Shown here piece by piece: positions 1-64,000 of a stretch of DNA of 64,000 bases. The stretch spans positions 29,491 through 93,490 of the forward strand of contig JAISXO010000034.1 of assembly GCA_031270475.1 (NCBI GenBank), in the 5' to 3' direction. The DNA comes from Puniceicoccales bacterium (GTDB taxonomy: Bacteria; Verrucomicrobiota; Verrucomicrobiia; Opitutales; LL51). Both the position numbers and the translations under genes were made by a program. The notes under the pieces were generated by a model. The model was given only the letters and a program-made list of their open reading frames with translations. It did not search any database and was not told where the DNA came from. How positions within the stretch are numbered: the stretch's first letter is position 1; the number at the start of each line of letters is the position of its first letter.

Positions 1-1
1 A

Positions 2-700
2 AAAATTTTACATCTTGGCGAGCGGGATTGTTCGATCCAACGGCGCTACCAAAAAATTATCGAAGAGGCTCCCTCGGGATTTCTCGACGCAAGCCTGCGA
101 ACCAAAATGGGAGAAGCTGCCGTACGTCTCGCGAAACAATGCGCCTACGAAAATGCAGGAACAATTGAGTTCTTAGTCGATCGACAGGGCAATTTCTACT
201 TCATGGAAATGAATACGCGTATCCAAGTGGAACACGGCGTTACCGAAGAAGCGACCGGAATCGATTTGATCGATTTACAATTGCGCATCGCTGCCGGCGA
301 AAAAATTCCCTTTGATCAGAAAAATGTAAAATTCGTAAGGCATGCCATCGAATGTCGCATCAATGCCGAAGATCCAGAACATAACTTTACTCCTTCCCCA
401 GGAGAAATTACTCTCTATTGCGCACCGGGAGGTAATGGCATTCGCGTGGATAGTCACGTTTACGGCGGCTATCGAATCCCGCAGTATTACGATAGTATGA
501 TCGGAAAATTAATTACTACCGGGGGATCGCGGGAAATTGCAATCAATCGAATGAGTCGGGCCCTCGGAGAATATATTATTCGGGGCGTTTCAACTACTAT
601 ACCGTTCGCCAAAGCAATTATGTCCGATGTCAACTTTCGCGCCGGTAACGTGACAACAAAATTTATTGAAGAATTTATGAAACGTAGTAACCATGGGTAA
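2..700 (+). CDS. accC: acetyl-CoA carboxylase, biotin carboxylase subunit (C-terminal part; 5' end outside window)
   Basis: The frame of ORF 107..700 stays open back to base 2 and reads [25 protein letters not shown], then ...[16 protein letters not shown]. This is the classic biotin carboxylase ATP-grasp region. Confidence 0.9.
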
Positions 701-725
701 GGATTTCTTTGGGTTGCGTTTTTTT

Positions 726-839
726 GGGGCAAAAGCTGTGCGGTTCACCGCACAAGGCCTGGAGCGAAGCTCCAGGCCTTTCAAGGAGCCGTAGGCTCCT
801 TGAGCTTTTGCCCCAAGCGCGCTCCTTCGGGGCGCGCTT
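726..839 (+). repeat. GC-rich nested-hairpin 'cloverleaf' element, copy C1
   Basis: Outer stem GGGGCAAAAGC (726-736) pairs with GCTTTTGCCCC (804-814). It encloses three hairpins: TGTGCGG-ttca-CCGCACA, AAGGCCTGGAGC-gaa-GCTCCAGGCCTT and CAAGGAGCC-gta-GGCTCCTTG. A trailing hairpin AAGCGCGC...GCGCGCTT spans 815-839. The element lies directly downstream of the accC stop. Confidence 0.85.
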
Positions 840-884
840 CCGATTTAACATTGCAAAGTGCTCTGATCTCCCAATGATTAGTCT

Positions 885-2687
885 ATGAATTCACTGGAGA
901 GGATCCGCAATTTTTGCATCATCGCCCATATTGACCACGGCAAAACGACCTTATCCGATCGTTTACTAGAATATACCAATACGGTTCAGAAGCGGAAGAT
1001 GCAGGATCAGCTATTGGATTCGATGGATTTGGAGCGGGAGCGAGGGATTACGATCAAGTGTCATCCGGTTTCGATGAAATTGAAACGCCCCAATGGGGAA
1101 GAATTTTTACTCAATTTGATTGATACGCCGGGCCACGTTGATTTTTCCTACGAGGTTTCGCGGAGCATAGCCGCCTGCGAAGGCGCTTTATTATTGATCG
1201 ACGCCTCTCAGGGGGTTGAGGCGCAAACGGTAGCCAACGCGAATTTAGCCATCGGTCAAAGAATGGTCATTATTCCGGTACTCAACAAAATCGATTTACA
1301 GAGTGCTCAACCGGACGTGGTACTGACGCAGTTGGAGGACATTTTAGCCATACCGCGGGAGGAGGCGATTCGAGCGAGTGCGAAATCGGGTATAGGCACT
1401 GAAGAAATTTTAGAAGCGGTAGTGGAGCGCATTCCGGAGCCGCGTTGGGCGGATTATTCCCAGACTCGCTGTCTCGTTTTCGATTCCGTTTTCGATGCTT
1501 ACCAGGGGGTAATTTGTTATATCCGCGTATTTTCTGGTACGGTTAAGACTGGCGATGATCTACTCCTCATGGGGACGGGGCAGCGAATGCAGATTAAGGA
1601 TGTGGGTATTTTTTCGCCGCAGATGGTTTCGATGGGGGTACTTGGAGCGGGACAGGTTGGGTTTATCGTTACGAATATCAAAAATGTGGCGGAGATCAAA
1701 ATCGGCGATACGATTACCCACTTTGCCGATCCGGCGAAGGAGATGCTACCGGGGTACAAAGAAGTGCGTCCCATGGTTTTCAGTGGCATTTACCCCATCG
1801 ATACGCCGGATTACGAAAAATTAAAGGCGGCACTGGCACGTTTACAGCTGAATGATTCGGCCCTTGTGTACCAATCGGAGAACTCGACGGCATTAGGCTT
1901 TGGTTTTCGCTGTGGATTTTTGGGGTTACTGCACATGGAAATTGTACAGGAGCGCATTCGCCGGGAGTACGATTTGGATGTCATTTCGACCTATCCGAGT
2001 GTGGTATACAAGGTGATGAAGACCGATGGCGTCGAAATACTCATCGATAACCCGCTCCATTTGCCGGAGCCGTCGTCCATCGATTACATTCAGGAGCCGA
2101 TGATCCGCGCAATGATTCATATTCCCAACGACTCCATTGGCGACATGTTGATGCTCATTTCCGAGAAGCGGGGGACATGTTTGCGGACGGATACGGTAGA
2201 TCAGAGTCGGGTTATGCTTTGCTGCGAATTGCCATTGAATGAAGTTTTAGTGGATTTCAACGATCGCCTGAAGAGTATTACGAAGGGGTACGGCTCGATG
2301 GACTACGAAGTGGACGAATATAGGACAGCGAATTTGGTGCGAATGGATTTGTTGGTAAACGGAGAGGCGATCGATGCCTTTTCATCGATTGTCCACCGGG
2401 ACAAAGCGGTTGCGAAAGGGCGGGAATTATGTCAAAAATTGAAAGAAATTTTACCTCGCCAGCTCTTTGCCATAGCGATTCAAGCGGCGATTGGGAGTAC
2501 GATTATTGCTCGGGAGACGTTGAGTGCGTTGCGGAAGGATGTGACGGCGAAGTGTTACGGCGGGGATATTACGCGAAAGCGCAAACTCCTCGAGAAGCAG
2601 AAGGAGGGGAAGAAAAAGATGAAGCAGATCGGTAAAATTGCCATCCCACAGGACGCCTTTATTAAAATTTTAAAATCATCGACCTAG
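885..2687 (+). CDS. lepA: elongation factor 4 (LepA)
   Basis: 600 aa. N-terminal GTPase motif IIAHIDHGKTTLSDRLL plus DTPGHVDF and NKIDL. Length and C-terminal region are typical of LepA. Confidence 0.95.
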   Translation: MNSLERIRNFCIIAHIDHGKTTLSDRLLEYTNTVQKRKMQDQLLDSMDLERERGITIKCHPVSMKLKRPNGEEFLLNLIDTPGHVDFSYEVSRSIAACEGALLLIDASQGVEAQTVANANLAIGQRMVIIPVLNKIDLQSAQPDVVLTQLEDILAIPREEAIRASAKSGIGTEEILEAVVERIPEPRWADYSQTRCLVFDSVFDAYQGVICYIRVFSGTVKTGDDLLLMGTGQRMQIKDVGIFSPQMVSMGVLGAGQVGFIVTNIKNVAEIKIGDTITHFADPAKEMLPGYKEVRPMVFSGIYPIDTPDYEKLKAALARLQLNDSALVYQSENSTALGFGFRCGFLGLLHMEIVQERIRREYDLDVISTYPSVVYKVMKTDGVEILIDNPLHLPEPSSIDYIQEPMIRAMIHIPNDSIGDMLMLISEKRGTCLRTDTVDQSRVMLCCELPLNEVLVDFNDRLKSITKGYGSMDYEVDEYRTANLVRMDLLVNGEAIDAFSSIVHRDKAVAKGRELCQKLKEILPRQLFAIAIQAAIGSTIIARETLSALRKDVTAKCYGGDITRKRKLLEKQKEGKKKMKQIGKIAIPQDAFIKILKSST

Positions 2688-2695
2688 GCTCAAAA

Positions 2696-2725
2696 GGCCA
2701 GAAATAAGTTTTCTAGCCTTTTTTT
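2696..2725. terminator. hairpin plus T-run between convergent lepA and the hydrolase gene
   Basis: GGCCAGAAA-taagt-TTTCTAGCC (one mismatch), preceded by AAAA and followed by TTTTTTT. It could terminate both strands. Confidence 0.55.
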
Positions 2726-2741
2726 ATCGTTATTTTTGGTG

Positions 2742-4385
2742 TTATTCTCCTAGGATTTCTTTCCCGCAGTCGGTGTCTTTGAATTTTACTTTTCTTTTTT
2801 CGCCATTTTCGAATTGTAAGAAAATTAACTCCGGCGAATATTCTTTTACTTTTTTATCCTGATTAAAAATCTTTAAATTCTGGGTTCCTTCGTTGGGTTT
2901 ACCTTTTCCGATGGACAGCATATCGCTGAGCATACTTTCAAAGGCTTGCGATTGTTCAGGGGGAATATTTTCATTCGTTTTTATATTTTGTATGCGATGG
3001 GGACTATGGGCTGCTCCCGCGTAGGCGAAGGTCCGCCAATTGTCAAATCCGATCTCCTTCAACAGCCAAGCGACGGTTCCATTTTGGGTTGTTGGAGGCG
3101 TGTTATAGTCTTTTAGGCCGACGAATAAAAACACAGGAATTTTGAGTTGATCGAAGATTTTTTTCAATTTCTTTCGGCTCATCCCACTCGTAATGGAAAG
3201 AGGATGGGCGTATTTATAAACGTATTTTGCTTCTTTGCCTTGGAATTCTTTAATGGGCATGGAGCAATCAATATTTTTGGGCACATCGTTCGGCGCAGCG
3301 TGTTGAAAGGCGAAGTGATTAAATGAATCAAAATACATGGGGAGTTGACCGATTGAAGAACTTCCCCAGGATTCGTTGATATAGGGCGATGCTAATCCTA
3401 CGCCGAGTTTGAAATTTTCGTTAAGGAAAGCGTATTCATTGGCGATCATTTGGGTCATGATATGGCCGCCGTTGCTATGGCCGATGAGAGCCATTCTCGT
3501 TCCATCGATATAATCCAATTTTTTAATTTCCTCGATTTGGTCTTTAATTTGTTCCCTAATATTTCCGTTGCCATTTTTCCCGCGTATGGTGATAGTAGCG
3601 AAAGCGATATCGTTTTGCACGAGGTAGCGGGCTAGCGGTTGGAGGCCGTATGTAAAATTATATGGTGTCCCCAAGAAATCATCGAAGGAAATGTCGAGTT
3701 GATTGGGATCGGAGTAACGGCAATTATCTTTAATTCCGACGCTGCCTCCATGTAACCAAAAAATGCAGGGATAGGGAGGTGTTGCGCGATCGGATTTCGG
3801 AGCATACACATAGCACGTAATATTTTCATCATCCGTTGCCACTGTTACTTCTTCGAGTTTTATGGAATCGATATTTTTCAAATTAAATTTACTATAAACT
3901 TCCTGAAAAGCTTTCCATGGGTCTGATGTATTTAAAAAATTGTTTAATTCCTTCGTAAGGGTTTCAATTTGATTTTGGAAGTTCTGGATCCTATCATATG
4001 TAGCGGTTATGCCTTTGGAGAGTATTTTCAATCGTTTTTGTTCTTTTTCTTTATCTTCCGGTGCAATGGATTCCGACTCCAGTTCTTGGATGAGGGTATT
4101 CTGTTGGGCTTGGCGGTCAGCATAATCTTTTTTCGCGCGTTTCAGTGCGATCCATGGACTACAATATCTTCCCAGATTTTCAGTGCGATTTTCAATCAAT
4201 TGGCTAAATTTGGTCGCTTGAGCCAATGTTTGACATGCTTTTACCGCATCAACTTCGCTATCATCGCTGCAAATTTCAGAAAGTGATTGTTTTGGGGGAG
4301 GATCGCCGTATAGCTTTAGTGCACTGAATTGCAAAGCATTCAATAATAATAAACTTGTAACACATGTTTTAAATTTAATATTCAT
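2742..4385 (-). CDS. secreted coiled-coil / alpha-beta hydrolase (esterase-lipase like), paralog A
   Basis: 547 aa. Hydrophobic N-terminal signal-like MNIKFKTCVTSLLLLNALQFSALKLYG. WLHGG oxyanion-type motif and GHSNGG nucleophile elbow (GxSxG). C-terminal AHSPH. Confidence 0.7.
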   Translation of the reverse strand: MNIKFKTCVTSLLLLNALQFSALKLYGDPPPKQSLSEICSDDSEVDAVKACQTLAQATKFSQLIENRTENLGRYCSPWIALKRAKKDYADRQAQQNTLIQELESESIAPEDKEKEQKRLKILSKGITATYDRIQNFQNQIETLTKELNNFLNTSDPWKAFQEVYSKFNLKNIDSIKLEEVTVATDDENITCYVYAPKSDRATPPYPCIFWLHGGSVGIKDNCRYSDPNQLDISFDDFLGTPYNFTYGLQPLARYLVQNDIAFATITIRGKNGNGNIREQIKDQIEEIKKLDYIDGTRMALIGHSNGGHIMTQMIANEYAFLNENFKLGVGLASPYINESWGSSSIGQLPMYFDSFNHFAFQHAAPNDVPKNIDCSMPIKEFQGKEAKYVYKYAHPLSITSGMSRKKLKKIFDQLKIPVFLFVGLKDYNTPPTTQNGTVAWLLKEIGFDNWRTFAYAGAAHSPHRIQNIKTNENIPPEQSQAFESMLSDMLSIGKGKPNEGTQNLKIFNQDKKVKEYSPELIFLQFENGEKRKVKFKDTDCGKEILGE

Positions 4386-4474
4386 AACGAATATTATGCT
4401 ATAAATTATTAATTATATGTCAATAACATAAGAAATATATTTTAATAATTGATACAAATTTCCGCTATGAAATT

Positions 4475-4509
4475 AAAAAAGCCGCAAAGACGATCCTTTC
4501 GGCTTTTTT
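4475..4509. terminator. A-run/hairpin/T-run downstream of hydrolase paralog B
   Basis: AAAAAAGCCGcAAAG-acgatc-CTTTCGGCTTTTTT. Bulged 8-bp stem with symmetric A/T flanks. Confidence 0.5.
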
Positions 4510-4551
4510 CCATGAATCACATTATTTTTCACTGATGAGATGCATCTTTTC

Positions 4552-6405
4552 CTACATGATTGCTAAGATTTCTTGGCCACATTCCGTTTCTCCGAAGGGT
4601 ATAAGTTCTACATCATTGTTTGCATTTAACTTCATAAAAAAAGAACGTTCAGCGAAAAATTTCATGGGCTTTTGTTGTTGAAAAGAATCGTACGCCGTCG
4701 TTGCTCCATTTGATATTTCGCTTAGATCTTGAGTTCCGTTGGTGGGTTGTATACCCTGTGCAATTTGTAAAACATTGGGAAGCATTTGTCGAAACCCTTC
4801 CTCCGATGGGGGATTATTGAGATCAATCTTAAGTCGGTGAGGGCTATGTAATGCATTTTTGTAGGCTAATATTTTCCAATTGGTCAGTTCCATGTTGTGT
4901 AATCTCCAAGCTAATGTTGCGCCCTGTGTTGCGGGAAGGGTATTGCTATCGGCTGTTCCCATGAGAATAAATAACGGAGGGAGTGATGCTAGCTTGGGTT
5001 GTAGTTCGGCATCACTCATTCCGCAGGTTGGTGAAAATGGATAGGTACATTGAAGGATGTATTGCGCATGTTCAGCATTTTTTAATAGGTCATTTATTTT
5101 ATAGTTGCCTATTGATTGATTTTCAATCGAAATGGAACGATCATCGGGGGTTGCAAATTGAAAAGCGCAATCTCCAGATCGATTGTTGCCATATCCATCA
5201 AAATAAATAGCTCCTGACCATGCCTCATTCAATACGGGAGATACAAACGCTATCCCTGATTTGAAATTATCAATTAGGAATTGAGGGTCATTGGCGATCA
5301 ATAAAGACAAAATATATCCTCCAATGCTATGTCCCCAAAAGGTAATTTTATCGGTATCGATGTAAGCCAGTGTTTTAATCTTTTCTACTTGGTCTTTAAC
5401 CTGTTGTCGGAGATTACCTTTGCCGTTTTCAGAATCAAATTCAATGGTTGCACAGACTATACCGTTGGAGGCAAGAAATCGCGCTAATGGTTGGATGCCT
5501 ACGGAAACGTTGTTCGTGCGCCAATCTTGGTGAGAAGGAGGTGCCACTTGCTCAGACGCTTGTGTGTTTGGAAAAATTTGGGGGAGAGGCGGTGTCACTT
5601 GTTCTGGCGATTCGATATGTAAAGTCCCCTTCTCTTTTAACGCGCTTGCGATACTGCCTCCATGTAACCAAATGACACAAGGTAATTTTTCCCCTGAAGT
5701 TTTTTGGGTCGGAGAATAGACAACCATCGGAAGCTGCTTGTCATCCGTTTCCGTTATCAGCGTTTCGAATGTTATCACTGGGTCATGGCACTTGAGCGAA
5801 AGTGGTTCATATAGCAGAGGAGCTGCTATTTCCTGAATTAGTTTTAATTCGTTCCGTATTTTCCCTTCCCAATTATAAAATCTCCCCATTAGCGAAATCG
5901 ATTCTTGCGATTCTTGATGAGCTATAATGCGTTCAAGTTTTTCTTTTTCGGCCTCTGGAAGATTATTATTCCATGTTCCTATAATTGAATCGAGTTCTGT
6001 CTTGATTGAAGTTAAAGATGGGGCAACTAAGTTACAGAATTCATCTACGATCCCTTGAAAATTTTCAATTGCAGAACTCAATTGAACGGCTTGGTTCACA
6101 TTTTGACAATTTTTGCAGTTATTTAGATTATTGGCAGTTTTTTGCGAATATATTTGGGCGGAGCGTTTGATGTCCGTTTGGGAGGTATTTGCCTGTTCTC
6201 CTTGGATTTTCTGTTCTACTTGGCGCACTTTGTTCCGGAATGCTACGGTTTCCGGAGACAGATTTTCCATCATCAAAGCGGGATCTTGTTTAGCTTCAGA
6301 AGATGATTGTTCTGGAGGAGGATCGCCGTACAGCTTTAGTGCACTGAATTGCAAAGCATTCAATAATAATAAACTTGTAACACATGTTTTAAATTTAGTA
6401 TTCAT
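4552..6405 (-). CDS. secreted coiled-coil / alpha-beta hydrolase, paralog B
   Basis: 617 aa. The first ~30 residues are almost identical to paralog A. WLHGG and GHSIGG motifs, and a C-terminal ...ECGQEIL motif shared with paralog A (DCGKEIL). Confidence 0.7.
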   Translation of the reverse strand: MNTKFKTCVTSLLLLNALQFSALKLYGDPPPEQSSSEAKQDPALMMENLSPETVAFRNKVRQVEQKIQGEQANTSQTDIKRSAQIYSQKTANNLNNCKNCQNVNQAVQLSSAIENFQGIVDEFCNLVAPSLTSIKTELDSIIGTWNNNLPEAEKEKLERIIAHQESQESISLMGRFYNWEGKIRNELKLIQEIAAPLLYEPLSLKCHDPVITFETLITETDDKQLPMVVYSPTQKTSGEKLPCVIWLHGGSIASALKEKGTLHIESPEQVTPPLPQIFPNTQASEQVAPPSHQDWRTNNVSVGIQPLARFLASNGIVCATIEFDSENGKGNLRQQVKDQVEKIKTLAYIDTDKITFWGHSIGGYILSLLIANDPQFLIDNFKSGIAFVSPVLNEAWSGAIYFDGYGNNRSGDCAFQFATPDDRSISIENQSIGNYKINDLLKNAEHAQYILQCTYPFSPTCGMSDAELQPKLASLPPLFILMGTADSNTLPATQGATLAWRLHNMELTNWKILAYKNALHSPHRLKIDLNNPPSEEGFRQMLPNVLQIAQGIQPTNGTQDLSEISNGATTAYDSFQQQKPMKFFAERSFFMKLNANNDVELIPFGETECGQEILAIM

Positions 6406-6618
6406 AACGAATATTATGCTATAAATTATTAATTATATGTCAATAAAATAAAAAAATATATTCTCGCCGGTTGACATTAAACTTAAGATTTTTTCCCATT
6501 TCTTCCTATGACTACGATGCAATGGATATTTTTTGTGAATTACAATTATTGTTATGTCGGTAGGTATTTTTAAAATCAGATCTTGAGTTTTTCCCAGTTT
6601 CATGCATAGTGGATTGCA

Positions 6619-7404
6619 ATGAGAGTTCTCTTGACGAACGACGATGGCATCCATTCCGCCGCATTGCAGCGTTTGGTCCGCGCGTTGATAGAAAAAAAAT
6701 GGGAAGTCTATGTTTCCGCACCGGCAATGGAACAGAGCGGTGTTGGACGGGCGTGTGGTCTGACGCGTAGTATTTCCGTCGAGCCCTTCGAAGGGTTAGG
6801 ATGTATAGCCTGGGCGGTCAACGGTACGCCATTGGATTGCGTCAATTTAGCGATTTCGTATTGGTTAGAGGGGAAGCGGCCCGATCTCGTCATTTCCGGT
6901 ATCAATTGGGGCGTCAATACGTCTATTCCGATGATTTTTAGTTCCGGTACGGTGGGTGGAGCGATCGAGGGTGCTGCCTTTGGTATACCGTCCATTGCGG
7001 TTTCCCAGTGTTTGCCGGGGCAGGATAAGCAATATATTCAGAAAAAAATCGATTTTCTCGCCCACGAAGGCCTCATGAAGAGTATCGATGCGGCTGTCGA
7101 AAAAACGGTCCAATACGCGGAAACAATCGCTAAAACATCGGATAACGTGGTCCACAACATCAATTTCCCCTATCCGACAGCTGCGGAAACGGCGGAGGAA
7201 ATAACGGTATTGAGTAACATTATGCACGGGAAAGATGCGAATTATCCGGTATATTGCGCGCTCTACGAAAAACGAGGCGAAGAGTACTATTTTGCCATTG
7301 AGCAGGATTTATCAATTCCGCCGCCTCCTGGTTCCGATATTTACACACTTCTCCAGGGAAAAATTAGCCACAGCATCGTCGATTTGCGTCGCCTTTGTTC
7401 CTAG
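6619..7404 (+). CDS. surE: 5'/3'-nucleotidase SurE
   Basis: 261 aa. The N-terminus MRVLLTNDDGIHS is the SurE signature. GINWGVN motif present. Confidence 0.9.
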   Translation: MRVLLTNDDGIHSAALQRLVRALIEKKWEVYVSAPAMEQSGVGRACGLTRSISVEPFEGLGCIAWAVNGTPLDCVNLAISYWLEGKRPDLVISGINWGVNTSIPMIFSSGTVGGAIEGAAFGIPSIAVSQCLPGQDKQYIQKKIDFLAHEGLMKSIDAAVEKTVQYAETIAKTSDNVVHNINFPYPTAAETAEEITVLSNIMHGKDANYPVYCALYEKRGEEYYFAIEQDLSIPPPPGSDIYTLLQGKISHSIVDLRRLCS

Positions 7405-7432
7405 TTGTTTTTTTGTGGAGTTAAAAAAGCGC

Positions 7433-7492
7433 TTGACAAGTTTTGGAAGGGCGTTGATGCTAGGCAGTAGAGGGTGGGAGCAAGCGGCACGT
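7433..7492 (+). promoter_or_regulatory. promoter-like module with conserved downstream motif, copy M1
   Basis: aaaaaagcgcTTGACA (7433-7438), 17 nt, GATGCT, 5 nt, GTAGAGGGTGGGAGCAAGCGGCACGT (7467-7492). Lies 150 nt upstream of the MFS gene. Confidence 0.55.
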
Positions 7493-7642
7493 CTAAGGTC
7501 GGGGACATGAGAAATAGGGAAAAGAAACTTTACGCATTTATCTTTCTGTGTTTATCGGTTTAGAAAAAAATCAAAAAAAAGTATAATATAGCATTGGCTT
7601 TATAAACTTCTAATTAAAAAAACGTTAACATGTTTAACAGTC

Positions 7643-8835
7643 ATGGGGATGGTGGCTTCTCTTTTCTATGCCTATCAGCATATTCTGCGCGTCATGCCGA
7701 GTATTATGCTTGCTGACATCATGTTACGGTTTCGCATAGATGATAGTAGTACGGTGGGGCAATTTTCAGGTGTTTACCATATTGGCTACTCTTTGTTTCA
7801 TCTTCCCATTGGTATTTTACTCGATCGATGTGGGCCTCAAAAAGTAATTCCTGGGTGCATATTGCTTTCAATTGCGGGCATTTTACGATTATTTGTATGG
7901 AGCATTGGATATGGTCTATTTTAGGGCAATTTGCTACGGGTATTGGATCATCGGCCGCCATTCTCGGTGTATTCAAAATTATCCGGAAGGCTTACAGTGA
8001 GGAGCGTTTTGGAAGAATGCTTAATTTTTCGGTCATGATCGGGTTACTTGGCGCAATTTATGGCGGGATGCCCATTCGCTATTTGTGTAAAGTTTTAGAT
8101 TGCCAAATGGTGATTGCGATCCTCGCTTTATTGGGAATATTACTGGCGTTTGTAACGTATCGGATTGTTCCTCCCATGGGCGATGCGGGTGATAAAGGGA
8201 AGCAATCGTCTCCGTTTGTCGGGATTGGATCCGTTTTAAAGAACGCAAAGGTTATGATTATTTGTTTAACGGCGGGGCTCATGGTTGGGCCACTGGAGGG
8301 ATTTGCCGACATTTGGGGACCTAAATTTTTGAATCAAGTTTTTCACATTGAGGCATCGAAGGCCAGTTTCATCCCATCGATGGTTTTCATTGGCATATGT
8401 TTTGGTGTTCCCGTTCTCAATTTCATTGCGGAAAAATCGAAAAGCTATTTAGGAACCATTATATTTTCGGGCCTACTGATGTTTATTATCTTTACGCTAC
8501 TGAGAATAGGACTCCATCCCGATACTACGGTGCTCGCAATCGAATTATTTTTAGTCGGCATATGTTCAGCGTATCAGATATTAGCCATTTACAAAGCATC
8601 GACCTATGTGCCTGAAAATGTGGCGGGCATTACGACGGCCATGGCCAATATGATCATTGTGATTTTTGGCTACGTGTTACACAGCATGATTGGAAGTGCA
8701 ATCGAACTTTTTGGCGGGATAGAAGTGGAGTCGGCTTTTCGGAGGAGTATTGCGGTTATTTCGGGAGCCTTATTACTAGGAATCGTCGGGTTTGAGGTGG
8801 TAGCCCGTATGGCCCAAAAATATGTTAAAAAGTAG
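7643..8835 (+). pseudogene. MFS transporter interrupted by a frameshift near 7900-7921
   Basis: ORF 7643..7924 carries MFS motif A (GILLDRCGPQKV). It continues sensibly only in the frame of ORF 7828..8835 (...SILGQFATGIGSSAAILG...), a -1 shift. This is either a genuine pseudogene or a 1-nt sequence error. Confidence 0.55.
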
Positions 8836-9057
8836 CATTGCAGTTGCCTTAGAACGTCGCCACTGGGAATATTCTTATTCCATGGATAATCTTTGCGGAA
8901 AAAAATGTATTTACAGGTCGCCGATAATGATGAGTATGGATTCAGATTAGGGATAACAGAAAATATCCTTTACAAAATTAAAAAAGAAAAGCAATATGCC
9001 ACCCGTGTGGGAGGTGTTGGGTGTTGGGTGACGGATGGAGCCATCAAAAAATAAGAG

Positions 9058-10233
9058 ATGAACGAAAATTACAGCAAAAATAAAAGTGAAGATCGCTTGC
9101 CGATAGACCGCGAGCAGCTCATTTCCATTTCGGGCGTTTTAGAAATGGATCCGAATGGGAAATTTGCGCAAATTGCTGCGGTGAACAGCTTCGGTAAGGT
9201 CCAGCGGGAAGACCCTTATGTCACACGGGATATCTTGACGCGTTATCGGTTACGCCGCGGGATGTTTCTTGAAGCGAAAATGCTAAAGCGCAGCGATTAT
9301 CCCAATCCGCGGATTGTCGAAATTGAAAAAATCGATGGCTTCGTTCCACCGATGCGTATGGGGCTACCGAGATTCGAAGACCGGACGTCCTTGGCACCGG
9401 ATCAATTTCTATCCTTAGAAACCAAAGACGGCCGCCTATCGAACCGTATTATCGATCTTTTCGCCCCCATCGGTAAGGGCCAACGTGGACTCATTGTGGC
9501 GCCTCCGAAGGCCGGAAAAACAACTCTTCTCCACGATATCGCCGTCGGTATTAAGGAAAATCACCCCGATTGCCATCTCATGGTTTTACTCGTCGATGAG
9601 CGGCCGGAAGAGGTCACCGATTTTCAGCGCACCGTCGATGCGGAGCTCTTCGCCTCGTCCAACGATGAGGCCCGATTGACACAGATTCAGGTCGCCGAAT
9701 TAGCCATCGAACGCGCTAAACGCCTCGCAGAAACGGGGAAGGATGTGGTCCTTTTGCTCGACTCGATTACCCGTCTGGCAAGGGCCTATAATCGACAATT
9801 TTCCAGTGGGCGGACGATGACGGGCGGCGTCGATGTGAAGGCATTGGAGCGACCCCGAATGTTATTTTCTTCGGCGCGTAACTTGGAGGGCCACGGCAGT
9901 CTAACGATTTTAGCTACGGCACTGGTCGAAACGGGGAGCCGCATGGATGATCTCATTTTTCAGGAATTCAAGGGGACGGGCAATATGGAAATCGTCCTCA
10001 ATAAAAAGGCCGCGGATATGCGCATTTATCCGGCGATCGACGTACAAACTTCGGGAACGCGAAGGGAAGAACTACTTTTATCGTCCGATTTATTGAATAA
10101 AGTTCACTTTTTTAGGCGAGCATTGATGGGGTTAAAACCGGAGGAAGCGGTCGATACACTTGCCGCGCGCATAAAAAAAACAAAAAATAATAAAGAATTC
10201 TTGATTTTGTTGCAAACGACGTTAAGCCATTAG
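9058..10233 (+). CDS. rho: transcription termination factor Rho
   Basis: 391 aa. IDLFAPIGKGQRGLIVAPPKAGKTTLL Walker A, LLVDERPEEV and LLLDSITRLARAYN motifs. Confidence 0.95.
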   Translation: MNENYSKNKSEDRLPIDREQLISISGVLEMDPNGKFAQIAAVNSFGKVQREDPYVTRDILTRYRLRRGMFLEAKMLKRSDYPNPRIVEIEKIDGFVPPMRMGLPRFEDRTSLAPDQFLSLETKDGRLSNRIIDLFAPIGKGQRGLIVAPPKAGKTTLLHDIAVGIKENHPDCHLMVLLVDERPEEVTDFQRTVDAELFASSNDEARLTQIQVAELAIERAKRLAETGKDVVLLLDSITRLARAYNRQFSSGRTMTGGVDVKALERPRMLFSSARNLEGHGSLTILATALVETGSRMDDLIFQEFKGTGNMEIVLNKKAADMRIYPAIDVQTSGTRREELLLSSDLLNKVHFFRRALMGLKPEEAVDTLAARIKKTKNNKEFLILLQTTLSH

Positions 10234-10250
10234 GATACATTACTGAGAGG

Positions 10251-12008
10251 ATGCAGAATTTCGCGGAGCAGTGTGCGGATGTGGCTCGTTCGATCTTGAG
10301 TCACAATTTAAGTTATGTCAATGAAGATGGCGGTATTCGGTCCGTCGACTACGAAACGCTTATGGGTGATGAGGCAGCGCATATTGCGTTTGCGCTCGGC
10401 GAGTACTATCGCCTGACCCATGAGACGAGATTCTTGCAATATAATATCGTTGATCTTGCGGCGAAGATAATTGTTTTTCAGCTGGAAAATATACCGAAAA
10501 ATAACGATTGGAGCGGCTACATTGCCTTGGCTTTGTTATCTTTCGGGGTCGTCAAGGAGCGCAATCCTGTTTGGGAAAAATTTTCAGATGAGGTGCGGGT
10601 TCAATTGGACAATTTATTAATCCGCCGGGACAAGCTCAATGGCAACGGGTTTGCCTGTGCGATTGCGAAGGCCGTTGCGCGCCATGGATTACGCATCACG
10701 AAAAAGGACGAAACGGGTAAACTGGTCGATCGGTTACTAATTTATTGCGAAGAGAATTCAACGAGTGGATTTTTTGATAGTGATAATGGCAACGGTATCG
10801 GGGGGAATTTCGACGTCAAAGGGCTCTTTAATTTTTCATTTATTCGCCAGGCGCTCCACCTTCATACGGATAGTTTTTTCATTGAAAAAAAATTGCCCAG
10901 TCTGCGGACCCATGCGGAAAAATACATCGGTTTGATCCCCGATCTGATACGGGAAGATGGGACCTGTTGGGTGTATGGCGAAGGCGTCGGTGCCTATACG
11001 CAAATGTACTGTATTAGTACAATTTTGCAGGCTTTGCGGGACGGCTGGATTGCGCCGGATAAGCAGTCATTGTACGTCAACATAGTGCTCGACCTGTTCC
11101 AAAAATTTTTCTGTCACTACATCGACCAGGAAAATGGCTACATGATTATTCAGGATGGAGAGCGCTCTTCGGGGGCGGAACAAAGTACGATCCGGGCCAA
11201 TTTCGATGCGGTGCGCTATTTATGTCAGTGGTCACGGTTGGCGCGAAAGAGTTCGATTAACGCGAGTCGCATACGTCGTGCATCGGCGTTTAAACCGGGC
11301 AATCGCCTCGTCATTTTCAATAAGAATCTCAAGCGAGAGAATGGGCTATTTGTTTATCGCGATACTAAAACGGGTATGAATTTGCAATTGCCGCTCATTG
11401 GTGGTAATAGGCAATCGGACAGCGATTGCCTTGCCTTTCCGCATTGTCCTGGGGTATTTGATTGGCCGGCCGGTAAATATCTACCCATTTTGCAGCCGGA
11501 GCTGACCATAGAAGGCAAGCGCTACATTCCATCCTATTACGGCAAAAAATTGTCGACGGGGCTTGGCAATCGGAAGAGCATTGTTTTCGCCTACGAGCAG
11601 CCGGAGCTCATTACGGTGGAAGAGGAAATTGTTCCGGGGATAGCGAGTTGCAAAGTGGCGTGGATATTTTCCGAGGAGAAGATCACGTCGGAGTTCACCT
11701 ACGTTGTCAAAGATCGCGTACGCGTCGAATTCCTGCGGTATATGATTGCTCTGAGCGCGCCCCATTCGATTTACGGAGCCAATAATTTAGCTTTAGACGA
11801 GCGAAGTTTAGGGGCGATAGTGGAGCATGACGACATGCTATTGAGTTGGCAAGAGATTCGGGAGGTAGTCGACGACCCTGACTATCGGACGTGCTGCGGA
11901 AAAATCCATTATTTGCAGGAGTTATCGCGGAACTACCCTCTCATCATGCATCCGGGGCAGTCCTATAAATTGATCGTGAGTTTTACTCCGGGAGTGATTC
12001 GCATTTAA
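10251..12008 (+). CDS. hypothetical protein (585 aa), probably co-transcribed with rho
   Basis: Long uninterrupted ORF with SD-like GAGAGG 1 nt upstream of ATG. No family recognised by eye. Confidence 0.6.
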   Translation: MQNFAEQCADVARSILSHNLSYVNEDGGIRSVDYETLMGDEAAHIAFALGEYYRLTHETRFLQYNIVDLAAKIIVFQLENIPKNNDWSGYIALALLSFGVVKERNPVWEKFSDEVRVQLDNLLIRRDKLNGNGFACAIAKAVARHGLRITKKDETGKLVDRLLIYCEENSTSGFFDSDNGNGIGGNFDVKGLFNFSFIRQALHLHTDSFFIEKKLPSLRTHAEKYIGLIPDLIREDGTCWVYGEGVGAYTQMYCISTILQALRDGWIAPDKQSLYVNIVLDLFQKFFCHYIDQENGYMIIQDGERSSGAEQSTIRANFDAVRYLCQWSRLARKSSINASRIRRASAFKPGNRLVIFNKNLKRENGLFVYRDTKTGMNLQLPLIGGNRQSDSDCLAFPHCPGVFDWPAGKYLPILQPELTIEGKRYIPSYYGKKLSTGLGNRKSIVFAYEQPELITVEEEIVPGIASCKVAWIFSEEKITSEFTYVVKDRVRVEFLRYMIALSAPHSIYGANNLALDERSLGAIVEHDDMLLSWQEIREVVDDPDYRTCCGKIHYLQELSRNYPLIMHPGQSYKLIVSFTPGVIRI

Positions 12009-12169
12009 AGAGGAGTTTTATGACCGAAAATTTTTCTGAAAAATTTGACGAAAAAAATTGACAGAGAGCGTGGAAATTCAACGTTATTCCGTTGTCTTCC
12101 AATGCAAGGGAAGATAAATCAAAAAAGTTTCATTTCATGATGGAAATAAAACCAGAAAGATAAGATTGA

Positions 12170-12197
12170 GGGGAGCTGAAAAGGCTCCCTTTTTTTG
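12170..12197 (+). terminator. rho-independent terminator
   Basis: GGGGAGC-tgaaaag-GCTCCCT followed by TTTTTTT (12190-12196). Confidence 0.65.
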
Positions 12198-12342
12198 TGG
12201 AACAATTGAAATTGGACTAAAAAACGAGTTTTTAAGCGGTTGGAAAATAAAAAAATAAAAAAATGCACTAAGCTGTAAAAAAAACTTGTTTTTTAAAAAA
12301 AATGGAATATCATAGGAAAACAATTCGACAAAGGAAATATTT

Positions 12343-12804
12343 ATGGATATAAGTAAAAAAAATGGGAGGAGTGGTATGACGTTGATCGAGATATTGGTTG
12401 TTGTCGCACTGCTAGGTGTTTTAGCGGGCGTTTTAGTTCGTTCGCTGGGTAGTTCAAGTGAGAATGGAAAGCGAGCTGCGGCGCAATTATTTTTCAAAAC
12501 AACGCTCAAATCACTTTTAATGGGCTATAAAGTGACTTATGGTCATTATCCAAAGGATCAAGATGAGATTGATAAGACCAAAATAACCGATAAGGATTTT
12601 TGGACAAATCCTTGGGGGCAGACCGGGAAAGATGGGTATATGATCAAGGATGGTGCTAGCCCTAGCGACCCAATCGAGATGTGGACTTTATATGATAACC
12701 AAAAAGCTGGTGCTGCTGCGCCAAAAGATCCAAATCTCGGATGTTTCTTTAATCTATCACCTGATGGGAAACTGACAGATGGGTTTACAGGTGCAGTTGT
12801 CTAA
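12343..12804 (+). CDS. prepilin-type N-terminal cleavage/methylation protein (GspG-like pseudopilin)
   Basis: 153 aa. G/MTLIEILVVVALLGVLAGVLV class-III signal, and later TNPWGQ resembling the GspG DPWG region. Confidence 0.8.
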   Translation: MDISKKNGRSGMTLIEILVVVALLGVLAGVLVRSLGSSSENGKRAAAQLFFKTTLKSLLMGYKVTYGHYPKDQDEIDKTKITDKDFWTNPWGQTGKDGYMIKDGASPSDPIEMWTLYDNQKAGAAAPKDPNLGCFFNLSPDGKLTDGFTGAVV

Positions 12805-12835
12805 AACGCTTTCTAGTCGCTATGGTTACTTTCGG

Positions 12836-12857
12836 GCGCACTTCGGTGCGCTTTTTT
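12836..12857. terminator. hairpin terminator between convergent genes
   Basis: GCGCAC-ttcg-GTGCGC followed by TTTTTT. Confidence 0.7.
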
Positions 12858-12869
12858 ATTTTCAAAATT

Positions 12870-13583
12870 TTAAACGGAAATATCTAGCAAAAAACAAATG
12901 TCCTCGATCTGAAAGTGCTCAATGAAATTTTGTAGCAGTAACGCCGTGGCCAATGCATCGTAGGGCGCTCGATGAAAGGTCAGCTCCCGCGAAAGACGCT
13001 GCTTCGCAACCTGCTCTTCTAGCTTCTTTTCCAACCCAAAATGACGGATGAGCTCCGCCACCTCGTAGCGCTGCGCCGTCGGATAATATTTTCGGTAAAT
13101 CTTATAGGTGTCAATCCACGGTCCCCACGTAACAACCGATGCCGTCGCTGTCGCTAATTCCGCGTTTTTTTGAGAAACTTTTTGCGTATTTTTTAAATGA
13201 TCATCGATCGCTCCGGGCGTCAAACAATACCGCCGCAAAAGACGATCTTCTCCGGACGCTCCGTGAGCACAAAAAATGCCTTCTGCCCGCTTTTTTATGA
13301 AAAATGGCAAATGCTCCTCGAAACCTTTATCGCCCCCATTCCCGGTGAAACGTGAATGCTCCGTAAAATGAGCCACTTGCGTACTAAATTTTTCACAACA
13401 ACTCGCCGTCGAAAATTCCACAATTGTGTTGTTTTTTAGCGTTACTAGGCCGTATTCTAAAATTCCGTAAATGCGGTTGCCCTCAAAATCAATGACGTGT
13501 ATCGTATCTAGCATAGACTTCACGAAGACTTTGAATGATTTTTTTCGGAAAAGCAATATTTTTTTGAGAAAATAATTTTTCAC
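12870..13583 (-). CDS. DEDDh 3'-5' exonuclease (DnaQ/epsilon-like)
   Basis: 237 aa. IHVIDFEGN (ExoI-like) and FHRAPYDALATALL (H-x4-D ExoIII). The start may instead be the ATG at 13514. Confidence 0.7.
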   Translation of the reverse strand: MKNYFLKKILLFRKKSFKVFVKSMLDTIHVIDFEGNRIYGILEYGLVTLKNNTIVEFSTASCCEKFSTQVAHFTEHSRFTGNGGDKGFEEHLPFFIKKRAEGIFCAHGASGEDRLLRRYCLTPGAIDDHLKNTQKVSQKNAELATATASVVTWGPWIDTYKIYRKYYPTAQRYEVAELIRHFGLEKKLEEQVAKQRLSRELTFHRAPYDALATALLLQNFIEHFQIEDICFLLDISV

Positions 13584-13597
13584 CGGAAATCATCTTC

Positions 13598-15001
13598 TCA
13601 TCCCATTGCGGGAGAATCGACCTGCTGGGATGTCTCATTTCTCTCCCCAGATATAAGCTTTTTGACGTAGAGAAGTCCCTCTCCAACGGTCGAAAATTTA
13701 TCGTTTAACTGAGCAAAATAAGTTTTTAAAAGAATTTTAGAAAAATCCTTGGAGGGACGTAGGCCGAGTTCGACGAGGTGCCGCCCCTGAATAATTGCTT
13801 TCGGCGGAGCATACAAAATGCCGAGGGCTTTGGCGTGATCGATTGCCCAATCGTGTATTTCCCTATTGTGTTTTACTCGGCCAAAACAGTCGCAATACCC
13901 TAGGAGAAAGAGCAAATCCAGGCGTTTTACGTTGTACGAAAGGCGCCGCAATTCCTTATCGGAGGCCTTACGTTTAAAAAAACGTCGCGGTTCCATGTGG
14001 TATTGCACCAGTGTCAGTACCTGCAAAACGATGTGTTTCGGAACGCGTAGCTGCTCCATGAAATTTCTTGCCGGTAGAATTCCTGCAATTTCGTGCCAAT
14101 AGGAATGAATGCCCTTACTATCTTTTACGGTGGTCGCCGGTTTACCGAAATCGTGGCATAGGAGCGCGAATCCAAGCACCAAATCGTCCATAAATTTTCT
14201 CGTCCTATTTTCAGCAAATGCGTCTAGAGTACAGCAGGTATGCACAAATACGTCGCCTTCGGGATGGCGCAAGGGATTCTGTTCGACGCCGACCAATCGA
14301 TTAATTTCTGGAAAAAATTTCAACCAATCGGTTTGCTGGAGGAATTTTAATCCGAGAGATGGTTGTGTTCCCTGGGTGAGTAACTTAACAAATTCTTGAT
14401 AAATGCGTTCTGGAGAGAGGGTATTTATGGAAAGGGTTTTGCAAAGCTCGGTTGTTTCAGGAGCCGGGAGCAGTTGGAAGCGCGCGCAAAACTGCATACC
14501 TCGTAGGACGCGCAGGGGATCCTCCGAAAAATGTTCGCTCGTATGGCGCAAAATTTTCCGTTGCAGGTCTTCAATGCCGTGGAATGGGTCGATAATCTGC
14601 TGATTTTTTATATCGAAATAAATGGAATTGAGCGTGAAGTCTCGACGTTTGATGGCTTGTTCTATGGGAAGAAAGGGGTCTTCTTGGATTGCGAAATCGG
14701 TATGGCGTTGGCCTATTTTTTGTTCTTGACGGGGAACGCCAATATCAATGTTAGCGTTACGGATCTTTAAAATGCCGTAAGATTTTCCGACCCGATCGAT
14801 TTCATAGGATGAGGTTAAAATTCCGATAATTTTTTCGGAAGTTAGGCCAAAGACTTCGAGATCAAAATTGTAACTCTTGAGGCCCAAAAGGTGATCGCGG
14901 ACGCATCCGCCGACGAGGTAACAATGTCCTCCATTTTTGTGTAGTGAGTCCGTGATTATGCGTAAATCGCGATGACTTTCGATGACCGAAAGCAGCTTCA
15001 T
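13598..15001 (-). CDS. cca: CCA tRNA nucleotidyltransferase / poly(A) polymerase family protein with HD domain
   Basis: 467 aa. GGCVRDHLLG, DFTLNS and RVLRGMQFCARF head-domain motifs. LCHDFGKP HD motif. Confidence 0.8.
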   Translation of the reverse strand: MKLLSVIESHRDLRIITDSLHKNGGHCYLVGGCVRDHLLGLKSYNFDLEVFGLTSEKIIGILTSSYEIDRVGKSYGILKIRNANIDIGVPRQEQKIGQRHTDFAIQEDPFLPIEQAIKRRDFTLNSIYFDIKNQQIIDPFHGIEDLQRKILRHTSEHFSEDPLRVLRGMQFCARFQLLPAPETTELCKTLSINTLSPERIYQEFVKLLTQGTQPSLGLKFLQQTDWLKFFPEINRLVGVEQNPLRHPEGDVFVHTCCTLDAFAENRTRKFMDDLVLGFALLCHDFGKPATTVKDSKGIHSYWHEIAGILPARNFMEQLRVPKHIVLQVLTLVQYHMEPRRFFKRKASDKELRRLSYNVKRLDLLFLLGYCDCFGRVKHNREIHDWAIDHAKALGILYAPPKAIIQGRHLVELGLRPSKDFSKILLKTYFAQLNDKFSTVGEGLLYVKKLISGERNETSQQVDSPAMG

Positions 15002-15133
15002 GGGAGAGAGTGAAATAAAAATAAAAACATTGCAAGACTACATCCCATCTTTCTCTACCCAGTGCCCAAAGCCCGTTGGTGGAGTTGAAATTCTGAGGAT
15101 ATATATTTTTTTGAGAGTTTTTCAAAAAAATGC

Positions 15134-15197
15134 TTGACAATATTGAAAGATGCAGGCAAACTTGGGCGGGATGATAGGAAAGGGTGGGAACAAAGGA
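15134..15197 (+). promoter_or_regulatory. promoter-like module, degenerate copy
   Basis: aaaaaaatgcTTGACA (15134-15139), 17 nt, CAAACT, then ...AAAGGGTGGGAACAAAGGAC. Lies 100 nt upstream of gmk. Confidence 0.45.
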
Positions 15198-15296
15198 CTT
15201 TCGTTTCCACAATTTTCATCCGACAGAAAATTTTTGTGGCAAGACTTCAAAAATAATCTTGAATTAGGAAAAATTCCTCGCAGAAGGATATAGATT

Positions 15297-15926
15297 ATGG
15301 GCTTCGGTAAGATTTTTATTATTTCGGGACCTGCTGGGGTCGGGAAGTCGACGGTTTGTAATCGTTTAGTGGAGAACTATAGCGGTAATCTTAAAAGAAT
15401 TGTTACAGTTACAACGCGCAATCCTCGTCCCAATGAAGTCGATGGTGTCGACTATTGTTTCATCGACGAGGCGACTTTTTTGAAGTACATTGCCGAGGAA
15501 AAATTTTTGGAATACGCCAATGTTCATCGGAAATATTTTTATGGAACGCCCCTTGCGCAAGTGTCTTCCAACATGCGTCACGGCATTGATTCTTTACTCA
15601 TCATCGACGTCCATGGGGTGAGGAACATACGCAAAAATTTTCGTCAAATTGCGAATTATGTGGTGACTATTTTTCTAATGCCGGAACGATTAGAAGTTCT
15701 CACTGAGCGGCTTTCATTGCGAGGTTCAGAAAAAAAAGATGACCTAGTTCAGCGTTTGCAATCGGCGCAGAATGAGATCAAACACGCCAAAAATTACGAT
15801 TATATCGTCATCAGCGGTTCGAAGGACGAAGATTTTATTTCGATGCGGACAATTTACGAGAGTTTTCGGTCGGGATGTTGTATTAAGCCTTGGAATTGGA
15901 TATGCCAGGAAAAACAGTTGGCATAA
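15297..15926 (+). CDS. gmk: guanylate kinase
   Basis: 209 aa. GPAGVGKST P-loop, TTRNPRPNEVDGVDYCF. Confidence 0.9.
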   Translation: MGFGKIFIISGPAGVGKSTVCNRLVENYSGNLKRIVTVTTRNPRPNEVDGVDYCFIDEATFLKYIAEEKFLEYANVHRKYFYGTPLAQVSSNMRHGIDSLLIIDVHGVRNIRKNFRQIANYVVTIFLMPERLEVLTERLSLRGSEKKDDLVQRLQSAQNEIKHAKNYDYIVISGSKDEDFISMRTIYESFRSGCCIKPWNWICQEKQLA

Positions 15927-15948
15927 ATCCGAAGGAATAGTTTTTTCT

Positions 15949-16509
15949 ATGCGAATTACGGGAGGTTTGGCGCGAGGAATTATGCTCAAGAGTGTCGATG
16001 AGGCTGTTTTACGACCGGCGACGGACTATTTGCGCCAGGCAGTATTTTCTTCGCTGGGAGATATAATTATTGGAGCGAATTTTTTAGATATTTTTGCTGG
16101 GATTGGCAGCTATGGCCTAGAGGCTTTAAGTCGCGGTGCCCATTGGGGGGTATTTGTTGAAAATGGCCACAAAATTGCCGATGCGTTGCGAAAAAATTTG
16201 GAAGCCATTTGTAAAAGTAGTGGCATAAAAAATGAGAGCCGCATTTGGATCATCGATGCGTTTAAAATAAATATGAGTGAACAATTCGATTTGATTTTTA
16301 TTGATCCGCCCTACGATTTTGTTCGCATGCATGGCAATGAAATTTTGACGCGAAATGTACAATTTTTACGAAAAAGTGAACGCTCTCGACTCATTTTTGA
16401 AATACCGATCGATGTGCATTTAACTCCTCCAAACGGTTGCCGCGAATTACGTCGCATCGAAAAAAGAGGCAAAAATAGTCCCGCTGCCGTGATTTATTCC
16501 GTAGCGTAG
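15949..16509 (+). CDS. rsmD: 16S rRNA (guanine966-N2)-methyltransferase RsmD family
   Basis: Within ORF 15772..16509, the internal ATG at 15949 gives MRITGGLARG..., the usual RsmD N-terminus. DPPY motif (FIDPPYDF). Confidence 0.8.
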   Translation: MRITGGLARGIMLKSVDEAVLRPATDYLRQAVFSSLGDIIIGANFLDIFAGIGSYGLEALSRGAHWGVFVENGHKIADALRKNLEAICKSSGIKNESRIWIIDAFKINMSEQFDLIFIDPPYDFVRMHGNEILTRNVQFLRKSERSRLIFEIPIDVHLTPPNGCRELRRIEKRGKNSPAAVIYSVA

Positions 16510-16552
16510 TTCTTTACTTTGGGGTTTGTATTAATAAATAAATATAATATTA

Positions 16553-17056
16553 ATAAATTTCTAAAAGAACCTAAAAATATTGTCTGCATTTTTTATTAGT
16601 TCCTCTTTTTTCTCAAAGGTAAAAACATCGAAGAATAAAAGGTTATACATTTGTTCCCTAATGGTTTCTTTTCGATTTTACGGAAAAGGTTTGTTTCTCT
16701 CGATATCCAAATATTCCCGAAACCCACTAGCGAACATAGCAATCATCCTCTAAAACATTTCTAATTTCATTTTTCATTTTAGGGGAGATATTTGGCGACT
16801 CATAAATTTCTAAAAGGACCTAAAAGCATTGTCTGTATTTTTTATTAGTTCCTCTTTTTTCTCAAAGGTAAAAACATCGAAGAATAAAAGGTTATACATT
16901 TGTTCCCTAATGGTTTCTTTTTGATTTTACGGAAAAGGTTTGTTTCCCTCGATATCCAAATATTCCCGAAACCCACTAGCGAACATAGCAATCATCCTCT
17001 AAAACATTTCTAATTTCATTTTTCATTTTAGGGAAAATATTTGGCGACTCATAAAA
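16553..17056. repeat. tandem duplication, 2 x ~249 bp
   Basis: 16553-16801 and 16802-~17056 are near-identical by eye, with a few substitutions or indels. Each unit contains the 3' end of a minus-strand open frame (...PKMKNEIRNVLEDDCYVR*) plus ~170 bp downstream. Confidence 0.9.
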
Positions 17057-17263
17057 TTCTTCTAGTTGGTACATAGCGTTTGCTCTTTCCTTAGGCGGGA
17101 GAACATAGTTTTTTACATTTCCCAGGCATTTGCGACACTTGTTGTCTGCCGCTTGAATTACGAAGTTGTTTAACTTAAATCTTGCTGTTACATGAACTTT
17201 TCTAGATCCAAAGGCTTTCCTTCCTAAAACTTCCCCAGTATCCCCATCCAGAGCAGATGTCCT
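16976..17263 (-). pseudogene. start-less 95-codon open frame (gene remnant?)
   Basis: The frame is open from the TAA at 17264-17266 to the TAG at 16976-16978: RTSALDGDTGEVLGRKAF...NKCRKCLGNVKNYVLPPKERANAMYQLEEFYESPNIFPKMKNEIRNVLEDDCYVR. The first ATG is at codon 64. No family recognised. Confidence 0.3.
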
Positions 17264-17351
17264 TTAATATTAGCAAGTATGTTCGTAGTACCAGTAGGAT
17301 ATAAAAATAAACAAATACATCAAATTTGTTTTATATATTAAATTTTTTTCT

Positions 17352-18476
17352 TTATTCCAAGGCATTAAAAATTTCTTTAGCGATGGCATCGCAGAGAAGG
17401 CGTCCTCGCTGCGTTAGTCGAACCCGTGAATCCTCTCGAATGAGTAATGCTTCGTTGTAAAGGTCATGAAAAAATTCAGCAAGCCGTTCGTGATGAGGAT
17501 TTTTCTCGAGATCTACGCCATCGTTCATCCGGAGACCGAAAATAATTTCATCAATGGCTAACATTTGCTTATTTAATTTCACAACATCCGTCCGCTCTGG
17601 AATGCCATTTTCGATTCCCGTAGCCCAGCGATCGAGGGAGGCAACATTGGTGTAACGCAGCTCGCCATATTGGCTGCTCGCCGATGGCCCGATTCCAATC
17701 CACTCGTGCATAAGCCAGGTGTTGCGATTGTGCACGGACGCATAGCCATTTTTGCAAAAGTTGGAAATTTCGTATTGTTGGTAGCCGTGGGTTTCGAGGA
17801 ATTCGCAAACTATTTCGTAAAAATCATGGTCGCGATTTTCTTCGGCTCCGTCGCCAAGCCGATTTTTTAATACTGTCCCGTCTTCGTAGGAGAGGCAGTA
17901 GGTTGAAATGTGTTCTGGAGAAAGGGCGATCGCTGTGGATAAATCATCAAGCAATTGGTTGTTAGTTTGGCCCGGTGCGGAAAAAATGAGATCAATGCCA
18001 ACGTTGGTAAAACCCGTTGAGCGGACAAGTTCATAGGCGTGAAAAATTTGTTGAAGCGTCTGTTTGCGGCCAAGTGTGCGGAGCATTACCCCGTTAAAAC
18101 TTTGTATGCCCATCGAAATGCGATTGACACCGGCGGCTTTCCAATGCTGTAATTTTTCCATATTGACCGTACTGGGCGCGATTTCCAGAGTCCACTCCAG
18201 AGGCATTTTATGTATTTTAGAATGCAATGTTGTAGCAATTTGATCGATGACTTTGGGCGATAAAATTCCCGGAGTTCCGCCTCCAAAATAAATCGTATCA
18301 AAGGCGCGTTCGTCGTGAATGAATTGTATTTCCAGGAGAAGTGCATGCAAATAACATTCGAGATTTTGTCGGGATGGTGGTTCCTTATAGAAGGCGCAAT
18401 AGTCACATTTTGCCGCGCAAAACGGAACGTGTACGTATAAACCCAGCGGTATATAAACTTTTTCTTGCCTATTCAT
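17352..18476 (-). CDS. hemW: radical SAM HemN-family protein (heme chaperone HemW-like)
   Basis: 374 aa. CxxxCxxC cluster motif in VPFCAAKCDYCAF and GGGTP motif. Length fits HemW rather than HemN. Confidence 0.8.
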   Translation of the reverse strand: MNRQEKVYIPLGLYVHVPFCAAKCDYCAFYKEPPSRQNLECYLHALLLEIQFIHDERAFDTIYFGGGTPGILSPKVIDQIATTLHSKIHKMPLEWTLEIAPSTVNMEKLQHWKAAGVNRISMGIQSFNGVMLRTLGRKQTLQQIFHAYELVRSTGFTNVGIDLIFSAPGQTNNQLLDDLSTAIALSPEHISTYCLSYEDGTVLKNRLGDGAEENRDHDFYEIVCEFLETHGYQQYEISNFCKNGYASVHNRNTWLMHEWIGIGPSASSQYGELRYTNVASLDRWATGIENGIPERTDVVKLNKQMLAIDEIIFGLRMNDGVDLEKNPHHERLAEFFHDLYNEALLIREDSRVRLTQRGRLLCDAIAKEIFNALE

Positions 18477-18502
18477 CGGTCCATAATTATGTTACCCACA
18501 AC

Positions 18503-19474
18503 ATGAATTGGTTATTGCGCATCGGTAAAGTTTTTTTCATAACGGGTTTACTTTTTTTGGTCGGTTGCGACGGTAATAATATTTGTAATATGACGCCGAA
18601 TGTTATCACTCAAAATCAGTCAAATATCTATACCCTTACTGTGGCTGTCCGCGGTCTGAACAATGGCATCGTGCGGAAAAATATCAAGCCCTACGTGGTC
18701 GTCAACGGCGAAAAACATGAGATGAAAAAACATCCCGATGGCAATAATATGTTCGTTTATGACTATCATTTCAATGGCATCGGAACAATTCCATACTATT
18801 TTGAAGTGGTTTATGTCGGTACTCGCAATGGTATTCCTCGGGAGAAAATTGCGAAATCTGATCTGTTTAGTACGGCGGTGACGGATAAATATATTTTTGC
18901 TTTGAATGCTAATCGCGGACCGGTCGGTGCAACGGTGAATATCGTCGGCTATGGTTTGACTCGGGCGGATAAGGTGCGCTTTGGAGGACGTACCCTATCC
19001 GCAAATTGGCTGTCCTCCGGTGCCATTGAATTTGTCGTCCCTTCCGTGGAATGCGATAGTGAGTACGAAGTATATCTGCTTACGAACCGAAAGGAACTTT
19101 TGGCAGGAACATTCTTTGTGGATGAATCGGTCTTGCATTGCAGTACGGACTTTATTCGCCTCGCCAATGGCGAAAGTCAACGCCTTGTGTTTATGATCGA
19201 TCACCCTGCCCAGGAAGATGGCGTCGAAGTCGAAATTACAACCGATATTCCTGATAATATTGTTATGCCGGAAGTACATTTTATGCCCGGTGAACGCACG
19301 GTGAGCGTGAATATTACCGGCGGTGAAGATGCGGCTAAGGGGACACTGTTTGTTCGGGCTAAAGGCTATTCATCGTTGGAAATTCCTTTGGAAATCGGCG
19401 ATGTGGACGCGGAAACTGTCTCTTCCGATTTTCAGTCCGCTCCCGAAGAAAGTGATGATGTCGTCGTCTTGTAA
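18503..19474 (+). CDS. lipoprotein with IPT/TIG-like repeats
   Basis: The internal ATG of ORF 18341..19474 gives MNWLLRIGKVFFITGLLFLVGC (lipobox LVGC). GPVGATVNIVGYGL...VRFGG resembles IPT/TIG. Confidence 0.6.
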   Translation: MNWLLRIGKVFFITGLLFLVGCDGNNICNMTPNVITQNQSNIYTLTVAVRGLNNGIVRKNIKPYVVVNGEKHEMKKHPDGNNMFVYDYHFNGIGTIPYYFEVVYVGTRNGIPREKIAKSDLFSTAVTDKYIFALNANRGPVGATVNIVGYGLTRADKVRFGGRTLSANWLSSGAIEFVVPSVECDSEYEVYLLTNRKELLAGTFFVDESVLHCSTDFIRLANGESQRLVFMIDHPAQEDGVEVEITTDIPDNIVMPEVHFMPGERTVSVNITGGEDAAKGTLFVRAKGYSSLEIPLEIGDVDAETVSSDFQSAPEESDDVVVL

Positions 19475-19517
19475 AATGTGAAATGTTTTTGATTGAGTTC
19501 TTCTTGATGTGTTTTTT

Positions 19518-19588
19518 GTGCACCCGTGGAGGCTTCGCCTCCTAACCTTTTTTCAAAAGGTTTTGCGGCTTTGCCGCAACGGGTGCAC
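19518..19588. repeat. nested-hairpin element with the same architecture and a different sequence
   Basis: Outer stem GTGCACCCGT / ACGGGTGCAC encloses GGAGGC-ttc-GCCTCC, AACCTTTT-ttca-AAAAGGTT and TTGCGGC-ttt-GCCGCAA. Lies between convergent genes. Confidence 0.8.
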
Positions 19589-19596
19589 AAGTAAAT

Positions 19597-19977
19597 TCAG
19601 ACGAGCAATGCGATGGCGGAGGCGATGGATTGGGTATGGGTGAGTGTGATAAGGATTTCGGAGCCCTGGAATTGTTTTAACAGAGATAGGCCATATTGGT
19701 CGAGAAGAATGGTAGGGCGGCCATTATTTTGGTGATGAACTTCGGCACTTTTCCAAAGGAATTGTTGACCGACGCCGCAATGAAATGCTTTAGCGACGGC
19801 TTCTTTAGCTGCGAAGCAAGAAGCGAGGGAATGGAATGGATTTTTTTTAGAGAAGCAGTATTGAATTTCGCCAGGGGTATAAATTTTTCGCAAGAAGCTA
19901 TTGTTATATTTTTGGTAAGCGGATTGAATGCGGGCAATTTCGATGATATCGTGACCGATGGAAAGAATAGAATTCAT
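19597..19977 (-). CDS. acpS: holo-[acyl-carrier-protein] synthase
   Basis: The internal ATG (19977) of ORF 19597..20052 gives MNSILSIGHDIIEIARI, the AcpS N-terminal signature. 126 aa. Confidence 0.85.
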   Translation of the reverse strand: MNSILSIGHDIIEIARIQSAYQKYNNSFLRKIYTPGEIQYCFSKKNPFHSLASCFAAKEAVAKAFHCGVGQQFLWKSAEVHHQNNGRPTILLDQYGLSLLKQFQGSEILITLTHTQSIASAIALLV

Positions 19978-20065
19978 ATAACGGATCAGCGTATAGTTTT
20001 TTCTAAAAGGATACATAAAAAAAGGCGGATTATTCCGCCCTTTTACTTTCAAGTTTTATAAATGA

Positions 20066-23000
20066 TTAGAATGCATAGGAAGCCGTGATAGAACCTGCAA
20101 GATCTCGGAAATGGTCACCGATTTGAGTATGGCCACCGAGTGACAGCCCGAAGTTACCGAATTTCATATTCCAGGAAGCCCTTGCTACGAAGGAATTTTT
20201 AGCAGTATCGACATTGAAAGCGTCGAACTCAAAGGATTCGGCAACTTGGCTTCCATTAGCAACCGTTGCCCCTTTGTAACTACCTGTATTATATATTTCT
20301 TTGAGAGATACTTCACCGTTTCTTCGATTACGGAACTCATGTTTGTAACCCAGAGCCAACTCGAGCATACCCGACGAGAAATCGTAATCCGCAGCTATAC
20401 CAATTGCTGCTTCGACGGGATAATGATCCGCTGCAGCGACTTTGCGTTCGAAATGCGCGTTAGGAACGTCATCGAGGTGTACGCTATCAGCTTTTTGATG
20501 GATTGTCGAGGCCGATAGGGATACCCACGGACCAACATTAAAGCCGAAAAGATTCCAATGTTTATAGGTACAATCGATATTGCCGCTGATCCAGTGCCCT
20601 TTATGGTCGGGATGTACAGTTGGAGTAGCAATTGCAGTCAATGACGGTAGAGCATAGTGTTCCTTATATTTCCCGTGCCCTGCCATGATGGAGAATTTAA
20701 CACAGATATCCTGGATAAATTCATCCCACATACCATAGATACCGCCGAAGTAGGAATCCAAGTTGCCTTTGCTGGCATCGGCATTAACTAGATGTACATC
20801 TCCCTTGTATTTAGCCTTCGCCTTACCGCCTCCACCGAGTGCGCCAATGAGCAGATTATTATTTGCGCGCCAATCGATACCAGCAGTAAATCCATAGATA
20901 TCGCAATCCATCTTATAGGAGCTCGATGTACCATTTTTTGTGGTATCACCGAAGCCGGAGGCCCACACACTATAATGTTTGTCGCCGAAGAACTCTCCGC
21001 CCATTTTGGAATAGGCAGTTTCGCGTGCGCTATTGATTAATGCCAATGTCATGCGATTCTTTTCTTCGGTTGTGGTTTTTGAGAATGCGGGAAGAGCACC
21101 AGCTTCGCCTGCCTGGACATAATTCAAAATACCTGCTTCAATTGAGGTATTAACCCCATTCTCATATGCATTATTGACGATTTTTTGGAATTTACCTGAA
21201 AGGTAGGAAGTGTCCAACTTACCGCCAAGCAATTCTTGAATGGTGGCCGCCACCTTCGCATTCGAGAGATCCAATACAACATTGCCCGATGCAGGGTCCA
21301 TTTCAAATGTTACACCTTTAGGTAATCCTTCCGGAGAAAAAAGTTTTACAATGTCGTCTTTACTGGTATTACCCGTGAGGGCTATGAATTGAAGTTGAGG
21401 ATTTTTGGCTTTATAAGCATCCAAGAGTGCTTGGAATGCTTTGCTTCCCATCTGTGTAGCATCTTTCCCTTCAATACCGAGGACGATATGCACTTTTTCG
21501 TTTGCAGGGATATCAAACGTTCCGCTTGCCCAGTTTAATATTGTTGCAGGTTTCGCAGCATCTGGATCGCCTAACAAGAAAGTGAGTCGCAAATCACGGC
21601 CTGCGCTGATATCACCTTTCAAGCTAACCTCATGAGAATCTAGGAACCGAATTTCGCCATCTTCATCGGCCTTAATTGCAGTATAAAGTCCCGCGTCTAA
21701 GGTGATAGGATCGAAGAGTACGCTGGCACCCTTTTCGAGTTTGACCAAAACGATGCGTTTTGCATTATCACCGTGGAGATCTAATTTTAACGTTCCGGTT
21801 CCGCTGGGATCATCGGAGCCGATGACTTTCGCATGGCTTCCTGCCTTAACGAGAATGAATTGGGAGCTGTCTTTGGTATTGATTTTATCCAATACAGAAT
21901 CGGCAGCAGTATCGTGCAGCCGTACGGTCTTACCATTGAGTCGGATTTCGCGAGGCTGGACCATCGAACCGCCTGTGACCACAATGTAATTGTGATAGGA
22001 AATACCGTCAACATTCTCTATGGAGAAATCGACCTTCGAATCTGGGGCATGAGCACCAGCAACCCCTTCAGGTTCACGGACTAGAGAACCCTCGAAAGAC
22101 AAATTACCAGCGACTGAGAATACACCCACATTACCATCACCGCTACCGTTAAGCGCCGGCTTCAAATCAGGGTCTAGTGGTCGGATCGCTCTTCCAGCAA
22201 TTGTCAATGTTACGCCCGGGAGAATTCTAACATCACCGCCCAAGTAATAATCGCCGTTCTCACTAACATCTGCAGGGTCCACAGAGCCTGTTACGGTATC
22301 GGGATGGTTGTCATCACCATATACTGGCAATTTCTGCATGACATATCTTAGGGAGAAATTCTCTAAAACATCGATACCGTCATGGAGATACAGCGAGCCG
22401 TTCTCCATTTCCAATTGGCCTATAATTGTGCTGTCGGTATTGCCTATAAATGAGACTTCTTCCCGTTTATCTCCTCGTATCAAATTTGCTGTTATGGGAT
22501 TTTCAGGGGACGCACCCAGGATCAATTTTTTGAGATATAGTGTTTTGGTTATAGCGAGATCTCCTTCAGAGATTTTTGCAATTTGGAGTGTTAAATGGTC
22601 ATATCCTTGGGTTGGGTTTTCAACGGATGAGATTCCCCAAACGGATCCCCGCGCCTTTGTTTCATTGAGCAATGCTAGGCTGAGATCTTTGTCTAGTTTA
22701 TCATAGGAGATTTCTCCCAATTTCGTAGGCTTGCGATTTTCTCCGTTCGCATCGAAAACGACAACGGATTTCTCATTTTCCCGCATATTTTCGGTCTTGA
22801 TAAATATGCTTCTCTTGTTCTCCTTTATTCCTATTTTGAGGAGCTTAGCAAGTTGGTTTTGGGTGATCTGCAATATAAATGTGCGCAATGGTGCATTAGA
22901 GTCAGCCGCTTCCGGTGCAATCACAAATGGCGCCTTAATCTCATAGTTATTTACGAGATCAGCCAAAGTGTTGTCGAAGACACCAGCCCATGTCCCCCCC

Positions 23001-24208
23001 GCTTGAAAATTCCGAACCCAGTTAAAAAGCTCATTGCCAAGGAAATCTTCATCTAATATCCAATCCATTTGAGAGATAAAGTTACTCCAACTGCCTTTAT
23101 ACTCTTTAAGGGCATCTCGGATATCCTCAAATCGACAAGCTGCGCCATGAATACTAAGCTGCCCTGTGCAATTCGTAACGGCATTGAGTGTGTTGTCCAG
23201 GAAGTTGTTGAGAGCATCCTTGGCCGTTTTCACAGTAAGATGCGTTCCCGAGGTAGTTTTTTCTCTCTCAATAGCATCCTGAATGGCTTTTATTGCATCA
23301 TTCATTTGTTGGTTGGTAATGCCGCCAGTGACTTTGGTATTAAAAAGCACAGCCAATGCGGGGCCACCTGCGTCGGATGTCCCATCAGTCCAGGGGACCG
23401 TGGTGGCACCATCAGCGAGTGTCAGGCCACCAAAATTGGTTTGGCCAATAGCGCTACCCTTGGCACTAGCTGCCGCTGCGGCAACATTCTCAAGGGCCTT
23501 TTTCATATCATCTACGCTGACGATATCCCCTGAGAGGCCTGCATTAGCAGTATACGTTGATAGTTTCAGGGTGTCCAAAACCGCTAAAATGGCATCATAG
23601 GCCGCGTCATTTGTAGTACTAGGCTTAACATTGGTATCCGCACTAGCCTTTACATCCGTGCAAGCTGCCTTATATACATTGATGAGCTTTTGAGCACTAG
23701 CAACCTGAGCAGCTTGATACAAAGCGTAAAACGCTCCACCAACAGTATTTTTTCCCAGATCGTCATCATAATGACCAACCTTTGTATTATGCACGATTAT
23801 ACCATTTGCAACAGCAGCCGGAACCCCGTCCTTGATATGGACATCGAAATCTGTTCCCGGTTCATTGGCACGGTCAAAAACGACCTGAACCGTATTACCT
23901 GCCTTGCCCGTTCCAAGGATCTTAATCGAATCTTCCTGTTTGTCCCTGAAAACATTCCCTTGCCTTGATCCTTCTGACAAATTGCCATTCTGATCGAAGA
24001 TCCACGCATCATTACCTGTTGCCTTATTAGCGAACAAGCGGGTATCCGGTCTAATCCCTTGGAGATCAAAATCTCCTGGGAAAGCCGTTGGCGCCGTCGA
24101 GTCCGACCCATATGCGTTCGTCCCCATAAGTGAATAACCCAAACCTAAAATTGCCAATAAACCATAACGATTTACCAGCAAACCTACCTTTTTACTTTCT
24201 TCCTTCAT
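20066..24208 (-). CDS. large autotransporter / outer-membrane adhesin-like protein
   Basis: 1380 aa. N-terminal signal-like segment. Long Gly/Asn/Thr-rich passenger. C-terminal ~280 aa with alternating beta-strand pattern ending ...ITASYAF (terminal aromatic). Confidence 0.75.
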   Translation of the reverse strand: MKEESKKVGLLVNRYGLLAILGLGYSLMGTNAYGSDSTAPTAFPGDFDLQGIRPDTRLFANKATGNDAWIFDQNGNLSEGSRQGNVFRDKQEDSIKILGTGKAGNTVQVVFDRANEPGTDFDVHIKDGVPAAVANGIIVHNTKVGHYDDDLGKNTVGGAFYALYQAAQVASAQKLINVYKAACTDVKASADTNVKPSTTNDAAYDAILAVLDTLKLSTYTANAGLSGDIVSVDDMKKALENVAAAAASAKGSAIGQTNFGGLTLADGATTVPWTDGTSDAGGPALAVLFNTKVTGGITNQQMNDAIKAIQDAIEREKTTSGTHLTVKTAKDALNNFLDNTLNAVTNCTGQLSIHGAACRFEDIRDALKEYKGSWSNFISQMDWILDEDFLGNELFNWVRNFQAGGTWAGVFDNTLADLVNNYEIKAPFVIAPEAADSNAPLRTFILQITQNQLAKLLKIGIKENKRSIFIKTENMRENEKSVVVFDANGENRKPTKLGEISYDKLDKDLSLALLNETKARGSVWGISSVENPTQGYDHLTLQIAKISEGDLAITKTLYLKKLILGASPENPITANLIRGDKREEVSFIGNTDSTIIGQLEMENGSLYLHDGIDVLENFSLRYVMQKLPVYGDDNHPDTVTGSVDPADVSENGDYYLGGDVRILPGVTLTIAGRAIRPLDPDLKPALNGSGDGNVGVFSVAGNLSFEGSLVREPEGVAGAHAPDSKVDFSIENVDGISYHNYIVVTGGSMVQPREIRLNGKTVRLHDTAADSVLDKINTKDSSQFILVKAGSHAKVIGSDDPSGTGTLKLDLHGDNAKRIVLVKLEKGASVLFDPITLDAGLYTAIKADEDGEIRFLDSHEVSLKGDISAGRDLRLTFLLGDPDAAKPATILNWASGTFDIPANEKVHIVLGIEGKDATQMGSKAFQALLDAYKAKNPQLQFIALTGNTSKDDIVKLFSPEGLPKGVTFEMDPASGNVVLDLSNAKVAATIQELLGGKLDTSYLSGKFQKIVNNAYENGVNTSIEAGILNYVQAGEAGALPAFSKTTTEEKNRMTLALINSARETAYSKMGGEFFGDKHYSVWASGFGDTTKNGTSSSYKMDCDIYGFTAGIDWRANNNLLIGALGGGGKAKAKYKGDVHLVNADASKGNLDSYFGGIYGMWDEFIQDICVKFSIMAGHGKYKEHYALPSLTAIATPTVHPDHKGHWISGNIDCTYKHWNLFGFNVGPWVSLSASTIHQKADSVHLDDVPNAHFERKVAAADHYPVEAAIGIAADYDFSSGMLELALGYKHEFRNRRNGEVSLKEIYNTGSYKGATVANGSQVAESFEFDAFNVDTAKNSFVARASWNMKFGNFGLSLGGHTQIGDHFRDLAGSITASYAF

Positions 24209-24253
24209 AACCTTCTTTCTGAATCAAAAGTATGGATATACTTTATCACCGAC

Positions 24254-24282
24254 CAATTTGTCTTTTAGGAGAGATTTGTCAA
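24254..24282 (-). promoter_or_regulatory. candidate sigma70-type promoter of the autotransporter gene
   Basis: The minus strand reads A9/A7 tracts, TTGACA (24282-24277), 17 nt, AAATTG (24259-24254). Lies ~45 nt upstream of ATG 24208. Confidence 0.35.
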
Positions 24283-24327
24283 TATCTTTATTGCATTTTT
24301 TTATTTTTTTTTGCCCATGTTTTTTGC

Positions 24328-25821
24328 CTATTCGAAACGGCCATTTTCCACGTGTACGAGCTCCCAGAGGCGGTAGCGTTGACTACCTTTGATAAAAATA
24401 TTTCCCTGAATTTTCCTTTGAAAGATTGCCTTTATTCGTTCTATTTCTTCGCCATAGAAAATTGTTAACGTTCCGGCGATTGCCTTTAATCGATTACAAA
24501 AAATTTTCATTTCTTCTCCGACGGCGAAAATTATTACGTTTTTTTTATTAAAAAAATATTCCGCCAGAACTTCATGATAATTTTGTGAGAATTCTCCCAA
24601 CTCGCGCATTCCGCCCAGGACGTAGGTATTATCGCCGGGGTATTTTTGATCAAAAAATTGCAGTGCGTCCATCATGGCAACTGGATTTGCGTTGTAGCAG
24701 TCGAGGTAAACTTCACGGCCTTGGAAATAGATTGTTTCGCCCCGCAATTTCCCGGGATTCCACAACAAAATACGTTTTTGGATGGTATCGTCGGAGAGTC
24801 CTAAAATTTTTACTGCCGTTGCTGCTTTGGCGAAGTTTTCTTTTTGCCCGGCGCTCATTTCCGGAAATCTGAAGGTGGTGCCATCGAAATAGGTTCCATG
24901 TAGCGTGATTTTATTTTCTTCCGTGGATTTCTTTTCTTTTGGGAATTGGAAGTGGGACCAGTTTTGGTGACTTTCTTTTTGATCGCTACTCATTTCCGGT
25001 GCCGTAAAAGTAGCTCCCGCGGAATAAGTTTCCTGCAAAGTGAATTTCTTTTCTTCCGTAGATTGATTTTTTTTGCCGCATTGGAAGTGAGTAAAGCGAG
25101 GGAAATGCGAAATGTTTTTCCCTTGACCAATGACGATACATTGAGCGGCGAGTCGGCGGAACGGCATATACCCAAGGCAACTTTCCGGAATGATCCCAAT
25201 TTTTTTGCGTGCGATAGTATTTTCTAAAATTTTGCATTTTTCATTGACAAGCTGTTCAAAATTCGTAAAATTCGCGATATGTGTGAGTGTGATCCCAATT
25301 GTAATAGAGATTTCTGGTTCGACTAAATCGATGATGCGATCCATTTCGCCAGGGTGGTCGATTCCGCCCTCGATAACGCCGAAACGCTGGGATTTCATGT
25401 GACTGAGCGTGAGTGTAACGCCGAGTTCATTGTTGAGATTTTCGCGTGTTCCGTAGGCGTCGTCGGCGAGCAGGAGTTTGAGCATATCTTTTGTGGAAGT
25501 TTTGCCGTAGCTGCCGGTGATAGCGATGATGGTATAACTTTTCCGGTGAATTTTTGCGAGTGTTCTAGCGGCTTCGAGAACGTCAGGGACGCGGAGTTGA
25601 GGCAGGGTGAGATTTTTATTGATCCGGTTAACGAGAGCGCAGCTTGCTCCATTTTGTTGGGCGTGAGCGAGAAAATCGTGACCATTCCGTTGGGCGGTGA
25701 GGGCAAGGAAACAATCGCCGGGTTGGAGGGTTCGCGTATCGTTCCAGAAGCCGTTAATTTCGTTCGGAAGCTGGCCATAAAACTCTATTTCTGGCAACCG
25801 TTGAAAGAGGGTTGTCTCCAT
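24328..25821 (-). CDS. murF: UDP-N-acetylmuramoyl-tripeptide--D-alanyl-D-alanine ligase, with an internal 45-aa duplication
   Basis: 497 aa. ITGSYGKTSTKDML Mur-ligase P-loop. Order of N-terminal, central and C-terminal domains is typical of MurF. Confidence 0.85.
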   Translation of the reverse strand: METTLFQRLPEIEFYGQLPNEINGFWNDTRTLQPGDCFLALTAQRNGHDFLAHAQQNGASCALVNRINKNLTLPQLRVPDVLEAARTLAKIHRKSYTIIAITGSYGKTSTKDMLKLLLADDAYGTRENLNNELGVTLTLSHMKSQRFGVIEGGIDHPGEMDRIIDLVEPEISITIGITLTHIANFTNFEQLVNEKCKILENTIARKKIGIIPESCLGYMPFRRLAAQCIVIGQGKNISHFPRFTHFQCGKKNQSTEEKKFTLQETYSAGATFTAPEMSSDQKESHQNWSHFQFPKEKKSTEENKITLHGTYFDGTTFRFPEMSAGQKENFAKAATAVKILGLSDDTIQKRILLWNPGKLRGETIYFQGREVYLDCYNANPVAMMDALQFFDQKYPGDNTYVLGGMRELGEFSQNYHEVLAEYFFNKKNVIIFAVGEEMKIFCNRLKAIAGTLTIFYGEEIERIKAIFQRKIQGNIFIKGSQRYRLWELVHVENGRFE

Positions 25822-25964
25822 AATGGTGGTAGTATAAATTAACGGAAAAAGGGAAGCGATAAAATTTTTTTCGAGTTAATCATTGATTCGGTTAGCGAGA
25901 GCGCAGTTTGCGTCATTTCGTTGTGCATGAGCAAGAAAAATTATAATTCGAGAATAAAAAGCAC

Positions 25965-26023
25965 TTGACAGAGTAAAAAATCGTCCAAGGCTAGGGAGCA
26001 GGGGAGAGAGTAAGCGAAGCGTC
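25965..26023 (+). promoter_or_regulatory. promoter-like module, degenerate orphan copy
   Basis: aataaaaagcaCTTGACA (25965-25970), 17 nt, AGGCTA, 5 nt, CAGGGGAGAGAGTAAGCGAAGCGTC. It points at the 3' end of the convergent rpoN. Confidence 0.4.
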
Positions 26024-26081
26024 TGGAGGTGGTCTTGATTGTAAAGTCATCGTCAATTTTCGTTAATTATTTATTTATTTT

Positions 26082-27458
26082 TTATATATATCGCCGCACG
26101 TTTGCCGACGGAATCGCAAGGAACGTACGATATTTAGTCACGGTTCGTCGAGCAATCCAAATGCCTTCATTTTGAAGTATTTGGGCGATTTTTTCATCGC
26201 TGAGCGGTTTGTTTTTGTTTTCATTTTTGATAATATTTTTAATACTCTCTCGGAGCGTGTTTTGTGCGATGAGGGAGCCATGATTACCGTGGGAAAAAAA
26301 GAAATCCAGCGGAATAATTCGATGTGGAATTTGAACATATTTATTTTTGACAGCCCGGGAAAGTGTTGTGGAGTGGATTTCGAGGCATTCCGCCACTTGT
26401 TTTTGACTCTGCGGACGAAGAAAATCACTGCCATTTTCTAGGAAGTCGCTTTGAAATTTCAAAATATATTCGGCAATTTTTTGTAAAGTTTCCCGGCGCT
26501 TGTGCAGCATCTTAACCAAAAATTGGGCTTGTTGTTTGTTCTCGGTAAAAAAATTACGGTCTTCGCGCTTTGATGAATGGGTAAACATCCTTAGGTAAAG
26601 GTCATTTATACGAATTTCCGGTGCACCGCGAACTTCGCAGCTCCAATGGCCGTCAATTTTTTGGAAAATAATTTCTGGAACAATCGCCGGATTGGCGTTG
26701 GGCATAATCGTTTTGAGCGGTGCAAAATTTAGCAATTTCAAGGGCACCAAAAGTGTACGCAATTCGGATGCCGTCTTACATAATTTTCTCCGCAATTTAG
26801 CGAATCGGCGATGCTCGAGGTCATCGAAATAGTGTGCAACGAGGTCATGGAGCGGCGTATTTTCCGGAATTTGCAACCGAAAGCAATCCTGCAAATCATG
26901 GGCACCAATCCCCTTCGGCGAAAGCGATCGCAATATCGCATAGGCTGTTTCAAAAACATTTTGCCGCGCATCGTCGGTCCGCGCATCGCAATTTTCCTCG
27001 CCATCCGGCCAAGAAATCCCGTACTGCTGAGCCGCATCCTCTGGCAAAAATCCGCGATCATCGAGGCTATTAATTAGCGTCGTCAGTGCCGTTTTTGTCG
27101 CCTCGTCCAAATCGGGAACCTGGGCGAGGAGGTAATCCTCAGGTGAATCTTCGGCACTAATATTTTCTAAAAAATTTGGATTGCTTTCTTCGTTATTTGG
27201 TATATCGCTCGTGCGCGCGCGCGCGCTCATATTAATAGTACTTTCCTTACTTGCACTCGCTGGAAAGCCGTAGGGAGCCGTGTCGGCGATGTCGAGAAGG
27301 GGGTTGCGCTGAATTTCCGCAGCAATGAGCCGGTAAAGTTCCTCGGTCGGCAATTGCAAAATGTCCAGAGAACGGAGCATGGACGGAGATAGTCGTTGGC
27401 TTTGAATTTGTAGGCGATCGTTCCTTAGGTCCACGGCGTAAGCATGGAGAGATACCAA
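26082..27458 (-). CDS. rpoN: RNA polymerase sigma-54 factor
   Basis: 458 aa. Gln/Leu-rich region I, HTH region, and RpoN box ARRTVTKYR near the C-terminus. Confidence 0.95.
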   Translation of the reverse strand: MVSLHAYAVDLRNDRLQIQSQRLSPSMLRSLDILQLPTEELYRLIAAEIQRNPLLDIADTAPYGFPASASKESTINMSARARTSDIPNNEESNPNFLENISAEDSPEDYLLAQVPDLDEATKTALTTLINSLDDRGFLPEDAAQQYGISWPDGEENCDARTDDARQNVFETAYAILRSLSPKGIGAHDLQDCFRLQIPENTPLHDLVAHYFDDLEHRRFAKLRRKLCKTASELRTLLVPLKLLNFAPLKTIMPNANPAIVPEIIFQKIDGHWSCEVRGAPEIRINDLYLRMFTHSSKREDRNFFTENKQQAQFLVKMLHKRRETLQKIAEYILKFQSDFLENGSDFLRPQSQKQVAECLEIHSTTLSRAVKNKYVQIPHRIIPLDFFFSHGNHGSLIAQNTLRESIKNIIKNENKNKPLSDEKIAQILQNEGIWIARRTVTKYRTFLAIPSANVRRYI

Positions 27459-27708
27459 CTTTTTTCAAGAAATGAAGTTAATTTTTGAGGGAATCAATCT
27501 GTGCCAAAAGAATTTCCGCAGCAATGAGCCGGTAAAGTTTCTCGGTCGGCAATTGCAAAATGTCCAGAGAACGGAGCATGGACGGAGATAGTCGTTGGCT
27601 TTGAATTTGTAGGCGATCGTTTCTTAGGTCCACGGCGTAAGCATGGAGAGATACCAACTTTTTTCAAGAAATGAAGTTAATTTTTGAGGGAATCAATCTG
27701 TACCAAAA
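27311..27708. repeat. tandem duplication, 2 x 199 bp, covering the rpoN 5' end and upstream region
   Basis: 27311-27509 and 27510-27708 differ at only a few positions by eye. The distal copy holds an rpoN start codon at 27657 and 49 identical or near-identical codons. Confidence 0.9.
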
Positions 27709-27809
27709 AAAAGCCTGAAGACTATTTCTAGGATAAAAAATATATACGTGACATAATAGACAGTGAGAAAATGCATTTGTCAAGATTTTTCTCAAAAAAT
27801 AAAGAATTT

Positions 27810-29081
27810 TTACGAAGAAAACCCTATTTTTTTCGAACCGACAAATTCTTGTAAAACTTCCGGTAAAAGTACGTTGCCATCCGCTTGGAGATTATTTTCT
27901 AAAATCGCTGCCAGAACGCGCGGTACGGCCAATCCCGAACCGTTGAGCGTGTGAACAAAGGTCGATTTCCCTGTTTTTTCGCGAAATTTAATCCCAGCGC
28001 GCCGTGCTTGAAAGTCCGTAAAATTACTGCAGCTGGAGACCTCGAGCCAGCGTTTCTGCCCTCCGGACCAGACCTCCAAATCGTACTGTTTGCTGTGTGA
28101 AAACCCGATGTCGCCGGTGCAAATGGAGAGCACGCGGTAAGGGAGATTCAATTTTTGGAGCAATTTTTCCGCATCGCGACGCAACTTTTCGAGTTCGGCG
28201 AAACTCTGATCGGGATGGGTCCACTTGACGAGCTCCACTTTATCGAACTGATGCAGGCGATTCAATCCGCGGACATCCTTGCCCCAACTCCCCGCTTCTC
28301 GGCGGAAACAGGGTGTGTAGCCGCAGCGATAAACGGGCAGCTCCGATTCCTCGAAAATTTCATCGCGGAAAAAATTCGTTACGGGGACTTCCGCCGTCGG
28401 AATCATGTAAAAATCGTCCGCTGCGTCGTGGTACATTTGGCCCTCCTTGTCGGGAAGTTGGCCGGTTGCGGTCGCGCTTTCGGCATTGACCATGATCGGC
28501 GCCATAAACTCGGTGTAGCCGTTGGCCTTGGCTTCATTGAGGAAAAATGTCACCAGGGCGCGTACGATGCGGGCGCCATCGCCGATGTAAAACGGGAAGC
28601 CGGCGCCGGTCACTTTGACGCCCCGCGGAAAATCGATCAGCCGGTTGAACCATGGAATATCGTAGTGCGGAACGGCGTTTTTGGAAATTTTTTCGATATC
28701 GCTCCAGGTTGTGACCGTCTGGTTATCATCCGCGTTTTTGCCGATTGGCACAGATTCGTGGGGCACATTGGGGATACTGAGGTAAAGCGCCTTCCATTTT
28801 TCTTCGATGGTTGCGAGTTGGCCATCGAGCGCCTTCGCTTCATCGGCGAACGTTCGCAGTTCAGCGATTTTCGTTTGAAATTCGGGCGATTTTTTATCGA
28901 GATTTTTGACGGTATCGTTGGCATTATTTTGTCGAGATTTCATTGATTCCAAGCGAGTAATGAGGTCGCGTCGTTCGCCATCGACAGCGAGGAAGGCATC
29001 GAGGTCGCAAGTGAATTTCTTTTTAGCGATTCCGGTTCGCACCTCGTCGCTATGTTCGCGGATAAATTTCAGATCTAACAT
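27810..29081 (-). CDS. serS: seryl-tRNA synthetase
   Basis: 423 aa. MLDLKFIREH start, coiled-coil arm, and class II motifs (...FRREAGS..., GSGLAVPR). Confidence 0.95.
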   Translation of the reverse strand: MLDLKFIREHSDEVRTGIAKKKFTCDLDAFLAVDGERRDLITRLESMKSRQNNANDTVKNLDKKSPEFQTKIAELRTFADEAKALDGQLATIEEKWKALYLSIPNVPHESVPIGKNADDNQTVTTWSDIEKISKNAVPHYDIPWFNRLIDFPRGVKVTGAGFPFYIGDGARIVRALVTFFLNEAKANGYTEFMAPIMVNAESATATGQLPDKEGQMYHDAADDFYMIPTAEVPVTNFFRDEIFEESELPVYRCGYTPCFRREAGSWGKDVRGLNRLHQFDKVELVKWTHPDQSFAELEKLRRDAEKLLQKLNLPYRVLSICTGDIGFSHSKQYDLEVWSGGQKRWLEVSSCSNFTDFQARRAGIKFREKTGKSTFVHTLNGSGLAVPRVLAAILENNLQADGNVLLPEVLQEFVGSKKIGFSS

Positions 29082-29087
29082 AATTTT

Positions 29088-29505
29088 AACTTTCCATTAA
29101 ATTTATTTATTTATTTTGTTTTTGGCGCCGAGTTTTTGGAGATCGTCGCATTGGGAGAAAAGGCCGCCGCGGCCGTTAATTTTCGGAATAATTTTATCAT
29201 CAAACTGCTCGTGCACCTTGCCAAAGAGCTTGTACAGTTCGCGCAATTCGTCAAGCAATCCACAAAATTTATCGTACAATTTTCCACTGAGGCCGGGTCA
29301 ACTTTCCATTAAATTTTCTTTTTTAATTGATTTTTTATTTTTGGCGCCGAGTTTTTGGAGATCGTCGCATTGGGAGAGAAGGCCGCCGCGGCCGTTGATT
29401 TTCGGAATAATTTTATCATCAAACTGCTCGTGCACCTTGCCAAAGAGCTTGTACAGTTCGCGCAATTCGTCAAGCAATCCACAAAATTTATCGTACAATT
29501 TTCCG
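29088..29505. repeat. tandem duplication, 2 x ~212-219 bp, covering the rmuC 3' end and the rmuC-serS junction
   Basis: 29088-29299 and 29300-~29505 are near-identical apart from an AT-rich indel patch. Both copies end (minus strand) with ...TTAATGGAAAGTT(A/G)A, encoding LMES-stop. Confidence 0.9.
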
Positions 29506-30608
29506 CCGCGATCGGCAATTTCCTGTGCATTGAGGTTTTGTTTTTCGACCTGCCAAATCGCTTGAATCAGTCTCAGTGTCAAAAATAGCGTGGAAGGATA
29601 AACAATAATTACATTTTTCTGACGAGCGTATTCACAGATATCTTTTTTATGGGCCGAGGGATTGGAGACGACGCTCGCGTAGGCCGATTCGATGGGTAAA
29701 AACATCAGTAAAAATGGGCAAATATCGATGGCATTTTTAATTTGGTGGTATTTGGCTACTTCGTCGATGTGTTTTTGAATGGAGGCAATATGTTGCTGGA
29801 AAAACCGTTCCCGTTCCTGGGGGTCGGGGGTATTGACCATGCGTTCGTAGGCGGAAAGGGAGACCTTTGCATCGATCAAAATCCACTGATTGCGCGGGAG
29901 TTTGATGAGGAAATCCGGTCGAGCGGCTCCGTCATCGATCTTCAATTCGAGCCCCCTCCCTTGCTTGACATAGTCGCCATTTTCTTCAGATAGCCCGGCC
30001 TGCTCGAGGAGATTTTCCAGTTGAACCTCGCCCCAATCTCCCTGAATCTTCGCGTTATTGCGCAGGGCATTGGTCAAATTTTCGGCTTCGTTATGCATTT
30101 TTTCCACGCTGTCGAGGAGCGATTTGAGGTGGATCGACAGTTCCGTGCGCGATTTTGTTTCCGGAGAGAAAATTTCGGTTTTGAAGGTAGAGAATTCTTT
30201 TTGGAGATCGACGATAAGGTGGCCGATTTCCTTTTGTGTCTCCTCGGAAAATTTTTGTTTTTTGGCTTCTAGAATTTCCTGGGAGAGGCTGGAGAGCTCG
30301 AGTTTGAGTTGCTCTCGATGTTTGAGGATTTCGCTACGAGCGGTTTCGATAGCAATTTTTTCACCGGAGAGCCGTTGAAAATTTTCAAAAAGCTGATTGA
30401 ATTCCTGAGTTTTCTGTAAAAACTGCGCTTCAATGGCGGATAATCTCCCTTGTAATTCGGCCTTTTGCGTGGCGATTTCGGTGAAGCGCTCTTGGATATC
30501 CTTGAGTTGTGCAGCCAATGCGTTACATTCACTGCGATATTTATTAGCAAAATAGCAGATAATTCCTAGGAAAAACCCACAAGAAATAAGACACAGCGCA
30601 ATGATCAT
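29298..30608 (-). CDS. rmuC: DNA recombination protein RmuC
   Basis: 436 aa. N-terminal TM helix, long coiled coil, and RmuC nuclease-like C-domain (RPDFLIKLP..., IDAKVSL). Confidence 0.9.
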   Translation of the reverse strand: MIIALCLISCGFFLGIICYFANKYRSECNALAAQLKDIQERFTEIATQKAELQGRLSAIEAQFLQKTQEFNQLFENFQRLSGEKIAIETARSEILKHREQLKLELSSLSQEILEAKKQKFSEETQKEIGHLIVDLQKEFSTFKTEIFSPETKSRTELSIHLKSLLDSVEKMHNEAENLTNALRNNAKIQGDWGEVQLENLLEQAGLSEENGDYVKQGRGLELKIDDGAARPDFLIKLPRNQWILIDAKVSLSAYERMVNTPDPQERERFFQQHIASIQKHIDEVAKYHQIKNAIDICPFLLMFLPIESAYASVVSNPSAHKKDICEYARQKNVIIVYPSTLFLTLRLIQAIWQVEKQNLNAQEIADRGGKLYDKFCGLLDELRELYKLFGKVHEQFDDKIIPKINGRGGLLSQCDDLQKLGAKNKKSIKKENLMES

Positions 30609-30935
30609 GACAAAATATTATCTAAACCGCCAAAGAAATTTATTCAAATCCAAAAAATTTCCCCCAAAAAAGCTTGACATTAATTAAAAGCGCTGAAATA
30701 CTTGCTGCCAAGCGCTCTTGGATATCCTTGAGTTGTGCAGCCAATGCGTTACATTCACTGCGATATTTATTAGCAAAATAGCAGATAATTCCTAGGAAAA
30801 ACCCACAAAAAATAAGACACAGCACAATGATCATGACAAAATATTATCTAAACCGCCAAAGAAAATTATTCAAATCTAAAAAAAAATCCCAAAAAAGCTT
30901 GACATTAATTAAAAGCGCTGAAATACTCGCTACCA
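30484..30935. repeat. tandem duplication, 2 x 226 bp, covering the rmuC 5' end and the divergent promoter region
   Basis: 30484-30709 and 30710-30935 are near-identical. ORF 30640..30834(-) is the decoy rmuC 5' fragment; its first 41 aa match RmuC closely. Confidence 0.9.
30899..30927 (+). promoter_or_regulatory. candidate sigma70-type promoter (a duplicate sits at ~30673-30701)
   Basis: aaaaaagcTTGACA (30899-30904), 17 nt, AATACT (30922-30927). Lies 11 nt upstream of ATG 30938. Confidence 0.5.
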
Positions 30936-30937
30936 TT

Positions 30938-32344
30938 ATGTTAAATAATAGATTAGTAAAATTGAGAGTGTTCGCCCTGAGTTTATTAGCGGGAGCGAGT
31001 TGTAATGGGGCGATGGCTTCTGAAAAAAGCTTGTTGACACAAGTGCAGGAGAACATTGAAATTTGGCAATCGCCAGAGGCTCTTCCCGAGGATAAAGCGC
31101 AGGCTAAAGATTTTTTGGCATCGCATGAAATCGAGGCCGACGATATTTATAGACCAGAAGATGTAAGGCGTGCTTGGGAGCCCAAATTCACATCGCTAAC
31201 GCGGAATGTCGTTCGCACGAATTCACTTAAATTAGAAAATGGATATCACTTGCCCATGATTGGAACGGGAACTTTGGTTGACGTAGGCATTTCAGGATTG
31301 GAGGGAAGAACTGTCATAACCTGTGCCCATTGTTGTGGATTTGATGATACCGTAGATAGCTTAGCTGCAATGACTAGGATCGATAACAATGGAGATGGCG
31401 CCGGTGTAATCCGCACGTACTATCTTGAGGGTGGCCCGTTTTCCCGTATGAGATCCAATAAATATGTTTCCATAACGTCGGAAATTGAGCAGACGTCCGC
31501 GCCGCTTCCCATATGCAATACACTAGATGATTTTAAGGCAGCGTTGACCAATGGATCGGCCTATGCCATCGAAGGTGCGTACTTTTTTGCGACCACGTCG
31601 AGTAAAATGAAAATAATACAAGCAGATGCAGATGGAAATCCATTATATGAACGCGATGCAGATGGGAACATAATATATGAACTAGATGTGCGATTTTTGG
31701 ACATTGCCATAGCCATATTGAGAAAGCCGATAACACGTAATGGTAAGATTGTTTCCGGATTTCCGTTTGCGCAACTGAATGTTGCTAACACTGAGATACT
31801 CAAGGAAATTACGATACTATGTAAACATGAGGACGGTAAGCCGGACACGTTCGAACGACAAGAGGTACAAGGGCATATTTTAGGTATAAACCCAGCTAAT
31901 CCAGCGCTTATCGTAGGATATGGCTTAACGGGATGTGTGAGTTTAATGCTTGATTACGCCATTAATCAAAATTTGGAGCAAGCTGTAGAACAAAATAGAT
32001 TGCCAGAAAGACAACGGTTGCTCAATTTATTGGGATGGAATACAAAAAAAGCAATTTGTTTGAATGGTGTGGATACAACTTACAGGAATTGCCTAGGATG
32101 TTGTTGCCGGCCTAATGATAGGCCTGGTGTGAAAGCATACTTTCCTGCCGAATTGAAATTAGAAGAATGCTATTCTGTTTACAAGGCCAATGGTGGGTTC
32201 AGCGGAAGTTTAATCTTGGATCAAAAAATGAACACTGACGGCAGTTGGAATGTAATCGGGATATTTGGTGGTTCTACATGGACCGATCAATTGCGAAATG
32301 CAGTTTATCAAGCAGCGGAGCATTATGCTAGGATTGCGCAATAA
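30938..32344 (+). CDS. secreted trypsin-like (chymotrypsin-fold) serine protease candidate
   Basis: The internal ATG of ORF 30827..32344 gives MLNNRLVKLRVFALSLLAGASCNGAMA (signal peptide). TCAHC (His region) and NGGFSGS (Ser region) fit an S1-type fold. The upstream part of the ORF lies in the duplicated rmuC/promoter repeat. Confidence 0.5.
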   Translation: MLNNRLVKLRVFALSLLAGASCNGAMASEKSLLTQVQENIEIWQSPEALPEDKAQAKDFLASHEIEADDIYRPEDVRRAWEPKFTSLTRNVVRTNSLKLENGYHLPMIGTGTLVDVGISGLEGRTVITCAHCCGFDDTVDSLAAMTRIDNNGDGAGVIRTYYLEGGPFSRMRSNKYVSITSEIEQTSAPLPICNTLDDFKAALTNGSAYAIEGAYFFATTSSKMKIIQADADGNPLYERDADGNIIYELDVRFLDIAIAILRKPITRNGKIVSGFPFAQLNVANTEILKEITILCKHEDGKPDTFERQEVQGHILGINPANPALIVGYGLTGCVSLMLDYAINQNLEQAVEQNRLPERQRLLNLLGWNTKKAICLNGVDTTYRNCLGCCCRPNDRPGVKAYFPAELKLEECYSVYKANGGFSGSLILDQKMNTDGSWNVIGIFGGSTWTDQLRNAVYQAAEHYARIAQ

Positions 32345-32417
32345 TGTACTGCTAAATGAAATTAATGTTGACCTATGGCAATGGCAGTATTTTGTTAAGT
32401 TATATATACTTTTTTTA

Positions 32418-33455
32418 TTATTCCTTAAAGTCTTTTGGCAATAATTTGCCAAGTTTTTTCAGAATTTCTGGAAGTTTGGCGAGGCTGGCGAGCCGTCGAG
32501 CGGCATCCTTGTAGAGTGCCGCCGGCGATCCCAGTAGAAAGGAATTGGGGTCCGTATTTTTGGTTACGCCTGATTGGGCGCCGATTTTGGTACCGTCGCC
32601 GATGTGTAGATGGCCGACAATGCCTACCTGGCCGCCGATCGTAACATTGTCGCCCACGGTTACACTTCCCGCGATACCAACTTGTGCAACAATAATACAA
32701 TTTTTACCAATTTTAACATTGTGGCCGATCTGAACGAGGTTATCGATCTTCGTTCCCCGGCCGATAATCGTCGAAGCAAAGCGGGCGCGATCGACGGTGG
32801 TATTGGCGCCGATATCGACATAATCCTCGAGAATCACATTGCCGATTTGGGGAATTTTTTCGTAGTGGCCGTCAACCGCTCCAAAACCGAAGCCGTCGGA
32901 CCCAATAATGACGCCGGAATGTAAAACGACATGATGCCCAATTTCCGAAAAGGACATGATCGATACGTTAGGAAAAATTTTTACATCGTGGCCGAGCGAT
33001 GCGTATCTTTCGATGACCGTTCCGGCACCAATCACCGTATTTTTACCGATCGAAACGTGCTCCTCGATAACAACATGGGCGCCAATGGAGACGTTTGGCG
33101 CCAGTTTAGCCGTGGAGTGAATGACAGCCGAAGGATGAATTTCGCGGTGAATTTCCTGGACGTTGCGTTTTTCGATATGTTGACAAATTTTTGCCAAAGA
33201 GATTGATGGATTTTCGCAGAAAAAAATAACCTGATTGGCTACCGGAGTGTAATCAAAATTTTCCGGAAGAAGTAGGAGCGAGGCCTCCGAAGTGGCGACA
33301 TCGCGCGCATATTTAGGGTTGGCAAGAAAGGAAAGCGCACCAATTTTGGCTTCCCGAAGTGAAGCAATTTGTGTAATATCCCCCGTAAAAATTCCGTGAA
33401 TATGTTTGGGGATAACGATGGATTGAAGCTCTTCGATCGAAAATTGAAACTGCAC
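32418..33455 (-). CDS. lpxD: UDP-3-O-acylglucosamine N-acyltransferase
   Basis: Left-handed beta-helix hexapeptide repeats. FLANPKYARD N-domain. ORF 32418..33683 overlaps ispG; the in-frame GTG at 33455 gives a typical 346-aa LpxD. Confidence 0.85.
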   Translation of the reverse strand: MQFQFSIEELQSIVIPKHIHGIFTGDITQIASLREAKIGALSFLANPKYARDVATSEASLLLLPENFDYTPVANQVIFFCENPSISLAKICQHIEKRNVQEIHREIHPSAVIHSTAKLAPNVSIGAHVVIEEHVSIGKNTVIGAGTVIERYASLGHDVKIFPNVSIMSFSEIGHHVVLHSGVIIGSDGFGFGAVDGHYEKIPQIGNVILEDYVDIGANTTVDRARFASTIIGRGTKIDNLVQIGHNVKIGKNCIIVAQVGIAGSVTVGDNVTIGGQVGIVGHLHIGDGTKIGAQSGVTKNTDPNSFLLGSPAALYKDAARRLASLAKLPEILKKLGKLLPKDFKE

Positions 33456-33525
33456 AGTAGAATTATTTTTTTTCCGAAAACGACTGTCAAATAAAAAAGG
33501 ATTAATATTTTCGCGAGGGAAAATT

Positions 33526-34611
33526 TTATTCCTTACAACTTTCGATGAGTTCAAGCAATTCTGCAACAGCAGTTTGCTCGGAAATATTGGTTTTAACGCA
33601 CAGGCCCCGGCGATATAAATTGACCTTCCCAGGGCCGGCTCCCACATAGCCGAAATCGGCGTCGCCCATTTCGCCAATGCCATTTACAATGCAGCCCATG
33701 ACCGCAATTTTTATGCCATTCAAATGCGCTGTTTTTATTTTAATTTCATTGAAAATTCGCTGAATATCGAATTGGGTACGGCTGCAGGAGGGACAGGCGA
33801 CGTACTCAACATGGCTAAACCGTCGACCGCAGGCCTGCAAAATGTCGTAGGCAACCGCGATTTCATGGGCTGGATCCTCCGTCAGCGACACGCGAATCGT
33901 ATCGCCGATGCCGTCAAGTAACAGGCTGCCGATGCCGATGGCGCCCTTTACGCGGCCATAATTTTCATTTCCCGCCTCCGTTACGCCCAGGTGCAGCGGA
34001 AAATTAAAGCCCAATTGGTCAAGTTTTGGTAAAATATCGCGATGGGCCTTGACCATTTTATTGACATCGCTCGATTTAAACGAAAGGACGATATAGGTAA
34101 AATTTTCTTCGGCGGCGATTTGAAGGAAAGGAAGGACGCTCCGATACATACTTTCGGCGGTGTCGCCGTATTGCGTCAAAATATTTTTCCTCAAAGATCC
34201 GCGATTGACACCAATACGCATTGCTTTGCCTTCTTTTTTTACGGATTTGACAAATTGGCGAAAAAGGTCGAAATTTTCGCTAAAATTGCCGGGATTGATG
34301 CGAATTTTGTCAGCGTAAGGGACGCACGCCATCGCAATCAACGGGGAAAAGTGGGTATCGGCGACAAGCGGAATGTCAATTTTATCATTTTTTAGCTGTA
34401 TTTTAATATGGTGGAGCGCATCAACGGCTTCGAAATTGGAGACTGCGACGCGAACAATTTCGCAGTGTGCCTCATGAAGTCGGCGAATTTGATTAACCGT
34501 TGCCGCAATGTTGTCGGTCGGCGTATTGGTCATCGACTGCACGCGAATAGGATAACCGCCGCCAATCGATAGATTGCCGATGGGAACAACACGCGCTGGC
34601 CGTCGAAGCAT
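33526..34611 (-). CDS. ispG: 4-hydroxy-3-methylbut-2-en-1-yl diphosphate synthase
   Basis: 361 aa. IGGGYPIRVQSMTNT signature and C-terminal CPSCSRT / GCIVNGIGE cluster motifs. Confidence 0.95.
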   Translation of the reverse strand: MLRRPARVVPIGNLSIGGGYPIRVQSMTNTPTDNIAATVNQIRRLHEAHCEIVRVAVSNFEAVDALHHIKIQLKNDKIDIPLVADTHFSPLIAMACVPYADKIRINPGNFSENFDLFRQFVKSVKKEGKAMRIGVNRGSLRKNILTQYGDTAESMYRSVLPFLQIAAEENFTYIVLSFKSSDVNKMVKAHRDILPKLDQLGFNFPLHLGVTEAGNENYGRVKGAIGIGSLLLDGIGDTIRVSLTEDPAHEIAVAYDILQACGRRFSHVEYVACPSCSRTQFDIQRIFNEIKIKTAHLNGIKIAVMGCIVNGIGEMGDADFGYVGAGPGKVNLYRRGLCVKTNISEQTAVAELLELIESCKE

Positions 34612-34820
34612 TTTTTCTCAGATCAATAAATTATATCCGCAAAATTTATCAAGAAAGATAGGCCGTCGATTTGCAATTTTCTATGACATTCATATTTATT
34701 TTATATTTTTAGGCGAAATTTACGAACAATTTTTCCAAAATGCTTCCAAGGGTATTGTCATTTAATATTTCGTCTTTAGAAAAGCGTTATTTTCTCTGGT
34801 ATAATCCCTAGCCACCTAAC

Positions 34821-34915
34821 TTCTTTCAATGTATTGTAAAGCGCCAGAGATAGACGAATCGTTCCGCCAATGCCGAGCGCATGCATCAACGAATTACGCA
34901 TAGTGATATCCGGTG
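34821..34915 (-). pseudogene. displaced partial copy of the sufS 3' region
   Basis: 34821-34915 matches sufS 35077-35172 with an offset of 256 bp. The first ~80 bp are highly similar by eye and the rest is weaker. It lies beyond the sufS stop codon. Confidence 0.75.
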
Positions 34916-35010
34916 TTTTCGGTCACTCAAAGTTTTTTAAATGGAATTCACGGAGAATAAAATTGCTAGAAAATTAAATCGAACGTGGGCGATAGGCGGG
35001 CGGTGCATTG

Positions 35011-36234
35011 TTATCGATGGGAATTTTTCTTAAAAATATGGATAATTTTGTCCATGGCAGTGACCAGTTGCTCAATTTCTTCCAATGTGTTGTAAGGCGC
35101 CAGAGATAGACGAACCGTTCCGCCAATGCCGAGCGCATGCATCAACGGTTGCGCACAGTGATGCCCGGCTCGTACCGCAATTCCCTCGCTATCAAATATA
35201 CTGGCCACATCGTGGGGATGCGCGGATCGATGAATGAATGAAATAATTCCCGTTCGCTGATTGTTCGGCTTGAGAACCTCAATGGACGAATTTTGTCCCA
35301 AAATTTCCAAAACATGCCCCTTGAGTCCCTCGCCATATCTTTGTGCCTCAATCCAATCTATCTTCCCGAGAAATCGAATCGCTTCCCGTAGCCCCGTAAC
35401 TCCAACAACATTCGGCGTACCTGCTTCAAAACGAGTAGGAATCTCGCGGAATAAGGCCGGTTGATCGAAGGCTACGCGATCGACAATCCCTCCGCCTAAG
35501 TGGTACGGCTGAAAATGCTCCAGGTGTTCGGCGCGGCCATAGAGAAATCCAATTCCCATCGGCCCAAAAGCCTTGTGCGCGGAAGTTGCAAAGAAATCAC
35601 ACTCCATCTCCCGTACATCAATCGGTCCGTGTCCCAATGATTGCGCGCCATCGACGATGCAAAGCGCTCCAACCCTATGCGCCATCTGGGCAATTTTTTT
35701 TATCGGATTAATCGTCCCTAAAACGTTTCCAATGTGCGCAATGGAAACAATCCGCGTGCGCTCCGAAAGCTTGTGCCCAAAATCATTCCCGTCGAAATCG
35801 CCCGCTTCCGTCATCGATACAATGCGAATCGTCGCCCTAAGCCGCTGCCATGGAAGAATATTAGCGTGGTGTTCCTGGACAAATAAAATAATTTCATCTT
35901 CCGTTGTGAGAGATGCGAATTGGGATGCTAGAAAATTGATGCCTTCCGTCGTCCCCGAATTGAGAATGATTTCCCGTGGCTCGCGAGCGTTGATCCAATG
36001 GGCGATTTCTCGGCGTGTAGACTCGTAAATTTCCTCGGCCTTCGCACTGAGATCATATATCCCGCGGTGGACGTTAGCGTTAGTTGTGCGCAGATGGTAG
36101 GCCATTGCTCCGATGACACGCTCCGGTAATTGAGTTGTGGCCGCGTTATCGAAGTAAATCAGAGGCTTTTCAAAACGATTGTGACCACTTAAGATCGGGA
36201 ATTCCTGGCGAAAGGCGTGAACATCGAAACTCAT
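35011..36234 (-). CDS. sufS: cysteine desulfurase (SufS/CsdA class V aminotransferase)
   Basis: 407 aa. HHANILPWQ, SAHKAFGPMGIG (PLP lysine) and RAGHHCAQP motifs. Confidence 0.9.
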   Translation of the reverse strand: MSFDVHAFRQEFPILSGHNRFEKPLIYFDNAATTQLPERVIGAMAYHLRTTNANVHRGIYDLSAKAEEIYESTRREIAHWINAREPREIILNSGTTEGINFLASQFASLTTEDEIILFVQEHHANILPWQRLRATIRIVSMTEAGDFDGNDFGHKLSERTRIVSIAHIGNVLGTINPIKKIAQMAHRVGALCIVDGAQSLGHGPIDVREMECDFFATSAHKAFGPMGIGFLYGRAEHLEHFQPYHLGGGIVDRVAFDQPALFREIPTRFEAGTPNVVGVTGLREAIRFLGKIDWIEAQRYGEGLKGHVLEILGQNSSIEVLKPNNQRTGIISFIHRSAHPHDVASIFDSEGIAVRAGHHCAQPLMHALGIGGTVRLSLAPYNTLEEIEQLVTAMDKIIHIFKKNSHR

Positions 36235-36366
36235 AGCGAGATTTGTCTAGCCCTTTAGAATTTTTTACCGTTGTCAAGCTTTTTTATTTTTTAGTGTTAT
36301 TCCCGTGGATGAATTCCCATCCCGAAGATATGATAAATAACAGTTCAGTGTGTGGCGGAAAATTTT

Positions 36367-36426
36367 ACGCGCCGCTTGCTCCCACCCTCTACCTTCCAGT
36401 CTTGAAAGAATTTCAGGACCTATCAA
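36367..36426 (-). promoter_or_regulatory. promoter-like module with conserved motif (faces sufS)
   Basis: The minus strand reads CTTGATA (36426-36421), 17 nt, AAGACT, 5 nt, GTAGAGGGTGGGAGCAAGCGGCGCGT. Lies 133 nt upstream of the sufS ATG. Confidence 0.55.
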
Positions 36427-36478
36427 GTCGTTTCTGAAAAGATAATTTTCAAAAATAAAAATATTTTGTATTTTCTTC

Positions 36479-36506
36479 TTGACATAATTCATAAAATCGC
36501 GACAAT
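36479..36506 (+). promoter_or_regulatory. candidate promoter of the pilin-like gene
   Basis: TTGACA (36479-36484), 16 nt, GACAAT (36501-36506). Divergent from the module at 36367-36426. Confidence 0.45.
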
Positions 36507-36628
36507 CGCTTCATGATTGATTTGCAAAGCAACAAAGCGTAAAAAGTAAAAGTAAATCTTTTACGTTAGTTGAGATTGTTTTTACTATTGCCATCATCGG
36601 CATTTTACTAGCCATTCTTCCGCCGGCA

Positions 36629-37330
36629 ATGAGTGCCATCAAACTCGGCGCACAAAAGGCAAAGGATCAATCCAACTTGCAAAAAATTGCCGAAGCTTGG
36701 CGCGGAGCCGTGATCGATCGCGGCTGGATAATCGATGGTGAAAGTGGCGGAAATATAAAATCTACCGATTTTGCAGAGCAATTGGCCGGACGAGATAATG
36801 GGAAAAGTATCTCGGATATGATTTTGAATGATCCCTATGTTTGGATTTCTCCAGGCGATAAATATGCCTCAAGAATTCAAAAAGAATCACTTTGTATTTT
36901 AGTGGATGATTCTGTCCGATTCGCTGACGCTTTTATGGAAGTTAATGGCAATTTTATGGTCTCGGGAAAATACCTACTTAGTTATTGCATCGTATGTAGG
37001 TTGCCCGGGAATGTTCCTCTCGATACGACGCCGCTCGGTTTTACGCGTGGACTTAACAAAAATGGAAAGTGGGATGAAAAAGCTAGCCTATATGGCTCGA
37101 AGGGCGGCTATGTCGTTTTCTGCGATGGTCACGTCGCGTGGTTTGACGGCAGTAAGCCAGCACGATTCTTGAAATGGGGTGGGTCGGGTGTTACACGACT
37201 GATATTTGTGAAGCAGTTCCTGGTGGCACTTGGATTACATGTGCCCACGATTATGATAGAATTCAAGCAGCTTACTGGGGCGAAGATGCTAAAGCCATCC
37301 TCAGTTCCGCCGGTATCGGTTGATGATTGA
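36629..37330 (+). CDS. prepilin-type / H-X9-DG family protein (N-terminus apparently frameshifted)
   Basis: C-terminal DGHVAWFDG fits H-X9-DG. In-frame upstream sequence (36560-36628) encodes SFTLVEIVFTIAIIGILLAILPPA but has no in-frame start. The ATG at 36513 is in another frame and stops at 36540. Confidence 0.6.
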   Translation: MSAIKLGAQKAKDQSNLQKIAEAWRGAVIDRGWIIDGESGGNIKSTDFAEQLAGRDNGKSISDMILNDPYVWISPGDKYASRIQKESLCILVDDSVRFADAFMEVNGNFMVSGKYLLSYCIVCRLPGNVPLDTTPLGFTRGLNKNGKWDEKASLYGSKGGYVVFCDGHVAWFDGSKPARFLKWGGSGVTRLIFVKQFLVALGLHVPTIMIEFKQLTGAKMLKPSSVPPVSVDD

Positions 37331-37335
37331 AAATT

Positions 37336-37613
37336 TTCACGTGCCGCTTGCTCCCACCCTTGAAAGAATTTCAGGGCCTGTCAAGTCGTTTCTGAAAAGA
37401 TAATTTTCAAAAATAAAAATATTTTGTATTTTCTTTTTGACATAATTCATAAAATCGCGACAATCACTTTATGGTCGATTTGCAACGCAACAAAGCGTAA
37501 GGAGCAAAAGTAAATCTTTTACATTGATTGGAATCGTTTTTATTATTGCCATCACCGGCATTTTACATGCCGCTTGCTCCCACCCTTGAAAGAATTTCAG
37601 TGCCTGTCAAGTG
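37336..37613. repeat. second copy of the divergent-promoter / pilin 5' segment, flanked by two short-form modules
   Basis: 37336-37567 matches 36365-36608. Short modules at 37339-37384 and 37565-37610 (minus) read TTGACA, 17 nt, AAGGGTGGGAGCAAGCGGCA(C/T)GT, which is a 13-nt deletion relative to the long form. Confidence 0.85.
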
Positions 37614-37854
37614 ATTTTTTTGGAATTATTAATACTAGCTTCGTCATTTGGATTTCTAGTATCGGTGAAAGTTGAAATAAATCGCCAGGAATACCTTGAA
37701 AAACTGATATCTACTTTCCCTCTTTGAAAAAACCGGACCTCTGCCAAGTGATTTTTTGAAAATAAATCAATAAAAAATAACAAAACATTGATAGATTGCG
37801 TTTCCAGTTTCCAAAAAGTAATTCCCGGAATTTTTATTTATACTTTGACAATAA

Positions 37855-39054
37855 TTGCCGAAAAATACGTTTATTCCCATGGACGCGCTCGTCAAACTCG
37901 TCGACGGTATCGATACAATTGTTGGACAGGAGTCCCTATCGGAACGCCTATCGCAAAAAAAAATCCTGAAAGTGAAACTTGGTGTCGATCCAACTCGCCC
38001 CGATTTGACCTTTGGCCATATGGTCGTTTTCAATAAATTGCGCCAGTTTCAGGATCTCGGCCACGAAGCAATTTTGCTGATCGGCGACCATACTGCTACC
38101 ATTGGCGATCCTTCCGGTCGTTCTTCGACGCGCCCGGTGTTGACTACCCAAGAGGTCGACCAAAATGCCAAAACTTACCTCGAGCAGGCCTTCAAAATTA
38201 TCGATCCCGAGAGGACGACGATTCGGCGCAATAGCGAGTGGTTTCGAAGGATGACGTTCGACGATATGCTCATTATTGCCCGTAAAATGACGGTTGCGCG
38301 GATGCTTGAGCGGGACGATTTTGCGAAACGCTACCGCGAAAATGAGCCCATTTCCATTGTCGAGTTTTTATATCCTTTGATGCAGGGGTATGATTCGGTC
38401 ATGCTCGAAGCCGACGTCGAGCTTGGCGGAACGGATCAATTTTTCAATTTATTGGTTGGCCGCGCGCTCCAAAGGGATTATGGCCAGCGGGAGCAGATTG
38501 TCATCACGATGCCGCTCATCGTCGGTCTTGATGGGAAGCGTAAAATGTCAAAAAGTTACGATAATTACATTTCATTTAACCATTCTTCAAAGGATATGTT
38601 TGGGCGGATCATGTCGATTCCGGACGAAGTGATGTGGACCTATTTCAAGTTATTATTGGAGTATTCTGACGGGGCGATCGAGGCGTTGAAGGGGGGGCAT
38701 CCCATGGATGCGAAAAAATTTTTGGCTCGATCGTTGGTGGCGCGATTTTACGGTCCAGAAGTCGGGGAGCAAGAGTTAGCGGATTTTGAGGCGGTATTTT
38801 CGCATGGAGAAATCCCGGAAGCGATGCCGGAATTTTCGTTACAAGCGATGGCAAAGGATCCGGTTACTTTAGCCGACGCGATGGCATATTCGCAATTTTT
38901 TGAAAGCAATCGAGAGATTCGCCGACTCATTGAGCAAGGAGCTGTCAAAGTTAATGGGAAGAGTGAAAAGAATTTTAAGTTTCCTTTACGATCCGACCGC
39001 TGTCCCCATGTCATTCAGTCTGGCAAGCGCATATTTTTAAAAGTTATTCCGTAG
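37855..39054 (+). CDS. tyrS: tyrosyl-tRNA synthetase
   Basis: 399 aa. Class I motifs (TFGHMV HIGH-like, KMSKS). C-terminal S4-like domain (IRRLIEQGAVKVNG). Alternative start at 37879. Confidence 0.9.
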   Translation: MPKNTFIPMDALVKLVDGIDTIVGQESLSERLSQKKILKVKLGVDPTRPDLTFGHMVVFNKLRQFQDLGHEAILLIGDHTATIGDPSGRSSTRPVLTTQEVDQNAKTYLEQAFKIIDPERTTIRRNSEWFRRMTFDDMLIIARKMTVARMLERDDFAKRYRENEPISIVEFLYPLMQGYDSVMLEADVELGGTDQFFNLLVGRALQRDYGQREQIVITMPLIVGLDGKRKMSKSYDNYISFNHSSKDMFGRIMSIPDEVMWTYFKLLLEYSDGAIEALKGGHPMDAKKFLARSLVARFYGPEVGEQELADFEAVFSHGEIPEAMPEFSLQAMAKDPVTLADAMAYSQFFESNREIRRLIEQGAVKVNGKSEKNFKFPLRSDRCPHVIQSGKRIFLKVIP

Positions 39055-39505
39055 AAAATAATTAGTGCGTTTATGGCTAATTATTTTTTGCATTATCGCA
39101 GTCGAAAAATTATTTTTTTGTAACGGCGATATATCTTTAAATAGATTTTGAGGCGGTATTGCACACAGAGAAATTGAAAAAAAACAAAAAGGATTTTAAG
39201 ATTCCTTTATAATTCGACCGCTGTCCCCATATTATTCAGTCCGGCAAGCGCATATTTTTAAAAGTTATTCCGTAGGAAATAATTAATGTGTTTACGGTTA
39301 ATTATTTTTTGCATTATCGCAATCGAAAAATTATTTTTTTGTAACGGCGATATATCTTTAAATAGATTTTGAGGCGGTATTGCACACAGAGAAATTGAAA
39401 AAAACAAAAAGAATTTTAAGATCCTTTTACGATTCGACCGCTGTCCCCATGTCATTCGGTCTGGCAAGCGCATACTTTTAAAAGTTATTCCGTAGGAAAA
39501 TGATT
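38972..39505. repeat. tandem repeat, ~2.4 x ~221 bp, reiterating the tyrS 3' end
   Basis: ATTTTAAG...CGACCGCTGTCCCCAT...GGCAAGCGCATA..TTTTAAAAGTTATTCCGTAG recurs at 38972, 39193 and 39413. The units also carry AGATTTTGAGGCGGTATT, which matches tyrS at ~38785. Confidence 0.85.
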
Positions 39506-39545
39506 AATTTATTTACAATTGAATCTTTTTTTTTACACTAATGCA

Positions 39546-40316
39546 ATGAGAGTGCATATATTATTATCGGAGATCGTGGTCGGATTTTTTCTGATCATCA
39601 TTTCGTCATGGGGCAGCGGAGCGATTCCGATTTTTCCACTACGTAAAATGGGACAGCGGCTACCATGGGGGCATATTTCAACGCTAAATGAAATGCAGGA
39701 ACAGTCCAAAAGTAAGGGTATTTTTGCGCATACTTTAGATCATATTGAAGAATTTTACGGGATAACGGTGGATGAATTTCGCCAACTACCGCTAGCTTTT
39801 CGGAGGCGAATTGTGAATTTTAAAAAATCATGTAATTTACATACGATGCGGGAAATTAATAAATTTTTGCATGAATTTTTGCGAACGATGCCATTCTATC
39901 GGCATTACGTCGTCGAGCGAACATTTTTCAAGGCGATTTGTTTTATCATCCAAAGTTCCGACATTCAGCATAATAGTAAAATTTGTGAGCTTTTAGAGGC
40001 CATTGAGCGCGAATTTCGAGAGGTCGAAGAGTTTATTTGTCCGCTTCCCCGCTATCCATTATTTTCCGAAGTGATGCCTTGGCACGATGATCCTTTGGGC
40101 GGCGCCATTGAGAAAGGGGATCCGGATGCGTTCAAGGAGGACTTGACGCGTTGTCTTGCAGCCGATTCCATCCACAATGTTTCTTCCGGCGATACGGCGG
40201 GGTTATTCGCAATTTACCAACGAGTGGCCGAAAATGAAGGCGTGTGGGACGACGAAATTGCTGATTTATTTCAAGAACTTGCGAAAAAATATCCCCCAAA
40301 GAATCGGAGTTATTAA
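39546..40316 (+). CDS. hypothetical membrane-anchored protein
   Basis: The ATG inside ORF 39519..40316 gives MRVHILLSEIVVGFFLIIISSWG (TM helix). No family recognised. Confidence 0.5.
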   Translation: MRVHILLSEIVVGFFLIIISSWGSGAIPIFPLRKMGQRLPWGHISTLNEMQEQSKSKGIFAHTLDHIEEFYGITVDEFRQLPLAFRRRIVNFKKSCNLHTMREINKFLHEFLRTMPFYRHYVVERTFFKAICFIIQSSDIQHNSKICELLEAIEREFREVEEFICPLPRYPLFSEVMPWHDDPLGGAIEKGDPDAFKEDLTRCLAADSIHNVSSGDTAGLFAIYQRVAENEGVWDDEIADLFQELAKKYPPKNRSY

Positions 40317-40332
40317 AATTTTGTTATAGATT

Positions 40333-41070
40333 TTACAGATTGATTGATTGTAAAAAAAACAAATCGCGCGGGACAGTAATTTTTAAATTTAAATCTCTGT
40401 TTTCAAGAAATTTAATAGTCCCAGAAAAAACGCCAGAATCATCGGTTAAATGACGCCCCAAACGAATCGCGGCTTTGTAATCTTTGAAAATTGCCGGGAA
40501 ATAAAATGCCTGAGGAGTCTCTAATGCCCAAAGCGTCTCGCGAATCGGATAACTTCGCTGTGCCATTTCGGTCACTTCAACGTTTGATAATGAATTTTTT
40601 GTTATATCGTTACTACTTTTTGATGTGACTATAACCGTCGTGTCGGTCGGACGATGTCCCAATACAACGCCGCAATCCTCGGAAAGAAGCGCGTCAATGC
40701 TCAAAATATGCTCCACCGTCACCAGTGGCCGCGCCCCATCGTGAATGTAAACAAAAGCCTCAACAGAAAATTGTTTGTAAATTACTTCGAGTGCGCCGTA
40801 GACGGAAAGTGCCCGCTCTTGACCCCCAGAAATCCACGCGACCTGCGATAAGACCTCCGCTGAATAACGGTTTTTTAAAAAAATTTCCAACTTTTCTCGC
40901 TGGACAATATCGCGGTAAACAAAAAAATAACGATCGAAAATCCCCGCGCTGCGAAAAGCTTCAAAGGAGTAAGCTACAATCGGCCTGCCATCTATGATCG
41001 CAAGACACTTGTCCTCGCCCCCAAAACGACGGGATTGGCCCGCCATTAGTATGATCGCATAGCGCTCCAT
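40333..41070 (-). CDS. ispD: 2-C-methyl-D-erythritol 4-phosphate cytidylyltransferase
   Basis: 245 aa. AIILMAGQSRRFG N-terminal nucleotide-binding motif, VYIHDGARP, ETPQAF. Confidence 0.85.
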   Translation of the reverse strand: MERYAIILMAGQSRRFGGEDKCLAIIDGRPIVAYSFEAFRSAGIFDRYFFVYRDIVQREKLEIFLKNRYSAEVLSQVAWISGGQERALSVYGALEVIYKQFSVEAFVYIHDGARPLVTVEHILSIDALLSEDCGVVLGHRPTDTTVIVTSKSSNDITKNSLSNVEVTEMAQRSYPIRETLWALETPQAFYFPAIFKDYKAAIRLGRHLTDDSGVFSGTIKFLENRDLNLKITVPRDLFFLQSINL

Positions 41071-41073
41071 GGG

Positions 41074-42684
<1,611 letters not shown>

Positions 42685-42740
42685 TTAGAGATAAACGAAC
42701 TTTTGCCGGATACAAGGTAAATGTTTGAATGGAGGTTGTT

Positions 42741-42842
42741 GGGGGCAAAAGCTGCGCGGTTCCCGCGCAAGGATAGAGGATTCTCCCCTATCCTTCAAGG
42801 GGCGTAGCCCCTTGAGCTTTTGCCCCCGCGCCCGCAGGGCGC
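42741..42842 (+). repeat. cloverleaf element, copy C3
   Basis: Outer stem GGGGGCAAAAGCT / AGCTTTTGCCCCC. Inner hairpins GCGCGG-ttc-CCGCGC, AAGGATAGAGGA-ttc-TCCCCTATCCTT (one mismatch) and CAAGGGGC-gta-GCCCCTTG. Trailing hairpin GCGCCC-gca-GGGCGC. Confidence 0.85.
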
Positions 42843-42947
42843 CCTCTAGGATACGAATTTTCCATTTCTCCGTGAGAGCATCCAATCGAAATAAGCAAAA
42901 AAGGCTAAATATCTATTTAAAACAATCAAGTTTTAATAAAAAATTGA

Positions 42948-43598
42948 TTAGTCCATTTTCCAGCTAACGACGTCAATGGAGGTATTGTTATTACCGACGG
43001 TAAAAATCGCGACCTTTTCGCGCAATCCGGTGGAGGGAACTTTTTCCTTGATAGTTGTGTAAGCCGTATCGTTAAAGGCAGATTGGGGGATTACCGCATT
43101 GTCATCGGAATCATCTTCGACGATGAGGTGGATGTCACGGTTATTGAAGCGATCGGCCAATATGCTATAATCGATGGTACCGTCGGATTTTTTTAAAAAG
43201 TCGTCATCGGAGAATTCGACGAATTGTGTTCCATTAGGGTTGAGGTATTCATGGGCCGAAGAGAGGGCATCGCCATCGATATCCTTACCGGAGAGCGCGC
43301 GAATGAGATTTTCCGAGGATGTTGTGGAGAGTGTAATGATTTGGTCGGCATTGAGGGCTGTTCCTTGCGTTACAATCTGAGGAAAATAGCCGTACTCGCG
43401 GTAGTAGGCATTGAGGCCGAAAACGTAGCGACTGAAGTGGATTTTCGATTGGTTAGCATACATCGAGCGCTTAACTTTACCAAATGTTGGCAGAATAAGA
43501 GAGGCTAAAACTGCGATTGTTGCGATAACAACGATGAGTTCCAGCGTTGTAAAGGCACGATTTTTTTTACTATATTTCGAAGAAAAACGGGGATACAT
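42948..43598 (-). CDS. prepilin-type N-terminal cleavage/methylation protein
   Basis: The internal ATG of ORF 42948..43661 gives MYPRFSSKYSKKNRAFTTLELIVVIATIAVLASLILP. Confidence 0.75.
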   Translation of the reverse strand: MYPRFSSKYSKKNRAFTTLELIVVIATIAVLASLILPTFGKVKRSMYANQSKIHFSRYVFGLNAYYREYGYFPQIVTQGTALNADQIITLSTTSSENLIRALSGKDIDGDALSSAHEYLNPNGTQFVEFSDDDFLKKSDGTIDYSILADRFNNRDIHLIVEDDSDDNAVIPQSAFNDTAYTTIKEKVPSTGLREKVAIFTVGNNNTSIDVVSWKMD

Positions 43599-43644
43599 TG
43601 ACAAAGAAAATATAATTAAAAAAGAAAATATAAGCAATGAAAAA

Positions 43645-44223
43645 TTACAAAAAGCCCCCATTGGTCAAAATGATATCACCGTTGAATTGACCGCTGACCT
43701 TACCTTCACCGCTGATGGCTACGCCTTTGGAAATCGTCGATTGGCGCTGTGGATCTTGCTGACCTTTGGGGCCTTTGGAAAGCAAAATATAGGAAGGGTT
43801 TTGCCACGTGCCATCGTCGGAGCGCAGTTTATGGTAGTAGATATAATCGCTGAGAAAGGGGTCGACAAATTTGCCGTCAATTTCTTCGAGCGAGGTCACA
43901 ACGAGGTCAATTTTTTTTATTGCGGCGGGTACATTGCCATCGGGATCAATATTGCCGTGGAGTGCGGAACAGAGGATATCGCCTTGGTCATCGTTATGGC
44001 TTATAATTTTCGGGTAATCGCCATGGAGCTCGTAGTATTCTTCGAGCCAGTTGGCGATTTGCATCATTTCGGTACGGGTACGGATTTGTTTTTCCCTTCC
44101 TTGGAGGGTTTGCCGGATTTTTAAAATGCCGGCGATGACAATGAGAAAGATCGAAATCGTACAAATGGTTTCAATGACGGTAAAGGCCATGCGGCTGGAT
44201 ATCCTAGTTTTTCCAGTATTCAT
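43645..44223 (-). CDS. prepilin-type N-terminal cleavage/methylation protein (pseudopilin-like)
   Basis: 192 aa. MAFTVIETICTISIFLIVIAGIL hydrophobic pilin-like N-terminus after a basic leader. Confidence 0.65.
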   Translation of the reverse strand: MNTGKTRISSRMAFTVIETICTISIFLIVIAGILKIRQTLQGREKQIRTRTEMMQIANWLEEYYELHGDYPKIISHNDDQGDILCSALHGNIDPDGNVPAAIKKIDLVVTSLEEIDGKFVDPFLSDYIYYHKLRSDDGTWQNPSYILLSKGPKGQQDPQRQSTISKGVAISGEGKVSGQFNGDIILTNGGFL

Positions 44224-44231
44224 TATTTATG

Positions 44232-45200
44232 CTAGAAAATTTTATTCAAAGTGAGGCCGATGCTTGAACTCTTGTCATTTTTACCATAGCGACCGGAGAA
44301 ATGGAGGTTAAGAAAACAAGATTGTGTGCAGTGGAAATGGATGCCCGCCGTGACGAGTAATTGTTTCTTGGCGAGGGCAGATCGGGTAAAGTTTTCCGCG
44401 GTATTATTTATTTCAATTTCTCCGCCTGACCAGCGTTTACGTAGATCACAGTTCGCGCCGATGAAGCAATGGGCGTAGAATGGTTGGCTATCTTTTTCGC
44501 ATTTGATGCCGACAATGCCGTCGAATGATTTTAAACGTAGGGCGTTTTGCGACCACTCTTTAGCTCCGTTTTGTTTGAGATGATCGCTGCGTAGGGCCAC
44601 GTTGGGACCGATCTTAAATCCGTGCCATTTCCATGGATAGTAGACGTCGATTTTGCTATGAAAGATGCGATGATGGTGGGTCAAGCGATCGAAGGCGAGT
44701 CCCTGGAGGGTGAGATTTTTGCAATCCGTGTGCGATGTGCCGAATCCCAGAATCGATGTCGTCGAAACATCGAAGCCCCAGATATGAAAATTGCAGTAGT
44801 AGCCGGCGAATCCCGTATCCAAATGGCTTTTTGAAAGATGGTCATAGCTGTAATCGATATGTGTTCGGGTCGTACCGCCAAAAAATCCCACGGCGCAGGT
44901 CCGTTTAAGGATGAAGTTGTCATAGGAAAAATCGAACCCTACGAGCGCAGCACCACCATCGGAGTCATAATATTTTCCATCGCCGTTGGTATAAGCGATG
45001 GTTCCACAGATTTCGAATGGGCGTGTATTTTCCTGGGGAAAGATTTTTTTGGCTTCCAACGAGTGTTGGGTGATGATACTATCAAGGGTGGACACGCCAT
45101 GTTTCAACAATGAAGCGAGTTCCGTGTAAGGACTTTCGAATCCACAGGCCACACCTTTTAGCAATAAACAGCTCCCGAATATGATTTTTTTATGCAACAT
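44232..45200 (-). CDS. outer-membrane beta-barrel protein (autotransporter beta-domain-like)
   Basis: 322 aa. Signal peptide, alternating beta-strand pattern, C-terminal ...GLTLNKIF. Similar in character to the C-terminus of the 1380-aa protein. Confidence 0.6.
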   Translation of the reverse strand: MLHKKIIFGSCLLLKGVACGFESPYTELASLLKHGVSTLDSIITQHSLEAKKIFPQENTRPFEICGTIAYTNGDGKYYDSDGGAALVGFDFSYDNFILKRTCAVGFFGGTTRTHIDYSYDHLSKSHLDTGFAGYYCNFHIWGFDVSTTSILGFGTSHTDCKNLTLQGLAFDRLTHHHRIFHSKIDVYYPWKWHGFKIGPNVALRSDHLKQNGAKEWSQNALRLKSFDGIVGIKCEKDSQPFYAHCFIGANCDLRKRWSGGEIEINNTAENFTRSALAKKQLLVTAGIHFHCTQSCFLNLHFSGRYGKNDKSSSIGLTLNKIF

Positions 45201-45311
45201 CCCTCAAGGAGAAATATTTAATCCGCGAGAATAATCAATGAAGAAAAATCTTTTTCATTGATTAATTGTTTAGAATTGTATATTCCACCATTGGTTTGTG
45301 TGGTAGTATTT

Positions 45312-46055
45312 GTGAGTGTGGCATTAACAATTAATCACCTATCCATGGCCTACGGTGAACGTATCGTCATGCGCGATCTCAACTTCGAGGTTCAGAGTGG
45401 AGAAATTTTTTTAATTATTGGTGGTAGTGGTTGCGGCAAGAGTACGCTTTTAAAACACCTCGTGGGAATCATACCCGTTGCCGATGGTACGATTTTCTAT
45501 GGCGATACGGATGCCAATCGCGTCTTGGAGTCGAAAAATATTGCCCAAAAATTTGGCATTCTCTACCAGAGTGGAGCCCTTTGGAGTGACCTCACCATTG
45601 GAGAAAACGTCGCCTTACCGTTGGAGTACTACACCCATTTGTCGTCAAAAGAAATCAAGGATCTCGTTTCATTCAAGCTTTCCTTAGTTGGATTGCAGGG
45701 GTGCGAGGACCACTATCCCTTCGAGCTTTCCGGTGGGATGAAGAAGCGGGCCGGATTAGCGCGGGCGATGGTTTTAGATCCGGAGTTTTTATTTTTCGAC
45801 GAGCCTTCTGCGGGGCTAGATCCCCTAACATCGAAGCGTTTGGACGATTTAATTTTGGAGATTCGCAATTGCTTTGGTACGACGATTGTGATTGTCACGC
45901 ACGAATTGGCAAGTATATTTGCGATTGGCGATCGTGCGATCTACCTCGATGGAGAGACCAAAACGGCGTTGGATATTGGGACGCCGGAGTGGTTGTTGCA
46001 CCACGGCGATCGACAGGTTCGCCAATTTTTATCGCGCGGAGAGAGTGATGACTAA
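45312..46055 (+). CDS. ABC transporter ATP-binding protein (MlaF-like)
   Basis: GGSGCGKSTLL Walker A, LSGGMKKRAGLARA signature, FFDEPSAGLD Walker B. The ORF-track start 45258 is a TTG inside a hairpin; the GTG at 45312 gives a normal N-terminus. The start is uncertain. Confidence 0.8.
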   Translation: MSVALTINHLSMAYGERIVMRDLNFEVQSGEIFLIIGGSGCGKSTLLKHLVGIIPVADGTIFYGDTDANRVLESKNIAQKFGILYQSGALWSDLTIGENVALPLEYYTHLSSKEIKDLVSFKLSLVGLQGCEDHYPFELSGGMKKRAGLARAMVLDPEFLFFDEPSAGLDPLTSKRLDDLILEIRNCFGTTIVIVTHELASIFAIGDRAIYLDGETKTALDIGTPEWLLHHGDRQVRQFLSRGESDD

Positions 46056-47043
46056 GAAAGTGAATTTATTTGCGATCGGCGTATTTGTTATGGGGGCGTT
46101 GAGTCTTTTTGCTATTGCGATTGCCATTCTTTTTCGCGGGAGTTTTTTTAGTCACACGACCTCCATTGTTTTGTATTTCAATGGTTCGCTCAATGGTCTC
46201 GATATTGGTTCGGCGGTAAAATTCAAGGGAGTACGCATTGGCAATGTGAAGGCGATCGATATCGTTTATGATGCTGATATCGGGGTTGCGACGCCTGTTA
46301 TTGCGGAGATTGATACCTCTGTTTTTTCTCCTTCGGCCCAATTACTTTCCAAACTCGAGCGCGATCAATTCTATCAAAATCAGGCCATGAATGGTCTTGC
46401 GGCGAAGTTAAGCATGGAGAGTTTTGTGACGGGAAAACTTTTCGTTGAACTCGATTACTATCGGCCGAACAAGTTGCGTTTTTATGGGAAAAATAAGACA
46501 AATTTCCCTCAAATCCCTACGATTGCATCGGAGATTGAGAAATTTATTTCCAATGCGGATCACATGCTCAAGCAGTTTGGCCAGATTGATTTCAAGAATA
46601 TTTCGACGCGCTTGGTTTCGATTTTAACGAACTTTGATAATCAGCTTCAGGGCATTGATTTTCGCGAATTGGTTCACAATATTTCCAATGGAGCGATCGC
46701 AATAGAGACGTTTTTTAATTCGGATAGTATGCAAATGCTCATCGAACGTCTTTCGGCGACACTCAGCGATGTGCAAAAATTTTTAACCGACGCATCTGGG
46801 GTTGTGGATCAATTTGGCGTAGACTTTGGCATGGCAGCGGAGGGGCTATGTCAAGCTTCCGGTCAATTTCGGGACACGTGCGGGCATATTTCGGAATTGA
46901 TTGGTCCCCAATCGGATTTTCGTGGGAGTGCCAAAGATTTCCTTTTGCAGGCGAATAAGACCTTACAATCGCTGCGCTATCTCCTGAATTTGTTGAATAA
47001 GACGCCGAATGCACTTTTGGCTGGAATTGATTATGAAGACTAG
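46048..47043 (+). CDS. MCE / MlaD-PqiB family protein
   Basis: ATG 46048 overlaps the upstream stop. MTKKVNLFAIGVFVMGALSLFAIA anchor. GLDIGSAVKFKGVRIGNVKAI MCE domain. Confidence 0.8.
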   Translation: MTKKVNLFAIGVFVMGALSLFAIAIAILFRGSFFSHTTSIVLYFNGSLNGLDIGSAVKFKGVRIGNVKAIDIVYDADIGVATPVIAEIDTSVFSPSAQLLSKLERDQFYQNQAMNGLAAKLSMESFVTGKLFVELDYYRPNKLRFYGKNKTNFPQIPTIASEIEKFISNADHMLKQFGQIDFKNISTRLVSILTNFDNQLQGIDFRELVHNISNGAIAIETFFNSDSMQMLIERLSATLSDVQKFLTDASGVVDQFGVDFGMAAEGLCQASGQFRDTCGHISELIGPQSDFRGSAKDFLLQANKTLQSLRYLLNLLNKTPNALLAGIDYED

Positions 47044-47668
47044 ATTTTTTTTGTATTACGAATTGTTGATGTTTTTTTTATTCTGTTCGGGGTGTACACT
47101 TTTCAAGACGACTCCCGATCGGACGCGTCTATTTGACATTGGATTTCGGGGGACGCAATCGGCGATGTCTTCGGTAGACAGTGCAAAAATTTGTCTTATT
47201 TTGGGGAGTTTTCCGGATTATCTCGATGGATCACCGATCATCACGAAGATTGGTGAGCATGAATTGAAAAATAATCCGCGCTATCGTTGGGCCAAACCGC
47301 TTTCGGAAACGATTCTTTACATTGTAAAACGCAGTATTTTGCAAAGTTTTTCGAAAGTTTACGTCTATGAATTCCCCAAAGATACCATGGATAAGATTGA
47401 TTTTACGCTATGTTTAGACGTCGATGGGCTGGAGATTTGCGAAGTGACGCAGCGGATTATCTTTAAAGGGACGTGGACTTTTTTAGATGCGAAGCAACGG
47501 AATATAACCCATGCTCCATTTGAATTTTGCGAGTCATTTGATGATTTTTCGGATCGTTACGGAGAAATAGTGGCCAAGGTGGAGCAGGTTATCCATCATT
47601 TAGGCGACGCGATTGTAAAGGAAATGGATCTTATTTTTCTAAAAAGAATAACGGGAAATAATCCCTAG
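47033..47668 (+). CDS. ABC-transport auxiliary lipoprotein (PqiC/YmbA-like)
   Basis: MKTRFFLYYELLMFFLFCSGC lipobox. Its position directly after an MCE gene is typical. Confidence 0.6.
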   Translation: MKTRFFLYYELLMFFLFCSGCTLFKTTPDRTRLFDIGFRGTQSAMSSVDSAKICLILGSFPDYLDGSPIITKIGEHELKNNPRYRWAKPLSETILYIVKRSILQSFSKVYVYEFPKDTMDKIDFTLCLDVDGLEICEVTQRIIFKGTWTFLDAKQRNITHAPFEFCESFDDFSDRYGEIVAKVEQVIHHLGDAIVKEMDLIFLKRITGNNP

Positions 47669-47958
47669 CAAGCCGTTTGGGATGCGTTTAAAAGAAGAAG
47701 AGAATATTAGTGGAGAGAGGCGTCGCATTTCTTTTTTTGATATGAATGATAGAAATAAGAAGAAATAGTGGCCAAGGAGGAGCAGGTTATCCATCATTTA
47801 GGCGACGCGATTGTAAAGGAAATGGATCTTATTTTTCTAAAAAAAATAACGGGAAATAATCCCTAGCAAGCCGTTTTGGATGCGTTTAAAAGAAGAAAAG
47901 AATATTAGGGGAGAGGCGTCGCATTTCTTTTTTTGATATGAATGATGGAAATAAGAAG
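47563..47958. repeat. tandem duplication, 2 x 198 bp, spanning both 3' ends of a convergent gene pair
   Basis: 47563-47760 and 47761-47958 are near-identical. The junction reads gatAGAAATAagaAGAAATAgtgg, with AGAAATA microhomology. Confidence 0.9.
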
Positions 47959-49224
47959 ACTGATTGCGGAACCTAAAAGAAGAATACGCGTCAAAATAAA
48001 ATATGAACCAAAACTCTTTTGAGAATAACTGAACGCCGATGGCGCAATGGCGGCAAAAAGAGAGACGATCAGTGCCACGCTAGACATGATGTGCCCAAGG
48101 TGTTTCCGGCCAAAAAGTTTGGGCCAAGGCGCCGCAGAGGCGATTCCGTAAAGCGACCAGTTAAATCCACACAAGCAAATAAAAGGCCATAATCCCCACG
48201 ATTGGCAAACGTTTTCTAAAAAAAACATCAGAGCCGCATTGGTCGAAAAAATTGCGAGTAAACAGCAGCGAATTGAAGATCGATCCTGAAGAATACTGAA
48301 TAGAACTCCCGCAATCGCGCTGACTACGGCGGCAAATGGAAAAATGTTCAGTGGATTGGCAGTGCAGGCGTGGGCCTCGCGAAAAATATCGACGATGTGA
48401 ATCTCTAAACCCGTTGAAGTAAAAGTCGACGTCGAAACCGCTAGAACAAAAATCCAAAAATCAAAGGTACCAAGTGCCTGACGCAACGTGTAGTCGCGCG
48501 CAACAATTGGATGATCACTGTTGTTTTTTAATCCATCTCGATTGCTGCCAACCGACTGAGGATTGTCGCGACATAGGGCCCAAATAAAAGGAAGCATTAC
48601 CAAAAGAATAATGAGGCCTTGCGCCATCCAAGCCGTGAGGTAGCCCAATTCTTCGATTAAACGGTGAATAATCTTCGGCGCACAACCAAAGGTAATGGAA
48701 ACAAAAATACCGGAAATGCCAATCATGGTGCAACTTCTTTTATCGTACCACTGGAGAAGCATCATGCGACTGGCGAGCGGGATGAGGTTTTGTCCGCATA
48801 GTTTTAGTAAAAAAAGTCCCGGGAAAAGTATGCAAGTAACGGCGACAAAGTGCGAGGTACAGCCTTCCACCGAGGCGATGGCAGAAGCGATGTGGCCCAT
48901 GAAAAGCAGTGTTAATCCCAGCATTAATGTGGCATAGGTAACGGCTCGACGAATTCCGATGCGGTCAAAAAGTGTGCCTAAAAGTGGCAGTAACAGGGCA
49001 CTGAGCAGGGTCGCGAAGAAAAAAATATTACTGAAATGATTGCGAGAAATGTGTAAATTTTGAATGAGTTCTTCCGTAAAGGGGCAAAGGCCGACGCTAT
49101 GGCCAGGAATACTAATCATTCGCGCGCAAAGAGAGGTAAAAAAGATGACCAAACCGTAAAAAAATGGTACACGCTTTGGAGCAAAGGGAAAATTTGGGGC
49201 AAAAATTTTCGATTTTTTCGACAT
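47905..49224 (-). CDS. MFS transporter
   Basis: 439 aa, ~12 predicted hydrophobic helices, and an MFS motif-A-like LGTLFDRIGIRR. Confidence 0.75.
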   Translation of the reverse strand: MSKKSKIFAPNFPFAPKRVPFFYGLVIFFTSLCARMISIPGHSVGLCPFTEELIQNLHISRNHFSNIFFFATLLSALLLPLLGTLFDRIGIRRAVTYATLMLGLTLLFMGHIASAIASVEGCTSHFVAVTCILFPGLFLLKLCGQNLIPLASRMMLLQWYDKRSCTMIGISGIFVSITFGCAPKIIHRLIEELGYLTAWMAQGLIILLVMLPFIWALCRDNPQSVGSNRDGLKNNSDHPIVARDYTLRQALGTFDFWIFVLAVSTSTFTSTGLEIHIVDIFREAHACTANPLNIFPFAAVVSAIAGVLFSILQDRSSIRCCLLAIFSTNAALMFFLENVCQSWGLWPFICLCGFNWSLYGIASAAPWPKLFGRKHLGHIMSSVALIVSLFAAIAPSAFSYSQKSFGSYFILTRILLLGSAISLLISIIHIKKRNATPLP

Positions 49225-49269
49225 ATGATTTTTCTGGTCCGTATCAATTCTAATGGTTTTGCAAGGATT

Positions 49270-50160
49270 TTATTCAAATTGGTGTTTAAATGTAGCCATT
49301 GCCAGGAGTTGAGGGGCAGGTAGATACTCGAGAATGATAGAGCGAACGGATTCGAGAAAATTTTTGTCGCGGTGGATGATAAAACAGCCGCTTCCGGAAC
49401 CCGTCAGGCAGGGGGTATGGCCGCGATTTTGCAATTCCGAAAACAGCGCCTTCATTTTTGGATAATGTTTCAAAACTAGGTCCTGGAAGGAATTATAGAC
49501 GAATTTTTTATATTCCGACGCGGCAAGTAGGCGTTGAATGGCCGTTTTCGCATCGGGGTAGAAGGTAGGATTTTGTCGGAATTGGTCGTAGGCCCATTGG
49601 GTCGAAATGGAAAAATCGGGACAGAAAAGGAGCACGGAATAGTTTGTTATATTTTGGCCAAAATCTATGGGGAGTGGCGATAAAATTTCTCCGCGACCGC
49701 TCGCCAATTGTGGTGAATTTTTAATAAAAAACGAACAGTCGGCACCAATTTTTTTAGCAAGAGAAGTCAAATATTCCTCCGAAAGAGGGAAATTATAAAA
49801 TTGGTTTAGGGCTTTCAGCGTACAGATTGCGTTGCTACTTCCGCCGCCAAATCCGCTCCCGATGGGAATTTTTTTCCCCACATCCACTCGGAGCGAAAAA
49901 TTACGAATTCCCGTTTGTTCGCAAAACAGTTCAACGGCCCGAATAATGGTATTATTTTTTTGAGGGAATTTTAGTGGAGAGTGTTGGAAAATTTCGAGAC
50001 CTTTGGGCGACGTATTTTTTTGCAGAGAAAATGTCATGGAATCGCCGAAATCGACGGGCAATAGGATGCTCGAAACAGCACAAAAGCCGTCCGAATGAAT
50101 CCCATTGATGGCGAAAAATAGATTAATTTTAGCATTCGACAGTACCGAAATCGATTCCAT
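49270..50160 (-). CDS. ispE: 4-diphosphocytidyl-2-C-methyl-D-erythritol kinase
   Basis: The internal ATG (50160) of ORF 49270..50265 gives MESISVLSNAKINLFFAING. GHMP motif PIGSGFGGGSSNA. Confidence 0.85.
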   Translation of the reverse strand: MESISVLSNAKINLFFAINGIHSDGFCAVSSILLPVDFGDSMTFSLQKNTSPKGLEIFQHSPLKFPQKNNTIIRAVELFCEQTGIRNFSLRVDVGKKIPIGSGFGGGSSNAICTLKALNQFYNFPLSEEYLTSLAKKIGADCSFFIKNSPQLASGRGEILSPLPIDFGQNITNYSVLLFCPDFSISTQWAYDQFRQNPTFYPDAKTAIQRLLAASEYKKFVYNSFQDLVLKHYPKMKALFSELQNRGHTPCLTGSGSGCFIIHRDKNFLESVRSIILEYLPAPQLLAMATFKHQFE

Positions 50161-50182
50161 ATTACGTGCGATATTGGTATTA

Positions 50183-51478
50183 ATGGTAGGATTTTGTACA
50201 TTTAAAAAAGGACTTATCGAGCAAATTTTATTGAAAAAGAATAAACCCATAGCCATTTTTGGCAACGGTACGAGTGGACATGGCCTTCAGAAATTGTTAA
50301 AAAAAATCGCATTCAAATATATTGTTTACGATGAAGATCCCGAAAAAGGGGAGGCATTTACGGAAAAAAATGTAAAAAATCACGAAATAATCATTTGTAG
50401 TCCCAGTTTTTTACCGGATCATCCATGGGTTACCTTGGCCCGCCAGAGTCAGCTGTGGTGCCTATCGGAGCTGGATTTCGCGAGTTTATGGTGCGATGCG
50501 TCGATTGTAGCCATTACGGGAACGAACGGGAAGACAACAATTACAACTTTTTTATCGGAAGTATTCAATTGCGCTGGATTTCGAGTGTTCTGTGCGGGGA
50601 ACATTGGCCGATCATTGGCGGATTTGGTCGCCGCGGAAGCGCTCGCCGCGGACGATCTCATTTTTTGTGAAACGAGTTCTTTTCAGGCAGCGAGCTCACA
50701 ATTCATCCGTTTTTCCCATCTAATTTGGTCCAATTTTGCTCCGAATCATCTGAATATGCATAAAACAACTTGTAAATATTTTTCAGCGAAATACAATTTA
50801 TTGACTCGTTTAGATGAATTTTCACAGATCTTTTTGGGGCAGAGCGTGATTCAATGGGCACGTAAATTTCGAGTTAAAATTCCCGGTAAAGCATCGATCG
50901 TTGCAGCCGAATGCGACGCCACGGGAACGGCCTTTGAAGACTATCCGCAGCGGGAAAATTTCGCGCTCATTGGAAAGTTTTGTTCCTCCTATAATATTCC
51001 TTCGGAGACGGTTTTAGCGGTGGGCAAAAGTTTTCAAAAACCCAAATACCGCCTCGAAAATATGGGTATAATCAAAGGAAATACCTACTGGAATGATTCA
51101 AAATGTACCAACTTCGCGGCCCTCGATGGTGCTCTGAAAAATTTTCCGTGGGAAAAGGTAATTTGGATCGGCGGTGGCCAGTCGAAGGGCGAAAAATTGA
51201 CAGATATTATATCTATTTTGAAAGGGAAAATCGAAATCGCGCTGCTGATCGGTGAAACGGGCATTCCGCTTCTCAATTTGTTGCAAAAACATAAAATAAA
51301 TGCTATTTATGTGGAAAATATCGAAAACGCAATAAAATGGATAAAAAATGCTTGCTTTTTTGAAAAAAATATCGTATTCAGTCCGGCGTTTTCAAGCTTT
51401 GACCAATTTTTAAATTACGTTGAGCGTGGAAAATTTTTTGAAAAATGTATTTTCGATTTGAAATTTCTACATCGTTGA
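50183..51478 (+). CDS. murD: UDP-N-acetylmuramoylalanine--D-glutamate ligase
   Basis: IAIFGNGTSGHG Rossmann-like N-terminus and ITGTNGKTT Mur-ligase P-loop, upstream of ftsW. Start is uncertain: ORF-track 50105, ATG 50183 or TTG 50231. Confidence 0.75.
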   Translation: MVGFCTFKKGLIEQILLKKNKPIAIFGNGTSGHGLQKLLKKIAFKYIVYDEDPEKGEAFTEKNVKNHEIIICSPSFLPDHPWVTLARQSQLWCLSELDFASLWCDASIVAITGTNGKTTITTFLSEVFNCAGFRVFCAGNIGRSLADLVAAEALAADDLIFCETSSFQAASSQFIRFSHLIWSNFAPNHLNMHKTTCKYFSAKYNLLTRLDEFSQIFLGQSVIQWARKFRVKIPGKASIVAAECDATGTAFEDYPQRENFALIGKFCSSYNIPSETVLAVGKSFQKPKYRLENMGIIKGNTYWNDSKCTNFAALDGALKNFPWEKVIWIGGGQSKGEKLTDIISILKGKIEIALLIGETGIPLLNLLQKHKINAIYVENIENAIKWIKNACFFEKNIVFSPAFSSFDQFLNYVERGKFFEKCIFDLKFLHR

Positions 51479-51545
51479 ACATGCTCTCACTGTAGGTGAT
51501 AGAGTTTATATCGATGCATAGGGGGAATAGGGCGTGAGGAATGTT

Positions 51546-52499
51546 ATGAAAAGAGTTTTAGCAAGTATGGCGAAAAAGGGATTGTTGCTGGCTGTTTTGG
51601 GCCTGGCTGGCTGTGTGACTCCATTCGGGAGTAGGACCGTTCGAGAACCGTCTCCCGAAGATACGATTATTATTCACAAGGAACTGCCGCAGCCGGTTGC
51701 AGCGTCCGTTCAGCGCGTCGTTGCAGCGCCGCGACGGCCAGAGCCAGAACCGGAAGAAGTCCTCATCGTGGCTCAGGAAATGGTTGCGCTTCCCACATCA
51801 AAGCCTGTCGGCGCAGAATACACGGTGCGCAAAGGAGATTGTTTGATCTGGATTACTAAAAAATTTCAAATTTCATTGAAAGATCTTTTGGATGCCAATG
51901 GGTTGGACCGGAGTGCGAAGTTATCTATTGGTCAAAAACTTGTATTGCCGGGCGTTACGCAGGATCGGGTTGATGCCATGAATTCGGCGCCTTCTGAATA
52001 TATTGTGAAAAAAGGAGACTGTTTATCTCTCATCGCCCATAAATATGGGGTGAGTGTCCGCGAGCTTCGTTTGGCCAATAATTTGCAAAGTGACCGCATT
52101 ATTGCTGGAAAGAAGCTCATTATTCCCGAGTGCGGACGCTATGCGGGTCGCGGAATAAAAGAAAATGATAAATCAAAGGTAGCAAAGGAAAAGAAAATTT
52201 TTGAGGTCGATGGAGATGGCTATTATACGATTCGCAAGGGCGATTCTCTCTCGACCATTGCTTCCCGGGCAAAGGTAAGTATCCGCGATTTGCAAAATTG
52301 GAATAATATTTCTGACCCCGCTAGAATAAGAGTCGGCGAAAGAATTCTTGTGAAGAATAAGACCGTTATACCAGAAAATATGATTAAAAAGGAGCCGACC
52401 ATTTTACCATCGGCCTATTCGACGCCTCAACCGATCATGCGCGAAACTGATTTTTTTGGAGTGATCGATGAAATTCCTGTGGTGCAAGTTCAGGATTAA
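51546..52499 (+). CDS. LysM-repeat lipoprotein
   Basis: ATG 51546 is preceded by GAGGA. LLAVLGLAGC lipobox. Four LysM-like repeats (YTVRKGDCLIWITKKF..., YIVKKGDCLSLIAHKY..., YTIRKGDSLSTIASRA...). Confidence 0.8.
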   Translation: MKRVLASMAKKGLLLAVLGLAGCVTPFGSRTVREPSPEDTIIIHKELPQPVAASVQRVVAAPRRPEPEPEEVLIVAQEMVALPTSKPVGAEYTVRKGDCLIWITKKFQISLKDLLDANGLDRSAKLSIGQKLVLPGVTQDRVDAMNSAPSEYIVKKGDCLSLIAHKYGVSVRELRLANNLQSDRIIAGKKLIIPECGRYAGRGIKENDKSKVAKEKKIFEVDGDGYYTIRKGDSLSTIASRAKVSIRDLQNWNNISDPARIRVGERILVKNKTVIPENMIKKEPTILPSAYSTPQPIMRETDFFGVIDEIPVVQVQD

Positions 52500-53617
52500 T
52501 GGAAGCTAAAGGACGGGTTTTTTATTTATTGTTACCGATTTTTTTCCTCAACGGCGTGGGATTGTTAGCCCTGTCGAGTGCGAGTTTAATGTTTGTCAAT
52601 GGGGTTTATTTGAAAAAACAAATTTTTTCGGTGGTATTAGCGTTAATAACTTGTGCTTTTTTTGTCAAAGTACCGCTGCTATGGCTCTTTAAACATCGAA
52701 ATACCTTGCTAATGTTGGCCTTTGTTGGCGTATTTCTCGTGCTTATTCCCGGAATTGGCCATGTAACCAATGGTGCCCGCCGTTGGATCCATATTTCCGG
52801 TTTCAGCATCCAGTTGTCAGAATTTGCTAAAATCGCACTTATTATTTGGTTGGCGGGCTATGTTTGTGAAAATGATAGCTATTGTATTAATTTTTTTAAG
52901 GGATTTTTGAAGCCAGTTGCAATTTGTGGCGGTTTAGCTTTTTTGGTTTTATGCGAACCGGATTATGGAACAGCGTTTTTGATGATGAGTATCGTTCTCA
53001 CCATCCTTTTTTTATTCGGAACTTCCCTGCGCCATCTGCTATTTTTTCTGGTGACGGGAGGAATTTCGTTCGGAATATTGATTCTACTCAGTCCTGTGCG
53101 TTTGCGGCGCATTACCTCTTTTTTTGACGTGGAAGAACATCGCTTTGATGCGACTTACCAGCTCTGGCAAGGAATTTTGTGCTTTGCTTCGGGCGGACTC
53201 TGGGGAAATGGTATCGGACTCGGTCGGCAAAAATTAGCCTACCTGCCAGAAGCCCATACCGATTTTATCTTCCCTATCATCGGCGAAGAACTCGGAGGTG
53301 TATTCGCTATCGCTGTTATTATGTTTTTTTTACTTTTTGTTTCCGTCGCATCGATCGCGCTTTGGCAAAAAAAAGATGCCTTTGTTCGAGCGCTTGGATT
53401 GGGCGCAGTACTGATTATTGCGTTTCAAGTCATTATTAATATCGCTGTTGTGACGGGATGCTTCCCGACAAAGGGAATTGCTCTGCCGTTTATTAGCTAT
53501 GGAGGATCGAATTTGGTGGCTATGTACGCGCTGGTCGGTCTCATTATCAATTGTTTGCGGTCGAACGGTCTTTGCAATGGGACGAAATCTATGCGTCCAG
53601 TGGGATGGTTAAAGTAA
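52499..53617 (+). CDS. ftsW: SEDS-family peptidoglycan glycosyltransferase (FtsW/RodA)
   Basis: 372 aa, 10 TM-like segments, and PEAHTDFIF, GLGRQK, LPFISYGGS motifs. The murD context favours FtsW. Confidence 0.8.
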   Translation: MEAKGRVFYLLLPIFFLNGVGLLALSSASLMFVNGVYLKKQIFSVVLALITCAFFVKVPLLWLFKHRNTLLMLAFVGVFLVLIPGIGHVTNGARRWIHISGFSIQLSEFAKIALIIWLAGYVCENDSYCINFFKGFLKPVAICGGLAFLVLCEPDYGTAFLMMSIVLTILFLFGTSLRHLLFFLVTGGISFGILILLSPVRLRRITSFFDVEEHRFDATYQLWQGILCFASGGLWGNGIGLGRQKLAYLPEAHTDFIFPIIGEELGGVFAIAVIMFFLLFVSVASIALWQKKDAFVRALGLGAVLIIAFQVIINIAVVTGCFPTKGIALPFISYGGSNLVAMYALVGLIINCLRSNGLCNGTKSMRPVGWLK

Positions 53618-53618
53618 T

Positions 53619-53739
53619 CCCCCCGGCCCCCCTTTCGGGGGGCCGGGGACTGGGGCAAAAGCCCAAGGCGTCGAAGACGCCTTAGGAAGATGGGGCGAAG
53701 CCCCATCTTCTGCGCGCTTCGCGCGCGGGCTTTTGCCCT
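53619..53739 (-). repeat. cloverleaf element, copy C4 (inverted inner order) with an extra leading hairpin
   Basis: Leading hairpin CCCCGGCCCCCC-tttc-GGGGGGCCGGGG. Outer stem GGGGCAAAAGCCC / GGGCTTTTGCCC encloses AAGGCGTC-gaa-GACGCCTT, GAAGATGGGGC-gaa-GCCCCATCTTC and GCGCGC-ttc-GCGCGC. Lies between convergent ftsW and recD2. Confidence 0.85.
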
Positions 53740-53744
53740 AAAAA

Positions 53745-55928
53745 TCACAAAGCGTCAACTATCGATGAAAAAATTTTCCCAAAATAGTGAGCAAGTCCGG
53801 TGGTACGCGTGATACTTTTTTTATTACTGACGGCGAGGTTATAGGCTTTAGGGTCGCCCACGATGAAGACTTTATTACGTCCGCGGGTGATGGCGGTATA
53901 GAGCAAATTTCGTTGAAGCATGACGTAATGTTGTGTAAGGAGGGGGATTACGACGATGGGAAATTCGCTACCTTGTGATTTATGGATACTGATGGCATAG
54001 GCGAGGGCGATATCGCCGAGGTCTGATCGGCTTAGTTCCACCGATTCGCTATTAAATTTGACGGAGATTGTTCCTGAATTAGGATCGAAGTGGTAAATTA
54101 TTCCGAGGTCGCCATTGAAGATATTTTTTTCGTAATCGTTGCGCAATTGGATGACCTTATCGCCGAGGCGGAGATGAGACCATGGGATTTGTTTAACGGG
54201 GCTAGTCAAGGCTTGTTGGAGTTTTTCGTTAAGGGCGTCGATGCCGGCGTTACCCCGATGGAGGGGGGCGAGGACTTGGATATCGTTAATTGGGTCAATT
54301 TTATAGAGTTTTGGCAAAAGAACGGTACAGAGTTGTTGAATAGTTTGGGTACATTCTTCGGGGGAATTGGTAACGATGAAATGGAAGTCATGTTTAGGCG
54401 AGATATGGTCGAGGTCGGTCATTTCGGGGGGGGGCTTTGCATTGCCGGCGATAATGGTATGGGCGAGCTGGACGATTTCGCTATGCTGACCTTGGCGAAA
54501 AATTTGTTTCAGATAAGTTACGGAGAAGCGTTGGGAGGCGATGAAATCTGCCAAAACATTACCGGCGCCGACGGAGGGCAACTGGTCGATATCGCCGACG
54601 AGGAGAAGGTGAGCGCGATTGGGGATAGCATTAAGGAGGGAGACGGCGAGGCGAGTATCGATCATACTGGCCTCATCGACGATAATAAAATCGGTTGGGA
54701 GCTGATTTTCTTGATTAAAGTAAAACTGGCCTGTTTTTGGATTAAATTGTAGAAATCGGTGGATTGTTTTAGCTTCCACGCCCACCATTTCCGTTAATTT
54801 TTGTGCAGCCCGACCCGTTGGAGCAGCGAGACCAATTTTTATATTTTTAGCGGATAATATGGCGACGAGGGAGCGTAGAATGGTTGTTTTTCCGGTACCT
54901 GGGCCACCGGTGATGATGGATAATTTTTCCGTTAATGCGTAGCGAAGGGCGGCGATTTGTTCATCGGCGAATGTAAAGCCTTCGCGTTTTTGGGCCCAAA
55001 TGATAGCATTGTCGCAGTGGATGGGTGGCAGTTCGGACTGTGCCGTATAGAGGCGATGGACCTGTTTGACCAGGGTTGCTTCGAGGCTACTCATCGGACT
55101 TGTTTGGAGCAAATCGTCGGCGATGACGTTAATCTTTTGAAATTTGATCAGTGTTTCGAGGCGATCGGCAATTTTTTCTTGGCCGATTTCGAGTAATTGT
55201 TGAGTGGAAGAAAGGAATTCTTCCCGGGCGCAAGCCGTATGACCGGAAAGTTCGCGGTTGGAAAATGTAAATAAAATCCCCGCATCGATTCTTGCGATAT
55301 GATTGCTTGGAATGCCCATATTTTTGGCAATTTTATCGGCCGTTTTAAATCCGATTCCATCGATTTCCCGAGCAACGCGGTAGGGATCGGATTGGAGAAT
55401 TTGTTTTGCCTCTTGGCCGTAGACCTTATGTAAACGTAGGCATAGGGCGTTTGAAATGTTGTAGCTTTGTAAAAAAATAAGCATATCGCGCAGGGCATAC
55501 TGCTCATCCCAGGCGGCCTTAATACTTCGAGCGCGTCCGATACCAATTCCTGGAACTTCCCGCAAACGGGCAGATTCGGTGGAGATGACATCGAAGGTAT
55601 CGGCGCCAAAATAGTCGACAATTTTATCGGCATACACCTTTCCGATGCCGTGAATAAGTCCGCTACCGAGGTACCGACGAATGCCATTGACGTCCGTCGG
55701 CAGGGTCGACGAAAAGGATTCGACAATAAATTGACGGCCAAATTTTGGGTGTTGCGTCCAGTTGCCCGTGAGGAGGAGCGTTTCGCCGCAGTTGACGCCG
55801 GGGACCTTACCGCACGCTGTAAAGGTTTGCCGTGTGTTGTTTTCTTCGTGCATTTCCATGATGGAAAAAAACGTTTCCTCATTGCGAAAAATGATGCGTT
55901 CCAAAATACCTTTTACACTTTCAGCCAA
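53745..55928 (-). CDS. recD2: RecD2-type ATP-dependent DNA helicase (RecD/TraA family)
   Basis: GGPGTGKTT Walker A, IIVDEASMI Walker B and a C-terminal SH3-like/2B region. The TTG at 55928 is preceded by AAGGAGG and gives MAESVKGILERIIFRNEE. ORF-track start 56051 would translate the conserved promoter module. Confidence 0.85.
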   Translation of the reverse strand: MAESVKGILERIIFRNEETFFSIMEMHEENNTRQTFTACGKVPGVNCGETLLLTGNWTQHPKFGRQFIVESFSSTLPTDVNGIRRYLGSGLIHGIGKVYADKIVDYFGADTFDVISTESARLREVPGIGIGRARSIKAAWDEQYALRDMLIFLQSYNISNALCLRLHKVYGQEAKQILQSDPYRVAREIDGIGFKTADKIAKNMGIPSNHIARIDAGILFTFSNRELSGHTACAREEFLSSTQQLLEIGQEKIADRLETLIKFQKINVIADDLLQTSPMSSLEATLVKQVHRLYTAQSELPPIHCDNAIIWAQKREGFTFADEQIAALRYALTEKLSIITGGPGTGKTTILRSLVAILSAKNIKIGLAAPTGRAAQKLTEMVGVEAKTIHRFLQFNPKTGQFYFNQENQLPTDFIIVDEASMIDTRLAVSLLNAIPNRAHLLLVGDIDQLPSVGAGNVLADFIASQRFSVTYLKQIFRQGQHSEIVQLAHTIIAGNAKPPPEMTDLDHISPKHDFHFIVTNSPEECTQTIQQLCTVLLPKLYKIDPINDIQVLAPLHRGNAGIDALNEKLQQALTSPVKQIPWSHLRLGDKVIQLRNDYEKNIFNGDLGIIYHFDPNSGTISVKFNSESVELSRSDLGDIALAYAISIHKSQGSEFPIVVIPLLTQHYVMLQRNLLYTAITRGRNKVFIVGDPKAYNLAVSNKKSITRTTGLAHYFGKIFSSIVDAL

Positions 55929-56007
55929 AGATTCCTCCTTTACCCATATTGGGAAGTTTTGAAGAAATTCAAGTTTTTGAAAAAACTTATTGGCGAAGGG
56001 ATTTTTT

Positions 56008-56067
56008 ACATGCCGCTTGCTCCCACCCTCTACTCTCCAGCCTTGCCGCACTTTTTATTGTTGTCAA
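56008..56067 (-). promoter_or_regulatory. promoter-like module with conserved motif (faces recD2)
   Basis: The minus strand reads aaaaaaaCTTGACA (56067-56062), 17 nt, AAGGCT, 5 nt, GTAGAGGGTGGGAGCAAGCGGCATGTAAAAAA. Confidence 0.55.
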
Positions 56068-56096
56068 GTTTTTTTAATATTTTTTTAAGTGATGAC

Positions 56097-56179
56097 GGTG
56101 CTCGAGGAGGGACTCGAACCCTCATGCCTTGCGGCACCAGATCCTAAGTCTGGCGTGTCTACCATTCCACCACCCGAGC
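56097..56179 (-). tRNA. tRNA-Leu (anticodon UAG)
   Basis: The reverse complement folds as a cloverleaf: acceptor GCTCGGG/CTCGAGC, anticodon stem CCAGA/TCTGG with loop CTTAGGA, long variable arm TGCC-gcaa-GGCA, and T arm GAGGG-TTCGAGT-CCCTC. CC of CCA is encoded. Confidence 0.9.
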
Positions 56180-56411
56180 TTATTTTCGCAGTGTAGGAGC
56201 GCTTTCATCGATGTCGACCAAATTTTTTGAAAAATCGGCCAATGGCATCACATTTTATAATTCGAAATTAAAGGTCAACTTTTTTGGGAAAATTTCTTTC
56301 ATTTATAAATAATATTTCACTTTTCCATAAGAAAAACTTCTACTTATGATTTTTTCATTTTATTTCTTGAATTGGGTATTGTTTTTTTTATATAATAGGG
56401 GAGCAAAAATT

Positions 56412-57311
56412 ATGGAGATGTTAATCATTTTAGTAGTAGGGCTTGGTATTTTACTATTTTCGAGTATATTTACCGTTGAGCAACAAACCTGTGCCATCAT
56501 TGAGCGTTTTGGAAAATTTCATCGCATTGCCGGGCCGGGACTGAGTATTCTCATTCCGATTATCGATCAAATTCGGCTCCGTTTATCGCTAAAAATTTGC
56601 CAGCTCGATGTAAGTATTGAGACTAAGACCCAGGACAATGTATTTATCAATCTGATGGTCTCGGTACAATATCGCATTTTACCGACAAAAATTTACGAAG
56701 CGTTTTACATGTTACAGAATCCGACGAAGCAGATTGAGGCATTTGTTTTCGATGTTGTTCGGGCGCAAGTTCCGAAGATTTTGCTTGACGATGTTTTTGA
56801 GAAGAAGGACGACATTGCGAATGCGGTCAAGTCGGAATTGTCCGATGTGATGGCGGAGTTTGGCTATGAAATCGTCAAAGCTCTTGTGACGGACATTTCG
56901 CCGGCAAACAATGTCAAAGCGGCGATGAATGAGATTAATGCGGCGCAGCGGGTACGAGTTGCGGCTACGGAGAAGGGTGAGGCGGAAAAGATACTCAAGG
57001 TGAAGCAGGCGGAGGCGGAGGCGGAGGCGAGTATTTTGCATGGAAAGGGTCTTGCGGGGCAGCGGCACGCGATTGTTTCGGGCTTGAAGGATTCTGTCGA
57101 AGAGTTTGTGCGCCAAGTTCCTGGACTTTCGCAGAAGGATGTCATGGAGATGGTCCTTTTGATTCAGTACATTGACACGCTGAAGGAGATTGCCGGTTCG
57201 TCGAAGTCGAATGTCATTTTTGTTCCCAATTCTCCCGGAAATGTTGCTGATTTAGCCAATCAGTTCCGCGAATCGATTATCATTGGCCAGCAGATGAGTA
57301 AAATGGAATGA
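56412..57311 (+). CDS. SPFH/band-7 (stomatin/prohibitin-like) membrane protein
   Basis: ATG 56412 gives MEMLIILVVGLGILLF as TM anchor. Then TVEQQTCAIIERFGKF...GPGL and a coiled EAEAEA region typical of the SPFH domain. Confidence 0.85.
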   Translation: MEMLIILVVGLGILLFSSIFTVEQQTCAIIERFGKFHRIAGPGLSILIPIIDQIRLRLSLKICQLDVSIETKTQDNVFINLMVSVQYRILPTKIYEAFYMLQNPTKQIEAFVFDVVRAQVPKILLDDVFEKKDDIANAVKSELSDVMAEFGYEIVKALVTDISPANNVKAAMNEINAAQRVRVAATEKGEAEKILKVKQAEAEAEASILHGKGLAGQRHAIVSGLKDSVEEFVRQVPGLSQKDVMEMVLLIQYIDTLKEIAGSSKSNVIFVPNSPGNVADLANQFRESIIIGQQMSKME

Positions 57312-57504
57312 GAAAAATTTATAAATTTCCCGAAAAAACCATCCATCCAAAGGGAGGGTCCGAGAGGCTCTCCCAATTTTTGTTTGTACTAAATTATTTT
57401 GAAATTTTATTATTTTTTTAAGATATTCTCGCTGATTTATTTCAATTTCCTCCGGTACTGGAAACTTAAATGACAAGGCTACCATTAATATTTAAAAAAA
57501 CAAC

Positions 57505-57564
57505 TTGACAGGTATTGAAATTCTTCCAAGTTTGAAGGGTAGAGGGTAGGAGCAAGCGGCATGT
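57505..57564 (+). promoter_or_regulatory. promoter-like module with conserved motif, orphan copy
   Basis: aaaaaaacaaCTTGACA (57505-57510), 17 nt, AAGTTT, 5 nt, GTAGAGGGTAGGAGCAAGCGGCATGTGAAAAA. The next gene (mnmE) is convergent. Confidence 0.5.
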
Positions 57565-57607
57565 GAAAAATAGAGCGTAAATTTTTTAGAATTAATTAAT
57601 AGTTTAC

Positions 57608-58954
57608 TTATTTCCCGACGCAAAATTGATTAAAAATTTTCCCGAGCATTTCTTCGGTACTGTATTGACCCGTGATCTGGCCCAACATTTCCAAAGCCAA
57701 TCGCAAATCACTGGCGCATAGTTCGTAGGATTGTTGATTATCGAGAACATTTTTTGCGGAAGCGATCAAGTCATGAGCCGTTTGAAAAATTTCCCGGTGG
57801 CGCTCGTTAATGGCAATTGTTGTCGCCGTGGGGACGAATTTATTTTCCCGAATTTTTCCTGCAATGGTCGCTTTTAAAACATCAATTCCCATACCGTGTT
57901 TAGCAGAAATGGATATTTGCGAAAAATCTTTCAGTGTCTCCAAAAAGTTTGGTGGTAAATTTTTAGTGAGGTCCATTTTGTTAAAAACAAGAATGCATAC
58001 TTTTTTTTGAAGTTCATTTACGATTATTTCTCCAATAGGAAGGGGCACATTCTGATCCACAATGATGAGGCAAAGATCCGCGGAACGAATGTGCTCGATT
58101 GTTTTTTGAATACCGAGTTGTTCGATAGCGTCATCCGTGGCCCGCAACCCGGCCGTGTCGACAATTTTTATCAAAAAACCTTCAATTGTAATCGTTTCGC
58201 AAATAAAATCGCGGGTCGTTCCCGGAATGTCACTCACCAATGCCCGTTCTTCGTTAAGTAGCGCATTGAGTAAACTACTTTTTCCCGCATTTGGATGCCC
58301 AACAATCACTACCGAAATACCGTGGAGAAGCGTTTTTCGGAATTTGTGACTGTCGATAATTTTTTTAATCTCATTTAATATTTTGTCAAATTTATCTAAA
58401 ATTCCACTGTCAAATTCGAGGTTTTCGTCGACAAAATCAATGCGTGCTTCGATCTCCGCAAGCAACGAAAGTAATCCATCGCTAAAATTAAAAATCTTTT
58501 CACTGAGTGTGCCTTGCAACTGTTTTTGAGAAACTTCAAGCGCACTCTCATGGGTCGCGTGAATGATGTCCAATACCGCTTCCGCTTGGCAAAGATCGAT
58601 TTTGTGGTTTAAATAGGCGCGCTTCGTAAATTCTCCCGGTTCGGCCATGCGGCATCCCGAAAGCTGTAAATCCTCAATAATTAAACGAATAATCAATGGA
58701 TTGCCGTGACAGTCGATTTCCATGGAATCCTCGCCCGTGTAAGAGCGTTCGCCAGAAAAAAATAATAAAATAACTTGATCGAAAACTTTTCCGGAAGTGG
58801 ATCGGTAATTCGCTAAAAATACGGAATGAGTAGCCAGATTCTCTTTCCCAAAATGCCTTCCCATCAGTGTCCGCGTTAAAGGACCACTCACGCGAATCTT
58901 AGCAATGGCCGATACCCCAAACGGCGTGCCTAGGGCGACAATGGTGTCAACCAT
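57608..58954 (-). CDS. mnmE: tRNA modification GTPase MnmE
   Basis: 448 aa. N-terminal DTIVALGTP, G-domain GHPNAGKSSLLN / DTAG, and C-terminal ...CVGK. Confidence 0.95.
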   Translation of the reverse strand: MVDTIVALGTPFGVSAIAKIRVSGPLTRTLMGRHFGKENLATHSVFLANYRSTSGKVFDQVILLFFSGERSYTGEDSMEIDCHGNPLIIRLIIEDLQLSGCRMAEPGEFTKRAYLNHKIDLCQAEAVLDIIHATHESALEVSQKQLQGTLSEKIFNFSDGLLSLLAEIEARIDFVDENLEFDSGILDKFDKILNEIKKIIDSHKFRKTLLHGISVVIVGHPNAGKSSLLNALLNEERALVSDIPGTTRDFICETITIEGFLIKIVDTAGLRATDDAIEQLGIQKTIEHIRSADLCLIIVDQNVPLPIGEIIVNELQKKVCILVFNKMDLTKNLPPNFLETLKDFSQISISAKHGMGIDVLKATIAGKIRENKFVPTATTIAINERHREIFQTAHDLIASAKNVLDNQQSYELCASDLRLALEMLGQITGQYSTEEMLGKIFNQFCVGK

Positions 58955-58960
58955 AGATAA

Positions 58961-59236
58961 TTAACGGGCGGAACGACGCGGTCCAAAACTGTGTATTGGC
59001 GTGTTCTTGTGAACAACCGCGTTCTTTAGCCGAAAGGTAATGCGCGCCCTCTCAAGATCGTGGGGACTCATTTCCATCCGTACGCGATCCCCTACCGCTA
59101 GACGAATGAAATTTTTGCGCAGCTTTCCTGAGATGTGGGCCAATACATGGTGCCCATTTTCAAGCTCCACACGAAACATCGTTCCGGGAAGCACGGCAAA
59201 TACTTTTCCTGTTACTTCATTGCAATCATCGGCCAT
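58961..59236 (-). CDS. infA: translation initiation factor IF-1 with a ~18-aa basic C-terminal extension
   Basis: The internal ATG (59236) gives [46 protein letters not shown]..., the S1-like IF-1 core. Confidence 0.9.
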
Positions 59237-59343
59237 AAATAAAAAAACAATACTTGAATAATATTCCATAGTCTCTAAAAATTTCGTCCCCTTGTCAACA
59301 TTATTCGTAAATTTTTCCGAAAATTGCCAAAGAACTGTTGTTT

Positions 59344-59521
59344 AAAGGCTGCGCGTCCTTAGGATCCGTGAGAGGGAAGCTATTCCCGGAGCTGCCCCGC
59401 GGCGAAGCCGCGGGGGCAGCCAGCCTTCGGCCGAGCCCGGCCCTTCGGGCCGGGCTCGGCCGTCCAATGAGGTCAAGAAGTTGAGACTCCTTGCGGAGGT
59501 CTGGTCTGGGCGGAGCCCTTT
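59344..59521. repeat. GC-rich multi-hairpin element, variant copy C5
   Basis: Hairpins GGGAA-gcta-TTCCC, GCTGCCCCGCGGC-gaa-GCCGCGGGGCAGC (59391-59420), GGCCGAGCCCGGCCC-ttc-GGGCCGGGCTCGGCC (59429-59461) and GACTCC-ttgc-GGAGGTC. Flanked by AAAGGCT...AGCCCTTT. Confidence 0.75.
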
Positions 59522-59600
59522 GGCAACATAAATTCTATCGACTGCCGCAATATTTTCTCGTATTTGGTGGAGGGATTCTAAAAATGCGTCCCTCACAAGG

Positions 59601-60698
59601 GTGAAATTTCTCCATCGGTACATATTGCGGCAATATTTGTTTTATTTAGCGGGATCGGTGTTATTTTTTGACATTGTACTCGTAGTGGGAAACGTCATGA
59701 AAAGCATGATTGATTTTCTAGTGGGCGGAAAATTATCGGTTAGCAATTGTTTTTTTTTAGTAGTGACGCTGATACCTTCGATGATTTCCTATGCACTGCC
59801 CTTTGGTTTTGTAGTAGCGACGCTATTGACATTGGGAGAAATATCTGCGAACAATGAATTAGTTGCGCTCCGGGGTTCAGGAATAGGTCCGTTGAGGATA
59901 TTTTCGTCGATTTTATTTTTGGCGAGTTGTGGTGTTTGGGTATCGCTTGTGATGAATTTTCACTATGCTCCGCTGGCCATTTCCCGTGTTAAAAGTAAGC
60001 TTCAAAACATCATTCGCGAGGAGCCTTTACGTTTTATAACGCCGCAGAAATTCATTCGAGATTTCCCTGGATATATTATTTTTGTGAAAAATTTAAATCA
60101 AAAGTGCCTCAATCATTTTCACATTTGGGAACTCGATGAGCAGGAACATGTTGCGACATATATGCAGGCGAAAACGGGAACATTGGGATACGATGCGCAG
60201 AAAAATGCTCTCGTTTTGACCCTATTGGACGGGACCGTTGAAAAGCAATTGGAGGGGGAAAAGGTCTCACCATTGGTTTATTTTGAAAAGTTTGCGCTCG
60301 ATTTACCATTGGATAATATTTTTAAAGAAGCGCGAATGCAAAAAAAAATTCGCCACATGACATTGCAAGAGATGCTGACATTGCGTCGACAAAGTTTGAA
60401 AGAATCTGAAAAATATATGGATATTCAGGTGGAAATGCAGATGAAAAGTGCCATGGCCTTTGCGATTTTGACGCTCGTATTGGTAACAATTCCACTGGCG
60501 GTGCAACTGGGACGCCGGGAATTGTCGATGAATGTTGCCATTGCCCTATTGCTTTGTTTGGGATATTATTTGGCAATGATGGTGCTATCATTCTTGAAAA
60601 CGCGACCACATCTTCATCCGGATCTCTTGCTTTGGATTCCTAATATTTTACTGCAAATTTTAGGGCTAAAAATGTGTTGGAAGTTGTGTCGCCGTTGA
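59601..60698 (+). CDS. LptF/LptG family LPS export permease
   Basis: 365 aa. N-terminal (M)KFLHRYILRQYL typical of YjgP/YjgQ; the start codon at 59601 is GTG. Three TM segments, a periplasmic domain, then three TM segments. Confidence 0.8.
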   Translation: MKFLHRYILRQYLFYLAGSVLFFDIVLVVGNVMKSMIDFLVGGKLSVSNCFFLVVTLIPSMISYALPFGFVVATLLTLGEISANNELVALRGSGIGPLRIFSSILFLASCGVWVSLVMNFHYAPLAISRVKSKLQNIIREEPLRFITPQKFIRDFPGYIIFVKNLNQKCLNHFHIWELDEQEHVATYMQAKTGTLGYDAQKNALVLTLLDGTVEKQLEGEKVSPLVYFEKFALDLPLDNIFKEARMQKKIRHMTLQEMLTLRRQSLKESEKYMDIQVEMQMKSAMAFAILTLVLVTIPLAVQLGRRELSMNVAIALLLCLGYYLAMMVLSFLKTRPHLHPDLLLWIPNILLQILGLKMCWKLCRR

Positions 60699-60802
60699 AT
60701 GTAATCGAAATTGTAATCCTGTTTTGAAAAGGAAATTATTCTTCGAAAATGTTTTGCAATGGAAATTATTTTTTTATAAATAGCTGTCCATAGTGTGCTA
60801 TT

Positions 60803-61102
60803 ATGGATGATTTGAAGATTTTTTTGGTGACCATTTTTCACAATTCGGAAGAAAATAATGGGAAAGTACATCATGCGCTGAAAATGTTGGGATATAAACG
60901 TTCCTTCGTCCGCGATGGAGAATCCTACGATTTGCCAGATAATATGTTTATTCGTAAAGTTAAGGGCGATAATCCCAGGGAAGTTCAAAACGAAGAAATG
61001 CAGTCGGTTACACTGTTGCTTAAAGAAAAATCCATCGAACATGGCGAGTTGGGGTTCTTCGTCGGCGATGATTGGACCGAAATCGTAAGCGTCGAAGGTT
61101 AA
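60803..61102 (+). CDS. small hypothetical protein (99 aa)
   Basis: Preceded by TTGCAA, 17 nt, TAAATA. Composition looks protein-like, unlike the overlapping antisense ORF. No family recognised. Confidence 0.4.
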   Translation: MDDLKIFLVTIFHNSEENNGKVHHALKMLGYKRSFVRDGESYDLPDNMFIRKVKGDNPREVQNEEMQSVTLLLKEKSIEHGELGFFVGDDWTEIVSVEG

Positions 61103-61126
61103 ATTTATATCGCTGTTCGGCGGGCT

Positions 61127-61214
61127 GGGGCAAAAGCCGCGCGCAAAGCGCGCAAGGCCTGGGGCGAAGCCCCAGGCCTTTCAAGGAGCCTTCGGCTCCT
61201 TGGGCTTTTGCCCC
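61127..61214 (+). repeat. cloverleaf element, copy C6
   Basis: Outer stem GGGGCAAAAGCC / GGCTTTTGCCCC encloses GCGCGC-aaa-GCGCGC, AAGGCCTGGGGC-gaa-GCCCCAGGCCTT and CAAGGAGCC-ttc-GGCTCCTTG. Confidence 0.9.
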
Positions 61215-61272
61215 AAGGTCCATCGCCCGATAAATTCTTGCGAAAATCCGAGGACTTCTTTTACCCTTAGTC

Positions 61273-62364
61273 ATGTTACGGGCAGGAATTGTAGGATTAC
61301 CGAATGTGGGAAAGAGCACATTATTCAACGCATTGACGCGCACTCGCAAGGCTCAGGCGGAGAATTATCCCTTTTGCACCATCGATCCGAACATTGGCGT
61401 TGTCGAAGTCCCCGATGAGCGCCTAGCCATTTTAAAGCCCATTGCCAAGACGGAAAAACTCGTACCGGCGGCGATAGAAATAGTGGACATAGCGGGTCTC
61501 GTAGCGGGGGCGAATCGGGGCGAGGGATTGGGTAATAAATTTCTTGGAAACATTCGAGAGGTCGATGCAATTATACATGTAGTACGCTGTTTTGAGGACG
61601 GCGATATTATTCACAGTTCTGGGGGAATTGATCCGATACGCGACATTGAAATTGTCAATACGGAGCTCATTTTAGCGGACCTACAATCCATAGAAAATCA
61701 GCTCAATAAAAACATCAAAAAATCTCGGGCAAATGATGCGGAAGCGATTCGAGCCGTCGAGTTATTGCAGCATTTGGAGGAGCATCTCAACGGAGGAAAT
61801 CCGGCCAATACCTTGGAAATGGGCGATGAGGAAAAACTTTTATTAAAGTCGTTCAATTTGCTTTCTTCCAAGCCGGTGATTTACGCCTGTAACGTGGCGG
61901 AGGGGGAAATTAGTAATATATTTACGGAGCGGGTCGCAGTCCATGTGCGGTCCATGCATCATGCGGAATGTTGCATCATTTGTGCCCAATTGGAATCGGA
62001 TTTGGTTGATTTTTCCGCGGAGGAAGCGCGGACGTATCTCCTCGATTTGGGGGTTAAAGACAGCGGTGTATCGGATTTAATAGGGGCGACTTACCGTTTA
62101 CTAGGGCTTGCTTCCTATTTTACGGCCGGGGAGATGGAAGTTCACGCGTGGACGTTCAAAGTGGGCATGAAGGCACCCCAATGTGCTGGTATTATCCACG
62201 GCGATTTTGAGCGTGGATTTATTAAGGCGGAGGTGGTGAGCTATGAAGATTTGGTTGCGGCGGGATCGTTTGTTGCGGCAAAGGAAGCGGGTAAATATCG
62301 CCTCGAGGGAAAAGAATATGAAGTTAGGGATGGCGATGTGATTATTTTTCGTTTTAATGGGTAG
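61273..62364 (+). CDS. ychF: redox-regulated ATPase YchF
   Basis: 363 aa. [18 protein letters not shown] and a C-terminal TGS-like domain ending ...[11 protein letters not shown]. Confidence 0.95.
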
Positions 62365-62370
62365 TTGATT

Positions 62371-62457
62371 GGGGCGAAAGCCCAAGGAGCCGAAGGCTCC
62401 TTGAAGGCCTGGGGCTTTGCCCCAGGCCTTGCGCGCTTCGCGCGCGGCTTTTGCCCC
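62371..62457 (-). repeat. cloverleaf element, copy C7 (inverted copy of C6)
   Basis: It is the reverse complement of C6 apart from about 3 differences. Outer stem GGGGCGAAAGCC / GGCTTTTGCCCC (one G-T pair). Starts 7 nt after the ychF stop. Confidence 0.9.
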
Positions 62458-62560
62458 ATTCCGCCCGCACCGCGGCATAATTCAGGGTTCGGATTTGTTT
62501 GTGCCTGGGGTTATTGTGAAAGCAATCAGAGATTTAGTTAGGGCGGGATTATTTGTTAGA

Positions 62561-62663
62561 GCGAGGGAGGCGAACAAATATTGCCTCAAAGGAATATTGC
62601 CTCAGAGGAAAAGAATATGAAGTTAAGGATGGCGATGTAATTATTTTTCCTTTTAATAGATAA
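62561..62663 (+). pseudogene. decayed duplicate of the ychF 3' end abutting the lpxB start
   Basis: 62561-62663 aligns with ychF 62277-62364: ...AAATAT(T/C)GCCTC...GAAAAGAATATGAAGTTA(A/G)GGATGGCGATGT(A/G)ATTATTTTTC(C/G)TTTTAAT... It carries an internal 16-bp duplication and ends 2 nt before the lpxB ATG. Confidence 0.8.
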
Positions 62664-62665
62664 TC

Positions 62666-63817
62666 ATGCAGAAAATCGCATTCAATGAAATCAAGGCAGA
62701 ATACCCCGATTTATTGGTAATTGCCGGTGAATATTCCGGTGATGAACATGGCGCGACGTTTGTGAGAAAATTAAAAGTGCAATGTCCCCGGTATAATATT
62801 TGTGCGATCGGTGGCGATAATTTAGAGGGGACAGGTATCGATTTTTTATTCAATTTGGTAGAATTTTCCGTCGTCGGTATGGCCGAAGTTTTACGCAGCA
62901 TCCAATTTTTTTCGAAATTTTTAAAAAAAACTTGCGACTGGATCGAAAAATATCGCCCAAAAGTCGTTTGCTTTATCGATTTTCCCGGACTCAATTTGCG
63001 CATTGCAAAGGAATTATTTCGTCGAGGTATCAGTTGTAAAGCCGGTGGAAATGTAAAACTTTATCACTATATCAGTCCGCAAATTTGGGCCTGGAAAGCC
63101 AAACGCCGCTTTTTTATTGCAAAATATATCGATGCGCTCGGCACAATTTTCCCTTTCGAAAAAGCATGCTACCACGATACCGACCTCGATGTGCAGTTCC
63201 TAGGCCATCCACTCCTGGATTCTCCGTTGCCCGTTCGCCATTCTTCCCATGGCCCCATTCTCCTTCTGCCCGGTAGTCGAAAAATCGCCGTAAAAAAAAT
63301 CTTCCCCATTATGCTCAACACCGTCAATCAACTTAAAAAAATTGGCGAAATTTGTGAATTGGTCGTTCTTTATCCCGATGAGGATATTTTGGAAGTCTTG
63401 CAAAATATTTACAAGAAATATAAGAATATTTCCCTCTCCTTTGTGCGCAGCGGTTCCTGTACGATTTCGGCGCGTGCGGCGCTGATGAGCTCGGGGACTA
63501 TGGCTCTCAATTGTGCTCTCGCCGGCATTCCCAGCGTCGTCGTTTATAAGGCCAGTACCTTGACCTACGGATTGGCGAAATTGTTGGTTAAGGTGAAATT
63601 TTTACATATCGCCAATATTCTCCTCAATCGGGAGTCGGCGCGGGAATTTTTACAATTTTCGGCAAAACCGAAGTTAATCTGTCATGCGCTGCGCGATTGC
63701 TTGAATGATCCGGAAGTTTTGTCTCAGGCGCAGAAGGATGGGGAAGAATTGAGGCGGTTACTATCGGTTGAATCCCAAAATGATGTGGTATCTTGGATTC
63801 GCGACGCTTTGGTCTAA
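62666..63817 (+). CDS. lpxB: lipid-A-disaccharide synthase
   Basis: 383 aa. LLVIAGEYSGDEHGA N-terminus, ISPQIWAWK, LLPGSR motifs. Confidence 0.9.
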   Translation: MQKIAFNEIKAEYPDLLVIAGEYSGDEHGATFVRKLKVQCPRYNICAIGGDNLEGTGIDFLFNLVEFSVVGMAEVLRSIQFFSKFLKKTCDWIEKYRPKVVCFIDFPGLNLRIAKELFRRGISCKAGGNVKLYHYISPQIWAWKAKRRFFIAKYIDALGTIFPFEKACYHDTDLDVQFLGHPLLDSPLPVRHSSHGPILLLPGSRKIAVKKIFPIMLNTVNQLKKIGEICELVVLYPDEDILEVLQNIYKKYKNISLSFVRSGSCTISARAALMSSGTMALNCALAGIPSVVVYKASTLTYGLAKLLVKVKFLHIANILLNRESAREFLQFSAKPKLICHALRDCLNDPEVLSQAQKDGEELRRLLSVESQNDVVSWIRDALV

Positions 63818-63818
63818 G

Positions 63819-64000
63819 GGGCGGCCTAAGGGCTGTGCGCCATTAGGAATCCGCGCCAGGAGATCCATCTCCTGGACCTGGATAGAGCCCGGCGCGAAGC
63901 GCCGGGCTAAAATAGAAAGAGTCCCCGCGGCTACGCCGCGGGGACTCTTAAAAAGGGGACTCTTGAAAGGAGGTCAAGGAGTCTGGAGTCCTTGTGGGGG
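63819..64000. repeat. GC-rich multi-hairpin element, variant copy C8 (runs to the window edge)
   Basis: Hairpins CCAGGAGAT-cc-ATCTCCTGG (63856-63875), AGCCCGGCGC-gaa-GCGCCGGGCT (63886-63908) and GAGTCCCCGCGG-cta-CGCCGCGGGGACTC (63919-63947). Confidence 0.7.

Follow-up and report, generated by a model that had tools for sequence, protein, structure and literature searches.

Structured intergenic repeats such as REPs, MITEs and mitochondrial GC clusters are common, and their maintenance and function are still disputed. REPs are defined as imperfect palindromes of 20–40 bp, one end of which is tagged with GTAG or CGTC (PMC3733652); they are single imperfect hairpins present in tens to hundreds of copies, and REPINs are simple inverted doublets. 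Several kinds of hairpin-forming element have been described in organelles, namely the GC clusters of yeast mitochondria (PMC4478555), the double-hairpin elements of Allomyces and the repetitive hairpin-forming elements of sponges (PMC2800124), and plastid genomes are well known for small inversions whose boundaries are short inverted repeats able to form a hairpin (PMC12371153). Our literature searches turned up no account of bacterial repeats that form a closed three-hairpin junction, a cloverleaf or a four-way junction. Here we describe an element of this shape in a 64-kb window of a Puniceicoccales genome (the window being the whole stretch of DNA that was analysed, 64,000 nucleotides) and show that it is not a one-off but one copy of a small family, hereafter F1.

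The predicted junction and its counterparts in the window

The F1 element of the window occupies positions 19516–19590, has no assigned strand and is a nested palindrome predicted to form a perfect four-way junction on either strand. In agreement with the sequence-only reading of this site, it lies between convergent genes: the stop codon of an IPT/TIG-domain lipoprotein gene (18503–19474, + strand) is 41 nt upstream, and that of acpS, which encodes a 4'-phosphopantetheinyl transferase (19597–19977, − strand), is 6 nt downstream. The element is the sole hairpin of this spacer. The gene order hemN-like / lipoprotein / acpS / autotransporter is kept in relatives, and the relatives of the flanking lipoprotein come from Puniceicoccales MAGs and metagenome contigs, one MAG protein being 100% identical.

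The element is 75 nt long, with the letters TTGTGCACCCG-t-GGAGGCttcGCCTCC-t-AACCTTTTttcAAAAGGTT-TTGCGGCtttGCCGCAA-CGGGTGCACAA. Its outer stem consists of 11 perfect pairs between a left arm, TTGTGCACCCG (19516–19526), and a right arm, CGGGTGCACAA (19580–19590), and encloses three hairpins that were delineated by both the fold and a descriptor scan: hairpin c, GGAGGC-ttc-GCCTCC (19528–19542); hairpin b, AACCTTTT-ttc-AAAAGGTT (19544–19562); and hairpin a, TTGCGGC-ttt-GCCGCAA (19563–19579). None of the three, like the two arms, has a strand of its own, and all three loops are of 3 nt. The site had initially been delimited by the pairing of GTGCACCCG(T) at 19518–19527 with (A)CGGGTGCAC at 19579–19588, with the three hairpins between. 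The hairpin letters given then were right, except that the middle loop is TTC, of 3 nt, and not TTCA; the outer stem was real but longer than noted, and A19579 had been counted both in the third hairpin and in the outer stem.

When the element is folded, the RNA of the + strand (−49.4 kcal/mol, z −8.55), the RNA of the − strand (−47.2 kcal/mol, z −7.57) and the DNA (−32.4 kcal/mol, z −8.60) each give exactly this four-way junction over 19516–19590, and in none of the three cases was any of 200 shuffles as stable. The junction claimed for this site is thus borne out by predicted RNA and DNA folds on both strands. We also searched for the architecture by itself, using a structure-only descriptor (outer stem of at least 6 bp, three hairpins of at least 5 bp, linkers of at most 3 nt, Watson-Crick pairs only). 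It found five junctions in the window, namely the F1 element and four of the GGGGCAAAAGC elements (hereafter F2), and none in either 100 dinucleotide-preserving shuffles of the window or a 188-kb control set of unrelated DNA from bacteria and metagenomes. Versions with two or four hairpins were absent from the window and from the scanned Puniceicoccales loci.

A plain intrinsic terminator that works in both directions, or a palindrome due to chance, would suit a convergent-gene spacer that has no other hairpin and in which the element is this close to both stop codons, and a terminator scan does flag the first inner hairpin. The flagged hairpin, however, is an internal arm of the junction, and the complete structure leads into AAGUAAAUUC on the + strand and into AAAAAACACA on the − strand, neither of which is a U-tract. 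Ordinary terminators, made of an A-run, a GC stem and a T-run, do occur in the clade, for example at 20019–20044 of the window, where the terminator is kept in L002 and L003. With the empty shuffles and control DNA, and the membership of a conserved family documented below, also standing against it, we consider this reading hardly tenable. A tRNA or tRNA-like identity was rejected as well: neither ARAGORN nor Rfam RF00005 recognises the element (the sole tRNA of the window is a tRNA-Leu at 56097–56179), which has no 7-nt anticodon loop and no D or T loop, all of its loops being of 3 nt. Across Rfam, no match reached a gathering score, and at E ≤ 10 there was only noise, at least 30 bits below the thresholds.

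The window holds five F2 copies, in both orientations and 87–93 nt long, which have F1's architecture in a different sequence family; none has an assigned strand. They lie between accC and lepA (724–816), upstream of pyrG (42741–42827), between the convergent ftsW/rodA and recD2 (53652–53739), 57 nt upstream of ychF (61126–61215) and 6 nt downstream of ychF (62371–62457), the last within a 301-nt insertion that is absent from four relatives. The copy at pyrG carries one A.C/G.U mismatch in its middle hairpin and is hence the one missed by the descriptor. Covariance model R1, built only from relatives of the F1 element, gives the window's F1 copy 92.9 bits (− strand) and 73.0 bits (+ strand) and detects all five F2 copies (25–38 bits, E 1e-7 to 3e-4), whereas a sequence-only nhmmer profile of the identical alignment finds no F2 above noise. 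It is therefore the architecture that F1 and F2 have in common, which upholds the earlier claim of the same topology with no shared primary sequence; the claim that the sizes match as well is not supported as it stood, F1 being somewhat smaller, at 75 nt against 87–93 nt.

By eye, GCGG is common to the a hairpins of F1 and F2 and AGGAG to their c hairpins, and an F2 copy in the relative L047 carries TGCGGC-ttc-GCCGCA, which is the F1 a hairpin. Hidden sequence homology between the two families was rejected for want of any signal from the sequence-only HMM, and the by-eye likeness is an unproven lead. Further nested palindromes besides F1 and F2 occur in the window and in relatives; the palindromic modules are GC-rich, in a genome of 44% GC, and always intergenic. 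Two other leads came to nothing: GTGCAC is not an avoided restriction site (8 observed against 11.6 expected), and a scan of viral contigs with the F2 pattern returned one match, which was unrelated.

F2 is more dynamic than F1. It is absent from both ychF flanks in the four relatives that were read there (ychF–lpxB included), and in L047 it is present at another site, with an outer stem of 23 bp. Together, F1 and F2 are the most elaborate among a broader set of palindromic modules, in which perfect hairpins with a stem of at least 10 bp (GC-rich, with 3-nt loops) number 9 against 0.5 expected.

The F1 family, its loci and its hosts

The extent of the family was read from a scan of 185,579 species genomes with the pattern TGTGCACCCG-N45-65-CGGGTGCACA. 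The scan matched 23 loci, 14 of them in seven Puniceicoccales MAGs and 9 in other genomes. All 14 Puniceicoccales matches fold as three-hairpin junctions, and none of the 27 outer-stem matches elsewhere does (9 from genomes, 17 from metagenomes and 1 from a viral contig), the metagenome and viral matches being of use as negative controls only. F1 is limited to a clade of termite-gut Puniceicoccales (Opitutales in GTDB). The accession range of the F1-bearing MAGs is that of a published termite-gut MAG set, in which the matching Opitutales families are regarded as putative flagellate endosymbionts with small genomes (PMC11257099).

Every F1 copy is a perfect four-way junction with the outer stem TGTGCACCCG(T)...(A)CGGGTGCACA, hairpins a, b and c, and loops of 3–4 nt. 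The unit is 72–79 bp long, its arms are perfect over 11–13 bp and its ends are TTTGTGCACCCG. At least four orthologous sites can be defined by their flanking genes: locus A, between the lipoprotein gene and acpS, with F1 present in the window and in eight relatives (L001, L002, L003, L006, L011/L005, L021, L051 and L052); locus B, between lysS and miaB (L008, L010, L016, L017 and L026); locus C, between two hypothetical genes (L014, L022 and L025); and locus D, between a cysteine desulfurase gene and ispG (L018). The sequence-only reading had named two results that would speak against it, nested palindromes of this kind at a similar frequency in shuffled sequence and a site that is unique and not conserved. 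Neither was seen: the shuffles were empty, and the site is kept in eight relatives.

All F1 copies are intergenic, as are all six elements of the window (F1 and F2), which lie 6–120 nt downstream of a stop codon. About 3–4 or more F1 copies were seen per MAG, and the strict pattern matched 1–3 loci per fragmentary MAG. Occupancy of the sites varies. The locus A spacer of L004, a more distant relative, holds neither F1 nor a stable structure (z +1.5 and −0.9), and the MAG to which L004 belongs carries F1 at locus B (L016); the window, for its part, has no F1 at locus D. Insertion boundaries could not be read from filled against empty sites, the spacers concerned (L004 at locus A; the window and L018 at locus D) being too diverged to align.

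Constraint, inheritance and interior inversion

In a model-based alignment of 14 F1 copies, which is fitted to the structure of the model so that pair counts lean towards structure, paired cells make up 97%, compared with 90.1% for shuffles and 42–51% once the partners are slid, and double-sided changes occur in 14 of 34 pairs (42 cells), a figure reached by none of 500 shuffles. Hairpin b has double-sided changes in 6 of its 8 pairs. Hairpin c covaries in 4 of 6 pairs, other copies having, for example, AAGAGGC/GCCTCTT or AGGAGGT/ACCTCCT, and hairpin a has an invariant GCGG core and a closing pair that alternates between C-G and T-A. Nine consecutive pairs of the outer stem show no variation across the 14 copies, and its core, TGCACCCG/CGGGTGCA, does not differ between any of the copies, which come from four loci and at least ten genomes. 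The loops vary freely between copies. Moreover, F1 aligns between genomes whose surrounding spacers are unalignable. As judged from these alignments, F1 copies are evidently under purifying selection, in sequence for the outer stem and in pairing for the inner stems.

This pattern partly supports the interpretation from which the work started. That the structure itself is what is selected agrees with the compensatory substitutions in the three inner hairpins. A shape found without its sequence does not describe the element, which has a sequence family of its own with an invariant outer-stem core, and the idea of a shape rebuilt from arbitrary sequence at one spot is not supported.

The identity of the interiors is 0.884 between copies at the same locus in different genomes and 0.745 between different loci of the same genome, over a background of 0.717; the copies are thus inherited vertically and not homogenised. 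At least one new F1 copy arose through segmental duplication and not through precise transposition. In the MAG Ncb351, the single exception to the clustering of interiors by locus, the copy at locus D is a segmental duplicate, 236–248 nt long, of locus B, and comprises the first about 39 codons of miaB, the upstream region and the F1 element, its edge being 5 nt beyond the element. Within the duplicate, the element has 2 differences in 72 positions, both in triloops, and the co-duplicated flank has 28 in 176 (Fisher p = 0.0025), which again points to constraint on the element.

These findings bear on the proposal that F1 is a selfish palindromic element acting at the DNA level, without a host function, in the manner of MITEs or mitochondrial GC clusters. 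Such an element would spread via single-stranded hairpin intermediates, or via a putative enzyme to which the outer stem would serve as a terminal inverted repeat, and its pairing would be kept perfect by hairpin self-correction (template switching). The multiple copies with identical termini at unrelated loci would fit this picture, as would the variable presence (locus A empty in L004 while its MAG has the locus B copy, locus D empty in the window, F2 absent at both ychF flanks in four relatives yet elsewhere in L047) and the excess of GC-rich hairpins between the genes of a 44% GC genome. One architecture with different termini, as in F1 and F2, is what two element/enzyme pairs would be expected to give, and yeast mitochondrial GC clusters are alike in their hairpin constraint and in the merger and shuffling of palindromes (PMC4478555). 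On the other hand, no direct repeat of at least 4 bp that could be a target-site duplication, and no insertion target motif, was found at any of 21 F1 and F2 copies; a Pfam search of the ~45 window ORFs returned housekeeping genes only, with no transposase, RAYT, integrase or invertase; and no IS element was seen in the window or in the relatives' loci. The copies cluster by locus and not by genome, which argues against a recent burst and against concerted evolution, and the sole documented new copy is a segmental duplication and not a precise insertion. Finally, dead copies should decay, but the outer stem is invariant amid randomised flanks and the duplicated element has changed more slowly than its flank. 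Selfish spread is, in our view, possible but doubtful. Membership among typical MITEs was rejected, the terminal inverted repeats and the filled and empty sites being there but not the target-site duplication or, among the window ORFs, a transposase.

The order of the hairpins and the three loops are asymmetric, and the orientation of each copy can be read directly. On the lipoprotein strand, locus A reads c-b-a in the window, in its closest relative L051 and in L006, and a-b-c in L001, L002, L003, L052, L011/L005 and L021. Between L001 and L006, whose AcpS proteins are 96.8% identical and whose flanks are collinear and highly similar, the interiors are reverse complements of each other with 2 differences in 54 positions. 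At locus B, L008 and L016 face opposite ways, as do L017 on the one hand and L010 and L026 on the other, which amounts to one flip in each of two subclades defined by their flanks. There are thus at least two inversions at locus A and at least two at locus B, always bounded by the outer stem. From this comparison of relatives, the 53-nt interior has evidently been inverted repeatedly, with breakpoints that fall within the outer stem. The 'k119' in the contig names is presumably the assembly k-mer, which would then exceed the length of the element. Misassembly is unlikely, since the k-mer (if it is one) spans more than the element and the flips recur across independent assemblies.

A segment flanked by inverted repeats and found in both orientations between genomes, as seen here at loci A and B and in one case between genomes whose AcpS is 96.8% identical, recalls an inverton, in which a site-specific recombinase would flip the 53-nt cassette in a programmed way and so change the expression of a neighbouring gene. 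The cassette is only 53 nt, however, and neither a promoter-like site nor a coding end lies within 19516–19590, the interior of which is made of three hairpins only. Fold and sequence content are almost equal in the two orientations, so that little is changed by a flip, and no invertase or recombinase adjoins any F1 copy or occurs in the window. In plastids, moreover, short inverted repeats flip hairpin interiors passively (PMC12371153). We judge programmed switching to be highly improbable.

Proposed role and comparison with known systems

The reading that we favour, with a probability of roughly 50%, is that F1, which is inherited vertically and maintained by selection, works as a REP-like structural module whichever way it is turned. 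By analogy with REP/BIME elements, it would act independently of its orientation and would most likely be transcribed as part of the mRNAs of the flanking genes, either in their 3' untranslated region or between cistrons. In such a place its very stable four-helix fold may present a barrier to 3' exonucleases or serve as an insulator between units. Because the copies lie in spacers, after stop codons, such a fold would, if transcribed, be placed in this part of the mRNA whichever way the element is turned. The invariance of the outer stem implies a putative sequence-specific factor by which it would be read. As in plastids, the flips may arise passively, through template switching or recombination between the arms of the element's own 11–13-bp inverted repeat, and they would be tolerated because the fold is equal on both strands. 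Flipping would also account for the near-absence of G.U pairs, since inversion swaps the strands, and what was a G.U pair is then read as an A.C mismatch.

Several observations weigh against this REP-like role. No U-tract is present on either strand and the clade has ordinary terminators of its own; L004, with neither element nor structure, indicates that a strong structure is not indispensable at locus A; and a purely structural role in RNA leaves the never-varying outer stem unexplained. The few non-Watson-Crick pairs do not speak with one voice. In the two F2 copies with an informative context the pair is G.U on the transcribed strand, which favours a role in RNA, but the three such pairs in F1 copies conflict over the strand (L005 against L051 and L052), which counts against the REP-like reading. 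The strand of G.U pairs was dropped as a test of RNA against DNA, the non-Watson-Crick pairs being too few and the F1 cases conflicting.

The loops, too, which are mostly GAA, GTA, GGA or their complements (GNA/TNC type), fit a role at the level of DNA better. It is in mini-hairpins of DNA, rather than in RNA hairpins, that GNA triloops are noted for their stabilising effect. One such role would be that of a recognition site, of which the arms, the cruciform or the junction is bound by a nucleoid, topology, replication or recombination protein, the RNA fold being incidental. Besides the triloops typical of stable DNA mini-hairpins, an outer stem that is invariant in sequence around inner stems whose sequence changes freely, strictly Watson-Crick pairing on both strands, the acceptance of either orientation and the low number of copies per genome would all be in keeping with such a site. 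But in the window and in the Puniceicoccales loci the 10-mer arm is never found by itself, which argues against a general binding motif; no candidate protein stands out among the window ORFs; L004 does without the element at locus A; and the copies lie consistently just 3' of stop codons, a placement that a site for chromosome structure does not need. We regard a DNA-level site as unlikely.

At the RNA level, F1 could alternatively be a free-standing small RNA gene, the product of which is a four-way-junction RNA. Its compact and extremely stable fold, the covariation and the conserved stem are what such a gene might show. Its helices, however, are perfect and offer no functional sites in the form of internal loops or conserved unpaired bases, the loops vary freely, and Rfam gives no match even at E ≤ 10. 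Either orientation is tolerated relative to what would be a fixed promoter and, at locus A, the 41 and 6 nt to the stop codons leave no room for a promoter and a terminator of its own. A gene of this kind is very unlikely.

A bolder proposal, to which we lend little credence, would unite F1 and F2 in a new class defined by the closed four-way junction. In this class a putative dedicated protein, specific for both structure and sequence, would read the invariant 10-bp inverted repeat, maintain the element and actively flip the three-hairpin cassette, or else the transcribed junction would be a new RNA module; such a class would have two or more origins, from unrelated sequences, among protist endosymbionts with reduced genomes. 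With modest probability, a mechanism still to be described lies behind the architecture, the invariant arms and the flipping.

Whatever the mechanism, two families with no detectable sequence similarity have one exact architecture, and one of them can be traced at orthologous sites in at least ten genomes. F1 separates signals that are usually confounded, namely the sequence constraint on the outer stem, the structural constraint on the inner stems and a recurrent, neutral-looking inversion. It thereby provides a test case for selfish against domesticated against mutation-generated elements, in hosts that are uncultured endosymbionts undergoing genome reduction. The flip between L001 and L006 can be checked directly in existing reads.

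Set beside the described systems, F1 shares some features with each. Like a tRNA cloverleaf, it has a closing stem and three hairpins in about 75 nt, but its loops are of 3–4 nt, its closing stem is of 11–13 bp and it has no D-loop, T-loop or anticodon features. REP, BIME and REPIN elements resemble it in being short GC-rich intergenic palindromes, often just after stop codons and in both orientations, with a lineage-specific consensus and proposed roles in mRNA 3'-end protection, termination and supercoiling (PMC3733652, PMC3184786). Unlike these, F1 is a perfect four-way junction of 72–79 bp with exactly three inner hairpins, has no tag, was seen in only about 3–4 or more copies per MAG and is accompanied by no RAYT in the window; as it carries neither GTAG nor CGTC and is not a single hairpin, we do not count it as a REP in the strict sense.

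With bacterial MITEs (Correia, ERIC, RUP, Nezha and others), F1 shares terminal inverted repeats, which in its case measure 11–13 bp, a non-coding and multi-copy nature, presence or absence among relatives and a strong predicted secondary structure (PMC2229807, PMC3184786). It differs from them in that none of the 21 copies (F1 and F2) has a target-site duplication, in being far smaller than the typical ~100–400 bp, in its persistence under purifying selection at orthologous sites and in the origin of its traceable new copy by segmental duplication.

The organellar elements are likewise GC-rich perfect hairpins in the AT-richer spacers of a reduced, host-dependent genome, with constrained stems, free loops and modules that merge and shuffle into compound structures (PMC4478555, PMC2800124). 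They are, however, mitochondrial and have one or two hairpins, and the GC clusters have a defined target dinucleotide, whereas F1 has a bacterial host, a closed three-hairpin junction and no target motif. The resemblance is functional only, and F1 was not assigned to the organellar GC clusters. The small inversions of plastids, lastly, match the behaviour of F1, in that the sequence between the repeats flips recurrently and independently in close relatives and the stem is unchanged (PMC12371153, PMC12928735). In plastids it is usually the simple loop of a 3'-end hairpin that flips; in F1 it is a 53-nt cassette of three hairpins, carried by a multi-copy family within an invariant stem.

Insertion and inverted repeats at ychF

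In four relatives, ychF and lpxB either overlap or lie 2 nt apart, whereas in the window (62294-62665) the gap between them measures 301 nt and contains one element of F2, a second family of four-way junctions that has the architecture of the intergenic F1 elements and a different sequence. The insert also carries a 65-bp repeat of the ychF 3' end (62294-62358 versus 62593-62657, 89% identity), so the old ychF/lpxB junction persists as a relic. For approximately 135 nt of the insert, no match turned up in either the window or those Puniceicoccales loci that were fetched.

The F2 copies on either side of ychF (61105-61216 and 62369-62480) are mutually inverted. Their identity reaches 90% across 113 nt, a stretch that includes about 20 nt outside the element, and an inverted pair of this kind around a housekeeping gene is a composite-like arrangement.

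Tandem and segmental duplications

Four two-copy tandem duplications (16553-17060, 27311-27708, 38966-39516 and 47563-47959), an unusual density for 64 kb, were found within or beside intergenic regions of the window, with periods of 198-249 bp and copies that are 91-98% identical. A fifth may be marked by the two paired GGCCGCCGCGGCC sites, which lie at 29162 and 29381.

In MAG Ncb351, part of the cysteine desulfurase/ispG spacer (L018, 1109-1344) stems from a segmental duplication, its source being the genome's own lysS-miaB spacer (L017, 1287-1534). The duplicate includes an intact F1 copy and a decaying 5' fragment of miaB, and ends 5 nt beyond the element. At two different loci (L003, 10900-10935; L026, ~540-560), the left arm of F1 (TTTGTGCA...) is partly repeated in tandem immediately next to the element; these partial copies may be slippage products or footprints.

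Other palindromes and a shared hairpin

Clusters of perfect GC-rich hairpins, with loops of 3-4 nt and stems of up to 16 bp, occur in the window at 53621-53648, 59340-59470 and 63840-63985; none of the three forms a four-way junction, and a related hairpin (AGCCCGGCGC) was found again in the relative L047 (496-601). The same clade as F1 holds a further nested-palindrome architecture: two three-way junctions (-54 and -79 kcal/mol, z ~-9.7) lie side by side in L026 (5745-5920) and have the arm CTCGACCTTGCGGCC in common.

L047 additionally contains an F2 copy in the mnmG/gap spacer (2619-2724, outer stem of 23 bp). The middle hairpin of this copy ends in TGCGGC-ttc-GCCGCA, a tip with the same sequence as the F1 a hairpin. 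This identity hints that hairpin modules could have been exchanged or could be convergent.

A conserved terminator and an RmuC-family gene

Between acpS and the autotransporter gene, the window carries a bidirectional terminator of canonical form, with an A-run, a GC stem and a T-run (20019-20044), which is kept in L002 (11518-11543) and L003 (11474-11501). The window also contains an RmuC-family gene (29298-30608), which may be relevant to the inversion of the F1 three-hairpin interior between relatives at loci A and B, or may be a coincidence; in E. coli, rmuC has been reported to restrict inversions at short inverted repeats.

Follow-up and report, generated by a model that had tools for sequence, protein, structure and literature searches.

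Tandem duplication of short segments across gene boundaries is best known from Ehrlichia ruminantium, in which the tandem repeats are said by Collins et al. to be linked to truncated gene fragments. The N-terminal region I of sigma-54 (RpoN) is the activator-responsive inhibitory region of this sigma factor. A peptide comprising region I residues 1–56 was reportedly shown by Gallegos, Cannon & Buck to be active when supplied in trans in vitro in the E. coli system, inhibiting activator-dependent transcription. To our knowledge, no natural stand-alone region I regulator has been described. In the 64-kb stretch of Puniceicoccales DNA analysed here (hereafter, the window), the 5′ end of rpoN is duplicated in tandem, and the extra copy carries a short ORF (the stub) for most of region I. 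We consider it probable that this is a young, lineage-specific duplication and that the stub is an unselected, probably expressed by-product of a duplication habit of the clade.

The repeat is direct and head-to-tail, with a 199-nt unit present in 2.0 copies in exact register (TRF score 775, far above chance), and thus bears out the 199-bp duplication at 27311–27708 noted by the first-pass annotation. The proximal copy (27311–27509, minus strand) and the distal copy (27510–27708, minus strand) are 98.5% identical and differ by 3 transitions (27341C/27540T, 27423C/27622T, and 27503G/27702A on the plus strand) at offsets 30, 112, and 192 of the unit. The junction between 27509 and 27510, which reads AAATTC/TTTTGG on the minus strand, is blunt: homology between the copies stops at the unit ends, with 0 extra bases on either side. 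Read on the minus strand, the unit consists of 51 nt 5′ of a TTG codon, the 49 rpoN codons that begin there, and 1 further nt. The earlier description of the copied segment as the rpoN upstream region plus 49 codons is correct when counted from the TTG; counted from the probable GTG start, the unit holds 75 nt of upstream sequence and rpoN codons 1–41. The contig is metagenome-assembled, and the copy number of a tandem repeat is a typical assembler error, which could mean that a repeat was collapsed or expanded, or that strain variants were stitched in tandem. However, a genome that lacked the duplication would not contain the junction sequence, so that reads would have to support it, the 3 well-spaced differences should make the copies resolvable by long k-mers, and similar duplications, varied in period and age, are found across the window as well as in relatives that were assembled independently (other samples and NCBI MAGs). 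An assembly artefact is thus extremely unlikely.

The intact rpoN gene (26082–27434, minus strand) encodes 450 residues from the GTG at 27434. The mechanically called ORF (26082–27458) opens 8 codons earlier at a TTG at 27458 and comprises 458 residues, whereas 13 orthologs begin at V/MDLR, eight codons inside the TTG; because of this agreement, GTG 27434 is the likely start of rpoN and GTG 27633 that of the distal ORF. The distal ORF had been assigned an ATG at 27657, which was not borne out, as the codon at 27657–27655 is TTG. The TTG codons at 27657 and 27458 were ruled out as start codons, since each sits in the spacer between the −35-like and −10-like elements described below and the orthologs begin 8 codons later. 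Full-length RpoN has the three-part architecture of sigma-54, that is to say, region I (the Pfam AID domain, 38.1 bits), the core-binding domain (CBD, 98.9 bits), and the DNA-binding domain (DBD, 162 bits), all above the Pfam cut-offs, and its alignment to sigma-54 chains of solved structure runs from end to end (E = 1.5e-47). With all 3 Pfam domains present and the promoter-like element at its native spacing, the intact rpoN is undisturbed by the duplication.

Cross-species alignment showed that a promoter-like pattern (TTGAAA, 16 nt, nAnnnT, 6 or 7 nt, start codon) is conserved in seven related loci; the same geometry was found in L005, L006, L007, L008, and L012, and L001 was read by eye. 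The pattern falls within the 199-nt unit and is present in both copies. The proximal element (27441–27468, minus strand) is composed of TTGAAA (27468–27463), a 16-nt spacer, and CATGCT (27446–27441), followed by 6 nt to GTG 27434; the distal element (27640–27667, minus strand) is composed of TTGAAA (27667–27662) and CATGCT (27645–27640), followed by 6 nt to GTG 27633. A consensus promoter and terminator scan of 27200–27900, which returned one weak match inside serS and zero terminators, missed both elements, whose −10 (CATGCT) is weak and which were seen only through the cross-species alignment. We infer a promoter from this conservation and geometry, and the short distance to the start codon would imply a leaderless or near-leaderless rpoN mRNA. 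The duplication was suggested to push the real promoter of rpoN 199 bp away; this is probably incorrect, as the conserved element was copied together with the unit and its −35/−10-like parts keep their native distance to rpoN. Upstream, an unduplicated remainder of the spacer (27709–27809, minus strand) separates the distal copy from serS, the seryl-tRNA synthetase gene (27810–29081, minus strand). Read by eye, and unscored by the terminator scan, this remainder shows a TTGACA...TATTAT match whose spacer is 19 nt long; it also holds a weak hairpin (AGTCTTCAGGCT), and the T8 run behind this hairpin stops precisely at the distal duplication boundary.

Two other kinds of element were sought in the unit. 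A sigma-54 promoter (TGGCAC-N5-TTGC) made at the junction by a T-to-C change was rejected for its wrong spacing: in such promoters, 10 nt separate a GG at −24 from a GC at −12, whereas the proximal copy reads TGGCACAGATTGATTCC, in which the −12 dinucleotide is TT rather than GC. No structured RNA was found in the 199-nt unit, and Rfam found one tRNA only in the whole window.

The rpoN duplication is one of ten local tandem duplications in the window, which defines the scope of the census for this genome; their offsets range from 198 to 299 nt and their identities from 84% to 98.5%. Nine of the ten touch a gene terminus, namely, the 5′ ends of rpoN, rmuC, and murF, the 3′ ends of rmuC, a class-V aminotransferase gene, tyrS, and ychF, the convergent ends of an ABC-auxiliary/MFS gene pair, and the 3′ flank of an unnamed ORF (36629–37330). 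The tenth lies in a gene-free spacer between convergent RsmD-like and radical-SAM/HemN-like genes. Roughly one quarter of the gene borders in the window bear a duplicate. Only one case was found inside a gene: murF has an in-frame repeat of 135 nt (45 codons), and its product has 497 residues here and 440–448 residues in relatives; we take this case as a survivorship filter acting on the duplications. The rmuC duplication copied the first ~42 codons and left a 64-aa stub ORF (30640–30834), whereas the old copy of the murF 5′ end is reduced to a 58-nt remnant. Each duplication is built from its own local sequence at an unrelated locus with no family shared across loci, which excludes a mobile or REP-like element. 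A diversity-generating retroelement, in which mismatches would fall only on adenines of the template repeat and a reverse transcriptase would be close by, was also rejected: the pooled mismatches (65 transitions and 16 transversions) run in both directions, a scan of 44 ORFs in the window (each 100 aa or longer) found no reverse transcriptase domain, and the duplicated gene ends include 5′ as well as 3′ ones. Microhomology at the junctions ranges from 0 to 10 nt, and no shared junction motif or constant microhomology of the kind left by site-specific cutting was found among the junctions. The tight size range and the blunt junctions could be signs of some specific defect in replication or repair.

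The gene order rmuC-serS-rpoN-murF-autotransporter is kept in relatives. The duplication is young: the copies have diverged by 1.5%, and it is absent from every relative examined. Relatives at 56–76% RpoN identity have independent duplications of their own. Six duplications of this kind were counted in ~45 kb of relatives (L001 and L005–L008), compared with 0 in ~46 kb of unrelated loci. At the serS-rpoN border, (i) L005 has three units of ~277 nt, of which the upstream ones are degenerate, with decayed promoters and starts; (ii) L001 has a ~126-nt duplicate; (iii) L012 has a frameshifted, stop-containing fragment of rpoN 1–156 fused to a serS 3′ fragment next to an IS; and (iv) no duplication is present upstream of rpoN in L006, L007, or L008. 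Two further by-products of this type are a 54-aa ORF in L008, which is a copy of the SerRS N-terminus, and a 49-aa chimera in L005, which joins the first 6 residues of rpoN to the SerRS C-terminus; the stubs of L005, L008, and L012 have been called as genes by JGI or NCBI. A genome scan for close relatives returned only a 56%-identical one and no strain-level relatives, and all matches in a metagenome scan were at most 29% identical. Judging from MAG names, the clade appears to be of a termite- or insect-gut type. Our literature search found no paper on repeats of this Puniceicoccales clade.

These comparisons bear on whether the duplication was selected for an effect in cis, with tandem promoters and an upstream ORF altering the dosage or translation of rpoN through interference, read-through, or re-initiation. 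The entire promoter-like element is duplicated with no terminator detected by the scan between the copies, and the independent border duplications in L005, L001, and L012 could hint at recurrent selection. Recurrence is, however, expected from the high background of duplicated gene borders, and the promoters and starts of the older copies in L005 are decayed. Moreover, if the rpoN mRNA is leaderless, read-through from the distal promoter would offer an internal GTG lacking a Shine-Dalgarno sequence and should yield little protein. A selected cis effect is thus unlikely.

From the GTG, the stub spans 27478–27633 on the minus strand and encodes 51 residues; from the TTG at 27657 the ORF (27478–27657) reads MVSLHAYAVDLRNDRLQIQSQRLSPSMLRSLDILQLPTEKLYRLIAAEI followed by LLAQIDSLKN and a TAA stop, so that translation bore out the 59-aa frame with ten extra codons described by the first-pass annotation, from TTG rather than ATG. 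The NCBI annotation of this contig (99,911 nt) has an identical 51-aa ORF (hypothetical protein LBR92_03095 [Puniceicoccales bacterium]; P0121). The 51-aa product consists of sigma-54 region I residues 1–41 with an E32K substitution, followed by 10 unrelated residues (LLAQIDSLKN) read from copied upstream DNA, and its stop codon is 44 nt ahead of the rpoN start. Residues 1–41, among them the leucine patch LQL...EL, align with region I of E. coli without gaps, and the numbering matches E. coli sigma-54 one-to-one over residues 12–48. The 59-aa ORF matches positions 6–38 of the 46 positions of Pfam AID with 23.7 bits, against a cut-off of 23.8 bits; its AID domain stops short of the conserved QRNPLLD end, and the Pfam scan found no CBD or DBD. 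The stub is therefore a fragment and not a sigma factor, being without the core- and DNA-binding domains. The sole non-synonymous difference between the copies is the E-to-K change in the distal copy, a charge reversal. This site aligns with E. coli sigma-54 E32; 12 of 13 orthologs have E there, and the remaining one has D. The change distinguishes the stub peptide (MDLRNDRLQIQSQR...), which has TEK, from RpoN, which has TEE. An uninterrupted frame and start signals identical to those of rpoN, both seen in the stub, are also expected of a newly recruited regulator at birth.

A functional trans-acting stub would compete with sigma-54 region I for an AAA+ activator or for its docking site, which comprises the region I site on the holoenzyme and the −12 fork junction, and would thereby damp or buffer activation. 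The first-pass annotation had proposed such interference by a separately expressed fragment. Expression is made plausible by the promoter-like element and by a start codon that is the same as that of rpoN, and the part of region I that was retained, leucine patch included, is collinear with its E. coli counterpart. The reported in vitro activity of the region I peptide further means that an expressed stub need not be inert. By contrast, a selected function is unsupported. When the stub was searched against 5.8 billion proteins, it matched nothing but itself and one further short protein with AID alone (P0122), which is a frameshifted pseudogene fragment, and no conserved stand-alone region I gene emerged in related genomes. 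The window holds ten equivalent events, this duplication included, that affect unrelated genes, E32K falls at a near-invariant residue, the peptide lacks the QRNPLLD end and scores just below the Pfam cut-off, and no sigma-54 activator gene was found within the window. We thus hold a trans-acting function to be very unlikely. A more specific version, to which we give hardly any credence, is that of a newborn gene under its own leaderless rpoN promoter, whose region I (1–41) peptide titrates the activator or docking site and tunes sigma-54-dependent transcription in a bacterium that is symbiont-like; the duplications of the clade would then be a steady source of expressed N-terminal fragments, because promoters directly adjoin start codons.

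The most likely reading of the extra copy is that of a harmless by-product, rather than of a new regulator, because such copies of ~200–300 bases occur at many gene borders in this bacterium and its relatives. The inert by-product, also considered in the first-pass annotation, proved the better-supported of its two alternatives, given the youth of the copy, the E-to-K change at a near-invariant residue, and the similar duplications that hit housekeeping genes. Under this by-product reading, segments of ~200–300 nt would be copied head to tail by a replication or illegitimate-recombination error that uses 0–10 nt of microhomology and has a preferred span of this length, and the copies would survive where they are harmless, namely, across gene borders, inside spacers, or in frame. 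The segment copied here extends from just past the terminator-like T-run of serS to rpoN codon 41 (from GTG). It includes the complete promoter-like element and the start codon, so that the intact rpoN would retain its native promoter and start, while a second promoter upstream would drive the 51-codon stub (region I 1–41, 10 junk residues, and a stop). The stub is probably transcribed and probably translated, and its transcript would read on into rpoN because no terminator was detected. The peptide would have no selected role and should decay as older copies have done. Such decay is seen in the fall of identities from 98.5% to 84%, the murF remnant, the frameshifted L012 fragment, the degenerate L005 units, and the E32K of the stub, a single substitution that we interpret as relaxed constraint; the term unselected draws on the genomic context and this one substitution.

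For sigma-54 biology the finding is probably minor, as the duplication leaves both the intact gene and its control element as they were, and the peptide looks accidental. The rpoN case nevertheless illustrates cleanly that, where transcripts are leaderless, one small tandem duplication can be enough to make a whole mini-gene at once, with its promoter, its start, and a folded functional subdomain. More broadly, this uncultured Puniceicoccales clade accumulates ~200–300-nt tandem duplications, at about one quarter of gene borders by the window figure, which inflate spacers and seed spurious hypothetical proteins in annotations.

Comparison with E. ruminantium showed that the likeness is one of pattern. 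In that genome (Collins et al. 2005 PNAS 102:838; Frutos et al. 2006 J Bacteriol 188:2533), many head-to-tail repeats of ~150–300 nt are reported in or edging non-coding regions, where they stretch the intergenic spacers and reduce coding density. Here too, a head-to-tail repeat lies over a gene border with one gene intact, many comparable repeats occur in the 64-kb window, the copies decay, gene ends are left behind in truncated form along with small new ORFs, and coding density is ~81% (ORFs of at least 100 aa). E. ruminantium belongs to the Alphaproteobacteria, whereas the present host belongs to the Verrucomicrobiota (order Puniceicoccales), its G+C content is 44%, and its units are mostly in 2 copies (up to 3.5 in L007). 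Like partial-gene tandem duplicates and pseudogene stubs in general, the stub is a short ORF derived from a copied gene start, which PGAP calls as a 51-aa hypothetical protein, but the rpoN copy stands out for its youth and for its completeness, with a promoter-like element, a start, and nearly all of a functional subdomain. Sigma-54 from which region I has been deleted ('bypass' sigma-54) is a related system. As in the region I-in-trans system of E. coli and Klebsiella, which uses purified region I (Gallegos, Cannon & Buck 1999, J Biol Chem 274:25285), region I is encoded as a separate polypeptide; in contrast to the 1–56 peptide used in vitro, the stub carries residues 1–41 with E32K and 10 unrelated residues. 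If expressed, the stub would be a natural counterpart of the region I-in-trans experiment.

The rpoN ORF (26082–27458, minus strand) encodes a complete sigma-54, which matched the Pfam region I (activator-interacting domain, AID), core-binding, and DNA-binding domains with scores of 38.1, 98.9, and 162 bits, respectively, and could be aligned from end to end with sigma-54 chains of solved structure. Reading of the minus strand over 25600–28400, combined with a repeat search, revealed that the 5′ end of the gene is included in a perfect-register tandem duplication of a 199-nt unit, with a proximal copy (27311–27509) adjoining the intact rpoN and a distal copy (27510–27708) upstream of it (98.5% identity, TRF score 775). 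This search and a direct comparison of the copies bear out the 199-bp duplication described in the first-pass annotation. The copies differ at 3 sites, all of them transitions (27341C/27540T, 27423C/27622T, and 27503G/27702A). Homology stops exactly at both ends of the unit, with zero bases extending beyond it, and the junction is therefore blunt and free of microhomology. By eye, the distal end of the duplication lies exactly past a weak hairpin and a T8 run located 3′ of serS. An assembly artefact is very unlikely: the junction sequence would need support from reads, three well-separated positions distinguish the copies, and comparable repeats occur in independently assembled relatives. The only non-coding difference between the copies (27503, G on the plus strand and C on the minus strand) gives the proximal copy TGGCAC in place of TGGTAC, a sequence similar to a sigma-54 −24 box; a sigma-54 promoter at this site was ruled out because the −12 position has no GC.

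The distal copy contains an ORF (27478–27657, minus strand) that translates exactly as given in the first-pass annotation, whose sole error of observation was to place an ATG at 27657, where the codon is TTG. The 13 RpoN orthologs (33–77% identity) start with V/MDLR, which corresponds to codon 9 of the mechanically called window ORF. NCBI, in annotating this 99,911-nt contig, begins the distal ORF at the equivalent GTG (27478–27633) and lists it as the 51-residue [quoted passage not shown] (P0121; hereafter the stub). Alignment of the serS–rpoN spacers among relatives showed them to be unalignable save for an invariant CTTGAAAA box. The corresponding promoter-like geometry upstream of rpoN places TTGAAA 16 nt ahead of a hexamer whose second and sixth bases are A and T, respectively, with a further 6–7 nt before a GTG or ATG start. 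A pattern search found it in both window copies, namely at 27441–27468 (minus strand; −35 at 27468–27463, −10 at 27446–27441, GTG at 27434) and 27640–27667 (minus strand; −35 at 27667–27662, −10 at 27645–27640, GTG at 27633), and in 5 loci of related genomes (L005, 920–956, with TTGGAA instead of TTGAAA; L006, 461–497; L007, 447–484; L008, 9967–10003; and L012, 190–226); a sixth locus (L001, about 1877–1913) fits when read by eye. The hexamer takes the forms CATGCT, TATATT, CATACT, CATGAT, CACAAT, and CACGAT. The window form (CATGCT) is weak, and a consensus promoter scan did not report the element. As a rule, transcription begins about 7 nt past the −10 hexamer; given the 6–7 nt between hexamer and start codon, the rpoN mRNA is predicted to be leaderless or near-leaderless across the clade, often with GTG first. 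The TTG codons at 27458 and 27657 lie inside the promoter spacer and the orthologs begin at codon 9, which argues that TTG is not the start codon.

The 199-nt unit takes in the entire promoter-like element; the stub thus comes with a promoter copy of its own, and the native promoter of the intact rpoN remains at its original distance. The proposal that the duplication pushed the real rpoN promoter 199 bp away is thus probably wrong, the element having been copied along with the unit. A selected effect of the duplication in cis on rpoN expression is unlikely. The stub may plausibly be expressed, given start signals identical to those of rpoN, and its transcription would be expected to continue into rpoN, as a scan around the duplication detected no terminator.

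Counted from the GTG, the region I numbering matches that of Escherichia coli sigma-54 without gaps in the alignment to solved chains. The stub comprises region I residues 1–41, including the LQL..EL patch, followed by 10 unrelated residues from copied upstream DNA, and its TAA lies 44 nt ahead of the real rpoN start. The conserved QRNPLLD stretch that closes the AID is missing, and the stub scored 23.7 bits against a Pfam cut-off of 23.8. Two coding differences separate the copies: one is synonymous (AGG/AGA), and the other replaces E32 with K in the stub only, at a position occupied by E in 12 of the 13 RpoN orthologs and by D in the remaining one. The stub was ruled out as a sigma factor, having neither a core-binding nor a DNA-binding domain, and it is not a member of a known anti-sigma or anti-activator family. 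The first-pass annotation had offered two readings, a region I peptide acting on sigma-54 activation and an inert by-product. For the former there is a published precedent, in which region I supplied in trans reportedly inhibited activator-dependent transcription in vitro. We nevertheless regard a trans-acting stub as very unlikely and a selected function as unsupported, for the following reasons: (i) the ORF is conserved in no relative; (ii) it carries a derived charge reversal (E32K) at a near-invariant residue; (iii) its C-terminus is truncated; and (iv) equivalent events at genes unrelated to rpoN form a large background.

Self-comparison of the 64-kb window revealed 10 local tandem duplications with offsets of 198–299 nt and identities of 84–98.5%, affecting about one quarter of the gene borders. 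Besides that at the rpoN 5′ end (starting at 27311, period 199), they are located in the gene-free spacer between convergent RsmD-like and radical-SAM/HemN-like genes (16553–17060, period 249), at a murF 5′ remnant (25618–25939, period 264), at the rmuC 3′ (29088–29515, period 212–219) and 5′ (30484–30935, period 226) ends, at the 3′ end of a class-V aminotransferase gene (34818–35162, period 256), in the 3′ flank of the unnamed ORF 36629–37330 (37333–37612, period 227), at the tyrS 3′ end (38966–39533, period 221, 2.5 copies), at an ABC-auxiliary/MFS convergent pair (47563–47959, period 198), and at the ychF 3′ end (62294–62657, period 299). These 9 have periods of 198–299 nt and are 84–97% identical, and 8 of them lie at termini of unrelated genes; the genes on either side are ordinary housekeeping genes. 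At the rmuC 5′ end, the 226-nt duplication created a 64-residue ORF (30640–30834, minus strand) made up of RmuC residues 1 to ~42, the transmembrane N-terminus of that protein, followed by read-through junk.

A mobile element was ruled out as the source, as every repeat is built from its own local sequence. The pooled mismatches between copies (65 transitions and 16 transversions) are not biased toward adenines, and none of the window ORFs scanned encodes a reverse transcriptase, which together rule out a diversity-generating retroelement (DGR). The junctions share no common motif and have 0–10 nt of microhomology. Within genes, the sole case found is a 135-nt (45-codon) repeat that keeps the reading frame of murF (24328–25821, minus strand) at 24930–25110; its DNA identity is ~82% over 51 nt, and it lengthens MurF to 497 residues, versus 440–448 in relatives. 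That this case is in frame fits a filter in which duplications survive only where genes stay intact, a filter that explains neither the tight size range nor the mostly blunt junctions.

The window also holds repeats of other kinds. A 69-nt element with two GC-rich hairpins (GGCCTGGAGC..GCTCCAGGCC and GGAGCC..GGCTCC) occurs just 3′ of genes at two places 60 kb apart (749–817 and 61149–61217, 91% identical), and also at 59424–59461; it has the appearance of a REP-like or terminator module. An adjacent pair of paralogous S9-peptidase-like genes (2742–4385 and 4552–6405, both minus strand) shares a ~165-nt block at the 5′ ends (4275–4441 and 6295–6462, 95% identical), a pattern suggestive of either gene conversion in the recent past or tandem gene duplication with a 2-kb unit. 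A 228-nt direct repeat (36386–36613 and 37344–37571, 88–91% identical, 958-nt spacing) flanks the unannotated 233-residue ORF 36629–37330 on both sides, near which lies a further partial copy at a 227-nt offset (37560–37612); these repeats may form a larger duplication unit carrying a whole small gene.

The host is a member of a Puniceicoccales (Verrucomicrobiota) clade that is uncultured and has been recorded in metagenomes, in which the gene order rmuC-serS-rpoN-murF-autotransporter is kept. The 199-nt rpoN duplication was found in none of the relatives compared, and several have duplications of their own at or near the serS–rpoN border. L005 (184–983) carries three ~277-nt units. In each, the 3′ end of serS and a terminator hairpin are joined to the promoter-like box and ~11 codons of rpoN; both upstream units have degenerated, and one yields a 49-residue chimeric ORF. 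L001 (1616–1865) has a ~126-nt duplicate within the spacer, in L007 (1853–2720) the interval from rpoN to murF holds 3.5 units of 252 nt, and L008 carries one duplication at the serS 5′ end (8384–8705) and another after rpoN (11346–11650), the former yielding a 54-residue ORF that copies the SerRS N-terminus. The events in L001, L005, L007, and L008 are independent within the same syntenic block, and the RmuC and SerRS ORFs are exact analogues of the rpoN stub. In L012 (171–760), a decayed rpoN 5′ fragment (residues 8–156) with a frameshift and an in-frame stop is fused to a serS 3′ fragment and adjoins an IS (DDE transposase gene, 834–1649); JGI calls it an 87-residue “sigma54-like protein.” Local repeats at distances of 0–3 kb have essentially all their offsets at 198–299 nt in the window and 126–281 nt in relatives. 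A uniform count gave 6 duplications in ~45 kb of clade loci versus 0 in ~46 kb of unrelated control loci.

The rpoN duplication is most probably a recent by-product, neutral or close to it, of a tandem-duplication process that operates across the clade, and the by-product reading of the first-pass annotation stands to that extent. The significance of the stub itself is modest; that of the clade-wide duplication habit it exposes is somewhat greater.

The closest known phenomenon is seen in Ehrlichia ruminantium, where tandem repeats drive the growth and shrinkage of non-coding DNA and are reportedly associated with truncated gene fragments. A review states that the non-coding regions of this species both expand and contract via such repeats. 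By analogy with E. ruminantium, (i) the rpoN repeat is arranged head-to-tail across a gene border; (ii) many repeat loci occur in one genome, here seen within a 64-kb window; and (iii) the extra copies decay.

Follow-up and report, generated by a model that had tools for sequence, protein, structure and literature searches.

Spontaneous tandem duplications in enteric bacteria are reportedly head-to-tail, have a single novel join point and are filtered by selection. They are said to range from kilobases to hundreds of kilobases, to originate from long repeats (rrn, IS, REP) or from short junction homologies, and to be lost rapidly through RecA. In animal mitochondria, the tandem duplication-random loss model describes redundant copies that decay and leave behind pseudo-fragments and longer spacers. 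Defects in flap endonucleases (yeast rad27 and E. coli polA 5'-nuclease mutants) raise the rate of short tandem duplication during lagging-strand maturation. These duplications are mostly under ~100 bp and are flanked by short direct repeats. In the intracellular bacterium Ehrlichia ruminantium, the tandem repeat units reportedly measure some 150 bp or more, and the majority of pseudogenes are said to be gene fragments, truncated and linked to repeats. The Ehrlichia arrays often contain multiple copies, in numbers that differ between strains. One account of E. ruminantium describes its long intergenic regions as shaped by active expansion and contraction at non-coding tandem repeats (PMC10710844), and another describes its tandem repeats as mostly non-coding (PMC7343930).

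The window analysed here is a 64-kb stretch of DNA from a termite-gut Puniceicoccales bacterium. It contains nine clean tandem duplications, two of which lie at the two ends of rmuC. As in E. ruminantium, long-period tandem repeats in non-coding DNA lengthen the spacers; the nine events contribute 2,234 nt, or 21% of the non-coding DNA of the window. Unlike the Ehrlichia arrays, eight of the nine events have exactly two copies and each unit is a unique gene-end sequence. The genome also differs from that of Ehrlichia in phylum (Verrucomicrobiota), in GC content (~44%) and in coding density (83% here versus ~64%). A head-to-tail segment with one novel join is shared with the enteric duplications, but the units here are ~200–300 bp, most joins are without homology and the copies persist to 16% divergence. 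Tandem duplication followed by decay of the redundant copy is congruent with the mitochondrial model, except that the duplications here involve gene ends alone and leave the order of genes as it was, whereas the mitochondrial model concerns whole genes and changes in gene order. A flap-endonuclease mutator is a candidate kind of cause for the lineage-specific excess, although the duplications here are ~200–250 bp and mostly lack flanking repeats, unlike the rad27/polA signature. A literature search for tandem duplications at gene ends, whether in Verrucomicrobia or in termite symbionts, returned no report of any.

The live rmuC gene (29298..30608, minus strand) is intact and encodes a protein of 436 amino acids. 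Residues 134–426 match the Pfam RmuC family (PF02646) with E = 1.2e-73 and 248 bits against a cut-off of 26, covering profile positions 9–290 of 291. The length equals that of the relatives' genes and the alignment spans residues 1–436. With a dN/dS of 0.05–0.08, the live gene is, by this measure, under purifying selection. On the same strand, serS (27810..29081; 423 amino acids, identified by Pfam) has a start codon that, from the junction in relatives, ancestrally lay 4 nt after the rmuC stop. On the plus strand, the divergent neighbour gene (30938..32344) encodes a protein of 468 amino acids that has a signal-peptide-like N-terminus and is identical to NCBI LBR92_03115. The duplications have little consequence for the locus: rmuC, serS and the neighbour gene are all intact, the surplus copies being remnants in the course of decay.

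Tandem duplications at both ends of rmuC had been proposed from the sequence alone, and alignment shows that both are real. At the 3' end, the direct repeat pairs positions 29088–29296 with positions 29300–29515. Within the AT-rich tail the two are spaced 212 nt apart; for the core the figure is 219 nt. The core (29114–29285 versus 29333–29504) has 98.3% identity over 172 nt, and the 36-nt tail has 83% identity with a 7-nt indel. The match is above chance (blastn E = 1e-85 within the window). The copies lie head to tail, in tandem, with 12–14 nt between them. In the repeat alignment, the copy within the live gene (29300..29515, minus strand) comprises the last ~70 codons of rmuC. The decoy copy (29086..29285, minus strand) is an rmuC pseudo-3' end which, as had been claimed, now separates rmuC from serS. 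It keeps the ancestral context, with its TAA 4 nt from the serS ATG (29081).

Both 3' copies terminate in ...TTAATGGAAAGT (LMES) followed by a stop codon: the live rmuC has TGA, and the copy next to serS has TAA. The sequence-only reading had described both copies as ending in LMES and a stop. This is correct for the nucleotide sequence and for the TAA/TGA difference, but not for the reading frame of the decoy, where the 7-nt deletion shifts the frame. Because this deletion moves the LMES-TAA out of frame, the residual decoy ORF (29103..29279, minus strand) ends early. Among the differing alignment columns, 16 are assigned to the decoy, including the 7-nt deletion, and three to the live copy. 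The 3' decoy is decaying while the live rmuC stays conserved. Between the copies, the alignment leaves a novel junction (29286..29299) of 12–14 nt without a clean match, which is the source of the TGA stop of the live rmuC. This junction may be filler DNA; alternatively, rmuC may continue through it in heavily mutated form, with the join at the microhomology GGAAA(G)TT. The ancestral ~210 nt of upstream context of serS are kept and now come from the 3' decoy, and the serS start no longer sits 4 nt from a translated rmuC stop.

At the 5' end, the direct repeat (30484–30710 versus 30710–30935) has a 226-bp unit with 95.2% identity over 227 aligned columns and one 1-nt indel. This match is also above chance (blastn E = 7e-102 within the window). 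The copies abut, and a single A (30710) is common to the junction. In the repeat alignment, the inner copy (30484..30710) contains the first 41 codons of the live rmuC and 101 nt upstream, both promoter-like sites included. The outer copy (30710..30935) contains a decoy rmuC 5' fragment and the ancestral intergenic region, and ends 2 nt before the ATG of the neighbour gene. The decoy ORF (30640..30834, minus strand; 64 amino acids) consists of RmuC residues 1–41, a membrane-anchor-like N-terminus with two substitutions, fused to 23 unrelated codons. Seven differing columns are assigned to the decoy and four to the live copy, a weaker signal of decay than at the 3' side. The 5' and 3' events are independent of one another, as had been suggested, because their units and their junctions differ.

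The back-to-back promoter region of rmuC and the neighbour gene is 103 nt long and is now present twice. The promoter-like site of the neighbour gene, TTGACA-N17-AATACT with a TG extended -10, is found in the outer copy at its ancestral position (30899..30927, plus strand). In the inner copy (30674..30702, plus strand), it is directed antisense across the decoy fragment. The doubling of this site and the antisense direction of its inner copy, both noted earlier, hold at the level of sequence. The two copies are the top two promoter-like matches in 28900–31100, with 10 of 12 positions each, and the position of the TTGACA -35 is kept in the relatives' alignment. The promoter-like site of rmuC, TTGAAT-N17-TAGATA, is kept in most aligned relatives. 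It is found ahead of the live gene in the inner copy (30619..30647, minus strand) and ahead of the decoy ORF in the outer copy (30845..30873, minus strand), with the same hexamers in both. All four promoter hexamers are unaltered in both 5' copies. With these hexamers, N17 spacing and positions that are kept in relatives, both duplicated sites resemble sigma-70-type promoters. Because the promoter-like site of rmuC is itself duplicated, the 64-codon decoy ORF probably has its own predicted promoter. The neighbour gene probably now has tandem promoters. The -10 of the outer TTGACA site stops 10 nt short of the ATG at 30938, which would imply a near-leaderless mRNA.

Neither rmuC duplication is present in any of the ten relatives compared, all of which are single-copy at both sites. 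Both duplications therefore arose in this lineage. The relatives' sequence is continuous from rmuC into serS. The rmuC stop lies 4 nt from the serS ATG in eight of the ten, and L012 also shows a 4-nt gap; this spacing is the ancestral one that had been proposed. No RmuC closer than 91% is present in the protein collection searched, and a JGI metagenome scan with RmuC found no relative.

The relatives contain analogous events of their own. At the same rmuC–serS junction, a 216-bp duplication (now 177 bp) arose independently in L011; it carries a decoy serS 5' ORF and has a join sharing 0–1 nt. The rmuC 5' end is duplicated in L013 (279 bp) and the acpS 3' end in L012 (128 bp). L001, like L011 and L013, has an independent event beside rmuC, and L003 and L010 have rearrangements after rmuC. 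The decay of the analogous events, which come from independent assemblies, includes a 39-nt deletion. The compact outgroups L014 and L015 contain no such duplications.

Seven of the nine window events lie away from rmuC, beside unrelated genes. Across all nine, the present periods are 198–299 bp with 84–98.5% identity, and the six youngest have units of 198–249 bp. An event 1.6 kb from the rmuC locus (27311..27708) is a 199-bp unit present twice with 98.5% identity, made up of the rpoN 5' end (RpoN residues 1–49) and upstream sequence. The oldest event (25618..25939; 264-bp period, 84%) consists of a decoy of Mur-ligase (murE) residues 50–68 upstream of the gene and is absent from the relatives. 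A 249-bp unit is present twice (16553..17060; 96.5%) within the spacer between two convergent genes, and its junction shows imperfect homology over ~10 nt. Decoys of 3' ends are found beside a class-V aminotransferase gene (34821..35162; residues 364–404 of 407, 256-bp period, 91%), tyrS (38966..39516; a 221-bp array of 2.5 copies, 91–93%, with two decoys of TyrRS residues ~369–399) and ychF (62239..62657; 89%). The tyrS array is the sole exception to the two-copy state; it is absent from the relatives and single-copy in L016. The present ychF period of 299 bp takes in a 97-nt GC-rich palindromic element, and the unit was therefore probably shorter at first. The remaining event (47563..47959) is a 198-bp unit present twice with 96% identity, which contains the 3' ends of two convergent genes (an ABC-transport auxiliary lipoprotein and an MFS transporter). 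The sequence-only reading did not mention the rpoN event or the six other sites, nor the duplication of rmuC's own promoter-like site and the frameshift in the 3' decoy.

The survey covers 64 kb of this genome. When every window protein is searched by tblastn, decoys appear only as terminal fragments adjoining the parent gene. At E = 0.01, tblastn gives no older, decayed decoys in the long spacers beyond the nine events. Rfam and tRNA scans of the window return only a tRNA-Leu at 56097–56179 and nothing in the duplicated regions. Spacings of 226 bp and 958 bp at 36.4–37.6 kb were rejected as duplications. They belong to paralogous pseudopilin gene starts, each of which follows a dispersed ~60-nt element. 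A 191-bp repeat at rpoN/murE in L011 was rejected on the same grounds.

None of the nine duplicated units lies wholly inside a gene, compared with 67% of random placements (P = 5e-5). The joins share 0–2 nt of homology in five of the seven well-defined cases. The less blunt joins are that of the 16553 event and that of the rmuC 3' event, which may have used GGAAA(G)TT. Across the joins, no shared motif is seen at the breakpoints. The density of nine events per 64 kb compares with about five per 185 kb in the relatives, or about one-fifth (binomial P = 0.003); these densities are rough, and very young duplications (>99% identity) may be collapsed because all assemblies are short-read metagenomes. 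Nine similar events at gene ends and in spacers point to a mutational habit of the genome that is not special to rmuC. The rmuC duplications are very probably two of nine products of recurrent short tandem duplication with little or no homology, filtered by selection and followed by decay of the spare copies.

In this recurrent process, the termite-gut Puniceicoccales lineage would yield short head-to-tail duplications (~215 and 226 bp at rmuC). Judging from placement, a duplication wholly inside a gene would disrupt that gene and would then be purged by selection. A duplication across a gene end or in a spacer would leave one complete gene with its signals and hence would survive; survivors would be confined to gene ends and spacers for this reason. 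Each survivor would leave a truncated decoy gene end beside an intact gene. The decoys would then decay by substitutions and indels past recognition, steadily padding the intergenic spacers. The favoured mechanism would be a join associated with replication or repair, in which staggered breaks are filled in and end-joined or in which the template is switched without homology. A mechanism that targets promoters or terminators, such as transcription–replication conflicts, would give the same picture as the selection filter.

Two events next to a recombination gene had been regarded as striking. With nine duplications over the 47 gene junctions of the window, or about one junction in five, the probability of finding one or more genes with duplications on both sides is 0.84, which does not support that view. 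A locus-specific cause, in which local hyper-recombination or selection to modulate RmuC expression ties the duplications to rmuC, is suggested by the two events on one 1.3-kb gene and by the events and rearrangements beside rmuC in relatives. It is also consistent with the four consecutive affected junctions (murE, rpoN, serS, rmuC, neighbour gene; P = 0.03, post hoc), and there may be some local clustering around rmuC. However, the seven events of the same type by unrelated genes argue against it, RmuC itself is unchanged and under purifying selection, and the rmuC junctions in relatives are not significantly over-hit (P = 0.06–0.19) even though the sampled regions were centred on rmuC. The connection with RmuC function that had been implied is very unlikely. 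It is quite unlikely that the copies were kept as adaptive regulatory duplications, for the doubled promoters or for the uncoupling of rmuC and serS. The four promoter hexamers are whole in both copies of the 5' unit and the 3' event parts two genes that were ancestrally 4 nt apart, which fits this explanation. Nevertheless, several events copy only the 3' ends of convergent or terminal genes and bring no promoter gain, the 3' decoy is decaying, and the overall pattern requires no benefit.

Classical slipped-strand or microhomology duplication between short direct repeats would make the abundance of events a result of weak selection and slow loss in a symbiont with a small population. The imperfect homology at the ends of the 16553 event and the GGAAA(G)TT reading of the rmuC 3' junction fit this explanation, and the excess of events in one lineage over its relatives is consistent with relaxed selection. 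Repeats of ~4 nt or more at both ends would be expected, yet five of the seven well-defined joins share only 0–2 nt. Slippage also favours short distances, while the window contains no repeat with a period between 31 and 197 bp, and this explanation is therefore unlikely. The source is a short-read metagenome contig and the 2–5% divergence between copies is within the range of strain variation, so that false tandem copies could have come from strain variants assembled end to end. Two alleles would each be intact, however, whereas here one copy is cut at an arbitrary codon and carries the 7-nt frameshifting deletion and most of the changes. The divergence between copies runs continuously from 1.5% to 16%, a de Bruijn assembler would need the junction sequence in reads to build a tandem copy, and analogous events with their own decay are found in independent assemblies. 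An assembly artefact is extremely improbable. Integrating elements often carry a copy of the end of their target gene, and dispersed repeats do occur in the window, so gene-end duplicates of the attL/attR type could be footprints left by mobile-element or site-specific integration after loss of the element. The well-defined young copies abut with no element between them, the joins are without a common motif, and there is no overlap between the dispersed 60-nt element and any of the nine events, which makes this origin hardly credible.

The recurrent, selection-filtered process remains the preferred explanation, although the narrow size range is not accounted for by selection. It is conceivable, if doubtful, that a distinct process of tandem duplication operates in the lineage, one that needs hardly any homology or none, with a length ruler of ~200–250 bp and a rate several-fold faster than in sister lineages. 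Its cause could be a particular alteration of replication or repair, such as the filling-in and end-joining of paired staggered nicks, or faulty processing of flaps or gaps. If so, it would rank among the chief causes of intergenic expansion, and of new promoter arrangements and small ORFs, at an early stage of symbiont genome evolution.

A lineage with a recognisable tandem duplication of 200–300 bp at roughly one gene junction in five offers a natural record of one mutational process, in which the events are dated, the joins can be seen and the proposed selection filter is clear. The rmuC–serS junction illustrates how a compact junction of 4 nt turns into a spacer of several hundred base pairs. 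More generally, the pattern shows how promoters may double, translational coupling may break and short decoy ORFs with their own predicted promoters may arise. Decoy gene ends can also be called as small genes in annotation, as in the case of the 54-amino-acid 'Seryl_tRNA_N' ORF in L011.

The neighbour protein (30938..32344), which had been called protease-like and is at most a candidate serine protease, has no sequence match in Pfam, NCBIfam or PDB, and its AF2 model, built from a four-sequence alignment, has a mean pLDDT of only 37.6. It contains an invariant H131 and D255 followed by GFSGS, which is the order of the His-Asp-Ser triad of the chymotrypsin fold.

The rmuC ORF (29298..30608, minus strand) encodes 436 aa and has a full-length Pfam RmuC match (E = 1.2e-73). 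Downstream lies serS (27810..29081, minus strand), and upstream lies a divergent gene of 468 aa, the neighbour gene (30938..32344, plus strand). A sequence-only reading had placed one tandem duplication at each end of rmuC, and both are present as direct copies. The 3' unit, on the serS side (29088-29296 versus 29300-29515), consists of a 172-nt core with 98.3% identity and an AT-rich, 36-nt tail with 83% identity. The tail contains a 7-nt indel, so the spacing is either 212 or 219. The 5' unit (30484-30710 versus 30710-30935) is 95.2% identical with one 1-nt indel. In blastn comparisons inside the window, the 3' and 5' units have E values of 1e-85 and 7e-102, respectively.

RmuC is 81-91% identical in the closest genomes, which are MAGs of termite-gut Puniceicoccales (Verrucomicrobiota). 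In the cross-relative comparison that the sequence-only reading had proposed, neither rmuC duplication is present in any of 10 relatives. In the relatives' rmuC-serS region, the pseudo-3' copy of the window and serS align uninterrupted. The rmuC stop (TAA or TAG) is followed by 4 nt and the serS ATG in eight of the 10 relatives; elsewhere this gap is 4 nt (related locus L012), 3 nt (L013) or 2 nt (L014). The eight relatives and L012 bear out the 4-nt spacing that had been proposed as ancestral. The layout in the relatives therefore indicates that the serS-proximal copy retains the ancestral junction and that the TGA of the live gene is at a novel junction.

The differing columns of the 3' unit were polarised with the relatives as outgroups. 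Sixteen are assigned to the decoy, the redundant truncated copy, and seven of these are a single frameshifting 7-nt deletion. Three are assigned to the live copy, within intact rmuC, one of which is the stop-codon change. In the 5' unit, seven differences are assigned to the outer copy and four to the inner copy, mainly in the spacer that separates the promoters. The 3' join (29286-29299, 12-14 nt) may be filler DNA, or rmuC may continue through it in mutated form (CCGATCGCGGCGG versus CCGGCCTCAGTGG), with the join at GGAAA(G)TT microhomology. Against its nearest relatives, live rmuC has a dN/dS of 0.05-0.08, which indicates that rmuC is functional, and a dS of ~0.8, which indicates that the split from them is far older than both duplications. 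In the core, the 3' decoy is assigned a single substitution (C to T, minus strand, 29162-29174), which yields GGCCGCGGCGGCC followed by TTTTCTCC. This is a predicted weak terminator-like hairpin and T-run between rmuC and serS that the live copy lacks, and it may well be a chance product.

In the 5' unit, the top two promoter-like matches of the region, at 30674-30702 and 30899-30927, are both TTGACA-N17-AATACT with a TG in front. The position of the TTGACA -35 is kept in relatives. The neighbour-gene start at 30938 is consistent with the NCBI annotation and with the homologous start in L001. The outer AATACT -10 ends 10 nt upstream of this ATG, which suggests a near-leaderless mRNA. The sequence-only reading had correctly identified the doubling of this site and had overlooked that of rmuC's own promoter-like site, TTGAAT-N17-TAGATA (30647-30619 and 30873-30845), which is kept in most relatives. 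Because the latter site also lies within the duplicated unit, the decoy ORF (30640..30834; 64 aa, RmuC residues 1-41 and 23 unrelated codons) is probably equipped with its own promoter and start codon. The inner copy of the putative neighbour-gene promoter is oriented antisense across this ORF.

A window-wide repeat survey yields nine clean tandem duplications, including both at rmuC, after two look-alikes are taken out. Gene 5' ends are duplicated at 25618 (Mur ligase; period 264 bp, 84% identity), 27311 (rpoN; 199 bp, 98.5%) and 30484 (rmuC; 226 bp, 95%). Gene 3' ends are duplicated at 29088 (rmuC; 212-219 bp, 98% in the core), 34821 (aminotransferase; 256 bp, 91%), 38966 (tyrS; 221 bp x2.5, 91-93%), 47563 (two convergent genes; 198 bp, 96%) and 62294 (ychF; 299 bp with a later 97-nt element included, 89%). 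The event at 16553 (249 bp, 96.5%) is in a convergent intergenic spacer. In tblastn searches with all window proteins, the decoys are solely terminal fragments adjoining their parent gene. None of the nine units lies wholly within a gene, compared to 67% for random placement (P = 5e-5). The events jointly account for 2,234 added nt, equal to 3.5% of the whole window and 21% of the non-coding DNA in it. The double flanking of rmuC, previously considered striking, is predicted by this density: given nine hits among 47 junctions, the chance of at least one doubly flanked gene is 0.84. Four consecutive junctions are hit (murE, rpoN, serS, rmuC, neighbour gene), which is mildly unusual (P = 0.03, post hoc).

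Homology at the well-defined joins is 0-2 nt in five of seven, among them the rmuC 5' join, where a single A is shared, and an independent event in L011. At one of the remaining joins the homology is imperfect and ~10 nt long; the rmuC 3' join is ambiguous. The breakpoints compared share no common motif. Unit lengths are 198-249 bp for the six youngest events of the window and, originally, 216 bp for the event in L011. The window contains no tandem repeats with periods of 31 to 197 bp and no clean tandem duplications with periods above 299 bp. Selection would account for the positions of the events, not for their narrow size range.

Among the related loci, a separate duplication at the rmuC-serS junction is present in L011 (86% RmuC identity) and copies the serS 5' end. 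The resulting decoy ORF (54 aa) has a faint Seryl_tRNA_N match and was later shortened by a 39-nt deletion. Duplications also occur at the rmuC 5' end in L013 (279 bp, 82%), at the acpS 3' end in L012 (128 bp) and in L001, where an older 1,740-bp duplication contains a decoy rmuC 5' end. In L003 and L010, a GC-rich palindromic element and unrelated genes take the position of serS after rmuC. The same syntenic block contains no duplications in L014 and L015 (compact outgroup, RmuC 65% identical), and its spacers are 2-35 nt or overlaps. The tyrS array of the window is absent from relatives in an independent sample of tyrS-centred loci. The density of events is 9 per 64 kb in the window and ~5 per 185 kb in relatives (P = 0.003).

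In L012 (12768-14059), rpoN (sigma-54) is broken, with its core-binding and DNA-binding domains in separate ORFs. Its pseudogene-like appearance suggests that genes are still decaying in the clade. A 300-bp x2 repeat (83%), in frame within a 462-aa gene of L016 (3986-4482), is the sole case seen of this size class persisting inside a gene.

The best-supported account has three steps. Recurrent short-range tandem duplication, with a join needing little or no homology, would be followed by selection that spares only duplications leaving one complete gene, and then by decay of the spare copies. This would explain where the events lie, why relatives are single-copy, why the changes are asymmetric, why copy divergence spans 1.5-16% without a break, and why one junction is hit again in different lineages. 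Ordinary slippage ranks lower, as the joins are mostly blunt and short periods are missing. Mobile-element footprints also rank below the three-step account, since young copies abut with nothing in between.

Truncation, frameshifts and polarised decay are taken as ruling out an assembly artefact, which is likewise ranked lower. The sequence-only reading had emphasised that rmuC is a recombination gene. A link to RmuC function has no positive evidence and is placed lower; the rmuC junctions in relatives show no significant excess of events (P 0.06-0.19). Adaptive retention of particular copies, especially of the doubled promoter, may have occurred, but it is superfluous for explaining the pattern and also ranks below recurrent duplication, selection and decay.

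The nearest described phenomenon is the repeat-driven spacer change of Ehrlichia ruminantium, in which intergenic regions expand and contract via tandem repeats (PMC10710844; PMC7343930). Unlike in E. ruminantium, the window events are nearly all exactly two-copy, each unit is a unique gene-end sequence, and the organism is from another phylum, with a coding density far above that of E. ruminantium. A defining trait of the Ehrlichia arrays is that their copy number varies between strains. According to the primary papers, E. ruminantium pseudogenes are reportedly mainly truncated fragments tied to repeats. From the comparison with known cases, the rmuC finding is an ordinary tandem segmental duplication of a kind already known. 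What merits pursuit is the genome-wide pattern, with its restricted unit sizes and scant homology at the joins.

Between lpxD and rmuC lies a gene whose length, orientation and copy number differ among members of the clade (window 30938-32344; L001 1694..3040 and 2895..3206; L011 7668..8867; L012 8319..9896; L013 6455..8152); the compact outgroup L014 lacks it. These genes are treated as homologues by assumption, with homology established for L001 alone. The family has four members in the protein collection. A Holosporaceae MAG supplies one of them (29% identity), which hints at gene exchange between bacteria of a shared intracellular or protist-associated niche. With its invariant order of motifs (TCxHC ... 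D(I/L/V)A ... GFSGSL), the product is a candidate chymotrypsin-fold protease. Within the neighbour gene, an in-frame 30-nt x2 tandem repeat (31625-31684; DADGNPLYER / DADGNIIYEL) is the sole tandem repeat found in window coding sequence.

A dispersed ~60-nt element (core GCCGCTTGCTCCCACCCT, then ...TTGAAAGAATTTCAGGnCCTGTCAAGT) has six copies in the window (36363-36433, 37335-37391, 37561-37617, 56004-56045 (+), 57498-57571 (-) and 7471-7488 (-)) and two in L011 (14263-14280 and 14454-14471). It may act as a regulatory site, or it may be a small mobile element. Pseudopilin-type gene starts follow immediately after the copies at 36.4 and 37.3 kb. At 36.4-37.6 kb, the spacings of 226 bp and 958 bp are not duplications; they reflect these paralogous gene starts adjoining the element. 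The blocks at 36401-36608 and 37359-37566 are 91% identical, each with a promoter-like TTGACA site and the N-terminus of a prepilin-type protein (KSFTLVEIVF...). In both, a short ORF (MIDLQSNKA*) is out of frame with FTLVE, and there is no ordinary start codon between them. Possible explanations are a frameshift, a non-canonical start and a pseudogene state common to both blocks. The ORF downstream of the first block (36629..37330) has a weak H-X9-DG C-terminal match, and the next copy of the dispersed element cuts off the second block.

GC-rich palindromic REP- or MITE-like elements occur at 749-817, 61119-61217, 62369-62465 and 59424-59462, in L003 (7330-7539) and in L010 (940-1200). An inverted pair flanks ychF (61273..62364). 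In L003 and L010, the elements directly follow rmuC where serS adjacency is lost, and are likened to those of the window by general kind only. On the minus strand, 2742..4385 and 4552..6405 are adjacent paralogues with 32% protein identity. Their 5' ends and upstream sequences (4275-4441 versus 6295-6462) share a 168-nt stretch that is 95% identical, which suggests gene conversion or a recent partial duplication.

Follow-up and report, generated by a model that had tools for sequence, protein, structure and literature searches.

Repeat-driven phase variation is considered a hallmark of host-adapted pathogens (Neisseria, Haemophilus, Campylobacter, Mycoplasma). In Neisseria, the opa genes carry pentanucleotide CTCTT repeats in the region coding for the signal peptide, and pilC, a single gene or gene pair, carries a poly-G tract in its signal-peptide region. 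The neisserial pilin loci are also accompanied by non-coding elements, namely a Sma/Cla repeat downstream of the pil (pilE/pilS) loci and a G4-associated small-RNA promoter upstream of pilE. Eleven phase-variable opa genes are present in one N. gonorrhoeae strain (PMC11868660), and in H. influenzae biogroup aegyptius 12-15 copies of the octanucleotide GCATCATC lie upstream of hmw1A and hmw2A (PMC3309571). Full-text literature searches returned no report of repeat-driven phase variation in Verrucomicrobia or in insect-gut symbionts.

Here we describe a pilin-like locus in a 64-kb stretch of a Puniceicoccales contig (the window), where its neighbours are the housekeeping genes ispG, sufS, tyrS and ispD. 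We consider it likely, from the anatomy of the locus and its comparison with relatives, that the gene belongs to a pilin-like family whose members are switched by the number of repeat units at their 5' ends, and that the window copy is off and decaying. The features of the locus are collected in Table 1.

Table 1. Features of the pilin-like locus and further copies of the intergenic module in the window
Feature	Position	Strand	Basis
Module copy between surE and an MFS transporter gene, outside the pilin locus	7427..7499	-	nhmmer
Diverged module copy	25959..26024	-	nhmmer, E=2e-5
Module copy A, full length; core GCCGCTTGCTCCCACCCT at 36371-36388	36356..36433	+	nhmmer, E=5e-18
Pilin promoter A, TTGACA, 16 nt, GACAAT	36479..36506	+	promoter scan, 10/12
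Promoter-anchored start and off-phase reading MIDLQSNKA-TAA	36513..36542	+	length and phase as L014:3748, L029 and L051
Degenerate two-unit octanucleotide remnant, GCAAAGCA then ACAAAGCG	36524..36539	+	sequence reading and family comparison
Lysine-rich leader segment GTAAAAAGTAAAAGTAAATCT (VKSKSKS)	36539..36559	+	read from sequence; family-conserved
Pilin-like body, from F+1 (FTLVEIVF...) to second frameshift	36560..37189	+	translation, PF07963, protein alignment
Two-nucleotide insertion (GT), frame-shifting	37190..37191	+	protein alignment with homologs
Ancestral C-terminal segment, displaced from the reading frame (YTTDICEAVPGGTWITCAHD...SSAGIG-TGA)	37192..37323	+	alignment
Module copy B, 14-nt deletion	37328..37391	+	nhmmer, E=4e-11
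Pilin promoter B, TTGACA-16-GACAAT	37437..37464	+	promoter scan
Second paralog stub: ATG, MVDLQRNKA-TAA, degenerate repeat GCAACGCA then ACAAAGCG, 16 mature codons (FTLIGIVFIIAITGIL)	37471..37566	+	
Module copy C, 14-nt deletion as in B	37558..37617	+	nhmmer, E=7.5e-10
ATTTTAC, 7-nt microhomology at deletion junction	37560..37566	+	sequence comparison
Degenerate remnant of another module, right half (…CTCTGCCAAGTGATTTTTT)	37713..37760	+	repeat family D5
tyrS promoter, -35 TTGACA at 37845-37850, and ATG at 37879	37845..37881	+	28-nt spacing matches pilin genes
Module copy between tRNA-Leu and a recD2-like helicase gene	55996..56073	+	nhmmer
Module copy ~50 nt past the mnmE stop	57498..57572	-	nhmmer

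An earlier, sequence-only reading of this DNA had reported that the leader and body of the gene share a frame without a start codon. Our reading of the open reading frames agrees: no ATG, GTG or TTG occurs in the pilin frame from its opening at 36521 (FAKQQSVKSKSKSFTLVEIVFTIAIIGILLAILPPAMSAIK...) until the ATG at 36629, and the sole ATG, at 36513, lies in a different frame and reads into a stop after nine codons (MIDLQSNKA). The same reading had placed the shift in the A-rich run at 36538-36548. Since the stop of the short ORF is at 36540 and the upstream limit of the pilin frame is its closure at 36518, the offset instead falls within 36521-36539, the position of the two-unit octanucleotide remnant. 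This remnant is located between the promoter-anchored ATG and the lysine-rich leader. Its two imperfect units share 6/8 positions, and relatives carry 3-21 perfect units; the window ATG would be in frame with one or four units and is out of frame with the actual two. The resulting 47-nt leader has the same frame offset as that of a relative with two units (L014). Beyond the remnant, each of the two other frames of the leader segment contains a TAA (36540 and 36547), at which off-phase ribosomes would halt immediately.

The protein encoded downstream is predicted to be a member of a large prepilin-type (type IV pilin or pseudopilin-like) surface-protein family of uncultured Puniceicoccales; relatives come from lower-termite guts. 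Its N-terminus matches Pfam N_methyl (PF07963) with 26.5 bits against a cut-off of 21.2, and the methylation motif is followed by a hydrophobic helix of ~20 residues. Glu +5 of the mature protein is present (FTLVE). Position -1, a Ser in the window gene, was Ser in 67 of 85 homologs and Ala in the other 18; given that Gly never occurs there, processing by a prepilin peptidase is assumed. The gene had been described as an H-X9-DG gene, a label that the profile does not bear out: the window protein scores 13.6 bits against the TIGR04294 cut-off of 19, and Gly occupies the position of the H-X9-DG His (...YGSKGGYVVFCDG). Nor did any of 16 family members match TIGR04294 at E<=0.01; TIGR02596 and the DG part of TIGR04294 gave weak matches. 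The AlphaFold model of the closest relative, P0003, consists of a helix (24-74) and a beta-rich head, and its globular domain (pLDDT 88) had no PDB match with E<1. Two paralogs of the window gene, P0096 and P0102, come from the same genome.

The start codon appears to be fixed by the promoter. The distance to the ATG at 36513 is 28 nt from the -35 hexamer and 7 nt from the -10, and this geometry recurs in 30 paralogs with the consensus TTGACA-16-AACAAT-6-ATG. In all anchored genes the distance from TTGACA to ATG is 27-29 nt, mostly 28, and the ATG begins 7 nt after the -10 in at least 30 paralogs as well as in tyrS of two species; the 28-nt tyrS spacing is conserved in L028. Because the ATG sits exactly where transcription is expected to start, the spacing suggests that the pilin mRNA is probably leaderless and that this ATG is its sole usable start. 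We considered whether leaderless starts might be a general rule, and rejected this idea: apart from the pilin genes, tyrS is the sole gene in the window with a 28-nt spacing, which is therefore a property of these genes and not of the genome at large. No intrinsic terminators were found in 36150-37950.

Comparison with ~50 related loci from uncultured Puniceicoccales genomes revealed perfect tandem repeats at the position of the window remnant. The repeats comprise 2-21 copies of units of 8 nt, rarely 5 or 7 nt, and no unit length at any of the loci compared is divisible by three. Across the family the order within the ORF is the same, with the start codon followed by the repeat and then by the functional part. 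The octanucleotides include ACAAAACG, ACAAAGCG, CAGAAATG, GAAGTGCG, ATCGACAA, GCGATACG, GGGATACA (n=14) and GGCATACA; the 7-nt units seen are GGAAACA and GAACACA, and the 5-nt unit CAACG is present in ~21 copies in the promoter-anchored gene of L013. At the protein level, homolog leaders show 8-residue periodicities, e.g. TKRQSDKA, QKCRNAEM and MATWQHGN. Some units contain ATG or GTG themselves (CAGAAATG, GAAGTGCG), and internal initiation could therefore blunt a switch in those paralogs. The repeat comparison covered relatives closer than the Opitutaceae homologs L053-L067 (~28% identity). No repeat of the family type was found in L045, a homolog of 38% identity from an uncultured Verrucomicrobia genome, nor in a scan of JGI metagenomes, where the relatives were all of 33% identity or less.

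Among 41 promoter-anchored genes, 17 were in frame with the ATG and 24 were not, and paralogs occupy all three phases. A full-length body is kept by 15/16 in-frame genes and by 16/19 of the out-of-frame genes that could be judged, a count that takes in the window gene, which with its frameshifted tail is truly an exception. Where flanks are near-identical, the frame tracks copy number. With the same flanks, ACAAAACG occurs at n=3, 4, 5 and 7, and is in frame at n=4 (L016) and n=7 (L002) and out of frame at n=5. The unit ACAAAGCG, seen at n=1, 2, 4, 8 and 9, is in frame at n=1 (L028) and n=4 (L004) and out of frame at n=2 (L014), n=8 (L004) and n=9 (L021). These differences in copy number are between paralogs and species rather than within one population, and they come from short-read metagenome assemblies, which can mis-assemble repeat lengths. 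We also sought allelic pairs among database proteins; pairs or cluster members of at least 93% identity were always one gene with differing start calls. Taken together, out-of-frame genes that mostly retain intact bodies and a variable, non-triplet repeat are the signature of slipped-strand phase variation.

We therefore favor the following as the most likely mechanism, read from this anatomy and comparison. Each gene has a sigma-70-type promoter (TTGACA-16-AACAAT), with the ATG at the predicted transcription start; a tandem repeat, usually of 8 nt and sometimes of 5 or 7 nt, comes directly after it, and then the lysine-rich leader with stops in both wrong frames and the S/A residue that precedes FTLxE. 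Slippage during replication would add or remove units and so change whether the ATG and the pilin body share a frame, and each paralog would flip on or off independently. Related genomes hold at least 13-17 paralogs each, often as tandem arrays.

The window copy is a poor switch itself, since its worn repeat of two imperfect units has low switching potential. It also carries a GT insertion at the end of the intact body. In protein alignments, homologs read ...KWxxSGYTSDIRxAVP... at this point and the window reads ...KWGGSG and then VTRLIFVK, with the homologous C-terminus found in the frame of the ORF at 37174..37323. The insertion removes this conserved C-terminus, including a near-invariant Cys, from the product; the displaced region retains the Cys codon and ends in a stop just 5' of module B, as in intact paralogs. 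This second frameshift is absent from the sequence-only reading, and it could in principle be an assembly error. The off frame, the degenerate repeat and the second frameshift together indicate that the window copy is most likely a family member that has been locked off and is decaying into a pseudogene.

Downstream, the module, promoter and pilin 5' end recur, as had been noted, in a 228-nt direct repeat (36386-36613 against 37344-37571, 88% identity). The stub in this second unit (copy B) has the two-frame layout of copy A, with MVDLQRNKA-TAA followed by VRSKSKSFTLIGIVFIIAITGIL in the other frame, and has Gly in place of Glu +5 (FTLIG). It ends GGCATTTTAC, at ATTTTAC, and continues directly into ATGCCGCTTGCTCCC, so the cut was placed correctly. 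The same ATTTTAC is found in the pilin codons of copy A (36602-36608) and in the usual left flank of the module (36362-36368). The truncated unit appears to be the remnant of a tandem paralog that would have lost its body through a deletion from the ATTTTAC of codons 15-17 to the ATTTTAC bordering the next module. Synteny backs this microhomology-mediated deletion, which had been offered as one of two options: L002 (Pcl387_bin18) keeps two complete tandem paralogs upstream of tyrS (TyrS 90% identical). The other option, a tandem duplication through the module, finds no support as a recent event, the copies being only 88% identical. L028 (Cc175_bin33) has one pilin gene upstream of tyrS, and in L058 sufS is divergent from a pilin gene. 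None of the relatives compared at syntenic loci keeps the truncated unit.

Every cassette is flanked by the module, an intergenic element of ~75 nt that occurs across the clade. The copies attributed to nhmmer in Table 1 were detected with a profile of 57 related copies, and the 18-mer GCCGCTTGCTCCCACCCT occurs six times in the window versus 0.02 expected by chance. Modules B and C share a deletion of 14 nt (CTACCTTCCAGTCT; repeat spacings 972 and 958) and not of 13 nt as had been stated. On the opposite strand, module A reads TTGATA-N17-AAGACT-N6-TAGAGGGTGGGAGC, directed toward sufS; in general the module has a promoter-like site that faces away from the downstream pilin gene, with a G-rich block (GGGTGGG) at the predicted start. 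The divergent promoters proposed for the unit accordingly differ in standing, the pilin promoter being strong and conserved and the opposite-strand promoter of the module, with its putative start at GTAGAGGG, being a candidate suggested by geometry. Searches for RNA features gave little: Rfam at gathering thresholds found only tRNA-Leu in the whole window, and at permissive thresholds a single chance-level RNAIII match in 36200-37900. RNAalifold predicted no pairs across 59 module copies, and single-sequence folds of six opposite-strand module transcripts were no better than shuffles (z -1.6 to +1.4). Viral contigs contained no module matches. Judged by eye, the module is neither a sigma-54 promoter, the spacing being unsuitable, nor a REP/RAYT element, as the hairpin arms lack covariation and GTAG lies on the side opposite to that required; with just two G3 tracts, the module should not form a canonical G-quadruplex.

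Other explanations of the locus can be weighed against switching by repeat number. That a random frameshift simply destroyed the start of an ordinary, unregulated pilin gene is improbable as an account of the family, even though "pseudogene", an option raised in the sequence-only reading, is probably right for the window copy itself, with its unrelated second frameshift and only two degenerate units. Decay is also seen among relatives: the syntenic L028 gene has a nonsense codon at a conserved Trp, and L051 and L010:3671 are decayed. Such a loss is compatible with the favored explanation for the window copy and leaves the family unexplained. Against it, the frame offset is exactly one repeat unit, many paralogs with intact bodies show the matching layout, and the non-triplet 5' repeat is present family-wide. 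It is extremely improbable that a homopolymer error in sequencing or assembly conceals a real in-frame start, as had also been suggested. The contig does come from a short-read metagenome assembly and A-rich runs lie near the start, but the offset interval 36521-36539 has no homopolymer longer than 3, copy B is in the matching phase although its A-run is replaced by AAGGAGC, and three genes of other genomes (L014, L029, L051) have an out-of-frame leader of the same length, 47 nt.

Expression dependent on slippage, a further suggestion of that reading, captures the spirit of the family if slippage changes the number of 8-nt units in the DNA, and fails for the A-run. Programmed ribosomal frameshifting or transcriptional slippage would connect the short ORF and the pilin frame in each transcript, and the short ORF does end beside an A-rich stretch. 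A -1 shift would nevertheless be confined to CAAAGCAACAAAGCG, and 36521-36539 contains no slippery heptamer (X XXY YYZ) and no A/T run of 9 or more; the run of only five A lies beyond the stop codon, and copy B does not preserve it. A single fixed recoding signal could not suit paralogs spread over all three phases, and we regard recoding as having hardly any likelihood. Very improbable, too, is a repeat that forms an untranslated or variable leader, with translation starting elsewhere at a non-canonical codon or by re-initiation and repeat number not gating expression. The absence of Gly at -1 makes the family atypical, and units containing ATG or GTG give internal starts in some paralogs. 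Against this, the window gene and most paralogs lack any in-frame ATG, GTG or TTG in the stretch from the repeat to FTLxE, the distance of the conserved ATG from the -35 is constant at 28 nt, and the 6 nt between -10 and ATG leave no room for a Shine-Dalgarno sequence.

A more far-reaching reading, which we hold to be unlikely, is that of an undescribed surface-variation system made up of dozens of leaderless, octanucleotide-gated cassettes, in which the module serves as a source of antisense RNA or as a recombination boundary. The opposite-strand promoter of the module would then have an invariant 25-nt initial transcribed block, and its antisense RNAs might silence or insulate neighbouring cassettes. 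Alternatively, the module might be a boundary for cassette duplication, for deletion, as at the window stub, and for movement to new loci, which would have left the solitary modules at sufS, recD2 and mnmE as traces.

For the window itself the outcome is modest, this copy being most likely a decaying family member. For the family, at least a dozen independently switching pilin-like genes per genome would imply strong, fluctuating selection on the cell surface, possibly from the termite or flagellate host, from phages or from competitors. If true, the obscure but abundant prepilin-type proteins of the PVC group (Planctomycetes-Verrucomicrobia-Chlamydiae) could be tested for a role as variable structures exposed on the surface. 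Annotation is affected too, as gene callers assign wrong starts to these genes and label off-phase copies 'hypothetical protein'. About a quarter of the 120 homologs listed start at an internal Met or a GTG in the helix, and another 19 at an alternative start further upstream, which in several cases (e.g. P0012, P0016, P0021) is the TTG of the -35 box.

The family shares with the prepilin-type proteins of Verrucomicrobia and Planctomycetes (DUF1559 / H-X9-DG-type, 'Verru_Chthon cassette') an N-methylation motif, a long hydrophobic helix and many paralogs per genome, and differs from them in its sub-threshold TIGR04294 score, its Ser/Ala at -1 and its lack of a significant PDB neighbour. The module, and the module only, is analogous to the pilE/pilS elements, as a conserved non-coding element adjoining every pilin copy; unlike those elements it is also present at non-pilin loci, and the window family has no silent promoterless cassettes. 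The contingency loci of H. influenzae likewise have octanucleotide tandem repeats, there next to adhesin genes, but the hmw repeats belong to the promoter region, where they modulate transcription, whereas the pilin-like repeats lie inside the ORF and would act via the reading frame. The pilC switch, like other repeat switches associated with pili, turns translation of a pilus-related protein on or off through a 5'-terminal repeat in the ORF, although by a homopolymer rather than by an octanucleotide repeat found in dozens of pilin-like paralogs. Unlike opa, the pilin-like units are of 8 nt (also 5 or 7 nt) and differ in sequence between paralogs, the products are prepilin-type rather than beta-barrel outer-membrane proteins, with apparently leaderless mRNAs, and the host of this putative switch is a verrucomicrobial gut symbiont. 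Like opa, this would be a surface-protein family of many genes, each with a promoter to itself, in which the unit number of a non-triplet tandem repeat within the sequence for the leader peptide determines the frame in which the mature part is read.

Re-reading the pilin locus bore out the coordinates and features reported in the sequence-only reading. The frame coding KSFTLVEIVFTIAIIGILLAILPPAMSAIK... is open from 36521 and lacks ATG, GTG and TTG until an internal ATG at 36629, and the ATG at 36513 opens a short ORF, MIDLQSNKA, that ends at a TAA at 36540. Since a TGA at 36518 closes the pilin frame upstream and the short ORF is bounded by its own stop, the event joining the two frames is confined to 36521-36539, an interval consisting of GCAAAGCA|ACAAAGCG, an 8-nt unit present twice, imperfectly. 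The offset therefore lies in octanucleotide units, and the earlier suspicion of a shift in the A-rich run is ruled out. Loss of one unit or gain of two yields ATG ATT GAT TTG CAA AGC GTA AAA AGT AAA AGT AAA TCT TTT ACG, an in-frame reading encoding MIDLQSVKSKSKS|FTLVE, a positively charged prepilin leader of the normal kind. The leader segment GTAAAAAGTAAAA(G/A)TAAATCT reads VKSK(S/N)KS in the correct frame and carries a TAA in each other frame (window positions 36540 and 36547), which would end off-phase translation immediately.

A protein search returned 167 relatives, the named matches all being 'MAG: Puniceicoccales bacterium' or JGI metagenomes. We compared 79 loci from species-representative genomes, about 50 of them from the Puniceicoccales bins Pcl387, Cc175, Ncb351, Gsp477, Im510 and similar; PMC11707648 gives lower termites, Glyptotermes and Neotermes cubanus, as the source of bins prefixed Gsp477 and Ncb351. 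In the DNA of these loci, nearly all paralogs carry a perfect tandem repeat between the ATG and the lysine-rich leader. The units are 8 nt (ACAAAACG, ACAAAGCG, CAGAAATG, GAAGTGCG/A, ATCGACAA, GCGATACG, GGGATACA with a unit number, n, of 14, GGCATACA, AATCGAGC and GACAACAA), 7 nt (GGAAACA, GAACACA) or 5 nt (CAACG, whose copy number climbs to about 21 in an anchored gene of locus L013), and none of the repeats of the related loci has a unit length divisible by three. Many homolog leaders show an 8-residue periodicity (TKRQSDKA, QKCRNAEM, MATWQHGN, DKTTRRQD, RRYGDTAI), exactly the pattern that an 8-nt DNA repeat yields when translated across three frames. Between paralogs with near-identical flanks, unit number is the sole difference, and frame tracks it. 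With ACAAAACG, the body is in frame with the promoter-anchored ATG at n = 4 (L016) and n = 7 (L002) and out of frame at n = 5 (L002); with ACAAAGCG, it is in frame at n = 1 (L028) and n = 4 (L004) and out of frame at n = 2 (L014), n = 8 (L004) and n = 9 (L021). Among 41 genes with a promoter-anchored ATG, 17 are in frame and 24 out of frame, an in-frame share close to the one-third expected without a fixed phase. The body is full-length in 15 of 16 in-frame genes and in 16 of 19 judgeable out-of-frame genes, counting in the window gene with its frameshifted tail. The Im510_bin18 subclade (L013, L020, L030, L066) has the CAACG unit and Ala at position -1 of the signal and lacks the intergenic module described below; several of its contigs terminate within the repeat tract.

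At the protein level, the N-terminus of the window protein exceeds the Pfam N_methyl threshold. Its proposed H-X9-DG identity was not upheld, the protein scoring under the cut-off of that model and none of 16 relatives matching it. In the AlphaFold model of one relative, P0003 (pLDDT 88.4, pTM 0.81), the leader is unstructured, a helix spans 24-74 and the head is beta-rich, and the predicted shape is that of a pilin-like 'lollipop'; a Foldseek search of the PDB with this model returned no structural neighbour with E<1, its confident globular head notwithstanding. At position -1 of the predicted prepilin cleavage site, 85 homologs have Ser (67) or Ala (18) and never Gly, an absence that is unusual among class III signal peptides. 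Annotation pipelines are misled by these repeat-bearing genes. Within the 120 homologs listed, 19 start at an internal Met, about ten at a GTG within the helix and 19 at upstream alternative start codons, several of which (P0012, P0016, P0021) are the TTG of the -35 box. The window protein is entered as LBR92_03140, 'hypothetical', with its start called at the internal Met. All three matches from the window's own genome (LBR92_03140, _04020, _01645) have internal-Met starts, and homologs with artefactual N-termini include P0012, P0016, P0021, P0050, P0064, P0072, P0096 and P0102.

The consensus of 30 paralogs is TTGACA-16-AACAAT-6-ATG. Sigma-70 promoters usually begin transcription at the position where the A of the pilin ATG falls, and there is no space for a Shine-Dalgarno sequence between the -10 and the ATG. 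From this geometry we infer that pilin mRNAs would be leaderless, with the 5'-terminal AUG as sole start, in which case a frame switch right behind the AUG would make an effective gate. The tyrS ATG (37879) likewise lies exactly 28 nt past a consensus TTGACA in two species (window 37845-37881; L028:3393-3430). No other long ORF in the window has this -35-to-ATG spacing, which is not a genome-wide habit, and the tyrS mRNA is probably leaderless.

Window coordinates of pilin promoters, module copies, direct repeat and tandem duplications
Feature	Position	Strand	Basis or detail
Pilin promoter A, TTGACA-16-GACAAT	36479-36506		promoter scan, 10/12
Pilin promoter B, TTGACA-16-GACAAT	37437-37464		promoter scan, 10/12
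Module	7427-7499	-	profile search
Module	25959-26024	-	profile search
Module A	36356-36433	+	profile search
Module B	37328-37391	+	profile search
Module C	37558-37617	+	profile search
Module	55996-56073	+	profile search
Module	57498-57572	-	profile search
Direct repeat, copy A	36386-36613		228 nt
Direct repeat, copy B	37344-37571		88% identity to copy A
Tandem duplication	16553-17060
Tandem duplication	27311-27708
Tandem duplication	38966-39516
Tandem duplication	47563-47959

The leader of the window gene is 47 nt long and in phase 2. L014:3748, whose repeat is perfect at n = 2, has a leader of this length and phase, and so do L029 and L051, both decayed. In the window gene the units are identical at just 6 of 8 positions, so slippage is expected to be rare. 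Alignment with relatives revealed a second lesion: past ...FLKWGGSG the window reads VTRLIFVK..., where relatives have YT(S/N)DIRxAVPxSxWITCGN..., and the conserved C-terminal sequence with its near-invariant Cys sits in the other frame, in an ORF at 37174..37323 (YTTDICEAVPGGTWITCAHD...SSAGIG). The source is a 2-nt GT insertion at 37190-37191, and the ancestral stop, TGA 37321, immediately precedes module B, like the stops of intact paralogs. With its switch off-phase and degenerate and its C-terminus broken, the window copy is most likely a pseudogene. At the syntenic locus of Cc175_bin33, the pilin gene beside tyrS (L028:2345-3140) has n = 1 and is in frame at the repeat, but a stop codon replaces the conserved Trp of DGKWDEK. 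This is a second, independent inactivation, and given both sets of lesions the tyrS-adjacent locus seems to be decaying in two lineages.

Between sufS and tyrS, the locus in the window holds, in order, module A with promoter A and pilin A, module B with promoter B and a 16-codon stub, then module C and a half module. The stub has the two-frame layout of copy A and is broken off at GGCATTTTAC|ATGCCGCTTGCTCCC. TyrS homologs (88-90% identity) lie directly 3' of the pilin genes both in L028, which has one such gene, and in L002, which has two in tandem and then two modules; in L058 a SufS homolog (71% identity) is divergent from a pilin gene. The window layout is that of L002 without the body of the second paralog. 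The sequence-only reading had offered either a microhomology-mediated deletion of that paralog or a tandem duplication through the module. Because the 7-nt ATTTTAC occurs both in the pilin coding sequence (GGC ATT TTA C; 36602-36608 in copy A) and in the flank that usually lies left of the module (AAAATTTTAC, 36362-36368), and L002 retains two genes, the deletion is the simplest account; a recent duplication is disfavoured by the divergence between the copies. None of the related loci compared keeps the truncated unit. The window also holds four tandem duplications, in which units of 198-249 nt recur in 2-2.5 copies at 91-98% identity; one of the four begins within the tyrS 3' end. They could be real, or the metagenome assembler may have joined strain variants end to end.

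The module is a dispersed element of about 75 nt (core GCTYGCTCCCACCCTCTAC), promoter-like on its opposite strand, with roughly one copy per 10 kb of window; with up to two mismatches allowed, the core GCTYGCTCCCACCCT has 63 occurrences when the window and related loci are pooled, and a profile search finds seven module copies in the window. Modules start 10-20 nt past a pilin stop and end about 50 nt ahead of the next pilin -35, so each cassette is bracketed by direct module repeats. Others adjoin sufS, a recD2-like gene beside tRNA-Leu and an MFS transporter gene, and one follows mnmE. The opposite strands of 57 copies give a gap-free alignment, CTTGACA-N17-AAGGCT-N6-TAGAGGGTGGGAGCRAGCGGCAYGT; the invariant block starts 28-29 nt past the -35, the ATG distance in pilin genes and tyrS, and the variable part is the stretch from the -10-like hexamer to the block. 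This arrangement fits a putative promoter with a conserved initial transcribed sequence, whose transcript, within arrays, would read antisense into the upstream paralog. Its -10 is weak and falls under the promoter scan thresholds. Modules B and C do share a deletion, as first described, its length being 14 nt instead of 13; it takes out the -10-like hexamer together with the bases that open the block. The module has no conserved RNA fold, Rfam family or viral copies, and is absent from Im510_bin18 loci, for example from the sufS-pilin spacer of L058. The module may serve as a promoter, antisense or divergent, as a site bound by protein, or as a recombination site at cassette boundaries. In L019:1700-2400, a second conserved unit, about 55 nt long (…GGTAGACCCAAAACCTC…GGCTGCATCAAGCCATTTTTAA), is interleaved with six tandem modules whose spacings alternate between about 105 and 131 nt; the array looks like small transcription units in series, and its folds are not significant.

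A dead copy with a deletion scar is an ordinary finding; the family behind it deserves a short study. Our literature searches found no description of this repeat-bearing pilin-like family, and a 2025 review of phase variation names neither Verrucomicrobia nor symbionts (PMC11868660). Octanucleotide units are documented at the hmw promoters of H. influenzae biogroup aegyptius (PMC3309571). The pilC poly-G tracts and Haemophilus contingency loci offer a more distant likeness. In the Neisseria opa genes, a non-triplet repeat lies within the leader-peptide coding region of a surface-protein multigene family, and it is this system that the Puniceicoccales genes resemble.
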